This document shows positions 1 to 64,000 of a stretch of 64,000 nt of DNA, in pieces; the stretch's first letter is position 1; each line of letters begins with the position of its first letter. Below the pieces are notes generated by a model that was not told the DNA's origin, made no database searches, and saw only the letters and a program-made list of their open reading frames with translations. The DNA is taken from contig JAUCBJ010004787.1 of the NCBI GenBank assembly GCA_032718475.1, forward strand, positions 53,736 to 117,735, written 5' to 3'. Position numbers and translations under genes: made by a program. Source of the stretch: Nemertoderma westbladi (taxonomy: Eukaryota; Animalia; Xenacoelomorpha).

Positions 1-129
1 TAGTGCGGAGTGCGAAGAGAGTGCGAATACAATTCAAGTGTGAGGGAGGAATAAGAGGCTGAGTGAGGGGCAGAGTGGTAGTGAGGAGAAGTAGAGGAGA
101 GTCAGAGTGAGAACAGTATAGAGTTAAAG

Positions 130-500
130 TGGCACAAGTGTTGGGGAAACAAAAATTGTATGAGAGGAGCACACGATCGGCCCGACATGGGACGCCAGGC
201 AAACCGGGTAGCGATATCATACCCATGGGGAGCGGCCTGGAAAGCCGGCTCCGAGAGAAAATAGTTCCACCCCACACCCGAGTGTGGGGGAGGAGAAGTG
301 AGAGGAAGAGTGTGGGACGAGGAGGTCCGGGAGTATGCGAGAGTTGGAGTAGAGTGGTGAGAGTGTTGGGGAAACAAAAATTGTATGAGAGAAGCGCACG
401 ATCGGCCCGACACGAGACGCCAGAGGGTAGTGACATCATACCCATAGGGAGCGGCCTGGAAAGCCGACTCCGAAAAAATATACCCACCCCACACCCGATG
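130..500 (+). repeat. Imperfect ~225-bp direct repeat in the 3' internal region of an LTR element
   Basis: gtgttggggaaacaaaaattgtatgagag...gagcggcctggaaagccg occurs at ~138 and ~363. Confidence 0.75.
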
Positions 501-580
501 CTAGATCGGGATCCAGCGGAATTGTAGCGCACTTTAAGGTGGATGCTATCTTCTCACCGGGAAGATAGCATGGGGGGGAG

Positions 581-1122
581 TGTTAGCTTATTCAATTCCG
601 CTAACACCCCACAAAGTCAACCGTTAAGCAATATTGGGGGCCACGAGATTGGGTAACCAATAACTCGTGTCACCCCAACAAAGTGGGAAGGAGAAACACA
701 CAATAAGGGTCAGGGGCCAAACCCCTAACAGAGGGAGAATAGCTGGAGTGAACGGGAACACTCCAAAGGGCGCCAACAGGGACATTAACCAATCAGGGGG
801 GAAGCATCGGCTAGGTACTGTAGCAAGGCCAAACCGTGCAATATATTATTAGGTACCAGCAATCAATTATTCAGTTATGTCAGTATGTTATTGGTGTTAG
901 TTAGGTTAGTTTAGCTAGGGAAGTACCGGGACTTCAATCACTGTATCCCGCCTTCCATATATCAACATCCAGTCTATACATTATAACATACTATTTATAT
1001 CTATCTATTATACCCGGAAATTATATACGACGAACAACGCAAACTCTTTTACCTTTCATACACGGCGGGGATGCGTAGATTGACAAACGGATAAATCGGG
1101 ATCCTTCGTGGATCCTGTCACA
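581..1122 (+). mobile_element. Probable 3' LTR of an upstream LTR retrotransposon (body outside window)
   Basis: Hairpin atgctatcttc..gaagatagcat, then a polypurine tract gggggggag (572-580) immediately followed by TGTTAG; candidate end ...TGTCACA at 1122. Confidence 0.5.
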
Positions 1123-1127
1123 GCCTT

Positions 1128-1407
1128 TGTTACGGTATATGGCGCTGTATCCACATTGTTAGCCGTTGTACTGTATACACAATATTAGTTATTATGCAGT
1201 ACACATTATTAGCCATTATACAGTATAATATATTGGTTCATTATACAGTACACAATATTAGTCCGTTATGCAGTATAATATTTTAGATAAGATATAATAG
1301 CGCAGTGACATTTAGATAAGGAAATTAAAACGCCCATATATTTTGATCTCATCCATTTTGTATAGTATGTAGCCCTACCTACGTAATTTTGTAATATGAT
1401 ATAAGTA
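1128..1407 (+). repeat. 5' LTR (part shared with the 3' copy; true right end not determined)
   Basis: Matches 14984-15288 with a few substitutions and one ~25-bp sub-repeat difference; TATA-like cctataaa at ~1717 suggests the LTR extends further. Confidence 0.85.
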
Positions 1408-4400
1408 GATAGTTCCAGGGTAGCAAGTTCAGTTGGACCCTGGATTTCGGGCTTGCTGTTATTAGTCTTGATGGGCTAGCCATCACGGGTTTGATTTCTT
1501 TATAATCGCGCTAAAATATCTTTTGTGCATCATGTTATAAGTGCCGCTAAATTAAGCATCGGCAAAATTACCTTATATGGTGACGTTTAGAGGGTTTGGA
1601 GAGCAATAGGGCTACAATCCGGCTTTCTTATTGGACTAACTGCTTCCAGGTTGGTCTAATGCTAGCGCGGATTGGAGAGCCAATGAGAGAGCGATTGCAT
1701 CACCCTTCTCGGATCACCTATAAATTGGCGGTTTGCCGGTAGAGCTTACTTCATTTTTACCTCATTAACGACACTCACTCAGACATATTTAGTACCATTA
1801 AGTTAGAAGTATAATTTGTGCGTATTTTCTGCATTTCTACCTTTTCGATTAATTTCTTGGAATGATTCGTTAGTGCTACTATTCTCAATTGTGTTTCTCA
1901 ATCAATCCTATCGATTACTGCTAATTACAACCGGAACTATGATTTCTACCCCTTTTGTTAATGGTTCTATGTAATTCATTTCGACGCAATAATCCTACGG
2001 GATTTTCTGAGACTGGCAGACTTGTGATTTGCATGCGCCGCTACGGTAGCTATTCATCTTGATGGAGGGCTAAGGTACCGGTAGGCGGTGGGCGCATCGG
2101 GGGGTTGAGCGACTAAGGGAGAGCGGAGGATTCAAAGGCGAGCAACGCTGGCGGGGGGCCACCGTTGCGGTCGGGCAACTTGCGTTATAGAGGGCAACTT
2201 GCGTTGCGGCTGGGGCAATTTGCGTTGTAGTGGGCAGACCATTTGCTGGTACGGCAATTAGGGGGGGCTGATGATCCAGATTTTGTCTCTATTTTGTAGT
2301 ATTAGGGGGGCAGGAATTGGGTTAGTTAGAAAGACTTAGATGTACTGGAGAGGCCTGCGTGCTTTACAATAGCGAATTGCATGGCAAATTATATAATTGC
2401 GGATTGTATAATTGCAAGTTGTACTATTGTGATCTGTGATTGCTGACGCTGATTGGTGTGTTATTGAAGTGTGCCTATGATTACGAATGCTTAGGTAGGC
2501 GCCCCTTTTCTCTTTGATTGATTTCTATTTCTTAGTTTACAATAAATGATTACTGATTAGGTCAAAGTAATACAGTAATTTAGTCTGTTACTAGTGAAAC
2601 CTGTTGTGTAATAAATTAGAATTACGCATTCTGGAACTCTTAGTAATTAGTACGCTGTTACATATTTGTGACTGTAATTAATTAGTGAAATTAAGAATTA
2701 GTACGCAGCATAGCGGAGAGTAGCTAAGGTAATAATTTAGAGTACCGTAAACTATTCACGCTGAGCGGTTATTTGAATTAGCGGGCAATAAGCTAGATCG
2801 CAGTATTCAATACACAACTCGCATTAGTAGATTGCTGGCCTAAAGCCAGCCGCAGGCAAATTTAGACCCGGAGTGGTATCGCCCACGAAAGACATTGTAC
2901 CGTACCATTATTTGATTATTTTAAATATTCTCGCATTCACACATTCCGTTAGGGAACCCCCAGTATTCGCGATTAGAAAAGACGTAGGCATTGGCATACT
3001 TCAATAGTAGTAAAATTAGGCGTAAGAATATACTCTGAGTGCAAAGCCTCTCGCACTCGTCTTAAGTAAGCTTAGGGAGCCGACTCGGGTTTATTGTTTT
3101 GGTTATTCCCGCGTGGCTCATAGATTCGAACAGTTAGCTCTCTGTCGAGCGATCGGTAGAGAAAGGAACAAGCGATTTTACAGGAGCCGTGTAAATTTAG
3201 TAAAATATATTAGCGGACGGCAGATTAGCGCCATCCAACAGTAAGTAGCGGTTTTGTATTTAGCAGCCCTACAATTTAGTAATAGCACGCTCCTGATTGC
3301 CTTTATTTAACAGTAGAGCAGTCTTGGTGCCTTATTGGTTAGGCGGGAACCTATTAGGTTGGCAGAGAAGTATACGGGTATTTGTCTGTTCAACAGTTCT
3401 GCTGTTAGTATAGGTGACGCGCTAGTTTAACAGTAAAGCACGCATTTATTGGCTGTTGCTTGCAGCAGTCAAGAGCAGAAGAGTGTATTCTTAGGCTGTT
3501 AGGTAGGATTACTGTATTCACTGGTCGCGTACAATAGTACAGTAGTACATTAGGCTGATTGCTGTTACTGCATACGGTAGAAGGGATATTTGTTTGCCAT
3601 ACCACACACAGTATCAATTAGGCTGTTAGGTTGGTGTACTGTTTTACTTACTGTACTGCATACAGTGGATGTACGGTAGTGCGTTTTTACTAATTGCGAA
3701 TACAGCAGTTCCTTAGGCCTTAGGGCGAATTGTAATTAGTAAGTTTTTGAAAATTTTAGCTAGGTTTGCGAGAATTCAGTTTCGGTCAAAATTATTTGTA
3801 AAATTCTAGAGTTTTGTACCGGTATATTAGGTAACCGCTTAGTTATTTTATACCATCTGGAGATACATGGCAAGACGGAACTTCTGAGTTTGGGGTTCGT
3901 GTGGGTCTGCGGGTTCGGTTTGCAATCAGTGAAGGGACTGAAACTTTGGACGCGGACGTGGAATCTCACAGCAAACAAGGTTGGTTGTTCTGTTGGCACC
4001 ATTGTGTTTGTGGAAGCAGTAAAAAATTATCGGTTGTTTAACTGCGAAGCTGAACTCAATTTATTAGTTAGGTTATTTAGGTTTAGCCGGCCATGGTTTT
4101 TTGAATCGCTCAAGTTAGAGAGAGAGTTAGAGAGAGTCGCAACCAGAAGATGTAGCCACGCGCTAGTGGATACATATAATATTTGAAATTAAAATTATGT
4201 TGATTAGAGCTATATATGCAAAATTGGAATTATTTGGGTGGCAAATTCATTCTGAATATTTTGTATTAGATTCAGAAATTATTTTGTGTCATACCGGTAT
4301 TTAATTGCTATATAATAGCTATATAATAATATTTTGTTTAAATATTGTGCTAGTATTTGCTATAACTATACCCTATTAAATTCACAATATTGCATTGCGA

Positions 4401-4524
4401 ATTTATTTGACATTTTGGACCAACTGATTATTAGACAAATAATTTGACCGTATTTTCGGTTAAATTATAATTATATCTCGAAATTTTGCGAGATTTTTGC
4501 CGGAAGGCAAACATTATTTAGACT

Positions 4525-7500
4525 ATGAGTGTCTCAGACAAGGAGGCACTAGAGGACAGCTATGAGACGGCGGCTGGACCGCCGACTGACGATAGCGTCA
4601 ATATTACGGTTGACGACAATGCCGACTATGACGACGCAGCGAGCGATGCTGACGTAAGTGAACAGGAGGACGAGACAGTGACTAGTGAGGAAGAACAACA
4701 ACCTCAAGTAATAGTATTAGGATCCCCTACCGCTACTGTAAGGCAGGACCGCACAGCAGCCCGGACAGAGGTGAGTGATAGGGAGGGTAGTGTAGCAGAA
4801 GCGAGAGCCCGGAGCCCGGTTTCCAGACCTGTGGGTATGGTAAGTGCCGTGGTCCCAGCGGCTGTAAGGAGTACCCGTAGTTCCCGAAATAATCCTTCAA
4901 GTCCACCAAGTGTGAGTCAGGTAAGCGAGAGAGAACTTGACATCGCGATAAAGAAGAAACTTCGCGCGCACGCCGGACATATAACTCGGACGACGGACAA
5001 GGTAAGGAAGATGTTAGCCGACTCAGCGAACATCGGAAGGGAAGGGTTAGTAGAGATTAGAAGGGGATATAACTCAGCGTTATTTAAGCAGACGGAGGAG
5101 CTTGCAGTCCTAGCGAAGAGAGCAGTGGAGTCTCAGTCGAGCGACGTGGCGACGAGGGTTTATGATAGGGTTTTAGCAGCCTTGTTAGAGCACCGCGAGT
5201 TATCGGAGCGATTCCGACGAGTTAGGACGGAGAACTGGCTGCTATGGGCATCACAAGCGCAGGCGACTCAGGTGAGTGACGCAGAGTTGAGAGACTTAGT
5301 GGAGCGCGAAGAGATCCAAGATAAGGAAGAGCGCCGGTATCAGAGGGAAGTTACTAGCTGGCTGATGCAGAGTGGAGTGGTGGTACCGGGCCAGGTGCTA
5401 CCGACGACGGAGAACATCCAACAGAGAATGTTAACTCCACCCGACGATGCATCTAGAGACAGTGGCGATTCCCAGGTTAGTCACGCGCGAGGGAAAGTTA
5501 TATGTGCTAGATCCCTTGTTTCTCACAACTCGGCAGAAGAGAGAAGACGCCGACTAGACGAACAGCAGGCGGAAGTTTTGCGTGCATCGGAAGCACGGAA
5601 GGAGGCTGAGCGGGAACGGGAGCGCACACGTAAGTTGGACGCGGAGTTACGAGAGTTGGAAGAGATAAGTAAGCGCGAGCGGACGGAACGCGAACAGAGA
5701 GAACGCGAACTCCAAGCCGAGCGCGAGCGCAAGGAACTCGAACTCGAACAGAGAGAACGCGAACTTCAACTCGAACGCGAACAGAGAGAACGCGAACTCC
5801 AAGCCGAACGCGAATGCAAGGAACTCGAACGTGAACAGAAGGAACGCGAGCTTCAACTCGAACGCGAACGTAAGGAACGCGAACTCGAGATCGAGAAAAG
5901 AAGACGCGCATTGTATGAAGAAAAGGAGCGAGTGGAAGAAGAGAGCGCAGCGAGACGAGCGAGGGAAGAAGAACAACGTAAACTGGCGCAGTTGGAAAGT
6001 GCGAGATTAAATTAAAAGAGCGAAGAACGGACCAGGAAGGCGAATGAAATCGCCGAGAAGGGGATGCGAATGATCGAAGAATGTGGGGCGAGTGTAGGTA
6101 CCGAGTTGCGAGAACTGTTCGCACTGCAGAAGGCCGAACAGGAAGCGAGAACTCCGACTATACGCGAGTCTACGACGACCAGAATTCCTATACCCGGTCC
6201 AGCTATTACGAGTACACGGATCGCTAAACCGTTCTCTACATATCGCACACCAGTTGGTATTAGTGCTTCACCTATCGCGCAGAATCCACGGCATCAGAAC
6301 ACCGCACCACTACATACCGAACGCGAGAACGACGAAGAGTTTAGAGAAACTCCGACGGGCCGAGTATTTGGCGAACCGAACCCGCGGGTTTGGAATACGC
6401 GGACGGAGCGCCGACCCAGTTCGACGGAGAACTTCCGGGTTAAACCGGAAGAGGGATCATATGAGAGACAGCGGATTACTCAGATAGAGCCGACTATACA
6501 ACAGAACCCTAGCCAGGAATTTATTACGAGGGATGAGTTAAGTGCTAGTTTAGCGCAAGCTATATCGCCACACATCCAACCTATAACGGACATGCTTAGC
6601 AACCTACGGTTAAAGGAAGCAGCCCAGGTAAGAAGTAATTCTAATCCTAGCAGGCCTGAGTTAGATAAAGTCCAACCTAGTCAACGAGTACGTATATCGG
6701 AGGAAACTATACCACATAGACCTCAGGTAAGGACGCCTGTCCCGAATATCCATAATCCCAATTTCGAAAATTCGGCAGAGAAATTTATTCAGGAGGCTTG
6801 GGTCAGGGCCTCAGCACGCAAACCAACACGAGCGCTAAGGACTGACACCGAGTCAAGCGATGAAGAGGAAGACATGAGACGTCAGAAGTCCCGAAACTAT
6901 AAGGAAAGAAGGACGGACGCGGAGCAGGTAAGTTCAAATCCCCGGGAAAGGAACAGACTTAACAACCCTGCAGAACTAAACCATTTGTTAACCCGGAACG
7001 ACGCAACCCTTAGGGACATAGGTAAGTTTGCTGCTAGGCAAGGACTGCCGACGCAACAACCCCAGAAGTTTATGGGTAACCACAAGCACTGGAGGACGTT
7101 CAAAACCTATGTCGACAAGCAGCTAACAGCACCTTTACTCCCAATGAGAAGTTCAACTATTTGCTTCAGATGCTCCATCGAGAACCTAGAGTCATTGCTG
7201 ATAACTTCGTCGGCAATGAAAGAGCATTCGAGTTAGCAATGAAGACGCTTAGTGACATCTACGGGAATAAAACCAAGATGGCACAGTCGATAGTAGAAGA
7301 CTTGGGTAAGGGCGGAAGGAATACAACTCCGTTAGAGCTGTTGAACTTAGAGAACGCTATTTCGAACGCATTGGACATCTTGAGGACGGTGAATCTACCT
7401 CATCATGGTGATCACGCCAAAGATTTAAAGAGCGTAATAAGACGTTTAAACATGCGTTACCGCGACAGAAATGGCGCAAATTAGAGAATAAGTTGGAAGG

Positions 7501-8000
7501 CCAAGGTAAAGTATTGACACTTCAGCATATTCATGACATGATAGCCACAGACGCAGTAGCAGAGATGAAATCAAACTTCTCAGAAGAGAATATGAGAGAG
7601 TCTAAACCTGTTACCGGTAAGTTTTGACGATGACAGGACCTCTGTGACATTTAACTCAGTAGACAGATATAATTCGAGTACCCCAGCCTTTAGATCAGAC
7701 TCGCGAGTATGTTCAGGTGAGCGGTTAGATAGACCTAGGTTAAAGCAACAGGAGTTGCCGGATGGATTTGTAGGTTGCCAATACTGTTTACTAAAGGAGG
7801 TAAGATCTGACGACCATAAGTTAGATAGTTGCAGATGGTTCAAAGAATTAAATTCGGAACAGAGAAGAGTTCAAGTGCGGACGTTGGACACCTGTTGGGC
7901 ATGTCTTGCGCCAGGTCATGTACGGCGGCAGTGCCCGAACAGCAAGGACGGATGCATGGAATGCGGCAGACTACATCACAAGTTGCTACATGCGGATTTC
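4525..8000 (+). pseudogene. gag: BEL/Pao gag, disrupted
   Basis: ORFs 4525-6015 and 6064-7236 are in the same frame, separated by one TAA; E/R-rich coiled-coil; frameshifts near 7140 and 7470; BEL triple zinc knuckle CQYC..HKLDSC, CWACLAPGHVRRQC, CMECGRLHHKLLH. Confidence 0.85.
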
Positions 8001-11000
8001 CATACCCCAACGGACTGTTACATACAGCGAAATCCTCACAGGAAGGGGAGCAAAGAACCCGTATCGATAAGGAGAAATACGTTCACCGGCATTCAGGACG
8101 ATGGTTACCAACCAGGTTCGTCGGATGAGGATGGCGAGTCGAGCGCGAGAGAAGTGACCTGCCAAGGTTTCACCGCGGATAGTTCATCGACCAGCGCGCG
8201 GACGTATCTATCATCGGCCACGTCGGAAATATTCAGCGTGATTCCGGTGAAACTTACCGGTGATAAGGGATCGAAACGAATATATGTGATGTTGGACACT
8301 GCGTCCACATTATCTTATATCGACGAGGAAGTGGCGAGAGCCGTTTCTAGCTTCCAGGACGCCGAGGAGATCCAAATAGAGTTGAAGTCTATGCACTGGG
8401 TAGGAGACCTCAACGGACACAGAATTTCGGTGGAACTAGACTCCCTACTTTCGAGAGACCAACATACTCGACAAGAACGGAAAGCTTTGCCATTGGACGG
8501 ATTTAAGTGTCTAGCTATGAAGGGATTCGGCAGGCAGTTAGGTAAGGTGCCGCCGATGAGTCCCATAGCACAGGAGTATTTTGACAAGCTCAGAATACCC
8601 AGACATCAGGTAGGTTATAGGAATGTTTCTATGTTGATTGGTGCAGAACAGCTGATCGCACACCAAATATGGGAAACGAGACCAGCTGAGCCGCATGTCA
8701 ATGGACCACATGCCCATAGGACCATATTAGGTTGGTATACAAGAGTACCCATGTCTTATGAGTTTACAGGTGGCGACAAGCCAATAGACAGATGCGACGA
8801 ATTACAGCCTATAACTCAACCAACGTTAGTAAAACCACCAGACATAGACGAGTTTAGGAGAACCTGTATTGACCACTATAGTGACTTTAGCGAGTCGGAC
8901 GAGGAGTTGATTCCCGATAATGTTAGGTTGTCGGAACCACTCCACAATGACCGGACAGATAGTGAACCCGAGGACTACTGTTATCAGACCTGTGGGTCTG
9001 GTTCAGCGGCTCACGCTACTTATCTGAGTAACGTTTTGATTTATACCGACATAGTGGAGGGTCAGGTGGCTAAATATCGAGACCTAGATGTAAAAGCTTT
9101 TGCGTATATAATCAGTTCCCCTCGCCCGCAAGGTACTGTTATAGGTGTTTTAACGGACATAAAAGTCATTCTTCTGTATGTGTGCTTTGGCGGACATGGT
9201 AAGGCAAAAAACCCGCAATGCGTCAAATACCCTGGCACAGCTTAGCCTTGATGATTCAGATTACGACATCTAACAGCTGGTTGCTGACATGGAAACGGCC
9301 ATTGGACACATGGTTCTTTGTTTAGCTTAACAGCCAATCAGAGCGATTTTTTCTGTCGATGTGGAGATATTTGGCAGATCATGCTAGGAGTGTTCAGTCT
9401 TACTGTTTTTTGTGATACTGTTGTGTTGTTTCTATCTAGGCCAGGAACACCGGCTCTAGAGTCAATTCGTTTCAGACTTTAGAAGAAACATTAGTAGGCT
9501 TAGATTATAGAGCGTATAACTGTTATCATAACAACTCGGCCCACTTATCGGCACAGTCCAGTCTTAACGGCACATACATTGTCATATCATATCTTAACTT
9601 ACCGTCTTAATGCTTTTTACTGTTGTTATTATTTTGTATCAGTTGGTTGAATATTATTTGGAGAATATCTATAAAGAACCCAAATTTCCCAATTTTCTTG
9701 ATACACTACAGGTTAGAGAGACAGGTTACATATAGCGATTGCGACTTATATTATTGTGGTTTGTAGTGAGTTCAATGCTATTTGATAAGCACTACATGAG
9801 TCAATTGCTGTTCTCTTTATATATGATAAAATTCATTGACGGTCGGCAGATTAGTGTGCAGTATTGTGTGGTACCGGTAGTGTGCATGATTGTGGCTGAT
9901 AACTAAGCATTTCCTAAAGAATGCGCCTCATACGTGAATCATAAGCCTTACCGACTTACCGTTGTGATTAGTATAAGTCATATCTCTGTTTACCTAGATA
10001 GAGCGCCACGTCCTAAAGGAACTGTTAATATTTCCCGAAAGTGAATAATATTAGTCAGAAATTATTTATTAACGATCAATCGAATAATACAGTAAGCTTA
10101 CACTGCAATAACAATCTAAGCCCTCCGAATCCAGTCTCCCGGGTATATCCAGCGGGTGAATGGACGCGCACTAGGCTGGCTTCGGCTAATGTTGTGTTTA
10201 TTGGTATTAAATACTTGTCATTTTCTAAAGTCTATTTATAAACCAAAAGACATATAAATTTTGGCAGGTTAAACTGCTAAAGGTCTTCAAAAGCGCGTAC
10301 ATAGACATTTTCCAATACAGCGAGGAGGAGCTACAGAAGGAATTGATACACCAGGACCTCGAGACAGGAGCCAGAACCGTCGAATGGCTGGATAGGGACG
10401 CAATGGAACCCGGTGGATATGACCTAGCCATGTCTACTGACGAGAAACGGTCGCTGGAGATGATGGAAGATACCATACGTCTGCTACCGACTGGACATTT
10501 TGAAGTTGGAATGTTGTGGCGTCGACAACCACCTAAGTTGGAGAACAACTACAACTTAGCCTTGAAAAGATTAAACGGAGTAAGGGCTCGGTTGTTAAGG
10601 AATCCAGACATTAGGGAGAAGTATTGCGCCCAGATCAACAACTATTTTGCCAAGGGATTTGCTGGGAAGGTAGAGGACCCTGACTTAGTGACAGACCAGA
10701 CTTATTACCTCCCACACCACTATGTGACTCACCCTGACAAACCTGACAAAGTCCGAGTAGTCAACGACTGCGCAGCAGTCTATAGAGGTATGTCCCTGAA
10801 TTCAGAGTTGATGGATGGTCCCAACCTGAACAATTATTTGATTGGAATACTGTTACGTTTTAGACAGCGGCGATTCGCATTTACTTGTGACATCGAGGCG
10901 ATGTTCCACCAGGTAAGAGCCTGTAAGGCAGACCAGGATAGCCTTCGCTTTCTCTGGTATGAGAATGAAGACTTATCCGGCCCAGTGGTTACATACCAGA

Positions 11001-13745
11001 TGTACGTTAGGATATTTGGCGCCCGCGATAGTCCAAACGGCACGCTGTTTGTTCTAAAGAAAACGGCAACAGCCCAGATTGGTAAGTACCCAGTAGAAGT
11101 AATCGAGTCCATCTTGAGAAACTTCTACATGGACGACGGATTGGTGTCCAAGGACACGGCGGAACAAGCCATAGAAGTGGCTCACGGCCTACAGGAGTGC
11201 TTGGCTACAGGGGGATTTCCTCTGACCAAGTTCACTATGAACTCGGAGGCCCTATTAGAGTCGTTCCCGGTAAAAGATCGCGGGAGCGGAGACATTGAAT
11301 TGGGGGTAGAACCAATCCCCATGGCGCGAGTACTGGGACTCGCTTGGAATCCGAACACGGATAAATTCCAGGTAAGAGTTAGATTTGAGCCCAGTAGCCC
11401 AGACAAAGTTTTGACTAAGAGAATTTGCTTATCGACATTAAGTAGACTATTTGACCCGATGAACTTTATCAGTCCGTTAATATTACAGGCACGAGCGTGC
11501 ATGAGGAAAATTTGGTTGTCCGACTTAGAGTGGGACGAACCAATATCTCCTATACATGCGAAGCAGTGGAGAGAGTGGGAGGCCGAGTTGCATCTATTGA
11601 AAAATATAGATGTACCCCGTTCCTACTTTCCGAATCAGCTGGTATTCCCAGCTGATCTCGAACTGCACCTATTTAGTGACGCAAGTGACACCGGCTTTGG
11701 TATGGTAGCCTACCTTCGCCGAGAGGTGAGTCAGGATAAATTTGAGACGGCCTTTGTGACTTCTAGATCAAAGACAATGCCGGTCAGATACATGACTGTC
11801 CCTCGTGCAGAGTTACAGGCGGCTGTAGTTTCAGTCGAGGTAAGTAAGCAGATAACAGAGGAGTTAGACACGACATTGACCTTATTTTATTGGACGGACG
11901 CATCCTTGGTGTTAGTATACATTGCGGCCGACAATATTGCACTAAAGACATTTGTGGCCAATAGACGCGCTCAGATAGTCGACTTTTCGACGAAGGAACA
12001 ATGGAGACATTGTCCGGGAGTGTTAAACCCGGCCGACATAACTTCGAGAGGTGCAATGCCGGCGGAATTCTGTCAGGAAGAGTCGCAGGAGTTTTGGTTG
12101 CATGGACCTGATTTTCTAACGAGGACACAGGAACATTGGCCAGAGCGACTAAAGATAGTGACCAATCCGATGCCTGAAGATGCAGAAGTCAAGGTGGAGA
12201 AAGTCTCTAAGTCAAAGTCTAAAGCCAAACTTAAGTCATTGGAGCGGCCTGAAGAGTCATTGGAGCGGCCTGAAGAGTCATTGGAGCGGCCCGGAGACCT
12301 GTCAGACCTACAGACTTACGTGACTACTAGGTCAGGAAGGGTAAGTTATGACAAAACCACCCTTACAGACTAAACCGGAGTCACAATTGGTAAGAGACGG
12401 ACAGAAAATGACCGACAAAATGGAGCCTTTGGTTTCCAAACCTGCGGGTTTGGATTCGAAACTTCCATTAGATAGCGGACAACCGTCGCTGGCATTAGAG
12501 CCATGTAGTGTTTATGATAAATTACTAAATTCGTCTGCCTCTTGGCTGACAATTTGTAAAAGAACTGCGTGGTTAAGCCGATACATTTCGTACCTTTGTA
12601 TAAAACATTCGGAACATTTAGGAGAACGAATGAGCGCTAATAGTGCGCGAATTCAGAAATTGAAACAACCTCTGACAGAGGATGAGATTGATCAAGCGGA
12701 ATTAAAGCATTTGAAGGACTATCAAATGTGTGCCTTCCCAAAATAATTCCATCTATTATCGGCTCAACGACCAGTTCTCTATAAACCCCTTAGAAAATGG
12801 AGTCCATTAATCCATAAGGGTTTAATTTGTCATAGATCGAGAATCCAGACTGTCGACATAAACTCACAGTTTCGGTTCCCAGTGATAATCCCTAGTCACC
12901 CAATAGAATTGCAAAGAGCGATTCTATGGGATATACACAAGAGGTTGCATCACGCGGGAAAGTTACACTGTTTGTCAGCAGCGAGACAGCGATTCATTCT
13001 ATTGCAGCCAAGCAGTGCAGTTGGCACTATGTATGACGCCTGTCTGGTTTGCAAGAGGGTGAACACCAGAGTATTGGAACAGGAGATGACTGAACTCCCG
13101 GAAGCGAGAGTGCAGGCATATGACCCACCCTTTACGAATACAGGGGTGGATTGTTTTGGTCCGATTGAGGCAAAGAGTGGACGGCTGACCCACAAGAGAT
13201 GGGGCCTGCTACTGACATGCATGGCTAGTAGAGCCATACATATTGAGCGTGTGGCAGACATGTCGACCAAATCTCTGCTCCTGGCCTTAAAGAGATTTAT
13301 GGCCAGGAGAGGACTAGTAAAGGCGTTCTACTCTGACAAGGGTACAAACTTTGTCGGGGGGAACAGCGAGTTGAACGCGGCTCATAAAGCGGCACAGAAT
13401 AAGGAAATTTCTGCAGCACTTTTGCCGCAAAGAGTAGAGTGGAGATTCAATACTCCAGAAAGTCCTTGGAGAGGAGGAAGTTGGGAGCGTTTAGTTCGCT
13501 CTGTAAAACAGGCCATTGCCAAAACATTGCCTGTAAACAAACAGCTTACCGACGACGAGCTGGTCACAGCTTTCATCGAAATCGAGCATACACTAAACTC
13601 GAGGCTGATAGCTATGTTGCCAGACGGTGTTGCATTAACGCCGAATCATTTGCTAATGCAGAGTCCAGCGTTTCTTGTGCCGGCATCAGAACCCGTTAGT
13701 GCCGACCTATATAGAGGAGACTCGTTTGGGGTCATTGACCTCTGA
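8001..13745 (+). pseudogene. pol: BEL/Pao pol (protease, RT, RNase H/peptidase A17, integrase), disrupted
   Basis: MLDTAS protease; YYLPHH, KVRVVNDCAA, DIEAMFHQV, FYMDD RT; LFSDASDTGFG, NPADITSRG; integrase HHAG..CLVC, GVDCFGP, YSDKGTNF, GGSWERLVRSVK; stops/frameshifts near 12371 and 12744. Confidence 0.92.
9089..10301. mobile_element. 1213-bp non-coding insertion with TGT...ACA ends (solo LTR or Ginger-like non-autonomous element)
   Basis: TAGA duplicated at 9085-9088 and 10302-10305; imperfect terminal IR TGTAAAAGCTTTTG / CAAAAGCGCGTACA; excision restores the pol frame (KYRDL-D-IFQYSEEELQKELIHQD). Confidence 0.85.
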
Positions 13746-14983
13746 ACGAGTGGAGGATCAGGACTGCCGCGCCCACAGCGACAACAGCCGGAGCTCACAG
13801 CTCGCGCCAAGTACCAGAAGGAGGAGTCCTTGGCAAGCGTCAAGCCAAGGACGAGCAGTTCCATTCTATAAAGTTGCAGAAGGAGGAGTTGGCGGAGGCG
13901 CCCACAGGGACACGGCAAATGGGACGAGGCCGAGGGAGGAGCACCAGTCGGGAGATAGTCGGTGCCCAGGGAACGTCGTCGCCGGTTCCGGGAAGTGACG
14001 CCTCAAGGACGCCGTCAACAGAGTCTACAGGGGGTAGACTGGTGTATCTGGGGAAGGGACAAACGAGAGGAACGAGCCCGAGAGACCCAGGAGCTAGCCG
14101 ATGAGACTATAATATCACGGAGCGACAAACTCTAGACATATACATCATCGTCGCTCTGATGTATATCGTAGGTTTTGATCAATCATTCGACTGGACTCAT
14201 ATACACTAGTCGTATCCATATTTTAGAGTTTTATTTTCGAAGGCCGAAAAATATTGAAAGGAAATAATTTTATTTTATAGTCCGTTGGAAATATGATTTT
14301 GAGCCTATACTATATTTGATTTTGTGTATATGACTTTATTTGCTCTAAAGTTTATTGAAAGAGGCAAAGGAAGTGATTGGGGAGACAAACCCGCGGGTTT
14401 GGCTTACTCCTTTCACTTACCTGAGCAATCATCAAACCAAGATGATTTGCGTTTTTTATAAGAAATTAAGTAAAGTCCGAAAATGAGAGAAATTATTACG
14501 TATTTTATATTTAATTTGATTATCGGCCTTTAATGCAATTTAGTTAAAAATTTAGCCTCAAATACATTTATATTTAGTTTATCTTGTTAATGTTGATCGT
14601 TAATTTGAGATGGGAAATGGGGGACATTGTCCTAGCCATGTTCCATTTCAATAGGTAGACCGTCAATTTGTAAATAAATAAAGGAAGTAATATTTTGTAA
14701 ATTTAATTTTGTATGTAGTAATCATTATGTAGAACGAACGAGAAACAATATTTTGTAAATTTAATTTGTATGTAATTATCGTTAAACAGTGAGAGAAACA
14801 ATATTTGTAAATTTAATTTGTATGCAATTCCATTATGCAATATCTATGGCAATATTTGTAAATAGTAGAATTTATAGTATCAAGTATTTTAGATTATTTG
14901 AAAGAAATTTATTTTGTTTGTATACATCACCTTATACTCTTCTACAGTTGGAGGGAAACATTGTATGATTTCCCTTGGAGCAG

Positions 14984-15288
14984 TGTTACGGTATATGGCG
15001 CTGTATCCACATTGTTAGCCGTTGTACTGTATACACAATATTAGTTATTATGCAGTACACATTATTAGCCATTATACAGTATAATATATTGGTTCATTAT
15101 ACAGTATAATATATTAGTCCGTTATACTGTACGCAATATTAGTCCGTTATGCAGTATAATATTTTAGATAAGACATAATAGCGCAGTGACATTTAGATAA
15201 GGAAATTAAAACGTCCATATATTTTGAACTCATCCATTTTGTATAGTATGTAGCCCTACCTACGTAATTTTGTAATATGATATAAGTA
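14984..15288 (+). repeat. 3' LTR, truncated on the right
   Basis: Identity to 1128-1407 stops abruptly after atatgatataagta, with no terminal CA or TSD. Confidence 0.85.
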
Positions 15289-15299
15289 ATATTGCAACG

Positions 15300-15572
15300 A
15301 AATCATTTAAGACCAATGGCAATCTTAAGTTACTGTAATTCAATAATAAACTACAAATTTTCAATTGCTTAATTTTACATTAAAATTACATATCAATGCA
15401 CCTTTCGAAAACCCTTGTTTCATTATGAATTGGCCAGGGGGTTACCATAGGAATATAACTGTTTCCAACAAGTTTCTTTCTTTAAGTTAGCAGTCTAGCT
15501 TTCTAATGATACCAATAATCCCGAATTTTATTAAGGTGCAGCAGAGTTATTTGAATTTTGTGGAACACCCTG
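15300..15572 (-). mobile_element. Tc1/mariner-type DNA transposon end fragment
   Basis: GGAACACCCTG|TA at 15562-15574 (reverse complement TA|CAGGGTGTTCC), a typical Tc1/mariner terminus; partner end not seen. Confidence 0.45.
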
Positions 15573-16019
15573 TATAAAGCATTAACTACAAATTAATTAA
15601 TTTTAACAAATATATTTTATTTGTCAATTTCTGCTTGTAAAATGTAATTTTATGTTTTTTAGATAGATAGATAGGTCTCTTTTATTTGCAAACTTATAAG
15701 TATGAATAAACAATACATTACGAGGCAGTGCTCACCATAAAGTGATTACTGATGATTGAGCAAATAAGCGTCAAAATAAGCGCTGTTAATAACAGGCCAG
15801 TATGTACATTGTACAGTACACATATAATTATAGATATCACCTCACACAACATTATATATATAATCGCGACTAGTAATAAGGTAGACCTAGCGTATTTCTA
15901 ATTTATAATAATATTATTAGTAATATGTATCTAACTAACCAATTACCACCGGCCGCCACAGCACAAAGAAAGGAGTATGTATTGATGCGATTAAATGTAA
16001 TGGATTTTGATTATGTAAT

Positions 16020-16234
16020 TTCATCTCTGGCATGGCGTAGGTTGAAAGAAAGAATTTACGGAGCTTGGACTTAAATGATGTGTACATATTTGTTTGCCGT
16101 ACATCCAATGGTAGGGAATTCCATTTTTTTGCGAGAGAAACTGATAGGCTGTTGTGGCCGTAATTATTTTTGGAAGTAGGTATTTTGTCGAAGTTTTTTT
16201 GGAAGTAGGTTTTTTCACTTTGATTATAATTCAT
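16020..16234 (-). mobile_element. 3' fragment of a CR1/L2-group LINE
   Basis: Translation KWNSLPLDVRQTNMYTSFKSKLRKFFL is the characteristic RT C-terminal motif. Confidence 0.7.
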
Positions 16235-16315
16235 TATTTTATTTTATTAGGAAGGTCTATTTATTTTTGGTTTACTTTCATGCATTTTTACTTTGAGAAT
16301 TAACTTATAAGGATA

Positions 16316-16373
16316 ATGAGGATATATATAAGATTGAGTGGATATTTACTGCTTCTTCTGTACTTTAACAACG
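16316..16373 (+). CDS. Cadherin exon 1 (signal peptide)
   Basis: MRIYIRLSGYLLLLLYFNN G|gtaaga, phase 1; joins exon 2 to give ...FNNVVSG-NQH. Confidence 0.7.
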
Positions 16374-19300
16374 GTAAGAAACAATAAGGGTTGATGTTGT
16401 CGAACAAGTTGATTGATCGTCTCGTGATTGTTGAATCTGTCACGGATATAAATATTACACGACAAAAATGTAAAAAACCGCGGCAGAAATTATTACAAAG
16501 CGTTGAAAAAACAATCATATTTTCTATTAATAGGAAGTGACTTCTCTGCCGCTGCCTTTTTTAACGCCACTAATTGAATGCCACCCCAAATTAGATGATT
16601 TAACACCAAAATAAATTATTTTGCACCAAATATAATTTTTGTAGCACCAATTCGCATCCCCCAATTTTGAATATCCTTCTCATCAAAAACAATTATTAAT
16701 CCCCCAAAAACAATTATTCATCCTCCAAAAACAATTATTAATCCCCCAAAAACAATTATTCATCCTCCAAAAACAATTATTGATTCCCCAAAAACAATTA
16801 TTCATCCTCCAAAAACAATTATTGATTCCCCAAAAACAATTATTGATTCCCCATAAAACAATTATTATTTCCCCAAAAACAATTATTTATCCCCCAAAAA
16901 CAATTATTCATCCCCCAAAAACAATTATTCATCCGCCAAAAATAATTACTTGTCAACCAAAAAAAATTATTCCAGCACCAAATATTTCATATTAACTACG
17001 CTTTTGTCAGTTGCCATGCTTCAGTTACAGTATTCGTACCGATAGGTCTATTGCCTATCTATTATTGCCTATGGCCTATTACTTATTCTGTTATTAGGTT
17101 TTAGTATTACGGCAATACTGAAGTTTTCAGATAGGGAGGGGGGAAACTGGACGCAATAAAAATTAATCCCTCTCCAGGGGAAATTCGACGCAAATAACAG
17201 CTGAATATTCTCAAAAATAAAACTGTAACCTGTTCTATTGCGCTTAGTTTATTGTTTTGGTTAAAATAACGTGCCACTGTAACCTGCTCCTTTCCCTAAA
17301 TTGAGAATTTAACATTGAGGCGGGATATTAATTCGCCAAGACGGGTTGTGCATCCAGTCCCCCCTCGTGTCGAAGTTTTTATCTAAATTCCAGGAAGTGC
17401 AAGGCTTATTGCTGCAGTAGTATTTGGGGGATTAAATATTTATTTTGGCAAAAATTTATTTGTTTTGGGGGAAAATGTATTTATTTTGGGCGAAATTGTA
17501 TTTGATTTGGGGGAAAATATATTTGTTTTGGTGGAAAATGCATTTATTTTGGAAAAATTTGTTATTATTTTGGGGGATTTGTCATTTATTTTGGTGCTAA
17601 TATTTGGTTTTGGGGAGGATTTATTTATTTTGGTATTGAATAATTTGTTTTGGTGTTGAATAATTGTTTTTGGTGTTGAAAAATTTGTTTTGGTGTTTGA
17701 ATAATTTTATTTGGGATAACATTATTTAATTTGGTGTAAAAAAAATTTTTTGTGAAAGTTTCATCAATTTTGGGATGACTTTAATTGGTAGCCATTTTTT
17801 AATTTCTCCCATAGATGTTTAATTTTTGCCATTGCTTTTTAATTTCTATAGTGCCGTATATGTTGCCGACTGTTATGTGCCAATGTTATTTAATTAACAG
17901 TTAATAACAGATAACAGTCAATTTGTCACACAAGTTCCTTAATTAATCTAAACATGTATTATTAATTTTTATTAATCCATAATTAGTTTCAGTTGTCAGC
18001 GGCAACCAACACCTCCTGATTGACGGTGTGGTGTCGTACACCGCGGGTACAGTAGATGAGAACTCCGTACTCGGTACCAATGTCATACCATCAACCAAAA
18101 TACAAACCAATGCAGCGGGTGTGGACGGCCCAATTACAAACAACAATCTCATCAGCTCTGTGACAATAATTGGGAATGAGTTGGCGACGCAGGCCTTCCA
18201 GATAACAATACTTGAAAACGACCCCACAGTTAATACTGGACAGAGCTTCAAGGTTAGTAAATACTGAAAGAGCTTCATGGTTAATAAATCTGGACCGAGC
18301 TTCAAGGTTAGTAAATACTGGACGGAGCTTCAAGGTTAGTAAATACTGGACATAGTTTCAAGGTTAGTAAATACTGGACATAGCTTCAAGGTTAGTAAAT
18401 ACTGGACGGAGCTTCAAGGTTAGTAAATACTGGACATAGCTTCAAGGTTAGTAAATACTGGGCAGAGCTTCAAGGTTAGTAAATACTGGACGGAGCTTCA
18501 AGGTTAGTAAATACTGGACATAGCTTCAAGGTTAGTAAATACTGGATATAGCTTCAAGGTTAGTAAATACTGGACATAGCTTCAAGGTTAGTAAATACTG
18601 AACATAGCTTCAAGGTTAGTAAATACTGGACAGAGCTTCAAGGTTAGTAAATACTAGACAGAGCTTCAAGGTTAATAAATACTGGACATAGCTTCAAGGT
18701 TAGTAAATACTGGACATAGCTTCAAGGTTAGTAAATACTGGACATAGCTTCAAGGTTAGTAAATACTGGTCAGAGATTCAAGGTTAGTAAATACTGGACA
18801 TAGTTTCAAGGTTAGTAAATACTGGACAGAGCTTCAAGGTTAGTAAATACTGGACATAGCTTCAAGGTTAGTAAATACTGGACATAGTTTCAAGGTTAGT
18901 AAATACTGGACAGAGCTTCAAGGTTAGTAAATACTGGACATAGCTTCAAGGTTAGTAAATACTGGACAGAACTTCAAGGTTAGTAAATACTGGACATAGG
19001 TTCAAGGTTAGTAAATACTGGACAGAGCTTCAAGGTTAGTAAATACTGGACAGAGTTTCAAGGTTAGTAAATACTGGACAGAACTTCAAGGTTAGTAAAT
19101 ACTGGACATAGCTTCAAGGTTAGTATATACTGGACATAGCTTCAAGGTTAGTAAATACTGGACTGAACTTCAAGGTTAGTAAATACTGGACATAGGTTCA
19201 AGGTTAGTAAATACTGGACAGAGCTTCAAGGTTAGTAAATACTGGACATAGCTTCAAGGTTAGTAAATACTGGACAGAACTTCAAGGTTAGTAAATACTG

Positions 19301-22300
19301 GACATAGGTTCAAGGTTAGTAAATACTGGACAGAGCTTCAAGGTTAGTAAATACTGGACAGAGTTTCAAGGTTAGTAAATACTGGACATAGCTTCAAGGT
19401 TAGTAAATACTGGACAGAACTTCAAGGTTAGTAAATACTGGACATAGCTTCAAGGTTAGTAAATACTGGACAGAGCTTCAAGGTTAGTAAATACTGGAAA
19501 GAGTATCAAGGTTAGTAAATACTGGACATAGCTTCAAGGTTAATAAATACTGGACAGAGCTTCAAGGTTAGTAAATACTGGACAGAGTTTCAAGGTTAGT
19601 AAATACTGGACAGAGCTTCAAGGTTAGTAAATACTGGACAGAGCTTCAAGGTTAGTAAATACTAGACATAGGTTCAAGGTTAGTAAATACTGGACAGAGC
19701 TTCAAGGTTAGTAAATACTGGACAGAGTTTCAAGGTTAGTAAATACTGGACAGAACTTTAAGGTTAGTAAATACTGGACAGAGCTTCAAGGTTAGTAAAT
19801 ACTGGACAGAGCTTCAAGGTTAGTAAATACTGGACAAAACTTCAAGGTTAGTATATACTGGACAGAGCTTCAAGGTTAGTAAATACTGGACAGAGTTTCA
19901 AGGTTAGTAAATACTGGACATAGTTTCAAGGTTAGTAAATACTGGACAAAGCTTCAAGGTTAGTAAATACTGGACATAGCTTCAAGGTTAGTAAATACTG
20001 GACAGAGCTTCAAGGTTAGTAAATACTGGACAGAGTTTCAAGGTTAGTAAATACTGGACAGAACTTCAAGGTTAGTAAATACTGGACATAGCTTCAAGGT
20101 TAGTATATACTGGACATAGCTTCAAGGTTAGTAAATACTGGACTGAACTTCAAGGTTAGTAAATACTGGACATAGGTTCAAGGTTAGTAAATACTGGACA
20201 GAGCTTCAAGGTTAGTAAATACTGGACATAGCTTCAAGGTTAGTAAATACTGGACAGAACTTCAAGGTTAGTAAATACTGGACATAGGTTCAAGGTTAGT
20301 AAATACTGGACAGAGCTTCAAGGTTAGTAAATACTGGACAGAGTTTCAAGGTTAGTAAATACTGGACATAGCTTCAAGGTTAGTAAATACTGGACAGAAC
20401 TTCAAGGTTAGTAAATACTGGACATAGCTTCAAGGTTAGTAAATACTGGACAGAGCTTCAAGGTTAGTAAATACTGGAAAGAGTATCAAGGTTAGTAAAT
20501 ACTGGACAGAGCTTCAAGGTTAATAAATACTGGACAGAGCTTCAAGGTTAGTAAATACTGGACAGAGTTTCAAGGTTAGTAAATACTGGACAGAGCTTCA
20601 AGGTTAGTAAATACTGGACAGAGCTTCAAGGTTAGTAAATACTAGACATAGGTTCAAGGTTAGTAAATACTGGACAGAGCTTCAAGGTTAGTAAATACTG
20701 GACAGAGTTTCAAGGTTAGTAAATACTGGACAGAACTTTAAGGTTAGTAAATACTGGACAGAGCTTCAAGGTTAGTAAATACTGGACAGAGTTTTAAGGT
20801 TAGTAAATACTGGACAAAACTTCAAGGTTAGTATATACTGGACAGAGCTTCAAGGTTAGTAAATACTGGACAGAGTTTCAAGGTTAGTAAATACTGGACA
20901 TAGTTTCAAGGTTAGTAAATACTGGACAGAGCTTCAAGGTTAGTAAATACTGGACATAGCTTCAAGGTTAGTAAATACTGGACAGAGCTTCAAGGTTAGT
21001 AAATACTGGACAGAGTTTCAAGGTTAGTAAATACTGGACATAGTTTCAAGGTTAGTAAATACTGGACAGAACTTCAAGGTTAGTAAATACTGGACAGAGC
21101 TTCAAGGTTAGTAAATACTGGACAGAGTTTCAAGGTTAGTAAATACTGGACAAAACTTCAAGGTTAGTAAATACTGGACAGAGCTTTAAGGTTAGTAAAT
21201 ACTGGGCAGAGCTTCAAGGTTAGTAAATACTGGACAGAATTTCAATGTTAGAGCCAATGTTTCAGAGTCAAAGTTTCAATGACAGCTTCACGAACCTGTG
21301 ATGGGCTGGACTAATTACTGACTACGTGTTAACTGGACCACGTATTAATTAAATTTATGTTGATGTGTTGGACTAGCCATTTACGGGACCATGTATTATA
21401 TTTAGGTTGATGTATTGGATAGCACCAAATTGAATTTTGAATACCAGCCGAAAATTCCAATGAGTATTATGATAACATATTACAATGATGCGGGCGGCAT
21501 ACATACTAGCTACGCTAGTGCCGAGATCCAAGTAAAAGACGTCAATGAAAGACCCAGATGGGACCCCAACACACCTCGTTCTTTATATGTTGAGGAAAAC
21601 GGTGAATACTATTAATTTATTGATTAATAATTAATAATAAATAAATGATAATTAATAATTAATTCTATCACTATATGGCCGTGATTTTATCGGATACTTT
21701 TAATTCGGTATCTCATGATGACAGAAATCATTATATTACTACAGTTATTTCATCTTACTTTATAGCTCAGTAGCAATTCAATTTACCTAAAAAAACCAAT
21801 TCAATGTTATGTAATCATAAAATATTTTATGTGGAGATAAAATTCTAATTTATAACCAATTTATTAGAGGTTATATATATACTCTTGTTTCACTGATAGC
21901 CTGTTCTCAACGTTATGATTTCATGATTTTAATTGACAATAATCACTTGCTAACAAATAATGAATGGGAGAATCTTTTAGGCTCGTTAATCGAAGGAATG
22001 CCTGTTCACCACCATGGGTGATCTTCCACAGTAAACCCTTCCACTCTGTTTCCTAAAGGAATGCCTGTTCACCACCATGGGTGATCTTCCACAGTAAACC
22101 CTTCCACTCTGTTTCCTAAAGGAATGCCTGTTCACCACCATAGGTAATCTTCCACAGTAAACCCTTCCACTCTGTTTCCTAAAGGAATGCCTGTTCACCA
22201 CCATGGGTGATCTTCCACAGTAAAACCTTCCACTCTGTTTACTAAAGGAATGCCTGTTCACCACCATAGGTAATCTTCCACAGTAAACCCTTCCACTCTG

Positions 22301-25300
22301 TTTCCTAAAGGAATGCCTGTTCACCACCATGGGTGATCTTCCACAGTAAAACATTCCACTCTGTTTCCTAAAGGAATGCCTGTTCACCACCATGGGTGAT
22401 CTTCCACAGTAAAACCTTCCACTCTGTTTACTAAAGGAATGCCTGTTCACCACCATAGGTAATCTTCCACAGTAAACCCTTCCACTCTGTTTCCTAAAGG
22501 AATGCCTGTTCACCACCATAGGTAATCTTCCACAGTAAACCCTTCCACTCTGTTTCCTAAAGGAATGCATGTTCACCACCATGGGTGATCTTCCACAGTA
22601 AAACCTTCCACTCTGTTTCCTAAAGGAATGTCTGTTCACCACCATAGGTAATCTTCCACAGTAAACCCTTCCACTCTGTTTCCTAAAGGAATGCCTGTTC
22701 ACCACCATAGGTAATCTTCCACAGTAAAACCTTCCACTCTGTTTCCTAAAGGAATGCCGGTTCTCCACCATAGGTAATCTTCCACAGTAAAACCTTCCAC
22801 TCTGTTTCCTAAATGAATGCCTGTTCACCACCATGGGTAATCTTCCACAGTAAACCCTTCCACTCTGTATCCTAAAGGAATACCTGATCACCACCATGGG
22901 TGATCTTCCACAGTAAACCCTTCCACTCTGTATCCTAAAGGAATACCTGATCACCACCATGGGTGATCTTCCACAGTAAACCCTTCCACTCTGTTTCCTA
23001 AAGGAATGCCTGTTCACCACCATAGGTAATCTTCCACAGTAAAACCTTCCACTCTGTTTCCTAAAGGAATGCCGGTTCTCCACCATAGGTAATCTTCCAC
23101 AGTAAAACCTTCCACTCTGTTTCCTAAAGGAATGCCTGTTCACCACTATGGGTGATCTTCCACAGTAAAACCTTCCATTCTGTTTCCTAAAGGAATGCCT
23201 GTTCACCACCATAGGTAATCTTCCACAGTAAAACCTTCCACTCTGTTTCCTAAAGGAATGCCGGTTCTCCACCATAGGTAATCTTCCACAGTAAAATCTT
23301 CCACTCTGTTTCCTAAAGGAATGCCTGTTCACCACTATGGGTGATCTTCCACAGTAAAACCTTCCACTCTATTTCCTAAAGGAATGCCGGTTCTCCACCA
23401 TAGGTAATCTTCCACAGTAAAACCTTCCACTCTGTTTCCTAAAGGAATGCCTGTTCACCACCATGGGTGATATTCCACAGTAAAACCTTCCACTCTGTTT
23501 CCTAAAGGAATGCCTGTTCACCACCATGGGTGATCTTCCACAGTAAAACCTTCCATTTTGTTTCCTAAAGGAATGCCTGTTCACCACCATGGGTGATCTT
23601 CCACAGTAAAACCTTCCAGTCTGTTTACTAAAGGAATGCCTGTTCACCACCATAGGTAATCTTCCACAGTAAACCCTTCCACTCTGTTTCCTAAAGGAAT
23701 GCCTGTTCACCACCATGGGTGATCTTCCACAGTAAAACCTTCCACTCTGTTTCCTAAAGGAATGCCTGTTCACCACCATAGGTAATCTTCCACAGTAAAC
23801 CCTTCCACTGTGTTTCCTAAAGGAATGCCTGTTCACCACCATGGGTGATCTTCCACAGTAAAACCTTCCATTCTGTTTCCTAAAGGAATGCCTGTTCATC
23901 ACCATGGGTGATCTTCCACAGTAAATCCTTCCACTCTGTTTCCTAAAGGAATGCCTGTTCACCACCATGGGTGATATTCCACAGTAAACCCTTCCACTCT
24001 GTTTCCTAAACGACCCAGGTTGGTGTGTCCAGCGGTTACCACCTACCCCATCCCAGGTTGGTGTGTCCAGCGGTTACCACCTACCCCATCCCAGGTTGGT
24101 GTGTCCAGCGGTTACCACCTACCCCATCCCAGGTTGGTGTGTCCAGCGGTTACCACCTACCCCATCCCAGGTTGGTGTGTCCAGCGGTTACCACCTACCC
24201 CATCCCAGGTTGGTGTGTCCAGCGGTTACCACCTACCCCATCCCAGGTTGGTGTGTCCAACGGTTATAACAATTTAATCATTACGATACTAATAATTAAT
24301 TTCCACCCATAGTGGCACCAAGCTCTGTCTTGTTTACCTATGGTAACGATGGTTTCCTAAGGGACGAAGATGCCACCGACACAATGGCCATGACTGCCTT
24401 CACTTTCACCTCAACTGATACCTGCAATTATTTTGTTGTTGGTGCAACTAGCGGTGCACTGGAAGTTGACACTGGGGTAACCGTGGATTACGAAACAAAC
24501 AAGCAATGCACCGTAGTAATCACGTAAGGCCATTTATATTTTAAGTATTGTGATTATCGAAAGATAAATATACTGAGCTACCTTGATGTAGTGGTCAGCA
24601 TGTTAGCATGAGTTCAACCCTAATCGGCGGCGTGTTGTATATTTTTCTTGCTTCTATTACCAAGGGGTTGTTCTGTTTATCCGAAGCCCTTGTTTAAATT
24701 GACATGTTTAAATCTGGTATTAATTCGCATTATAGAAATTTCGCACTATTGTGTCCCTAGGCAAGACACTTTAGACATTAGTGCCTACGTCAACCCAGCG
24801 GTATAATGGGAACCTGGCTTTGCTGGGGCAATGATAATAAAAGCGCTTTGAGTATGCTGAGCGTATAAAAGCGCTATATAAATAACCAATATTATGGATG
24901 TAGGACAATTCGGTCCCGGACAATTCGGTCCGGACAATTCGGTCCCGGACAATTCGGTCCCGGACAATTCGGTCCCGGACAATTCGGTCCCAAAACACTA
25001 AATAAATGAGACCGAATTGTCCGGGACCGAATTGTCCGGGACCGAATTGCCCTAGGACCGAATTGTCCTAGGACCGAATTGTCCGGGACCGAATTGTCCG
25101 GGACCGAATTGTCCGGGACCGAATTGTCCGTTTCCTGATAGCAACTTTAAGTGCTTTTTTGATATTGGTGAATGTTCTAGAACATTAGTAGAGATATTTG
25201 TTATGGTAGCTAGTGTTATTTACTTGCTAGAATTTTTTGAAATTTTAAAAATACTGTATTTTTTTTTATTTTTGTTATTGGTAGTGTTCGAGAACATTAT

Positions 25301-28300
25301 TATATATTATTTATTAAGGTGAAGCTAGTGTTTTTTTTTACTAGCTAGCATTTCCTTGAAATTATATAAATACCTGTGAAAACATTGATATTTCAGAATT
25401 AGGCCTAAACTGTTGCTGATTATATTAATTACCAACAATATTGATGATAATATCATTATTATCATTATTATAACAGTCTCTGAATGAGATCCAGCTATTA
25501 TCTAGGATAATAATTTAGGCTTGTTAACCAACCAACAACACATACAGTATACATGCGCAATATATTAAAAAAATCAGCTTTAAACATTTTAAATACATAC
25601 TATTACTAGCTAGTAAATAATTCACAAGCTCCATAAAAACACCATAGCTACCATAAATAATAATGTTAACAAAAAAAAGTAAATTTTTTTTATTTAAAGA
25701 AAAATACTAGCTAGCAAAAAAAACACTAGCTACCATATAATAATATATATTAAGGTTCTAGAACATTCACCATTATATAGTACCAATTAAAATTTGGTCC
25801 CGGACAATTCGGTCCCGGACAATTCGGTCCCGGACAATTCGGTCCCGGATAATTCGGTCCCATTAATATGCATGTTTTGGGACCGAATTGTCCTAGTCAG
25901 TATTCGGACAATTCGGTCCCGGACAATTCGGTCCCGGACAATTCGGTCCCAAAACCTAAAATTAATGGGACCGAATTGTCCGGGACCGAATTGTCCGGGA
26001 CCGAATTGTCCGGACCGAATTGTCCGGGACCGAATTGTCCTGCTTCCCAATATTATTATTATTATTATTAAATTTCTTTACCTATTTCAGTAATAAATCA
26101 AAAAATATTTCTCACATACAATTTTCTACCCCAGAGATGTCAATATTCTGGTCTAATATGGGCATTATCCGGCTTGATTTTGTTGTTTTATGATTAACCA
26201 GGTCTCATTTCTCCCTTAAAACCTTAATAGGTAGATGATGAGTAACAGTTTCCTCTGGGGTTTAGAATTCTGGGTAGACCACATTGTAAATAAATCCCCA
26301 GATTGTGTGTGTAATATCTGGCACAACAGCCGAAGAAAACTTTACTTTTTTATTGTTTAGCGCTAAAGATGGCGGTCCTCTAAGCACAGACCCACCTCTT
26401 ACTGTTACTGTAAACATCGGAAACCTCAACGACAATGACCCCGTATTTCAACCAGCTGCGGGGGCTAAGTACGCATTGGCGAGCATCCCAGTCGGTACGA
26501 AAGCGTTCACACGAGTAATCGTACCCGGCACCGGTAACAACAATATTAAAGCTACAGACGCCGATGAGAACGATTATACACGATACAAAATCATTGTTGG
26601 TAAGTATAATTGAGTAGGTCGTATTGGGATCACATAATGGCAGCTCTGCTCTGACAGAAGAAACCTATTATTATTACAACTTATCTAATCCCCTTTAAAT
26701 ATATAATGTAAGTTTATTATTGTTGCAGGTGAGCAGATAATGGCTGTGAATGAGTTAACTGGAGAACTGCGATTGCTGAAGGCGGTTGCTGATGATGCTA
26801 ACTTTAATGTCGGCACAGAGCAGACCTACAAGGTGCAAGCCACTGACCACGATGGTGCAACAGCGACACGGGATATAACAATCACCTTCTCCAAAGACAA
26901 CGCTGGTCCTCCCGTTTGCAATGCACTGACATTCGTTTCTGACGATGAAGATGTTCTAGTTACAGGTAAAATGGGTTAACAATTGTTGTATTGTAATTAC
27001 ACCATAGTAATGAAAAGTAATGTCATGCTTGCTGGCATCGATGTGTCATTATCGTAATGTTTATAATTCATAGGCAGTCACGAACTTTTCATTTATGATA
27101 TTCTAAGTTTTTACAAGTTTCATTCATTTAATTCGTTCATTAATTTCTTTAATAACTAATCTTATCAATATTTAGTGTCGGCACCTTCAACCTTCACCTG
27201 GTCTTGTTATATTATGGTTGTTATGCGTTACACAATGCATATATTCACTATGCTTTTTACATAGGTTACACGGTGCATACATTCAGTCACTGCCATGACA
27301 CAAACACACAAACAACAGACGCCGCGCTAACCTATAAAATACTCAGTGGAGACGATACTGCTGCCAAATTCACTATAAATACAAACAAACTGGAAATTAA
27401 CGCTGACATCGACTACGATACAACGTACGCGCAGGCCAGAGGTTTCGTTTACAGTCTGGAGATCGAGGTCACCGATGATGGCGCTCCGTTGGGAGCTGCT
27501 TTCAAACAAAGCTCTACAGTAACCGTCGACGTTGCTGTAAGTACCATTATTATTATGTATCACTATCTCGCAGTGTACTACAGTATTAATTGCCAACCTC
27601 CCTGAACTAAAGGCTTTTGTTAGAGCTGCAATACAGCCTATCCTATTACGCACAATGTGGCCACTCCGCACTGGCCAGTATTACAGATCTATGAAATATC
27701 CAGATCTTTGGATTGACATGTACAATGTACGTACACCAGAATTCTTCCAACAGAATTGTCGGATTTATCACGAAGCTCATAAGGTCTAGACTTTAGAGGC
27801 TTTTTAGGAGAACATTCAGCAAATACTGTGTATGTTATTTTAATGAACTATACCTTAACTTGAGTTATGTATGGTACCTCAGTAAACCTACCCAAATTGC
27901 ATATGTTAACAAAATAGAATAAAGCAGAAAATTAATACAAATCTACATTAGAGAGGTGCCAGTTAGTATTTCGAACTGTAATACCATCGGAGACTAAAAC
28001 TGAAACTATTATTGCATGATTTTCACCAGATTCTACCTAAAAATGATAACACACCAGTGGATCAGCACGGGACGATATCAACCACAATCAGCGAAGACAC
28101 CCCATTGGATACAGTAGTCACTGGACTTAACTCCCTCAGCTGTAAGGATGACGATTTATATGGACCTCATAAAGACGTCTACTGGACATTGTGTAAGTCT
28201 ATTAAGCTAACATGGCAGTTATATTGAGCGATACCTTTAATGACCGGATGGATAACAGCTTGATAAGTCGTTTTTTGACACGTTCAATTATGGAATTAGG

Positions 28301-31300
28301 CCTGACCAACTATCCCAACTCAAAAACCGAACTGAAATGGCATTGCACTGGTATGGTAGCGGTGGAATATTTAAGGGAGTTCATCATTGTGCAACCCCCC
28401 TCCCGGATAAATATCCACAATATTTTACAATCAATCCTCAAGGTGAATAGGTAGCTAGCTACCTATGGTAGAATGCCCGGAGTTCTGGAGGGGAAGACAA
28501 TGAGATCTAACATGCAACACAGTTTCTGCTGTTCTGATCAATACCTAAATTATTGTTAAGTTAGTATAGGCCTTCGTTTGTACTTATAATTACATACTAA
28601 CATGTTTATCTTATTTTTATTTTAAAGCCGGTGGTGGGAATATGTTCAAGATCAATATGAACACAGGGGAGATCAGAACAGCGGGTCGATTTGACCGGGA
28701 GACAACTGCGTCTTATGTCATCACCGCTTCCTGCCACAACCCAGACAGCCCGACCACCAAGAAAGCTGATGTCGCCATTACTGTGAGTTACCAACTCCTA
28801 CTGTTTAAATTGTTCCTTTAAATTGTAATACAAGCAAGCAAGCATTTATTATTTGAAAAGTATCACATCGATGTAACATCGATGTATTTCAATCGATGTA
28901 ACATGACAAATATTTAACAAAAACAACTTAAAAGTAATAAAATATTTTAAATATTTAGAAAAATAGAATGGATAGTTGTTAACTTTTTTTTTAAGTAATA
29001 TATATATTTCCAACAACTTCTATATAGTCCATAATATGATGTAACTGCTCCGAATTAGGTTTAATTTTTCTATTATTACACCTTTAAAGTAAATTAATAA
29101 TTATACAGGTTAATGTATTAGATATCAATGACAACGCATTTACATTCCCGGTACCAATATTGTACGCAACTGTCAGAGAAGACGACCTACCTAGCACAGA
29201 CGTCCTCGCCATCAATTACTCAGATCCCGATGACAATGATGTCGAGGAAGTTATGAATATTAAAGCTGGTGACGATTTCACACAGTATGGTTGTGTGTAT
29301 TTATAGCAACACGTCTGACATCAGCTCACCATTCAGCTACACCAATAATGGTTTCCACAACACCCATCTTATCAACAGCATTCTTTATATCACCACATCC
29401 TTAAAATCATTTCAGTCAATATCTAACACAACCTAACATTTCCTTAAAACACAGCCCAATATTTTGCATGCATCTTTTTCATTAAACCAATTGTTATTAT
29501 GCAGGCAATATAGGGAATAATGTTGCAGGACTTTTTCTTATAAATTAAATATTTTCTATTTTCATTTTCCACTTTTAACACTTCAACTTGTAAAAGAAGA
29601 TATCTTGCCTTTCACTTTTAATACACTCAAATAACATTCATTACATGCATTGGTTGCCCAGGTATCAATTACAGACATCAACGACAATGTGCCTTCATTT
29701 ACGGTGCCTGTAGTCTATGCTACAGTCAATGAAGATGATGGACCCAACACCGTTGTTACCAATCTGGGTTACATAGACCAAGATACCACACCAGCTAACC
29801 CGACCATAACTATAAAGGGCGGTGACTCATACAGCAAGTATGATGTACATCCCAGATGTGATCAATATGACTGCTCCTAGTTTTTTTTTCTTACTAAGTC
29901 CACATTTAATAAATTTTCACAGGATGCGCTTACTAAGTGCACTCTTACTTTTTTTAATCAACTGAAAAATTATCAATACTAACTGCGATATTTTAACTTA
30001 ATTAAACTAATTCCATATCAACATCAATTGGGAATATTGTACAACCTACTGTACAATATTCCACATATAACCAACCACCAACCCCTTTCTTTCTCAACAT
30101 CTTCACACCAATTTTGTCACTAACTTTATCACCAATATATATAACTCATAACCCCTATAACCAGGTATTCTATGTGACATTTTCACTCCAAGCATAACAT
30201 TTTAACCATCACTATCAATGCTGCCTTACACATTTTTAATAATTGTAGTACTGAAATGCAAAAGATTGTTTATCAAAAAGCATAATGAGCAAAATATAAA
30301 ATATTAATAAATTAAGATTTGGCCTGATACACAATTTTTTCACTCGCCTTATAATTTATTTATGTAGCATCTCATTAATCTACTGGTATTCCTTTTGATT
30401 CTCATCACTTTTATTACTATCACACTTCACTGCATTAATCTGCACCGTACAGGTAAGTCTATCGGACGTGAACGATAACGCACCCAGCTTCAGTAACCAA
30501 GCACCCATAGTGTACGGCACAGTTAACGAGGGAGATATTAACGCTGCTACTAACATTGTCCTCGGCTACCAGGACAGAGATACAGTTGGAGGAAAAAAAT
30601 TTTTTCTCAGCGGCACCGGATCCGAAAAGTGAGGCAACAAGTTTATTTATTAATTACTAATGTGTCTCACATTCATTCATTATTAATTCTACCCGTGGTA
30701 TAGTTTATAGGCTTTCCGAAGAATATTTGTAAACAAAATTATATGTTTATTGTTAAATAGAACCTTTATTGTTAAATAGAACCTTTATTGTTAAATAGAA
30801 CCTTTATTGTTAAATAGAACCTTTATTGTTAAATAGAACGTTTATTGTTGAATAGAACCTTTATTGTTTCATATCATAATTTCATGTCGGGTGCTTCGCT
30901 AATAGACTTTATATATTAATTAACTTAATTTACTTCAATTATAAAATTTGCTTATTATATACAATTCAAAATTTTGATATTATTTGGAAATTCATTACTG
31001 TATCATGTCCTTTTTAAGCCAAGTGAAATTTATTTTTTTCAAAAATTGAAATAGTTGAATAAACGTCACATTTTACATATTATTCATTTAAGCTTCCAAG
31101 TGACCACGGTTACTTCCACCACAGTACTTCAGGTGCGCACTGCTATAGACTTAGAAACCACAGGTCTACGTAACTACCAGCTAAGCATAGAAGGACAGGA
31201 TGGCGCTAATCCCCCAGCTACAGTACTCGTATTTGTCGAAGTGTTACCCGTCAACGAATTCACCCCGACATTCCTCAGTGTTCCCACAGCAACTGTTAGT

Positions 31301-34300
31301 ATATAAATACAATAAAATATTACAAAGAATATAATTATTAGATTCTTTTTCAGAAGTGAATATCTTGTTGAAACAAAAATGAACGATGTTATAACTATTT
31401 ACATACTTGTGTGTAAAGTAGCACTTTACAGTGTGATGATCCGAGTGGCTTTGTTACACGAACGAACGTTAGTGAGTGAGTGAAAATAAAGCCACGAGGA
31501 TCAGAACACTGTAAAGTACTTTGCAAGAAGTAAGTATGTAGTGTTATTCCAAAATTTTAACATTATGAAGTGATTGTACATATACATTATAAGTGATAGA
31601 AACTGCACAAATTAAATTAGTTGCTGTATAAATAAATGTAAAATGACATAAATTATGTTATAAATAAGTTAGCTTATATTTATGGTGGCGTTTGGAGCCA
31701 TATTATAATAATATAGCTAGGCCCTACTGGTTATTAATAGCTATACCCCGCCTACCGGTAGGTAATGCAGTAGGCCTATCTGGCTGTCAGGCAAATTTCC
31801 ACATATTGTTTACGTGGTATCCAATGACGGCGTTAAGTAATGTCCCCTTAGTGGACAATACTTAACGCCGTCATGGGTCACCACGTAAACAATAACACCA
31901 AATACAATACTAAATGTACAAGCCAATACAATGCTGTAATGTCCTCTAAAGTTGTAAAGTGCTAAATAACAACTCGCTGTTAATACTAACTGATGCACCG
32001 GGTAGATCCGCCCTCGATACACGCCTTGGCGAAGCGGCAGAGGTAAACTCCACATTGTTGCGAGTTGAATTTCCGCTTTGTCAGGGGAAGGTCGATTGAA
32101 ATGTCGGGGGCAGGGACGTTAAGCCTCTCAGCCTCCCGGGACGCCCACTCGACGATGGATCCGGTGACGGAGATATTGGTGCCCCCCAACGAGTCGAAGT
32201 AGCGAAGGCGAGCCTTCTTAGGGTGGAGGACCGCCAGGACCCAGTGGTTGCCGTTGAGGTTGACGGGGAAAACGATCGTATCGAGCGCGAATATGTCGCA
32301 GTTCCGCGTTCAGCCTTTAACCGAATTGTATCCACGTTTAGGAGACACGTAGAGGTCGTAGAAATGATGGTTGAAGACCTTTACATTCTCGTTACCACTG
32401 GCGAGAGAGCAGAGGATGGCGTGGATTATGTTGTCCGTTAACCACGACTCCCCCCTCTAGAGAGTCTATATCCCTCTTGGAGAGGGAAACGCCGGAGTAG
32501 GTAGACATCCGGAGTAGGTAGAACGGCAATAAGATTAAAAATAAATTAAAAATAAATTAAAAATAAATTAAAAATAAATTAAAAATAAATTAAAAATAAA
32601 TTAAAATTAAATTAAAAATAAATTAAAACAATATGACAGTAATGGTCAATTGATTTGGTAAGTAGCAGTCCAGCAGTTGTGGTTCGATTTATTGTTTCTG
32701 ACGAATCTGTCTGAACAATTAATTGTTATAACAGATAAAATAAACGTATTATTAACCGATGATTACATTGTCTAGGTTTCGGAGAACGCTCATCCTGGTA
32801 TCGTGATTGTAAACGAACTCATCCCGTTAATCACAGACGAAGATAAATACGAACATGGTATCGACGATGTGTTCTTTAAAATAACAGGTTAGTTAGAAAA
32901 CTAACTTGCATAATGGAAACAAATAGGTCAGAAATTAAATCATTCACTTCATGTATAATATAATTGTGTTCCGTCTTTATTTTGAAAAAATTTTGAAAAA
33001 AAAAGCTTGAAAATGTTATATTCACAACTCCCCAGAATTAATTTCTTATTGTGAATAATTATTATTCAAATATATTCAATATTAATATAAACCTAATAAA
33101 TTATGAAATATTAACTAGTCTTAGTCAGCATTATATTAATCCCAAATAGCGGGAGTTTGTGTAATACCACAGGCTAATTGATTCGCATTTTCTTAATGCT
33201 CTTATTGTAAAGAGACCCTGATCAAATTGTGGGTTAATTATTTTCGAAATGCGCTGATAGAAGTGTCATGTTAAACTGGTAAAATGCTTTCACTAATTCA
33301 TTAGTAGAGTCACGCCAGTTAGCTAATAAATGCTAATAATGAAGATAATTAGTTGTGATTATTACTTTGTTTGCTTGCTTGATAGGTGGTGACACTGGAG
33401 GAAATTTTGTCATTCAACCCAAAACTGGGCAAATCATACTAAAGAAACGAATCGACAGAGAATCACTTGCTAGTCCATTTACTATAAACCTCGATATTCA
33501 GGTAAGTTTTATATCAACGACAGTCAGAATATTATCTGAAAGTAAACATTTTTCTGCAGGATCTGGGTGATAAAACATATTGGATAAATCCCACATATTC
33601 AATGACGATAATGACTAAGTTTTTATAATAATTGATCAATAATAATTTAAATAAATCGATAATATATTGTGAGGATTGATGAGGTATCTTAGCATTGTAA
33701 TTACTTACTATTTGGTGGCTTCTTGGATCCGGGTTCAGTTTTGCAACACACTACATAATGACATCAATGTGGCCAAGTACGGTAGGGTTGAGCACAGTGG
33801 CATCATATGATGGTATTGACAGATGTGATACCATGAGGAGGTTAATTGCGGACATACAAGGTATCAGATAGTATTTCCAGATCTATCTTTTACCTGAGCT
33901 GCTAGCTGAATGGTTAGAGCGTCAAACTTCCAACCCGGAGGTCACCAGTTCGATCCCACCTGGACGTCATTGCCGACTTTGCAAAGCTGTGCCCAACAAA
34001 AAATTATATGAATGTGTGGAAAGTCACTGATTATCTCTATTACTACTACTACTAGGATCGGCATGCTGCATTGCAGATGCATTATATATATATTACATAC
34101 CGGTATATATTAAGAATGCTGTGCCGGCTTGTCGACAAAATTGCGCCGCCACAATTCCCTATCACCGAACCTTAAGTTTCAGATGAATTCTATGTGACTT
34201 CCAAATCCTGGAAAGCCCATTCAAGGCTGTCAATGCCTTTCCCTTACGTATTCGAAGGTCCTCACCTGACTTCCAGATCCATGATCCCAGGTAACAGAAG

Positions 34301-37300
34301 TCGTCCACATGCTCAAGCGTACATACCATATCAAAATTTTTCGTCTTTTTGGAGTTAATAAAAAGACCAACACTAGAAGCAGCCTGTTCTAATGAGCTGA
34401 GGAGCCGTTGGGCTCCCTCTAATGATTCTGAGAGTACTCCTAAGTCATCAGCAAAGTCTAGATCAGTCAGATACTTAGCAGGATTTACTCAACTTCTGGA
34501 GGCATTAGGTGGAGTTACCATCACCCCATCATCATTAAGATTACCTAAAGACATGCGTATAACATAGTCAACCACAATTATGAACAAGAATGGTGCAAGT
34601 GTGTCTCCCTGGAGGACGCCCCATAACTCTTCGAGTGGTTCTGTGTCACCATCAGCAGTAGACACAATGTTGTCGACACAAATACTGACTCTTCCAGACC
34701 AATAATATTAGACCACCCACTGACAAAACATACTGTACTGTTTCCAATACACCGCTGAATAAAATTTTGGTGACTCTCTGGCATCTGGGTGTGGGAAAGT
34801 TTAGCATTTTGTATCAAGTAACTACGATTATCACACTTCTAATAATATAATATTAAATTAATTAATAGTAATTGAGGACATTACATGGTCGTCATTCCCT
34901 AAATAATTTTTGCGCAAAAACCACTCCAAAATCACTCTGTCGGTGATACAATTTAAAGGTTAGGAGAAGTCCATTGTCATTTAGAAGCCTGTCAAGGGAA
35001 GTTATTGATTGGCCGTCTTTATGATCATACCAGGATGTAACATAGTTGAGACCGATATATTTGCTAGAGATAGGAAATGCAACTTAACAAGACTGCCTGT
35101 TTGATAGAAGTGGACTAAATAATATATCAAGTGTCATTGGGGAAGTTGCTGAAATGGATGTTAGCTCAACGGATGAGCTAATTTGGCTCTTTCAACCCCC
35201 ATTGACGTGCTTTTTCCTTTTCCATTTTTTCCATTTCTGAACAAATTCCTATAAGATATTATTATATAATAAGAGGTGTAAAGGAATCATCCTCTAGGAT
35301 AAAGCAGTGATTTGTTATCCAACACGATTGCAGGGTATAGCTGGGAATTGGCAAAGAGGCGCCACCATATTTGTAAAGAAACTTATTGTTTATGTAGTTG
35401 TATGCGAATCCGAGTGTTTCAACGACAATCGGCGCTGACCAATTAAAATATAACAAATACGATATAATTTTTTAGGTTTCCGATGGAGATAAAACGAGTT
35501 CCCAACAGATTCCTGTGGTAATAACGGACGAGCCAGATAGCACACCGAGTTGCGGTGGTGTTTACCATTACTACAAAGCGAACCTACCAGAAACATCGTC
35601 CGCGGGGGATACTGTGGTAAGTCAACTACTCTACTCCATCCCTAAAACAAACGTTTTAAATCCGTCACTATAAAATGTATAATTTTTTTTTATAATTTAT
35701 AAAAAATTTGATTTATTTGATTTTGAATGTGTGAATCAATGAATTTGGTTTTTTTTCAAATAACGTAAATAAAGCACTGTTTGTTTGGGCACAGTGATTT
35801 AAATGTTGCAGCCTAGCCCAACCCTGGCTTACATCCTTCAGTGGTCGATAAATGGAAACCAAGGCAACTTGGGAAACAGAATGGAAGGGTTTACTGTGGA
35901 AGATCACCCATGGTAGTGTACAGGCATTCATTGGCTTAACGAGCCTAAAAGATTCTCCCATTCAATATGGAAACTTAATGCGTTATATTTATTACACAAT
36001 ATTTTCCCGATATTCTGTGTAAATTTCGCATATAACATAGTAATTATATATATTGATATCTCTGTAAAACATGCTTGATCGACTATATATATTTCTATGA
36101 TCGTGAAGTTGCAGAATCTGTTATATATTCAATAAATCTGCCTTTTCATTATATTTTGATTATAAAATATATTTCTAATTATATATCGAAAGGAAGTACA
36201 AAAAAACATATTAATTAATTAATTATTTTCGCATTCTATATAGCTTGCCTTAACAATAGCAAACACGAGTACCATTACATTGTTGGCACCAGGAATCGGC
36301 AGTGGTTCGGAGATGTTACCGGTATCCCGAGTCTGCTGGTTGCCAGTGTTCCTGCTAAGCTGGTCCTCTGATAATGGATACTGTGGCTTTGTTGGGTTAC
36401 AGAGGCGGACAGCTACCTGTCAATGAATCTTACGCACAATCAATGCGGTCTTGATATCTATCAACAAATTGGTTGATACAAATCGTTAGGAACAATGTTT
36501 CCTATTTCCGTTCATATGAATTCATAATATTTAATGAGAGAATCTTTTAGGCTGATTAAACAAAGGAATGCCCGTTCTCCACCATGGGAAATCTTCCACA
36601 GTAAACCCTTCCACTCTGTTTCCTAACTGAATGCCCGTTCACCACCATGGGTGATCTTCCACAGTAAACCCTTCCACTCTGTTTCCTAACTGAATGCCCG
36701 TTCACCACCGTCGGTGATCTTCCACAGTAAACCCTTCCACTCTGTTTCCTAACTGAATGCCCGTTCACCACCATGGGTGATCTTCCACAGTAAACCCTTC
36801 CACTCTGTTTCCTAACTGAATGCCCGTTCACCACCATGGGTGATCTTCCACAGTAAACCCTTCCACTCTGTTTCCTAACTGAATGCCCGTTCACCACCGT
36901 CGGTGATCTTCCACAGTAAACCCTTCCACTCTGTTTCCTAACTGAATGCCCGTTCACCACCATGGGTGATCTTCCACAGTAAAACCTTCCACTCTGTTTC
37001 CTAACGGAATGCCCGTTCACCACCATGGGTGATCTTTCACAGTAAACCCTTCCACTCTGTTTCCTAACTGAATGCCCGTTCACCACCATGGGTGATCTTC
37101 CACAGTAAACCCTTCCACTCTGTTTCCTAACTGAATGCCCGTTCACCACCATGGGTGATCTTCCACAGTAAACCCTTCCACTCTGTTTCCTAACTGAATG
37201 CCCGTTCACCACCATGGGTGATCTTCCACAGTAAACCCTTCCACTCTATTTCCTAACTGAATGCCCGTTCACCACCATGGGTGATCTTCCACAGTAAACC

Positions 37301-40300
37301 CTTCCACTCTATTTCCTAACTGAATGCCCGTTCACCACCGTCGGTGATCTTCCACAGTAAACCCTTCCACTCTGTTTCCTAACTGAATGCCCGTTCACCA
37401 CCGTCGGTGATCTTCCACAGTAAACCCTTCCACTCTGTTTCCTAAATGAATGCCTGTTCTCCACCATGGTAAATCTTCCTCAGTAAAACCTTCCACTCTA
37501 TTTCCTAAAGGAATGCCTGTTCACCACCATGGGTGATCTTCCATAGTAAATCATTCCACTCTGTTTCCTAAAGAAATGCCTGTTCCCCACCATGGGTGAT
37601 CTTACTATTCTTCCATAGTAAACCCTTCCACTCTGTTTCCTAAAGGAATTCCTGTTCACCACCATTGGTGATCTTCCACAGTAAACTCTTCCATTCTGTT
37701 TCCCAAAGGAAGGCCTGTTCACCACCATGGGTAATCTTACTATTCTTCCATAGTAAACCCTTCCACTCTGTTTCCTAAAGGAATTCCTGTTCACCACCAT
37801 TGGTGATCTTCCACAGTAAACTCTTCCATTCTGTTTCCCAAAGGAAGGCCTGTTCACCACCATGGGTAATCTTACTATTCTTCCATAGTAAACCCTTCCA
37901 CTCTGTTTCCTAAAGGAATTCCTGTTCACCACCATTGGTGATCTTCCATAGTAAACCCTTCCACTCTGTTTCCTAAAGGAATTCCTGTTCACCACCATTG
38001 GTGATCTTCCATAGTAAACCCTTGCACTCTGTTTCCTAAGGAATGCCGTTCACCTCCACGGGTGATCTTCCACAATTATTGTGCCTCCCTGTTAATTGTT
38101 TGTTTGAATCTCTCGGACATTCCGCTATTCTAACAATTAAACAAGAGATTAAAATATTTATAATAATGATTCGTACTATATATTATATTCTGTTAATTAT
38201 TAAAAGGGATAAGATATGTATTTGTATTAATTTTACGTTTAATAATTTACGTTCATACCGATATATAGTTTACCGTGCGAGCGCAGCTACTGAAGACAAT
38301 ACGATCGAGTAACATTAAACTGGTTAATAAATCACGATAAAAACTATTAATGCGAATTTTAGTGGTACTTTTAATTCAGTTATTGCCATCTTGAACGGTA
38401 AATAACTTTTTAAACAACTTTTCAATGAAACTGAATTTGAAACCTTAAACGCAGAATGGCAGCTGTTCCGTAAATGCCTCGAAACAAATAATAATTTATT
38501 ATCGTACTTCAACCTAAAACAATTAGTGATTCCTCAGTTGACAACATTATTGTAAGTTTCGAACCAATCGAGTTCCCTCAAAAATTATTTCTTGCAAAGC
38601 AACACTGCATCCGAACTTCAATTGGATAGAGACTTTGAATTGAGAGGAAAATGACAATTATCAGGCCGTACCTGCTTCTTTCTTGCTGTAACCGTATGTA
38701 TACGCAAAGGTAATATAAGGCTATATATATTTAGCCCACAATATGCAACTTCCTCCCAACAAACTCCACTCGCATTAATCTCATTTATTATGCATTATAT
38801 TATATATATCAAGTTCAGGTATACCGCCTGTTAGAGTGGGAGACATGAGGGGGGGGGGGGTGGGGGGGGGGGGGGGACTGGACGCAAAGTTAGGGTGGAG
38901 ATCTTGCTTCCAACATGAAGGTCTTGAGTTCGTGCCCCTCCTGTAAATGATCACCCCAGTTGTCGTTGAATCCATATAAGTAACTAACTTTCAGCCCACT
39001 TTCGATGGTACTAGCTAGTGTTTTCGTTGGTAGCAAATGTTTCATTCCAAAAATATAGCCATTTTACTCTCGATATTTTTACTCTCGATATTTTTACTCT
39101 CGATATTTTTACTCTCGATATTTTTACTCTCGATATTTTTAAACTCCCGATATTTTTACACTCGATATTTTTTGAACTCGCGATATTATCGCAATTTTTA
39201 AACACTCGATGTTTTTACTCGCGATATTTTTCATATCTCGATAGTTTTATTATAACCTTTTAGACTCGATACTGGGGGTGCTACCGTAAGGTTCGATGTT
39301 GAGGCCTGGTTTATGCCACATAGGTGTAATATTGTGGGTTTGTTCAGATATTACACCTTTAATTACAGTTGCAACAGCTCATCTCCAATTTATTTATGCC
39401 ACATAAGTTGAAATGAGAATTGAAATCTAAATGGTTTGGCCGCCTTCAAATACACTAGATTCGGCCCTAAATTGCATTATTAAGCATAATTATGGTAGAA
39501 TGTACTTAAATTAATATCTGATTAGTGCTGTGTATGTGGTCATCTTCCGCAGTAATAATTCCCACTCTGCTTCTCAAAGTTACCTAGATTCCAATTTATC
39601 GACGAGTCAAAGATAAATGTGTGTACTGTACAACCCACAGCAGCTACAACCCACGTCCCGCAGTACCAACAGTGCTACAGTACAACCCATAGGGCCAACA
39701 ACCCACAGCAGCTACAACCCACGTCCCGCAGTACCAACAGTGCTACAGTACAACCCATAGGACCAACAACCCACGTCCCGCAGTACCAACAGTGCTACAG
39801 TACAACCCATAGGACCAACAACCCACGTCCCGCAGTACCAACAGTGCTACAGTACAACCCATAGGACCAACAACCCACAGCAGCTACAACCCACGTCCCG
39901 CAGTACCAACAGTGCTACAGTACAACCCATAGGACCAACAACCCACGTCCCGCAGTACCAACAGTGCTACAGTACAACCCATAGGACCAACAACCCACGT
40001 CCCGCAGTACCAACAGTGCTACAGTACAACCCATAGGACCAACAACCCACGTCCCGCAGTACCAACAGTGCTACAGTACAACCCATAGGACCAACAACCC
40101 ACGTCCCGCAGTACCAACAGTGCTACAGTACAACCCATAGGACCAACAACCCACGTCCCGCAGTACCAACAGTGCTACAGTACAACCCATAGGACCAACA
40201 ACCCACGTCCCGCAGTACCAACAGTGCTACAGTACAACCCATAGGACCAACAACCCACGTCCCGCAGTACCAACAGTGCTACAGTACAACCCATAGGACC

Positions 40301-43300
40301 AACAACCCACAGCAGCTACAACCCACGTCCCGCAGTACCAACAGTGCTACAGTACAACCCATAGGACCAACAACCCACAGTAGCTACAACCCACGTCCCG
40401 CAGTACCAACAGTGCTACAGTACAACCCATAGGACCAACAACCCACAGCAGCTACAACCCACGTCCCGCAGTACCAACAGTGCTACAGTACAACCCATAG
40501 GACCAACAACCCACAGCAGCTACAACCCACGTCCCGCAGTACCAACAGTGCTACAGTACAACCCATAGGACCAACAACCCACGTCCCGCAGTACCAACAG
40601 TGCTACAGTACAACCCATAGGACCAACAACCCACATCCCGCAGTACCAACAGTGCTACAGTACAACCCATAGGACCAACAACCCACGTCCCGCAGTACCA
40701 ACAGTGCTACAGTACAACCCATAGGACCAACAACCCACGTCCCGCAGTACCAACAGTGCTACAGTACAACCCATAGGACCAACAACCCACAGCAGCTACA
40801 ACCCACGTCCCGCAGTACCATCAGTGCTACAGTACAACCCATATGACCAACATCCCATGTCCCGCAGTACCAACAGTGCTACAGTACAACCCATAGGACC
40901 AACAACCCACAGCAGCTACAACCCACGTCCCGCAGTACCAACTGTGCTACAGTACAACCCATAGGACCAACAACCCACGTCCCGCAGTACCAACAGTGCT
41001 ACAGTACAACCCATAGGACCAACAACCCACAGTAGCTACAACCCACGTCCCGCAGTACCAACAGTGCTACAGTACAACCCATAGGACCAACAACCCACAG
41101 TAGCTACAACCCACGTCCAGCAGTGCCAACAGTGCTACAGTACAACCCATAGGACCAACAACCCACAGCAGCTACAACCCACGTCCCGCAGTACCAACAG
41201 TGCTACAGTACAACCCATAGGACCAACAACCCACAGCAGCTACAACCCACGTCCCGCAGTACCATCAGTGCTACAGTACAACCCATAGGACCAACAACCC
41301 ACAGTAGCTACAACCCACGTCCCGCAGTACCAACAGTGCTACAGTACAACCCATAGGACCAACAACCCACAGTAGCTACAACCCACGTCCCGCAGTACCA
41401 ACAGTGCTACAGTACAACCCATATGACCAACATCCCACGTCCCGCAGTACCAACAGTGCTACAGTACAACCCATAGGACCAACAACCCACAGCAGCTACA
41501 ACCCACGTCCCGCAGTACCAACAGTGCTACAGTACAACCCATAGGACCAACAACCCACAGCAGCTACAACCCACGTCCCGCAGTACCAACAGTGCTACAG
41601 TACAACCCATAGGACCAACAACCCACAGTAGCTACAACCCACGTCCCGCAGTACCAACAGTGCTACAGTACAACCCATAGGACCAACAACCCACAGCAGC
41701 TACAACCCACGTCCAGCAGTACCAACAGTGCTACAGTACAACCCATAGGACCAACAACCCACAGCAGCTACAACCCACGTCCAGCAGTACCAACAGTGCT
41801 ACAGTACAACCCATAGGACCAACAACCCACAGCAGCTACAACCCACGTCCCGCAGTACCAACAGTGCTACAGTACAACCCATAGGACCAACAACCCACAG
41901 TAGCTACAACCCACGTCCCGCAGTACCAACAGTGCTACAGTACAACCCATAGGACCAACAACCCACAGTAGCTACAACCCACGTCCCGCAGTACCAACAG
42001 TGCTACAGTACAACCCATAGGACCAACAACCCACAGCAGCTACAACCCACGTCCAGCAGTACCAACAGTGCTACAGTACAACCCATAGGACCAACAACCC
42101 ACAGCAGCTACAACCCACGTCCAGCAGTACCAACAGTGCTACAGTACAACCCATAGGACCAACAACCCACAGCAGCTACAACCCACGTCCCGCAGTACCA
42201 ACAGTGCTACAGTACAACCCATAGGACCAACAACCCACAGCAGCTACAACCCACGTCCCGCAGTACCAACAGTGCTACAGTACAACCCATAGGACCAACA
42301 ACCCACAGCAGCTACAACCCACGTCCCGCAGTACCAACAGTGCTACAGTACAACCCATAGGACCAACAACCCACAGCAGCTACAACCCACGTCCCGCAGT
42401 ACCAACAGTGCTACAGTACAACCCATAGGACCAACAACCCACAGCAGCTACAACCCACGTCCCGCAGTACCAACAGTGCTACAGTACAACCCATAGGGCC
42501 AACAACCCACAGCAGCTACAACCCACGTCCCGCAGTACCAACAGTGCTACAGTACAACCCATAGGACCAACAATCCACAGCAGCTACAACCCACGTCCCG
42601 CAGTACCAACAGTGCTACAGTACAACCCATAGGACCAACAACCCACAGCAGCTACAACCCACGTCCAGCAGTACCATCAGTGCTACAGTACAACCCATAG
42701 GACCAACAACCCACAGTGCTACAGTACAACCCATAGGACCAACAACCCACAGTGCTACAGTACAACCCATGGAACCAACAACCCACGTCCCGCAGTACCA
42801 ACAGTGCTACAGTACAACCCATAGGACCAACAACCCACAGCAGCTACAACCCCACGTCCCGCAGTACCAACAGTGCTACAGTACAACCCATAGGACCAAC
42901 AACCCACAGCAGCTACAACCCACGTCCCGCAGTACCAACAGTGCTACAGTACAACCCATAGGACCAACAACCCACAGCAGCTACAACCCACGTCCCGCAG
43001 TACCAACAGTGCTACAGTACAACCCATAGGACCAACAACCCACAGCAGCTACAACCCACGTCCCGCAGTACCAACAGTGCTACAGTACAACCCATAGGAC
43101 CAACAACCCACAGCAGCTACAACCCACGTCCCGCAGTACCAACAGTGCTACAGTACAACCCATAGGACCAACAACCCACAGCAGCTACAACCCACGTCCC
43201 GCAGTACCAACAGTGCTACAGTACAACCCATAGGACCAACAACCCACAGCAGCTACAACCCACGTCCAGCAGTACCATCAGTGCTACAGTACAACCCATA

Positions 43301-46300
43301 GGACCAACAACCCACAGTGCTACAGTACAACCCATAGGACCAACAACCCACAGTGCTACAGTACAACCCATAGAACCAACAACCCACGTCCCGCAGTACC
43401 AACAGTGCTACAGTACAACCCATAGGACCAACAACCCACAGCAGCTACAACCCACGTCCCGCAGTACCAACAGTGCTACAGTACAACCCATAGGACCAAC
43501 AACCCACAGCAGCTACAACCCACGTCCCGCAGTACCAACAGTGCTACAGTACAACCCATAGGAACAACAACCCACAGCAGCTACAACCCACGTCCCGCAG
43601 TACCAACAGTGCTACAGTACAACCCATAGGACCAACAACCCACAGCAGCTACAACCCACGTCCCGCAGTACCAACAGTGCTACAGTACAACCCATAGGAC
43701 CAACAACCCACAGCAGCTACAACCCACGTCCCGCAGTACCAACAGTGCTACAGTACAACCCATAGGACCAACAACCCACGTCCCGCAGTACCAACAGTGC
43801 TACAGTACAACCCATAGGACCAACAACCCACAGCAGCTACAACCCACGTCCCGCAGTACCAACAGTGCTACAGTACAACCCATAGGACCAACAACCCACA
43901 GTAGCTACAACCCACGTCCCGCAGTACCAACAGTGCTACAGTACAACCCATAGGACCAACAACCCACAGTAGCTACAACCCACGTCCCGCAGTACCAACA
44001 GTGCTACAGTACAACCCATAGGACCAACAACCCACAGTGCTACAGTACAACCCATAGGACCAACAACCCACAGTGCTACAGTACAACCCATAGAACCAAC
44101 AACCCACGTCCCGCAGTACCAACAGTGCTACAGTACAACCCATAGGACCAACAACCCACAGCAGCTACAACCCACGTCCCGCAGTACCAACAGTGCTACA
44201 GTACAACCCATAGGACCAACAACCCACAGCAGCTACAACCCACGTCCCGCAGTACCAACAGTGCTACAGTACAACCCATAGGACCAACAACCCACAGTGC
44301 TACAGTACAACCCATAGGACCAACAACCCACAGCAGCTACAACCCACGTCCAGCAGTACCATCAGTGCTACAGTACAACCCATAGGACCAACAACCCACA
44401 GCAGCTACAACCCACGTCCAGCAGTACCATCAGTGCTACAGTACAACCCATAGGACCAACAACCCACAGCAGCTACAACCCACGTCCAGCAGTACCATCA
44501 GTGCTACAGTACAACCCATAGGACCAACAACCCACAGTGCTACAGTACAACCCATAGGACCAACAACCTACAGTGCTACAGTACAACCCATAGGACCAAC
44601 AACCCACAGCAGCTACAACCCACGTCCAGCAGTACCATCAGTGCTACAGTACAACCCATAGGACCAACAACCCACAGCAGCTACAACCCACGTCCAGCAG
44701 TACCATCAGTGCTACAGTACAACCCATAGGACCAACAACCCACAGTGCTACAGTACAACCCATAGGACCAACAACCCACAGTGCTACAGTACAACCCATA
44801 GGACCAACAACCCACAGCAGCTACAACCCACGTCCAGCAGTACCATCAGTGCTACAGTACAACCCATAGGACCAACAACCCACAGTGCTACAGTACAACC
44901 CATAGGACCAACAACCCACAGTGCTACAGTACAACCCATAGAACCAACAACCCACGTCCCGCAGTACCAACAGTGCTACAGTACAACCCATAGGACCAAC
45001 AACCCACAGCAGCTACAACCCACGTCCCGCAGTACCAACAGTGCTACAGTACAACCCATAGGACCAACAACCCACAGCAGCTACAACCCACGTCCCGCAG
45101 TACCAACAGTGCTACAGTACAACCCATAGGAACAACAACCCACAGCAGCTACAACCCACGTCCCGCAGTACCAACAGTGCTACAGTACAACCCATAGGAC
45201 CAACAACCCACAGCAGCTACAACCCACGTCCCGCAGTACCAACAGTGCTACAGTACAACCCATAGGACCAACAACCCACAGCAGCTACAACCCACGTCCC
45301 GCAGTACCAACAGTGCTACAGTACAACCCATAGGACCAACAACCCACGTCCCGCAGTACCAACAGTGCTACAGTACAACCCATAGGACCAACAACCCACA
45401 GCAGCTACAACCCACGTCCCGCAGTACCAACAGTGCTACAGTACAACCCATAGGACCAACAACCCACAGTAGCTACAACCCACGTCCCGCAGTACCAACA
45501 GTGCTACAGTACAACCCATAGGACCAACAACCCACAGTAGCTACAACCCACGTCCCGCAGTACCAACAGTGCTACAGTACAACCCATAGGACCAACAACC
45601 CACAGTAGCTACAACCCACGTCCCGCAGTACCAACAGTGCTACAGTACAACCCATAGGACCAACTACCCACAGTAGCTACAACCCACGTCCCGCAGTACC
45701 AACAGTGCTACAGTACAACCCATAGGACCAACAACCCACAGTAGCTACAACCCACGTCCCGCAGTACCAACAGTGCTACAGTACAACCCATAGGACCAAC
45801 AACCCACAGCAGCTACAACCCACGTCCCGCAGTACCAACAGTGCTACAGTACAACCCATAGGACCAACAACCCACGTCCCGCAGTACCAACAGTGCTACA
45901 GTACAACCCATAGGACCAACAACCCACAGCAGCTACAACCCACGTCCCGCAGTACCAACAGTGCTACAGTACAACCCATAGGACCAACAACCCACAGTAG
46001 CTACAACCCACGTCCCGCAGTACCAACAGTGCTACAGTACAACCCATAGGAACAACAACCCACAGCAGCTACAACCCACGTCCCGCAGTACCAACAGTGC
46101 TACAGTACAACCCATAGGACCAACAACCCACAGCAGCTACAACCCACGTCCCGCAGTACCAACAGTGCTACAGTACAACCCATAGGACCAACAACCCACA
46201 GTAGCTACAACCCACGTCCCGCAGTACCAACAGTGCTACAGTACAACCCATAGGACCAACAACCCACAGTAGCTACAACCCACGTCCCGCAGTACCAACA

Positions 46301-49300
46301 GTGCTACAGTACAACCCATAGGACCAACAACCCACGTCCCGCAGTACCAACAGTGCTACAGTACAACCCATAGGACCAACAACCCACAGCAGCTACAACC
46401 CACGTCCCGCAGTACCAACAGTGCTACAGTACAACCCATGGAACCAACAACCCACGTCCCGCAGTACCAACAGTGCTACAGTACAACCCATAGGACCAAC
46501 AACCCACAGCAGCTACAACCCACGTCCCGCAGTACCAACAGTGCTACAGTACAACCCATAGGACCAACAACCCACAGCAGCTACAACCCACGTCCCGCAG
46601 TACCAACAGTGCTACAGTACAACCCATAGGAACAACAACCCACAGTAGCTACAACCCACGTCCCGCAGTACCAACAGTGCTACAGTACAACCCATAGGAC
46701 CAACAACCCACAGCAGCTACAACCCACGTCCCGCAGTACCAACAGTGCTACAGTACAACCCATAGGACCAACAACCCACAGCAGCTACAACCCACGTCCC
46801 GCAGTACCAACAGTGCTACAGTACAACCCATAGGACCAACAACCCACAGCAGCTACAACCCACGTCCCGCAGTACCAACAGTGCTACAGTACAACCCATA
46901 GGAACAACAACCCACAGTAGCTACAACCCACGTCCCGCAGTACCAACAGTGCTACAGTACAACCCATAGGACCAACAACCCACAGCAGCTACAACCCACG
47001 TCCCGCAGTACCAACAGTGCTACAGTACAACCCATAGGACCAACAACCCACAGCAGCTACAACCCACGTCCCGCAGTACCAACAGTACTACAGTACAACC
47101 CATAGGACCAACAACCCACAGCAGCTACAACCCACGTCCCGCAGTACCAACAGTGCTACAGTACAACCCATAGGACCAACAACCCACAGCAGCTACAACC
47201 CACGTCCCGCAGTACCAACAGTGCTACAGTACAACCCATAGGGCCAACAACCCACAGCAGCTACAACCCACGTCCCGCAGTACCAACAGTGCTACAGTAC
47301 AACCCATAGGACCAACAATCCACAGCAGCTACAACCCACGTCCCGCAGTACCAACAGTGCTACAGTACAACCCATAGGACCAACAACCCACAGCAGCTAC
47401 AACCCACGTCCAGCAGTACCATCAGTGCTACAGTACAACCCATAGGACCAACAACCCACAGTGCTACAGTACAACCCATAGGACCAACAACCCACAGTGC
47501 TACAGTACAACCCATGGAACCAACAACCCACGTCCCGCAGTACCAACAGTGCTACAGTACAACCCATAGGACCAACAACCCACAGCAGCTACAACCCCCA
47601 CGTCCCGCAGTACCAACAGTGCTACAGTACAACCCATAGGACCAACAACCCACAGCAGCTACAACCCACGTCCCGCAGTACCAACAGTGCTACAGTACAA
47701 CCCATAGGACCAACAACCCACAGCAGCTACAACCCACGTCCCGCAGTACCAACAGTGCTACAGTACAACCCATAGGACCAACAACCCACAGCAGCTACAA
47801 CCCACGTCCCGCAGTACCAACAGTGCTACAGTACAACCCATAGGACCAACAACCCACGTCCCGCAGTACCAACAGTGCTACAGTACAACCCATAGGACCA
47901 ACAACCCACAGCAGCTACAACCCACGTCCCGCAGTACCAACAGTGCTACAGTACAACCCATAGGACCAACAACCCACAGCAGCTACAACCCACGTCCAGC
48001 AGTACCATCAGTGCTACAGTACAACCCATAGGACCAACAACCCACGTCCCGCAGTACCAACAGTGCTACAGTACAACCCATAGGACCAACAACCCACAGC
48101 AGCTACAACCCACGTCCCGCAGTACCAACAGTGCTACAGTACAACCCATAGGACCAACAACCCACAGCAGCTACAACCCACGTCCCGCAGTACCAACAGT
48201 GCTACAGTACAACCCATAGGACCAACAACCCACAGCAGCTACAACCCACGTCCAGCAGTACCATCAGTGCTACAGTACAACCCATAGGACCAACAACCCA
48301 CAGTGCTACAGTACAACCCATAGGACCAACAACCCACAGTGCTACAGTACAACCCATAGAACCAACAACCCACGTCCCGCAGTACCAACAGTGCTACAGT
48401 ACAACCCATAGGACCAACAACCCACAGCAGCTACAACCCACGTCCCGCAGTACCAACAGTGCTACAGTACAACCCATAGGACCAACAACCCACAGCAGCT
48501 ACAACCCACGTCCAGCAGTACCATCAGTGCTACAGTACAACCCATAGGACCAACAACCCACAGTGCTACAGTACAACCCATAGGACCAACAACCCACAGT
48601 GCTACAGTACAACCCATAGAACCAACAACCCACGTCCCGCAGTACCAACAGTGCTACAGTACAACCCATAGGACCAACAACCCACAGCAGCTACAACCCA
48701 CGTCCCGCAGTACCAACAGTGCTACAGTACAACCCATAGGACCAACAACCCACAGCAGCTACAACCCACGTCCCGCAGTACCAACAGTGCTACAGTACAA
48801 CCCATAGGAACAACAACCCACAGCAGCTACAACCCACGTCCCGCAGTACCAACAGTGCTACAGTACAACCCATAGGACCAACAACCCACAGCAGCTACAA
48901 CCCACGTCCCGCAGTACCAACAGTGCTACAGTACAACCCATAGGACCAACAACCCACAGCAGCTACAACCCACGTCCCGCAGTACCAACAGTGCTACAGT
49001 ACAACCCATAGGACCAACAACCCACGTCCCGCAGTACCAACAGTGCTACAGTACAACCCATAGGACCAACAACCCACAGTGCTACAGTACAACCCATGGA
49101 ACCAACAACCCACGTCCCGCAGTACCAACAGTGCTACAGTACAACCCATAGGACCAACAACCCACAGCAGCTACAACCCACGTCCCGCAGTACCAACAGT
49201 GCTACAGTACAACCCATAGGACCAACAACCCACAGCAGCTACAACCCACGTCCCGCAGTACCAACAGTGCTACAGTACAACCCATAGGACCAACAACCCA

Positions 49301-52300
49301 CAGCAGCTACAACCCACGTCCCGCAGTACCAACAGTGCTACAGTACAACCCATAGGACCAACAACCCACAGCAGCTACAACCCACGTCCCGCAGTACCAA
49401 CAGTGCTACAGTACAACCCATAGGACCAACAACCCACAGTTTATATCAAATAAAATTTCTTTAAAAAAAAAGGTTAATATCCAATAAAAATCGGTATTAT
49501 AAATCTTCTACAGACTATTAATTATTTGTCACAATTTCTCCGCGTCTGCAAATGATTATTCCCGAAGTGTGCACTAAGTTGATTTATTTATTATCATATA
49601 GAGTTATTTATCACTTTTAGCAACACTTTCCTTATTTATCACTTTTAGCATACGATTGCCTTATTTATCACTTTTAGCATACCATTGCCTTAGTTATTAC
49701 TTTTAGCATACCATTGCCTTATTTATCACTTTTAGCATACGATTGCCTTATTTATCACGTTTTGCAACAATTGCCTTATTTATCACGTTTTGCAACAATT
49801 GCCTTATTTATCACTTTTAGCATACCTTTGCCTTATTTATAACTTTTAGCATACGATTGCCTTATTTATCACTTTTAGCATACCATTGCCTTATTTATCC
49901 CTGTTTGCATAAAATTTGCGTTATTTATCACTTTTAGCATACCATTGCCTTATTTATCACTTTTTGCATAAAATTTGCGTTATTTATCACTTTTAGCATA
50001 CCATTGCCTTATTTATCACTTTTTGCATAAAATTTGCGTTATTTATCACTTTTAGCATACCATTGCCTTATTTATCACTTTTTGCATAAAATTTGCGTTA
50101 TTTATCACTTTTAGCATACCATTGCCTTATTTATCACTTTTTGCATAAAATTTGCGTTATTTATCACTTTTAGCATACCATTGCCTTATTTATCACTTTT
50201 TGCATAAAATTTGCGTTATTTATCACTTTTAGCATACCATTGCCTTATTTATCACTTTTTGCATAAAATTTGCGTTATTTATCACTTTTAGCATACAATT
50301 GCCTTATTTATCACTTTTTGCATAAAATTTGCGTTATTTATCACTTTTAGCATACCATTGCCTTATTTATCACTTTTTGCATAAAATTTGCGTTATTTAT
50401 CACTTTTAGCATACGATTGCCTGTAGTAAAACTGGCGTTCCGAACTTAATCTTCGAACTAGAGAACCCCGACAGTTCTGCATTTAAATTGAATGGAGCTG
50501 TACTCGAAGTGAAAGACGGTAAGTGGAATTAGTTGTTCCTACTGCTACAACCATCGAGCATTACTTAATACATTACAGCTTGGCTTGAGTTTACGTTAGC
50601 CATTACACTTCTGTGTGTATTAACTATAAACATTACAGCGCGATTATCATTTACTTTACACATCTATGTTAAACCGGAAAGCTGCATTAAAAAAATGAAA
50701 ACTAGGCCGGTTTATCGTCAAAACTGCGCCGCCTTATCTCCCAACTACTGTGAGATTAGCCGAAACATCAGATTCTTTATGGAAGTCATGGGCTGTCCGC
50801 CACGCTTATTCTCTACAAGAGGCCCCCAAAGCACAATATTGTACACAGGCTGACCCTTAAAGCGATGTCCTGCAAAGCGGGGGCGGCTCTGATCGTTCAA
50901 GTGCCATTTGGGGGACTGCTGAGACTCTTCCCATGCTGTATAGTGACTGATTGGAGATGTGTTCATTGAAACCGGCGTCGCATTCTAGTCTAAGTGCTAT
51001 TTGAGAGATTTGTGGTCCTCAGCACCTGGATTCCCATTAGCACTGGTTTTACTGCTGCTCGAGATTCCGTTTTATTCTATGTAATTTACACATTAAAGGT
51101 CGATCAGCATTTAAAAAGAAAAGTAAAAGTTCAGTACAGTACAGTACAGCACAGTACAGTATTACATACAGTCCCTTTCTAATTGCGAAGTTTTTCAATT
51201 TTTATGATAAAATTTAAGAAGTAGAATAAAAATCATGTATATGCATTGTTGATAAATTTATTTCGAACATCGATAATGGACCACGGAATTACGACTTTAT
51301 TATATTATTTCAGTGGCATTAATTGATTACGACGCCGGCTACCACCGGCAACTTGACCGCATAAAGGTGTTTGAGACTGGGAGCGACGATTTCACATACA
51401 TTACGAGTTACGTCACAATACAGGCGGAGCAGGAGACATCCCCTGTGTTCACCGGAGTGCCAACTGGCAGCAATATACATGTACCTGAGAATTCTCCTTA
51501 TGGAACTGTAAGTTCTACTTGTCATTCTCTCTATGTAGGCCCATATATTGTCTAAGTTGGCTAGTATACATGGCCCGTAACCGAACCCGTAACCGTTCGC
51601 GATCAGCCATTCATCATCATCAGCGATCATCCCTAATTCATCTACATTATCGAGTATGAATGTCTGACGACCACGTTTTATATTGTCTGTCAGCCGGGTG
51701 ATAAAAAAGATATCATTGATTAGATATGAGATAACAGAGGTCTACAAGACGCAGCTATCCTTATGTAGTTCTGCGCGATGGGTTTTAGTAATGAAACAAT
51801 AGATTGTACAACGCCTCATTTGTTAAGAGAGCATTGTAACACTCAACTCACGATTCGTGACATATTCAAAGCTCCTGCAGCTTTCACGGATATTTGCATG
51901 GATAATGATACTGAAAGGCCACAGCATTAATGGCTGACCGAGATGTGAGTCATTTTGGCTGAGCATACCGCTAAAGTACCGTTGAAGATTTCCGTTGTCT
52001 GAAAATTTGAACGTTAATAACTCTGTGAATCCTCTCTGAATACATGTTGTAGTTTGTCAAAAGTTTAGAAATTTCACAGATGTAAAATATTGAGTGGGGC
52101 TTTAGAGTAGCACGTGACCGCGCAGTACAAGTGAATATTCCACGAACGTGTGTGTACCTGTTGGTACCTGTACGTGTACATACGTCAAGTTTTATTAGTA
52201 TGCTGGCTGGTATTATATAGGAGGATCAATAAGCAGAGCATTATCGGCAGTCATTACGGAGATATGCATCTCGAACAGTCGTTTATCTTACAATTAGGCG

Positions 52301-53173
52301 TCTTCTTCTCAGTTTGGTGTTGTGCCAATTTCTTATTAAAATGTGCTTATTTTGTAGGTCGTCGCAACTATTACGGTAACTGATCCAGATTTGGGTCCTA
52401 CTGGGCCAATGACGGCGTTGGCCTTGGATAACGACTTCGGGATATTCCAACTGAGGGAAGACTGGTCTCAGCAAAAAACGACAGGACAGGTTACAGCAGA
52501 CCTCTACATCGAGCAAAATAAATGTTAGTAAAAGACGTTTGTCGTTTATCGTTTTTTTACGTGAAGACAGTGAATCTCAATATGTGTCAGTTATCTAATT
52601 AATAATTAGGGTTCGTATAAATTAGTGCAGGACCCTCCAGTTTACCTCAATCAATAATTGGTACTCCTTACAAAATTATCTTGCCTAAATTATCTTGTTT
52701 AAATATTTTCTTTCTCAAATTTTACAAATCTCTGATCATCGATCAACTTATTTGTTACGTAATGGGTATAATAATGACGGGGGTATAATAATAACTTGTA
52801 ACTTTAATAAATTATATTTTTAATTCATCTGAAGAAAGTAAAAGTTGTCAAATAGAATTATAAAAGAGCAAATACATTACCCGTAACCCTAAACCACTAA
52901 TATATATTGATGACATGTGTCTCGAAATTTATGTAACATCAATATCTGATTAACAACGAATCATTCAAACTAATTCCATTCAATGTAACAGACAATATTA
53001 TATGGGAACATTTATATTGTATTTGCAGTGTTGGATAAAGAGGGGACAGCATCTTTCGCTGTTAATATTAAGGCTACTGACCCTGGTGGGACTACAAATC
53101 ATCTAATCAATGTTATTGTGGACAATGTCAATGAGTTTACTCCAAAGTGTGACGCTAGTTCCGTTGTATTAAC
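16316..53173 (+). CDS. Large multi-exon cadherin-repeat protein (Fat/protocadherin-like), 5' part: signal peptide plus ~9 EC repeats (~1050 aa in window, C-terminus not found)
   Basis: 18 exon positions with GT-AG boundaries and matching phases; repeated xE, DxD, D(R/Y)E, AxDxG and DxN(D/E)xxP motifs. Confidence 0.9.
16570..17790. mobile_element. Foldback/MITE-like element with subterminal ~21-bp tandem repeats
   Basis: ccccaaaaacaattatt arrays (16680-16985) mirrored by ttttgggg/ttttggtg arrays (17420-17740); outer arms aattgaatgccaccccaaattagatga versus reverse complement aattaaagtcatcccaaaattgatga. Confidence 0.6.
17993..18252 (+). CDS. Cadherin exon 2
   Basis: ttcag|..GTVDENSVLGT..TGQSFK|gttagt, phase 1->0. 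Confidence 0.8.
18233..21250 (+). repeat. 28-bp minisatellite (~107 copies) containing the exon 2 splice donor
   Basis: Unit actggacagagcttcaag|gttagtaaat; rare variants recur at a 980-bp offset. Confidence 0.97.
21406..21601 (+). CDS. Cadherin exon 3
   Basis: tttag|VDVLDSTKLNFE..VKDVNERP..VEEN G|gtgaat, phase 0->1. Confidence 0.88.
21990..24010. repeat. 63-bp satellite array 1 (~32 copies)
   Basis: Unit ..ggaatgcctgttcaccaccatgggtgatcttccacagtaaacccttccactctgtttcctaaa. Confidence 0.97.
24014..24267. repeat. 38-bp tandem repeat (~6.5 copies)
   Basis: ccaggttggtgtgtccagcggttaccacctaccccatc, directly abutting the 63-bp array. Confidence 0.95.
24313..24523 (+). CDS. Cadherin exon 4
   Basis: catag|..LRDEDATD..VDYETNKQCTVVIT|gtaagg, phase 1->2. 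Confidence 0.9.
24575..24895 (+). mobile_element. SINE with degenerate tRNA-like head, CORE-like centre and L2-like tail
   Basis: tgtagtggtcagc..gagttcaaccc head; gtgtccctaggcaagacactt centre; aagcgctttgag..aaaagcgctatataaat tail; (att)n tail resumes after the 24896-26047 insertion. Confidence 0.65.
24896..26047. mobile_element. Mutator/Foldback-type MITE with 15-bp sub-repeats
   Basis: TIR GGATGTAGGACAATTCGGTCC / GGACCGAATTGTCCTGCTTCC; 9-bp TSD caatattat (24887-24895, 26048-26056); ggacaattcggtccc arrays in alternating orientation. Confidence 0.88.
26361..26599 (+). CDS. Cadherin exon 5
   Basis: tttag|AKDGG..NLNDNDPVF..ATDADEND..IV G|gtaagt, phase 2->1. Confidence 0.92.
26729..26965 (+). 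CDS. Cadherin exon 6
   Basis: tgcag|..VNELTGELRL..VQATDHDG..VT G|gtaaaa, phase 1->1. Confidence 0.9.
27265..27536 (+). CDS. Cadherin exon 7
   Basis: catag|..LTYKILSGD..IDYD..VTDDG..VTVDVA|gtaagt, phase 1->0. Confidence 0.92.
28030..28192 (+). CDS. Cadherin exon 8
   Basis: accag|ILPKNDNTP..ISEDTPLDT..CKDDD..YWTL T|gtaagt, phase 0->1. Confidence 0.92.
28628..28782 (+). CDS. Cadherin exon 9 (not in ORF track)
   Basis: taaag|..FKINMNTGEIRTAGRFDRETTASYVITASC..VAIT|gtgagt, phase 1->0. Confidence 0.92.
29109..29284 (+). CDS. Cadherin alternative exon 10a (176 nt)
   Basis: tacag|VNVLDINDNAFTFPVPILYATVREDDLPSTDVLAINYSDPDDNDVEEVMNIKAGDDFT CA|gtatgg, phase 0->2. Confidence 0.88.
29662..29837 (+). 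CDS. Cadherin alternative exon 10b (176 nt)
   Basis: cccag|VSITDINDNVPSFTVPVVYATVNEDDGPNTVVTNLGYIDQDTTPANPTITIKGGDSYS AA|gtatga, phase 0->2. Confidence 0.9.
30453..30628 (+). CDS. Cadherin alternative exon 10c (176 nt)
   Basis: tacag|VSLSDVNDNAPSFSNQAPIVYGTVNEGDINAATNIVLGYQDRDTVGGKKFFLSGTGSE AA|gtgagg, phase 0->2. Confidence 0.9.
30746..30868. repeat. 19-bp tandem repeat (~6 copies)
   Basis: tttattgttaaatagaacc. Confidence 0.9.
31093..31294 (+). CDS. Cadherin exon 11
   Basis: ttaag|C FQVTT..IDLE..GQDG..LPVNEFTPTF..AT|gttagt, phase 2->0. Confidence 0.9.
31391..31547. repeat. ~155-bp imperfect palindrome (probable miniature transposon or element end)
   Basis: tacatactt..ctttacagtgt..gatcc..gtggcttt / aaagccac..ggatc..acactgtaaag..aagtatgta. 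Confidence 0.7.
31986..32508 (-). pseudogene. Ulp1/SENP-family (peptidase C48) cysteine protease pseudogene
   Basis: Manual translation WLTDNII..FNHHFY..YNSVKG*TRNCDIFALDTIVFPVNLNGNHWVLAV..YFDSLG..FNSQQCGVYLC; TGA at the conserved Trp and a +1 frameshift in a G run at ~32452. Confidence 0.85.
32535..32628. repeat. 11-bp AT-rich tandem repeat
   Basis: (aaaataaatta)n, ~8 copies. Confidence 0.9.
32776..32887 (+). CDS. Cadherin exon 12 (not in ORF track)
   Basis: tctag|VSENAHPGIVIV..ITDEDKYEHG..FFKIT G|gttagt, phase 0->1. Confidence 0.9.
33386..33501 (+). CDS. Cadherin exon 13
   Basis: gatag|GDTGGNFVIQPKTGQIILKKRIDRES..LDIQ|gtaagt, phase 1->0. Confidence 0.92.
33770..34005 (+). mobile_element. 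Dispersed ~235-bp repeat with an internal tRNA-like segment (SINE-like), copy 1
   Basis: Aligns to 55647-55880; A box tagctgaatggttagagcg, cttccaa loop, B box agttcgatccc. Confidence 0.7.
34041..34675 (-). mobile_element. RTE LINE fragment with internal deletions
   Basis: Same (TAG)n tail and 3' UTR as 61037-61080; blocks match 61520-62080. Confidence 0.9.
35476..35616 (+). CDS. Cadherin exon 14 (not in ORF track)
   Basis: tttag|VSDGDKTSSQQIPVVITDEPDSTPSC..NLPETSSAGDTV|gtaagt, phase 0->0. Confidence 0.88.
35810..35965 (-). mobile_element. Single-unit copy of the dispersed element that seeds the 63-bp satellites
   Basis: Reverse complement reads gggagaatcttttaggctcgttaa..gaatgcctgtacactaccatgggtgatcttccacagtaaacccttccattctgtttccc. 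Confidence 0.8.
36560..38073. repeat. 63-bp satellite array 2 (~23 copies, some 72-bp variants)
   Basis: Same unit family and same left flank (gagaatcttttaggct) as array 1. Confidence 0.97.
39060..39245. repeat. 15-bp tandem repeat
   Basis: (tttttactctcgata)n, degenerating to the right. Confidence 0.9.
39627..49440. repeat. ~9.8-kb modular C/A-rich satellite (36/52/68-bp units)
   Basis: Core agtgctacagtacaacccataggaccaacaacccac with optional 16-bp modules agcagctacaacccac and gtcccgcagtaccaac. Confidence 0.98.
49604..50421 (+). repeat. 29/30-bp minisatellite (~28 units) containing the exon 15 splice acceptor
   Basis: Unit ttatttatcacttttag|cataccattgcc, alternating in the 3' part with an AG-less 30-bp variant (59-bp dimer). 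Confidence 0.95.
50410..50518 (+). CDS. Cadherin exon 15 (not in ORF track)
   Basis: tttag|HTIACSKTGVPNLIFELENPDSSAFKLNGAVLEVKD G|gtaagt, phase 0->1; bridges exons 14 and 16 in frame. Confidence 0.82.
50700..51060 (-). mobile_element. Old RTE LINE 3' fragment
   Basis: RFAGHRF..QPVYNIVLW..GGQPMT matches the RTE C-terminus at 61078. Confidence 0.75.
51314..51507 (+). CDS. Cadherin exon 16
   Basis: ttcag|ALIDYD..AEQETSPVF..VPENSPYGT|gtaagt, phase 1->0. Confidence 0.9.
52358..52523 (+). CDS. Cadherin exon 17 (not in ORF track)
   Basis: tgtag|VVATITVTDPDLGPTG..IFQL..EQNK T|gttagt, phase 0->1. Confidence 0.88.
53029..53173 (+). CDS. Cadherin exon 18 (not in ORF track)
   Basis: tgcag|LDKEGTASFAVNIKATDPGG..VDNVNEFTPKC..VL AC|gtgagt, phase 1->2. 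Confidence 0.92.
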
Positions 53174-53498
53174 GTGAGTACAGAACACCGTTAAAATACT
53201 TCCCTACCTGAGTAAAGAATAACGTTACAATAGTTCCCTCCCTCAATAACTTGGTATAGGATATGAGACAAAATACGTTCAGTTCTGTGTTAATAATACA
53301 ATACATGGATGCCGCCATTCACATCTATATGCTGGATACATAGAATTCTAGAATGAGGATATTATACTGTTACTAAACTAAAATATCATATTCGTTGGCC
53401 GGCAGGTGTTATTTACTTATTATATCTAGGAATTAAACTCACATTTTTCATTATTATCAAAAACATACAGAACACGCTACTTTTTATTAAATATCAAC

Positions 53499-54575
53499 AT
53501 GGACTTTTGTCTCCAAATACTGGCAAAGATAGTGAAACCTATTTTGAAATTCGGTGTATTGTGTACAAAAATGTTTCATCCTCTTTTCAAATGTCTATTT
53601 ATAAGTTTAACTTTATTTGTTGTGCTGATTGGTCTGGTACTCTACCTACCGTACTATATAGCATATAAACCAGTCGCTGTAACAACGGTACATTCACTCT
53701 TCAGTTTATGGCTCCTGACTAACTACTTTTATAATTACTACAAGACCGCGACAATTAAATCAGATGAACCAATACAACATATGCAACAAATATATCATAG
53801 TCGCCCAATATGCGGAGATAAGAATACCTTGAGTCCAACGGTAAATGAGGAAGGTTTCAGTGGAAAACGAAACAATCTACAAAGTATAATAAACATCAAA
53901 GACTCAGTGTCAATGACAATACGATGTTGGAGATGCCATAAAGATAAGTCTCCAAGAACTCACCACTGTATTATTTGCGACAGATGCATAGTCCGCATGG
54001 ATCATCATTGTCCTTGGGTTGGCCAGTGCATTGGCTTGAGTAATCATAAGAATTTCTTAATGTTTCTAATTTATCTCTTTATCGGTGTCTGCTACGTGTG
54101 GTGGGTGACCGTGGACGTAGCCTACAGACCATTCAGCCGGCGAGAATTCTACATACCAGCGACCATGAAACTGAGGTATATACTTGGCCCTGTTATGGAT
54201 AATATTGTATACTTCGATGCTATGGACTATCAACAGACGCGTCGGTGGTGGGAGGATTTCTTCGAGATGTTGATTGTTGTCTCTCATCGCATCGCTGCCA
54301 TTTCTATCCTCGTCCATGGCGTCTTCCTCTTACAGCAGTGTATCTTAATATCGGTAAATGTAACCACCGTTGAATTCTGGTGGATGGTCATCGGTTACAA
54401 GGGAGAGGGCCGCTCCAATGGCTGCCGTTACTCGTGGCAGCTTTTTAGGAGTAATTGGATTGAGTTGCTAGGCAACAATAGCGGTTACTTGGATTGGTTA
54501 TCACTTTTGTTACCTGGTTACCGATCTCTGCGAACACGCTACACAATCGCAGGTAACAATCTGCTGGAATTATAG
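53499..54575 (+). CDS. Intronless DHHC palmitoyltransferase (ZDHHC16-like)
   Basis: 358-aa ORF with CWRCHKDKSPRTHHCIICDRCIVRMDHHCPWVGQCIGLSNHKNF, four hydrophobic segments and a TTVE (TTxE) motif. Confidence 0.93.
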   Translation: MDFCLQILAKIVKPILKFGVLCTKMFHPLFKCLFISLTLFVVLIGLVLYLPYYIAYKPVAVTTVHSLFSLWLLTNYFYNYYKTATIKSDEPIQHMQQIYHSRPICGDKNTLSPTVNEEGFSGKRNNLQSIINIKDSVSMTIRCWRCHKDKSPRTHHCIICDRCIVRMDHHCPWVGQCIGLSNHKNFLMFLIYLFIGVCYVWWVTVDVAYRPFSRREFYIPATMKLRYILGPVMDNIVYFDAMDYQQTRRWWEDFFEMLIVVSHRIAAISILVHGVFLLQQCILISVNVTTVEFWWMVIGYKGEGRSNGCRYSWQLFRSNWIELLGNNSGYLDWLSLLLPGYRSLRTRYTIAGNNLLEL

Positions 54576-55184
54576 GCATGATCCTAATCTAGTGTTAACT
54601 ATTATCCAGTTTTTAATGTGTTTCAATAATATATCATCATTAAATCTTATCAACATACGGAACTCTTGTGCTTTACCACCTTTTTTGGCAATTTTTATAT
54701 ATATTATCAGATATAATAGATGGTTAAGCAAGCATACCATCCACAATCAATTAGCTAACAAAACTTTAGATATTAGGTTGTCCTTTTATTTGTACAAATT
54801 TATTAGTTAAACGATTTCGAATTCTAGATTTCGAAACTAGGTAATGTTCTCGAATATCTAAACAGTGATAAAATTGTTAACAAGCTTTAGAAGAAAAGAA
54901 ATAAAAATGAAAATTGATTCAAATTTCCACAATATGTTTGATTTTTCGATTTACCTTAAATTTCCAAGTTTAGCTATTAAATTTCGGCTGCATGGTTTAG
55001 GACGCCGTGCTGGCTGACACGGGAGTTTAATTCTAGGTACGGTAAAACAAAGCCATTTAATTTTTATTTAGTGTTCTAGAATTGTCGTAACTTTGCAATA
55101 TTGTGTATTTTGCAATGCCCTGTGGTATTTTTCATAAGAACAGTGGCACTGTAAAGCACAAGAGACTCCTCGTGTAATGCATTG

Positions 55185-55475
55185 ACGGAACCTTAAGGTT
55201 CGATTATTTCTGGCAGCAGTTTACCAGTACTCTTTTATGGGAGTCCATGCTAAATGCCGAAGGTACCAAATCTTTGGATGGCACTTTCACAAGAATGCTG
55301 CGCCGGGTTTATTGTGTCAAGTACAATGAACACATCTCCAACCAGACACTATATAACATTGGTTCCCCCAAGCTTGACACTTGAACAAAGTCGCCTCCGC
55401 TTTGCAGGACATTGCTTTCGCCGTGAGGACCAGCCAGTGCATAATATTGTACTTTGGTAGCCTCATGGAGTGAAT
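55185..55475 (+). mobile_element. RTE LINE 3' fragment
   Basis: LVPPSLTLEQSRLRFAGHCFRREDQPVHNIVLW. Confidence 0.85.
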
Positions 55476-55646
55476 ACCTTTTTGTTGGGCACAGCTTTTA
55501 CTTTTTTTTAAATATACCAGTCGCAATTCTCTATGGGTGTAACTGTCCTAGTAGCTAGAGTGTATAATTAAGCATTGCGGCCGTGATGGTTCATGGTTAA
55601 TATACACTACCCTTTCATTGGTTAAAGACGGCCAGTGGTTAAAGAC

Positions 55647-55880
55647 GGCCAAGTACTGTAGGGTTGAGCACAGTGGCAGCAGATGATGGTATGACAGATG
55701 GGAGGCCATGAGGAGGTAAATTGCGGACATACAAGGTATCAGATAGTATTTCCAGGTCTATCTTTTACCTAAGCCCTTAGCTGAATGGTTAGAGCGTCAG
55801 ACTTCCAACGCCGAGGTCACCAGTTCGATCCCACTTGGACGTCACTGCCGACTTTGCAAAAACTGTGCCCAACAAAAAGT
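55647..55880 (+). mobile_element. Dispersed repeat with an internal tRNA-like segment, copy 2
   Basis: Aligns to 33770-34005. Confidence 0.7.
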
Positions 55881-56633
55881 TATAAAAATTTGTATTGTAG
55901 GAAACATATTGTAGTACTTAGGGGGATTAGATAGATTTATAGATACATTATGTAAAAACAATAAGTAATACACCAAACAATGTATATCGGAATTGTCCAA
56001 CATAACATATAGGATAAGCTTTGCAGCTTCTTTCCAACTTTATCCATTAATGTTAGGGGTCATTGTTTCCTTATGAATGAATAAATGAATAGATCATTTA
56101 TAATGTCTTGGGCACAACAGCGGCCCCCAACCAACAATGGCTTATAAGACATCAAATTTTATACAAATAAACTACCAAATAATACACAATTAACCAATTA
56201 ATCTTATAAAGTCCACTACACTACATTATATAGTGGCCGATAAGTGCCAAACGAACACCTGTTGGTCAGTGCATGTTTATGATTATATTGATATTGATGT
56301 TGTTACTCTATATATCACAATATTTGATTAATTATGTTGCTTAGAAACAATAACAGCAGAATTAGAGATAGTTTTTTTTCATTGAAATGAAATAAAGATA
56401 CAAGATACCCAAATTTTAGCAGCATAATAATATTAAGAACAATAGAACAGTAGCTGCTATTGATTTTCGTTTGAATAATATTGTCACGCCATTGTAACAT
56501 GTTTCTTCAATTGCCTTTGATGATTCACATATAGTTGAATCAATAAATTCGTCAATAAATTATTATAAATATGTAATTTAGCTAAGATAATGACATATAC
56601 TGTAACATAGATAAGATATATATAACAACAAAC

Positions 56634-56811
56634 GTTATTATGACGTCATATGATTTCGCATCTTTCTCATAATCGAATGCGGCTTTATTCGAGAGAACTC
56701 CTGCTGTTAAGGTAAACTTGGCTGCATCGGTTCCTGATAGAGTGTAAGTCAACGTGTTTGCAGGAACATCAACATCAGAGAAAAGTATTGTGAAATCTCG
56801 ATTGAAAGTTC
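56634..56811 (-). CDS. Minus-strand cadherin exon (third of three seen)
   Basis: tctag|..FSDVDVPANTLTYTLSGTDAAKF..FDYEKDAKSYDVII AC|gtttgt, phase 1->2. Confidence 0.88.
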
Positions 56812-58057
56812 CTAGATTTAAATAATATAAATTCAAATAAATTAACAACAATGAGACTGTATATTGACAATATAAAAAACATTACTTAATTTGGAATAAT
56901 GCTAAATTTTTTATCCATATTTTGTCCTGCACTCCCAATTTGGTCATGGTGGGAACCCCCAAGATAATAGAATAAAAATAAAAATGAAACACTCGCTCAA
57001 TATTTTCCATGATTTTAACACAATAATTTTCATTTTTTATAACAATTATAAAAATGAAATAATCTCATTATAAATAAATCCCAAAAAAATTTAAAAAAAT
57101 CTAAAAAAATAATCAAATGATAAATAATCTCATATCTCATTCGAAAAACTTAAATATTGGATATCTATGTGGGTAGTCTAAGAATGTTATGTAGCATTTT
57201 CTACAATGGGAAAAAAAGGAAAAATAATAAAGTGTTAAATTACTTTATTACCAAAGGAAACTGGCTAGACATTTGTGCCAAAAACAAAGGCGACTTTACA
57301 TCCAAAGGCATTTCGGTTTTACATTTTGATAGAACATCTACTATAGATACTATAGTAGGTCATAGATAGAACACTAGTGCAATTCGTTATAAGTCAATAT
57401 TTATAACCACATATTTTATTATTATAATAATCTGTTACTGTTAGGGATCTAATAATTGTATGATCTTTTTTGTAGTGATTTTTGGGGTTTGGTTTGGTTT
57501 TGGGGTTTGGTAGGTTAGCTAGTTTATTATTGTTCTATTCAAAAACAGTGTGAATTGGTCCTCGGGAAAGAGACAACTAGTTCTGGGCGATATGTCCAGA
57601 TGATATATTTGGAATGACAACTCTGAGACGAATAATAATTATAGGAACAATTTGTCTGTGACAAATTATTTTGGGGAGAGGATTAGGTCATTCTTGGATA
57701 TCTGTCAATGTGCGGCACGAAAAATACAAGTAGCACAAATTTGATAATCAAAAAAACCGGGATGAAAAGACTGGGACAACCAGAATTATATCTTGCTGAT
57801 TGATCTGATATTTGGCATGTTGTACTTGAATTAATTCAGCATCTTTTAATTGAGGCCGATTTTTGGATTTGGACCAAAGAGTTGCTCCGCTGACAGGCTT
57901 ACCAACCTTGTACATGATTGAAAGTTGTTAATACAATGTGTGTATGCAATCATGCATATGAATATATTATAACTAATTATTAATATAAATTAATAAATAA
58001 TTATATATAATACACATATATTTGACGATAAATGAATATAAATATATTGTCAATTAC

Positions 58058-58179
58058 CATCTTCATCATAGTTGTAGCTCGCAGCTCCAGTGTATGTAGG
58101 GGGGTCATTGAGATTGATTGCGGTTACCGTTACTGGAATCGTTACTACTTGTGGTGTTAATTCTCCGCTTTCAGTACAT
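58058..58179 (-). CDS. Minus-strand cadherin exon (second; not in ORF track)
   Basis: cgtag|A CTESGELTPQVVTIPVTVTAINLNDPPTYTGAASYNYDED G|gtaatt, phase 2->1. Confidence 0.88.
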
Positions 58180-58229
58180 CTACGATAAAAAAAAACGGTC
58201 AATATTAATGCATGCGCATGTTGTGTTAA

Positions 58230-59098
58230 CCCTATTTGGCCTGGGGGGGGGGGGGGGGGGTGTGGTCATTTTAGAATTTTTTTTGTAATTCATCTGTATC
58301 TTTGAGTCAGGTTTGTTGGGAAAATCGAGATTTCCTAAAATGTAATGGGCTATCTAATAAAACAAACGCCATTTCCATGGCTATGTTAGTTTTCGTGCTG
58401 TGGTCCCTTTCTGGCACCCATCTCCAGTATTTTTCGTGCTAAAATTTTCAAAAGTTTTGATGGCTAACTAAAATTAATTTATTTGCGGTATATAGCGGTT
58501 TTTTGGCATTGATCACGATTATAGAACTCAAATATAATATTTGAGAACATTTTTTGTATTTTTGAATGTGCCCTCTTGGGCATGAAAATAACAAGTAGTG
58601 CAAATATGATAATGAAAAATCACCACAAAATCAAATTGATTTTATGACCATATAGTTTTTTTGGGTTGCTGATTACGAATTGACACTGAAATATAGCGTA
58701 CATTGTTGATTAGGTCATTTTATAATCAAAAATCATTAACAAATCAACCTGATTTTTAGACATTACGGGTTTTTTTCTGAGACGCTGATCACGAATTGAC
58801 ACTCAAAAATATCGTATTACCCAACCAAATTCGATCATTCATGATCAGCGACATCGAAAACCCGTTTACGTTCAGAATTATCGAACCAAACAAAAAATAT
58901 TTTGTTTTTCTAAAATTTTTTCTTATTCTTTTCGTCCTTGGGGACCAAAATAGCACCAAAAATGGTGGTTGCATTGCCAAAAAATATTTCTAAGAAGTTT
59001 TATCGTGATCAGCGACCTCGAAATCTCGAAAATTGTAATTTTTGAGCCAAGATCTAAGAAATTCCTAAAATGACCACCCCCCCTGGGCCAATTACGTT
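58230..59098. mobile_element. piggyBac-like MITE
   Basis: TTAA|CCCTATTTGGCC(G)n..GGTCATTTTAG mirrored by CTAAAATGACC(C)n..GGCCAATTA; internal gctgatcacgaat repeats; right end degenerate. Confidence 0.6.
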
Positions 59099-59804
59099 GT
59101 AAAATAGCCTGGGCCTGTATATATTTCACTTACTTATATATGATTACATACATTTGCTGTTCTTTGTGGTTAAATCTATTAGGCAGGCCCCGATGGAATT
59201 TTCATTGTTTATAATTTGTTATTTTGTTTGTTATTAGTAGTGCCCCGATGATATTATTCTTTAATACTCTACTGCGTAGGAGATTATACTGGGCTCAGAT
59301 AGATAATGGCGTGGATTAAACCGCAAGTGAAAACTGATATCGCGCAAAGTGATCGCGAGTGAAATACAATTTAATTTATTGTTTTGGTTGAGAAAACACC
59401 GCCACTGTAACCTGCTCCTTTACCTTAATGATTTTAATTGAATTAAATTACTTTTTAAACCTGCTAAACACATGATGCTTGCGGTCGATAACATATCTAG
59501 TGAGCTTGGATATTATTTCGTACGATTATTTTGAAATTTCGTTTAATGCTAATATTTTCAGATTTTCGGTAAATATCTGAGTTCTAAACACCCTATTATA
59601 GCATTGGACTAAATCAATATAGATGACATGGTAACTAACAGCAGTTTTGTAGAAACTAAAAGTATTCATTCTTCGCACAAAAGAATCGATTTATAGTATT
59701 ACTATCGGTTCATTGATATAAAGGATCTAATTGTAATTACTAAAACTTTCCAATGCTAATAATAAGTAATGTAATGTTTTACTAAATTTAATTGATTAAC
59801 TCAC

Positions 59805-59985
59805 ACGACATTAAAACTATAAGATGATTTAGTTTCGAAATCTAAACCGGTTCCTTTAGCTTTAACGGCACCTGTTGCTGAGTTGATGAAAAAGCTAGCC
59901 GAATCTGTGCCACTCAAAGAGTACGTCACCGTAGTTCCGGTATCAATATCATCGAATGCGAAAGTGTGGAAGTTAGCAGCTGTGT
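59805..59985 (-). CDS. Minus-strand cadherin exon (first; not in ORF track)
   Basis: aatag|..FDDIDTGTTVTYSLSGTDSASFFINSATGAV..LDFETKSSYSFNV GT|gtgagt, phase 1->2. Confidence 0.9.
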
Positions 59986-60034
59986 CTATTGAAATAACGA
60001 ATTATTAATTAATACAGGATACACCAACGGTAAT

Positions 60035-60442
60035 AAACCTCCCCCAAGCTTGACACAAAATAAAATCGCCTCCGCTTTGAGGGACATTGCTTTCGCCGTG
60101 AGGACCAGCCAGTGCATAATATTGTACTTTGGCAGCCTCATGGAGTGAATAAGCATGGTGGACAGCCCATGACTTTCTTGAGGCGCATCTTAAAGGACAC
60201 TGGCCTTGAAGATGCGGAAGATCTAGCAAATTTCATGGGTGATAGGGAGTTGTGGCGTCGCAATTTTGTCGGCAAGCCGGCACAGTATTCTTAAAATGCA
60301 GATGAGTCTCAAGAAAGTCATGGGCTGTCCACCATGCTTATTCACTCCATGAGGCTACCAAAGTACAATATTATGCACTGGCTGGTCCTCACGGCGAAAG
60401 CAATGTCCTGCAAAGCGGAAGCGGTTCCTTTAAAGTGTCAAG
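60035..60442. mobile_element. Two RTE 3' fragments in inverted tail-to-tail arrangement
   Basis: + copy ~60035-60303 followed by - copy ~60307-60442 of the same segment. Confidence 0.85.
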
Positions 60443-61036
60443 TAGTAGTATCACTAGAAAACTTGCATTGCAAGGATTCTAAATATGTAACAATGTCTGA
60501 ATTTCGTTGAGAAACAGCAGATATCATTGCTTTCAACAACCTTCTGGAAAATTGTACGTGTTGCTACGCAATATAGATATTGTTGAATAGGCATATTGTT
60601 GTTACCCCCAACTATTCATGAGAAAGTAATAAATGGCCCCCAGCAACCTTGGTTGAAGATATCACAGAATTTTGTGAATAAATACCTAGCCAGTAACCTC
60701 TGTTGTTGCCTAGCAACTCAACCTAATTTCATTAATTAGTGTTTGGTAATAAACATTACTGGATAATAACAATATTTCTGTATTCTCATTGCTATAGCTA
60801 TGAGCAATGATTCTCATGTTTAATGTTTAATATTGAGGTGGAGGAAGCAGAAGCTTATTGCACCTGTGCAGACATAATATAAAACAACAGTCAAATTATA
60901 TTAAACTGAAACAAACTAAGTGCCTTACCTACTACTACCTAGCACTAATTAATGTTGATAAGAGTGTACGCAAATGAAAGTATGTAGGGTTCCAGCCGAA
61001 AACAATCCATTTTGTTCGCGGTATTTCAACTTTCCA

Positions 61037-62940
61037 TACTACTACTAGGATCGGCATGCTGCATTGCAGCTGCATTTTTAAGAATGCTGTGCCGGCTTGT
61101 CAACAAAATTGCACCGCCACAACTCCCTATCACCCATGACATTTGCTAGATCATCCGCATCTTTAAGGCCAGTGTCCTTTAAGATGCGTCTCAAGAAAGT
61201 CATGGGCTGTCCACCATGCTTATTCACTCCATGAGGCTGCCAAAGTACAAGATTATGCACTGGCTGGTCCTCACGGCGAAAGCAATGTCCTGCAAAGCGG
61301 AGGCGATTTTGTTCTAGTGTCAAGCTTGGGGGAACCAATGAGACACCTCCAATGTTATATAGTGTCTGGTTGGAGATGTGTGCATTGTACTTGACACAAT
61401 GTACCCGGCGTAGCATTCTTGTGAATGTGCCATCCAGAGATTTGGTGTCCTCAGCAGTTAGAGCCCAGCATGGACTCCCGTAGAGGAGTACTGGAACTAC
61501 TGCTGCTCTAAATAATCGGACCTTAAGTTTCCGATTAATTCTAGGTGACTTCCAAATCCTGGAAAGCCTATTCAAGGCTGCCCATGCCTTTCCCTTACGT
61601 ATTCGAAGGTCCTCACCTGACTTCCGGATCCATGATCCCAGGTAACAGAAGTCGTCCACATGCTCAAGTATACCATCCTTTGAGCTTATGCTCATCCGAT
61701 CAGAGACTTGCTGGGGACTTTCAAAGTTAACTGTCAGAATTTTGGTCTTTCTGGAGTTAATAAAAAGACCAACACTAGAAGCAGCATGTTCTAATGAGCT
61801 GAGGAGCCGCTGGGCTCCCTCTAATGATTCTGAGAGTACTCCTAAGTCATCAGCAAAGTCTAGATCAGTTAGGTACTTGGCAGGATTTCCTCGACTTCTG
61901 GAGCCAGTAGGTGGAGTTATCATCACCCCATCATCATTATGATGATCTAAGGACATGCGTAGAACATAGTCAACCACAATAATGAACAAGAATGGTGCAA
62001 GTGTGTCTCCTTGGAGTACGCCCCATAACACTTCAAATGGTTCTGTGTCACCGTCAACAGTAGACACAAATGTTGTCGAACCATCGTATACTGATCTGAT
62101 TGCTGCAATAATTTCATCAGGAATCCCATATAATGAAAGTATGCTGAACATACGTGAGCGAGAGACTGAATCAAAGGCCTTGAAGAAGTCAACAAAGATA
62201 ACAGCCAGATGCCTGTCTTTCTTTTTTGATAACTCTTCAATTATCCTTCTAAGTGCCAAAATGGGCTCCATGGTCCCACGACCTTTACGGAACCCATTCT
62301 GATTTCCACGTAGCAGTCTCTCAATGGGATCCCTGATGCGATTTAATAGAATTCTATTGTATAGTTTTGCAGCAATCGAGATCAATGAGATTCCCCGAAA
62401 AGAACCATAGAGTGTTAGGTTGCCCTTCTTGGGGACTGGCACCAACTTATTTGTTTTCATTTCTTGTGGGACTCTTGTTGTACGGTGCATGTCTACTATG
62501 ATGGGATAGATGAGCTTTAAACACTCAGGTATTTTAAAGACCTCAGGGGGAACACCATCTACTCCACTGGCACGATTGGTCTTAATGCTCTTTGCAGCAG
62601 CCTTCACTTCTGCAAAGGAGATATCGCCAATGGGAATATCTGGGAGTACAGACTCAGACACTTTTACTTCTATAAAGTTATCAGGCAATACCCTGTCATT
62701 ATTGAGGAGCTTTTCAAAGTGGGCTTTCCAACCATTGAGGCGATCGGCTGGTGATTCAGCCTTAACCTTGGTGGTTGGTTGGCTTTTCCGCCCAGTAAGC
62801 AGATTGATCGATTTCCATGCCTGGGATGATTGCCTGCTGTCGTCAGCATCATTGATGGCATCAACCTGTTGGTTTATTAGCTCCTGTAGATTAACAGAGT
62901 ACTGCCTGTTCAGGGACCTAGATGCAGCTTTAACTGCATA
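61037..62940 (-). mobile_element. 5'-truncated RTE-clade LINE with uninterrupted RT domain
   Basis: QNGFRKGR, FVDFFKAFDSV, GVLQGDTLAPFLF, LDFADD, FCYLGS, LRFAGHC; stop at 61078; short 3' UTR and (TAG)n tail; the first ~50 aa of the listed ORF look like flanking AT-rich DNA. Confidence 0.95.
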
Positions 62941-64000
62941 CCCCGGTTCGAAATACCTTACTAATTTAGTAAAACTTACACAAAATTTGCCTGCCCCCAA
63001 TTTTCCAATGATTGACATTATAAATTTGACAATATTAGCATGTAAACAGCAAGTTGTATTAAGTTTGTAAGATATATAAATTTTTCTAAACATAACAAGT
63101 GCATATCAAAAATTTAGTTATAAACTTGACAAGTTTAAAAGGAGAAGTAAATTTATTAAAATTGGTAAGTTATCCCTATGTTTGTGTATGGCGAAGGTTT
63201 CCTATTGGTTGGAATGTTTAGGGATCATGACACAGTCATACAGTACTGACACCTGGCCTGTCAGCCTGTACCTCTCAACCAGTACAGCAGCAGTCAGGCA
63301 GAACCAGTAGCTTCAGAACTGGTGAACTGTGTGATTTCAGTTAGTCAGTGCTGCAGTGTACACTGTACAGGTACCATTACAGCGTTACAGGGGTTGTCAG
63401 ACAATCAGAGTACAGGAGTAAGTTAGTGGCAATTGGTTACATTCCATAGGCAGATAGGCCCTGCCCTACCGCCACCACCAGTCAGCCAGTACAGCGTTAC
63501 CAAAAATTTAATGATTTATGTTATTCTACTGATTTATGTATATTATATACAAGCTTTTGAAAAGTTTCCCATCTTCATATCAATCGAGCCCCCCTATCGA
63601 TTCCGGCTCAATAGGCCTATCATTGACAACTAACAGCAAATCCGACCCCAGCTTATTTTGGAGAAATGAATACTGTAGCCCTGGGTAGGGTAGTCACAAT
63701 ATGAATCCGACTACTTCAGTACTTAATGCAGTAATGGGGCTCTGATTGCGTGAAAGCTGTGGAAGTGGACTGATGTTGAACTTAGTAAAGGAATTCTTTT
63801 CCCAGTTAGAATGAGTTAAACGAAACACATTCCATTGGATCCTGTCAAGTCCGAAATCTTCCTCAATGTGTTGGTCAGTCGATTTAAACTGGATAAATAT
63901 GACGAAATGTATCTAATTCGTTCTTGTATTACTGCAGTTAATCAGCTAGGATGCGATCTTAGCAATGGGAAACGTCGTTGCGTGCCGGCCGTTCACCAGG

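What the first reader, a model, noticed from the sequence alone, without database searches (positions are those of the whole stretch)
29109..30628. Three-way mutually exclusive exon cluster diversifying a cadherin ectodomain (Dscam-like)
Seen: three tandem exons (29109-29284, 29662-29837, 30453-30628), each exactly 176 nt, AG/GT bounded, phase 0->2 and stop-free. Each encodes the same segment: the DxNDN linker ending EC5 plus the N-terminal half of EC6. No C-terminal half-domain exon lies between them. Exon 9 ends in phase 0 and exon 11 starts in phase 2, so including 0, 2 or 3 of them frameshifts and exactly one restores the frame. They are strongly diverged (10a vs 10b 26/58 identical aa by hand count) yet intact, and 10a lacks the canonical Pro (DINDNAF). 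Established: half-domain mutually exclusive exons diversify Drosophila Dscam1 (Ig2/Ig3), and CadN has two-way pairs. Inference: an independently evolved isoform switch that alters adhesion or recognition specificity in a non-classical cadherin. The intervening introns (377 and 615 nt) are too long for steric exclusion, so RNA pairing or NMD would have to enforce it.
Basis: partly seen in the sequence, partly recalled or inferred. Interest (0 to 1): 0.88.

Follow-up and report, generated by a model that had tools for sequence, protein, structure and literature searches.

The report
Three swappable exons in a cadherin
An animal cadherin gene carries three old, intact, side-by-side copies of one exon, and only a message with exactly one of them keeps its reading frame, so the gene likely makes three versions of a mid-stalk domain, an either-or design known from fly N-cadherin and likely a tuning device rather than a Dscam-style identity code.

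Summary
Observation confirmed. Three 176-nt exons (phase 0 to 2) each encode the EC5-EC6 calcium linker and the first half of EC6. Of 8 inclusion patterns only the 3 single-exon ones stay open, and no second-half exon lies between them. Silent sites are saturated while replacement sites are not (pS 0.73-0.90, pN 0.36-0.41), so these are old duplicates kept by selection. Their donors are weak, and the two internal introns are unusually G-poor and C-rich. A three-way mutually exclusive cluster is likely (0.75), but no transcript was seen. No shared docking/selector pairing beat shuffles and no distant branch point was found, so regulated choice plus nonsense-mediated decay is the likeliest enforcement. 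The Dscam-like specificity claim is weak: the swap is mid-stalk, and fly N-cadherin isoforms with the same kind of swap cross-bind and are redundant (PMC2655722). New detail: the third exon starts with a perfect donor, a possible recursive-splicing site (about 6% by chance). No orthologue was found, and the gene's membrane anchor is not in the window.

The parts
29109..29284 (+). Exon 10a: EC5-EC6 linker and first half of EC6; net charge -12, one N-glycosylation sequon, Phe in place of the linker Pro; donor weakest by U1 pairing
29662..29837 (+). Exon 10b: same module, net charge -7; donor weakest by the gene's own weight matrix
30453..30628 (+). Exon 10c: same module with a 2-codon insertion and a compensating loss, net charge -4
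30453..30458 (+). First six bases of 10c form a consensus donor (GTAAGT): candidate recursive splice site
   Evidence: function inferred
29285..29661 (+). Intron 10a-10b, 377 nt, G-poor and C-rich (skew -0.45)
29838..30452 (+). Intron 10b-10c, 615 nt, G-poor and C-rich (skew -0.43); holds a 13-bp perfect hairpin (30031-30062) and a 225-nt AG-free stretch
28628..28782 (+). Exon 9, common upstream exon (second half of EC5, Pfam Cadherin 35.5 bits), ends in phase 0
31093..31294 (+). Exon 11, common downstream exon (second half of EC6), starts in phase 2
16316..16373 (+). Candidate exon 1 (Met plus hydrophobic signal-peptide-like stretch, phase 1 donor, in frame with exon 2)
   Evidence: inferred
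17993..28192 (+). Exons 2-8 (17993-18252, 21406-21601, 24313-24523, 26361-26599, 26729-26965, 27265-27536, 28030-28192): EC1 to first half of EC5
32776..53173 (+). Exons 12-18 (32776-32887, 33386-33501, 35476-35616, 50410-50518, 51314-51507, 52358-52523, 53029-53173): EC7 to the start of EC10; no further exon of this gene found in the window

Best explanation
Three tandem copies of one cadherin exon, kept intact by selection, of which exactly one is likely spliced into each message, giving three predicted forms of the EC5-EC6 junction that likely tune the stalk rather than encode identity. Shown: the duplication, the frame rule, purifying selection, weak donors and the odd intron composition. 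Inferred: weak splice sites leave the choice to cell-type splicing factors, probably bound on the G-poor, C-rich internal introns, and messages with 0, 2 or 3 copies carry early stops and would be removed by nonsense-mediated decay. Inferred at protein level: all forms keep the calcium-binding motifs (DxNDN, the acidic residue of the first strand, DxD) but differ in surface charge (-12, -7, -4), one glycan site and the linker proline, which would alter stiffness, side-by-side contacts or binding to a partner at EC5-EC6.
For: Frame rule: 3 of 8 combinations open. No intervening half-domain exon and no fourth copy. pS far above pN in all 3 pairs, bootstrap share with pS<=pN at most 0.0005. GC at third positions 0.41-0.48, inside the 0.29-0.59 range of the 16 other exons and above the 0.23-0.32 GC of the four flanking introns. 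Donors rank 1st, 2nd and 4th weakest of 19 by weight matrix; 0 of 3 have T at +6 against 14 of 16 other exons. Internal intron skews -0.45 and -0.43 (p 3e-6, 9e-9) against -0.14 to +0.11 in 13 introns without large satellites. Precedent: 14 of 19 C. elegans clusters with non-3n exons rely at least partly on decay, and homologous trios exist there (PMC4165533); N-cadherin ME-13 is the same kind of module with 47% identity between copies (PMC2655722).
Against: No transcript of any form was seen, so use of all three is unproven. Pairwise dN/dS shows long-term selection, not present use; 10a has lost a nearly invariant Pro. The weight matrix rests on 16 donors of this one gene; by U1 pairing two constitutive donors (exons 11, 17) are weaker than 10b. 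No named motif is enriched beyond composition (YCAY 30 vs 32.0 expected), and 2 of the 3 satellite-filled introns left out of the comparison have similar skews (-0.30, -0.39), so decayed repeats could explain the composition. The gene's 3' end is missing from the window and a second partial cadherin gene faces it, so a rearranged or misjoined locus is not excluded.
Confidence: 0.72

Rival explanations
1. Only one or two copies are still used; the rest were functional alternatives for a long time and died recently.
For: 10a lacks the linker Pro found in 528 of 532 matches. 10c has in-frame indels, a diverged last third and the second-weakest acceptor of 19. Weak donors also fit decay.
Against: All three keep length, phase, both splice dinucleotides and all calcium motifs; exon-like GC3; neutral drift to this divergence leaves 123 of 2000 stop-free and 4 of 2000 with the motif.
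Confidence: 0.13
2. The cluster works like Dscam1: each isoform binds its own kind best, giving a three-letter recognition code.
For: Half-domain swap with about half the residues changed and a charge gradient in the loop after DxD. Variable MXE residues are generally surface-exposed and near functional sites (bioRxiv 10.1101/292813).
Against: Position at EC5-EC6 of at least ten repeats, away from the N-terminal EC1-EC4 surfaces that carry recognition in solved cadherin pairs (recalled). One cluster only: no other exon of the gene is duplicated. N-cadherin isoforms bind each other and rescue equally (PMC2655722).
Confidence: 0.12
3. Exclusivity is enforced by competing RNA base pairing (one docking site, one selector per exon).
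For: One duplex (28833-28857 with 29626-29658, -16.5 kcal/mol) beat 25 of 25 shuffles. 10b and 10c share a short motif about 50 nt before their acceptors (22 of 500 shuffles as good). A 6-bp hairpin covers the 10b donor.
Against: 8 of 9 tests were within shuffle range and no site pairs with all three. Donor-to-branch pairings: 62 of 200 and 72 of 200 shuffles as good. Intron folds z 0.37 and -1.55. Donor accessibility like other exons. Real docking sites are usually found by cross-species conservation, which could not be tested.
Confidence: 0.15
4. Recursive splicing proofreads double inclusion: joining 10a or 10b to 10c rebuilds a donor stronger than their own, which then splices to exon 11 and cuts 10c out.
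For: 10c starts with GTAAGT. Rebuilt donors pair with U1 at -5.6 kcal/mol against -2.9 (10a), -4.0 (10b) and -5.1 (10c's own). 0 of 14 constitutive junctions rebuild a donor above 3.7 bits against 11.4 for exon 9-10c. Expressed recursive exons exist (Ubx; PMC8605326).
Against: Chance is about 0.058 given Val-Ser and this gene's codon use, more over three exons. The exon 9-10c junction rebuilds an equally good donor (-5.4), so it would also threaten the legitimate c form. The exon junction complex represses such sites in hundreds of ordinary exons (PMC6224609). It cannot stop a+b.
Confidence: 0.08
5. The three are constitutive parts of successive repeats, or an assembly artefact.
For: None positive; the locus may hold a breakpoint further downstream.
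Against: No second-half exon between them; no good phase-0 donor that keeps the half-domain; 53% DNA identity and unrelated introns exclude allele or read duplication.
Confidence: 0.02

Closest known systems
Arthropod N-cadherin (CadN) ME-7 and ME-13 exon pairs (Hsu et al. 2009, PMC2655722; abstract, sections 6 and 7 read)
   Same: Tandem homologous exons in a cadherin ectodomain; ME-13 is 54-55 residues and carries DxNDNxPxF; paralogues 47-50% identical, as here (45-51%).
   Different: Three copies, not two. The gene is not a recognisable CadN orthologue (best identity 27.8% over at least 300 residues among 261 of 270 fetched cadherins that hit; 23.6% to a shrimp neural cadherin). Only one cluster seen in EC1-EC9; no expression data.
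Drosophila Dscam1 exon arrays (PMC4835542 and PMC4165533, passages read)
   Same: Tandem duplicated, part-domain exons chosen one at a time in a cell-surface protein.
   Different: Cadherin not Ig fold; 3 variants in one cluster against 12, 48, 33 and 2; exon length not a multiple of three, so decay can act; no docking site detected; isoform-specific binding untested and doubtful.
Homologous MXE trios in C. elegans (lev-11 5a/b/c, gly-5 9a/b/c; PMC4165533) and human three-exon clusters (SLC12A1; PMC8373072); passages read
   Same: Three same-sized exons, frameshift on double inclusion, decay as partial safeguard.
   Different: Those are tropomyosin, a glycosyltransferase and a transporter, not adhesion proteins; they are experimentally or cDNA supported.
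Expressed recursive-splicing exons (Ubx m1/m2, PMC8605326; EJC-repressed RS-exons, PMC6224609); passages read
   Same: Exon begins with a donor hexamer that is completed by the preceding exon.
   Different: Here it is the last member of a homologous cluster in short introns; a search for 'mutually exclusive' found 0 occurrences in PMC8605326 and 1 in PMC6224609, which was not among the passages shown.

Membership tests
Homologous mutually exclusive exon cluster | Tandem homologous exons of equal length and phase | tested here: met
Homologous mutually exclusive exon cluster | Exactly one exon restores frame and domain; no constitutive exon between | tested here: met
Homologous mutually exclusive exon cluster | Each copy under coding constraint | tested here: met
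   pairwise, long-term; GC3; present-day use not shown
Homologous mutually exclusive exon cluster | Transcripts with each exon alone and few with two | not testable with these tools
   No run was available to lay on the locus; see Tried and rejected
Cadherin superfamily | Tandem EC repeats with DxNDN, xE, DRE and DxD calcium motifs | tested here: met
   nine repeats and the start of a tenth; profile of the three exons matches 90 solved cadherin sequences
Cadherin superfamily | Signal peptide and transmembrane anchor | tested here: inconclusive
   Candidate signal exon found; no membrane-spanning exon in the window
Arthropod N-cadherin / classical cadherin | Orthology to CadN ectodomain | tested here: not met
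   23.6% to a shrimp neural cadherin, no better than to unrelated cadherins; only one such protein in the set
Arthropod N-cadherin / classical cadherin | EGF/LamG region and catenin-binding tail | not testable with these tools
   3' end outside the window; no genome held
Dscam1-type recognition system | Large, combinatorial exon arrays | tested here: not met
   One cluster of three; no other duplicated exon among those in the window
Dscam1-type recognition system | Docking/selector RNA pairing shared by the variants | tested here: inconclusive
   No shared site above shuffles; cross-species conservation unavailable
Dscam1-type recognition system | Isoform-specific homophilic binding | not testable with these tools
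   Needs binding assays
Steric (branch-point) exclusion | Branch point within about 50 nt of the upstream donor with an AG-free zone to the acceptor | tested here: not met
   AG-free zones 62 and 85 nt in introns of 377 and 615 nt (the 50-nt figure is recalled)
Recursive-splicing exon | Donor rebuilt at the exon start, at least as strong as the exon's own | tested here: met
   for 10c
Recursive-splicing exon | Use of the rebuilt donor (lariat or intermediate reads) | not testable with these tools
   Needs nascent RNA reads

The most novel reading that the evidence does not exclude
An independently evolved three-way cadherin switch in which the charge-graded EC5-EC6 variants bind different partners or their own kind, and in which exclusivity is helped by recursive splicing at the start of the last exon instead of docking-selector pairing. 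That would be a cadherin using Dscam-type internal exon choice for recognition and a new way to keep exons mutually exclusive.
Probability: 0.1. Interest if true: 0.75.

Novelty: new member of a known kind. Interest (0 to 1): 0.4.

Why it matters
If the three forms are used, half-domain exon swapping has arisen in a cadherin lineage other than arthropod N-cadherin, with a larger cluster. That offers an independent test of an open puzzle: why N-cadherin keeps divergent alternative exons for 400 million years although the proteins seem redundant. The cluster is small (1.5 kb) and suits a minigene, which would test decay, RNA pairing and recursive splicing side by side. Five literature searches listed no three-way cadherin cluster in titles, abstract starts or the passages read. 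Subscription journals are not searched and supplementary catalogues of predicted exons were not opened, so a listing there cannot be excluded.

Tried and rejected
RNA evidence: no RNA holder was listed for 26200-33500; this is no evidence either way, and no reads could be laid. No whole genome is held. Orthologue searches found only generic cadherins: exon profile against longer proteins (876 hits of 2132 candidates, 120 listed), against 31-102-residue proteins (no candidate), exon 6 against cluster representatives (328 hits, 150 listed, best 48%), metagenome contigs (34 loci of 428 stretches, at most 27.6% among the 15 best matches to the modelled protein). A search with the neighbouring DHHC protein to place the taxon returned nothing at E 1e-20 among 875 candidates; the threshold was too strict, so the animal group stays unknown. 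The ESM Atlas gave no answer. No structure was predicted, so domain geometry of the isoforms is unmodelled; strand assignments rest on alignment to solved cadherins. Rejected: hidden second-half exons; a decayed fourth copy at 30166, where a 3' site-like AG follows a 225-nt AG-free stretch (no profile match); steric exclusion; shared docking site; donor sequestration as a special feature; YCAY, GCATG or ACTAAY enrichment; homology between the internal introns (52 of 100 shuffles as good). The EC-profile scores of 10a-c (31, 33, 21 bits) were not counted as evidence, because the profile was partly built from proteins found with these exons. An in-frame join of exon 18 to the DHHC frame at 53471 (1 of 13 acceptors) was judged chance: poor pyrimidine tract and wrong membrane topology (recalled).

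Full report
What is there. The window holds the 5' part of an intron-rich animal cadherin gene on the + strand: a candidate signal-peptide exon at 16316-16373 and exons 2-18 from 17993 to 53173. With one exon 10 included, the model is open for 1050 codons and gives nine EC repeats and the start of a tenth. Exon 9 passes the Pfam Cadherin cut-off (35.5 bits; 1 of 16 exon products tested), and a profile of the three exons matches 90 solved cadherin sequences at the linker and first strands.

The cluster. Exons 10a, 10b and 10c lie at the stated coordinates, are 176 nt each and stop-free. Of the 8 inclusion patterns only the 3 single ones are open; the other 5 stop within 78 nt of the first wrong junction, with 7 or more exons still downstream. 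Each internal intron has one stop-free phase 2-to-0 candidate, neither cadherin-like, and no other exon of the gene has a duplicate in the window. A DNA profile finds three copies only. Alternative phase-0 donors near the exon ends score at most 1.7 bits; those further inside would cut the half-domain short.

Selection. pS is 0.73, 0.90 and 0.81 and pN 0.38, 0.36 and 0.41 for a-b (58 codons), b-c and a-c (43 alignable codons each; the diverged last third of 10c was left out). At most 0.0005 of 2000 bootstraps reversed the order. Neutral simulation to the a-b DNA identity (53%) gave 14.2 identical residues on average, never 26, and kept an open frame in 123 of 2000. Third-position GC is exon-like in all three. 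This shows long-term constraint on each copy; it cannot exclude a recent death of one.

Splicing signals. By a leave-one-out matrix from the 16 other exons, the donors of 10b (-0.5), 10a (0.9) and 10c (4.3) are the 1st, 2nd and 4th weakest of 19, and the acceptors of 10c and 10b the 2nd and 3rd weakest; the 10a acceptor is ordinary. None of the three has T at +6, against 14 of 16 others. By U1 pairing the picture is softer: exons 11 and 17 are weaker than 10b. AG-free zones before 10b and 10c are 62 and 85 nt, so there is no distant branch point and no steric block. Both internal introns are G-poor and C-rich (30 G to 79 C; 50 G to 126 C), against skews of -0.14 to +0.11 in 13 other introns; three satellite-filled introns were left out, two of which are similarly skewed. 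Of 11 motifs tested none was clearly enriched over dinucleotide shuffles; the best was CAC (19 of 300 shuffles as high).

RNA pairing. Nine docking-type tests gave one duplex better than all 25 shuffles and no site common to the three exons. Pairing of donor-proximal with acceptor-proximal sequence was unremarkable for a-b and b-c, whole-intron folds had z 0.37 and -1.55, and donor accessibility was like that of the other exons. Without sister species this is a weak negative.

A recursive site. 10c begins with GTAAGT. Joined to exon 9 it rebuilds a donor of 11.4 bits, above exon 9's own (10.8) and 10c's own (4.3); 0 of 14 constitutive junctions exceed 3.7. After 10a or 10b it would pair with U1 better than their native donors. 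It could turn a+c and b+c intermediates back into single-exon messages. Against this: the chance level is about 0.058, the exon 9-10c junction is equally exposed, and the exon junction complex silences such sites in hundreds of normal exons (PMC6224609, 12 passages seen); expressed recursive exons are known in Ubx (PMC8605326, 12 passages). I give it 0.08.

Protein effect. All three keep DxNDN, the acidic residue after the first strand and DxD. They differ in net charge (-12, -7, -4), only 10a has an N-glycan sequon, and 10a has Phe for a Pro present in 528 of 532 linker matches. That variable residues of such exons tend to be exposed and near functional sites is reported in bioRxiv 10.1101/292813 (12 passages). 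That cadherin recognition surfaces lie mostly in EC1-EC4 is recalled, not tested.

Relatives. No orthologue was found; the best identity over at least 300 residues was 27.8% among 261 of 270 fetched proteins that hit. Scan look-ups showed no look-alike stretch and no other cadherin note in this genome. The animal group was not determined.

Integrity caveat. No membrane-spanning exon and no further exon of the gene were found after 53173 by simple motif and profile scans. An intronless DHHC frame follows on the same strand, then three exons of another cadherin on the minus strand (about 59987-59805, 58179-58058, 56811-56636) whose continuation was not found either. Large introns, nesting, an inversion or a misjoin could each explain this; the window has no N.

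Comparison. Arthropod N-cadherin has three exon pairs; ME-13 is 54-55 residues with the same linker motif and 47% identity between copies, the isoforms bind each other in S2 cells and rescue equally, and ME-13a/b are tissue-regulated (PMC2655722: abstract, sections 6 and 7, three passages). In C. elegans 22 of 29 clusters are homologous, two are homologous trios, and 14 of 19 non-3n clusters lean on decay (PMC4165533, 12 passages). Human three-exon clusters are discussed in PMC8373072 (12 passages). PMC9013439 names CadN as the cadherin example (7 passages). Dscam1 isoform-specific binding is stated in PMC4835542 (8 passages). Other papers were seen as search listings only; no supplements were opened.

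Verdict. A real and probably functional three-way mutually exclusive cluster (0.72-0.75), a new member of a known kind. It works like N-cadherin ME-13 more than like Dscam1, and it fails the Dscam membership test on array size. Interest 0.40; the boldest reading has probability 0.1 and would merit 0.75.

Noticed in passing
window 18228-21251: A 28-nt repeat of 108 copies is made of the end of exon 2 and its donor (106 donor-motif copies), a splice-donor minisatellite like those noted elsewhere in this genome.
   Followed up: partly
window about 49600-50420: A tandem array built from the acceptor of exon 15 (16 acceptor-like copies) precedes the real exon start at 50410.
   Followed up: partly
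window 53499-54575 +: Intronless 358-codon DHHC palmitoyltransferase frame (Pfam PF01529, E 4e-28) only 326 nt after cadherin exon 18, on the same strand.
   Followed up: partly
window 56636-59987 -: Three intact exons of a second cadherin facing the first gene; neither gene's 3' part was found in the window. Possible inversion, misjoin, nesting or very large introns.
   Followed up: partly
window 21993-24010 and 36566-38074: The same 63-nt minisatellite family (32 and 24 copies) sits in introns 3 and 14.
   Followed up: no
window 39630-49440: A 10-kb higher-order C/A-rich satellite (52/68/120/204-nt units) fills most of the 14.8-kb intron 14.
   Followed up: no
window about 4500-13750 +: BEL/Pao retrotransposon frames (Peptidase_A17, integrase zinc finger) upstream of the gene.
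   Followed up: no
window 61081-63105 -, fragments near 34165-34700, 50807-50968, 55180-55480, 60040-60440: A reverse-transcriptase frame of 675 codons (RVT_1) with several shorter copies in both orientations.
   Followed up: no
window 29978-30165: A consensus branch-point-like heptamer, a perfect 13-bp hairpin (30031-30062) and a long AG-free run end at an AG followed by GT, inside intron 10b-10c; unexplained, no homology to the exons.
   Followed up: partly
window 24903-26040: Clusters of a 15-nt repeat in both orientations flank a ~650-nt spacer in intron 4, resembling a foldback or miniature transposon.
   Followed up: no
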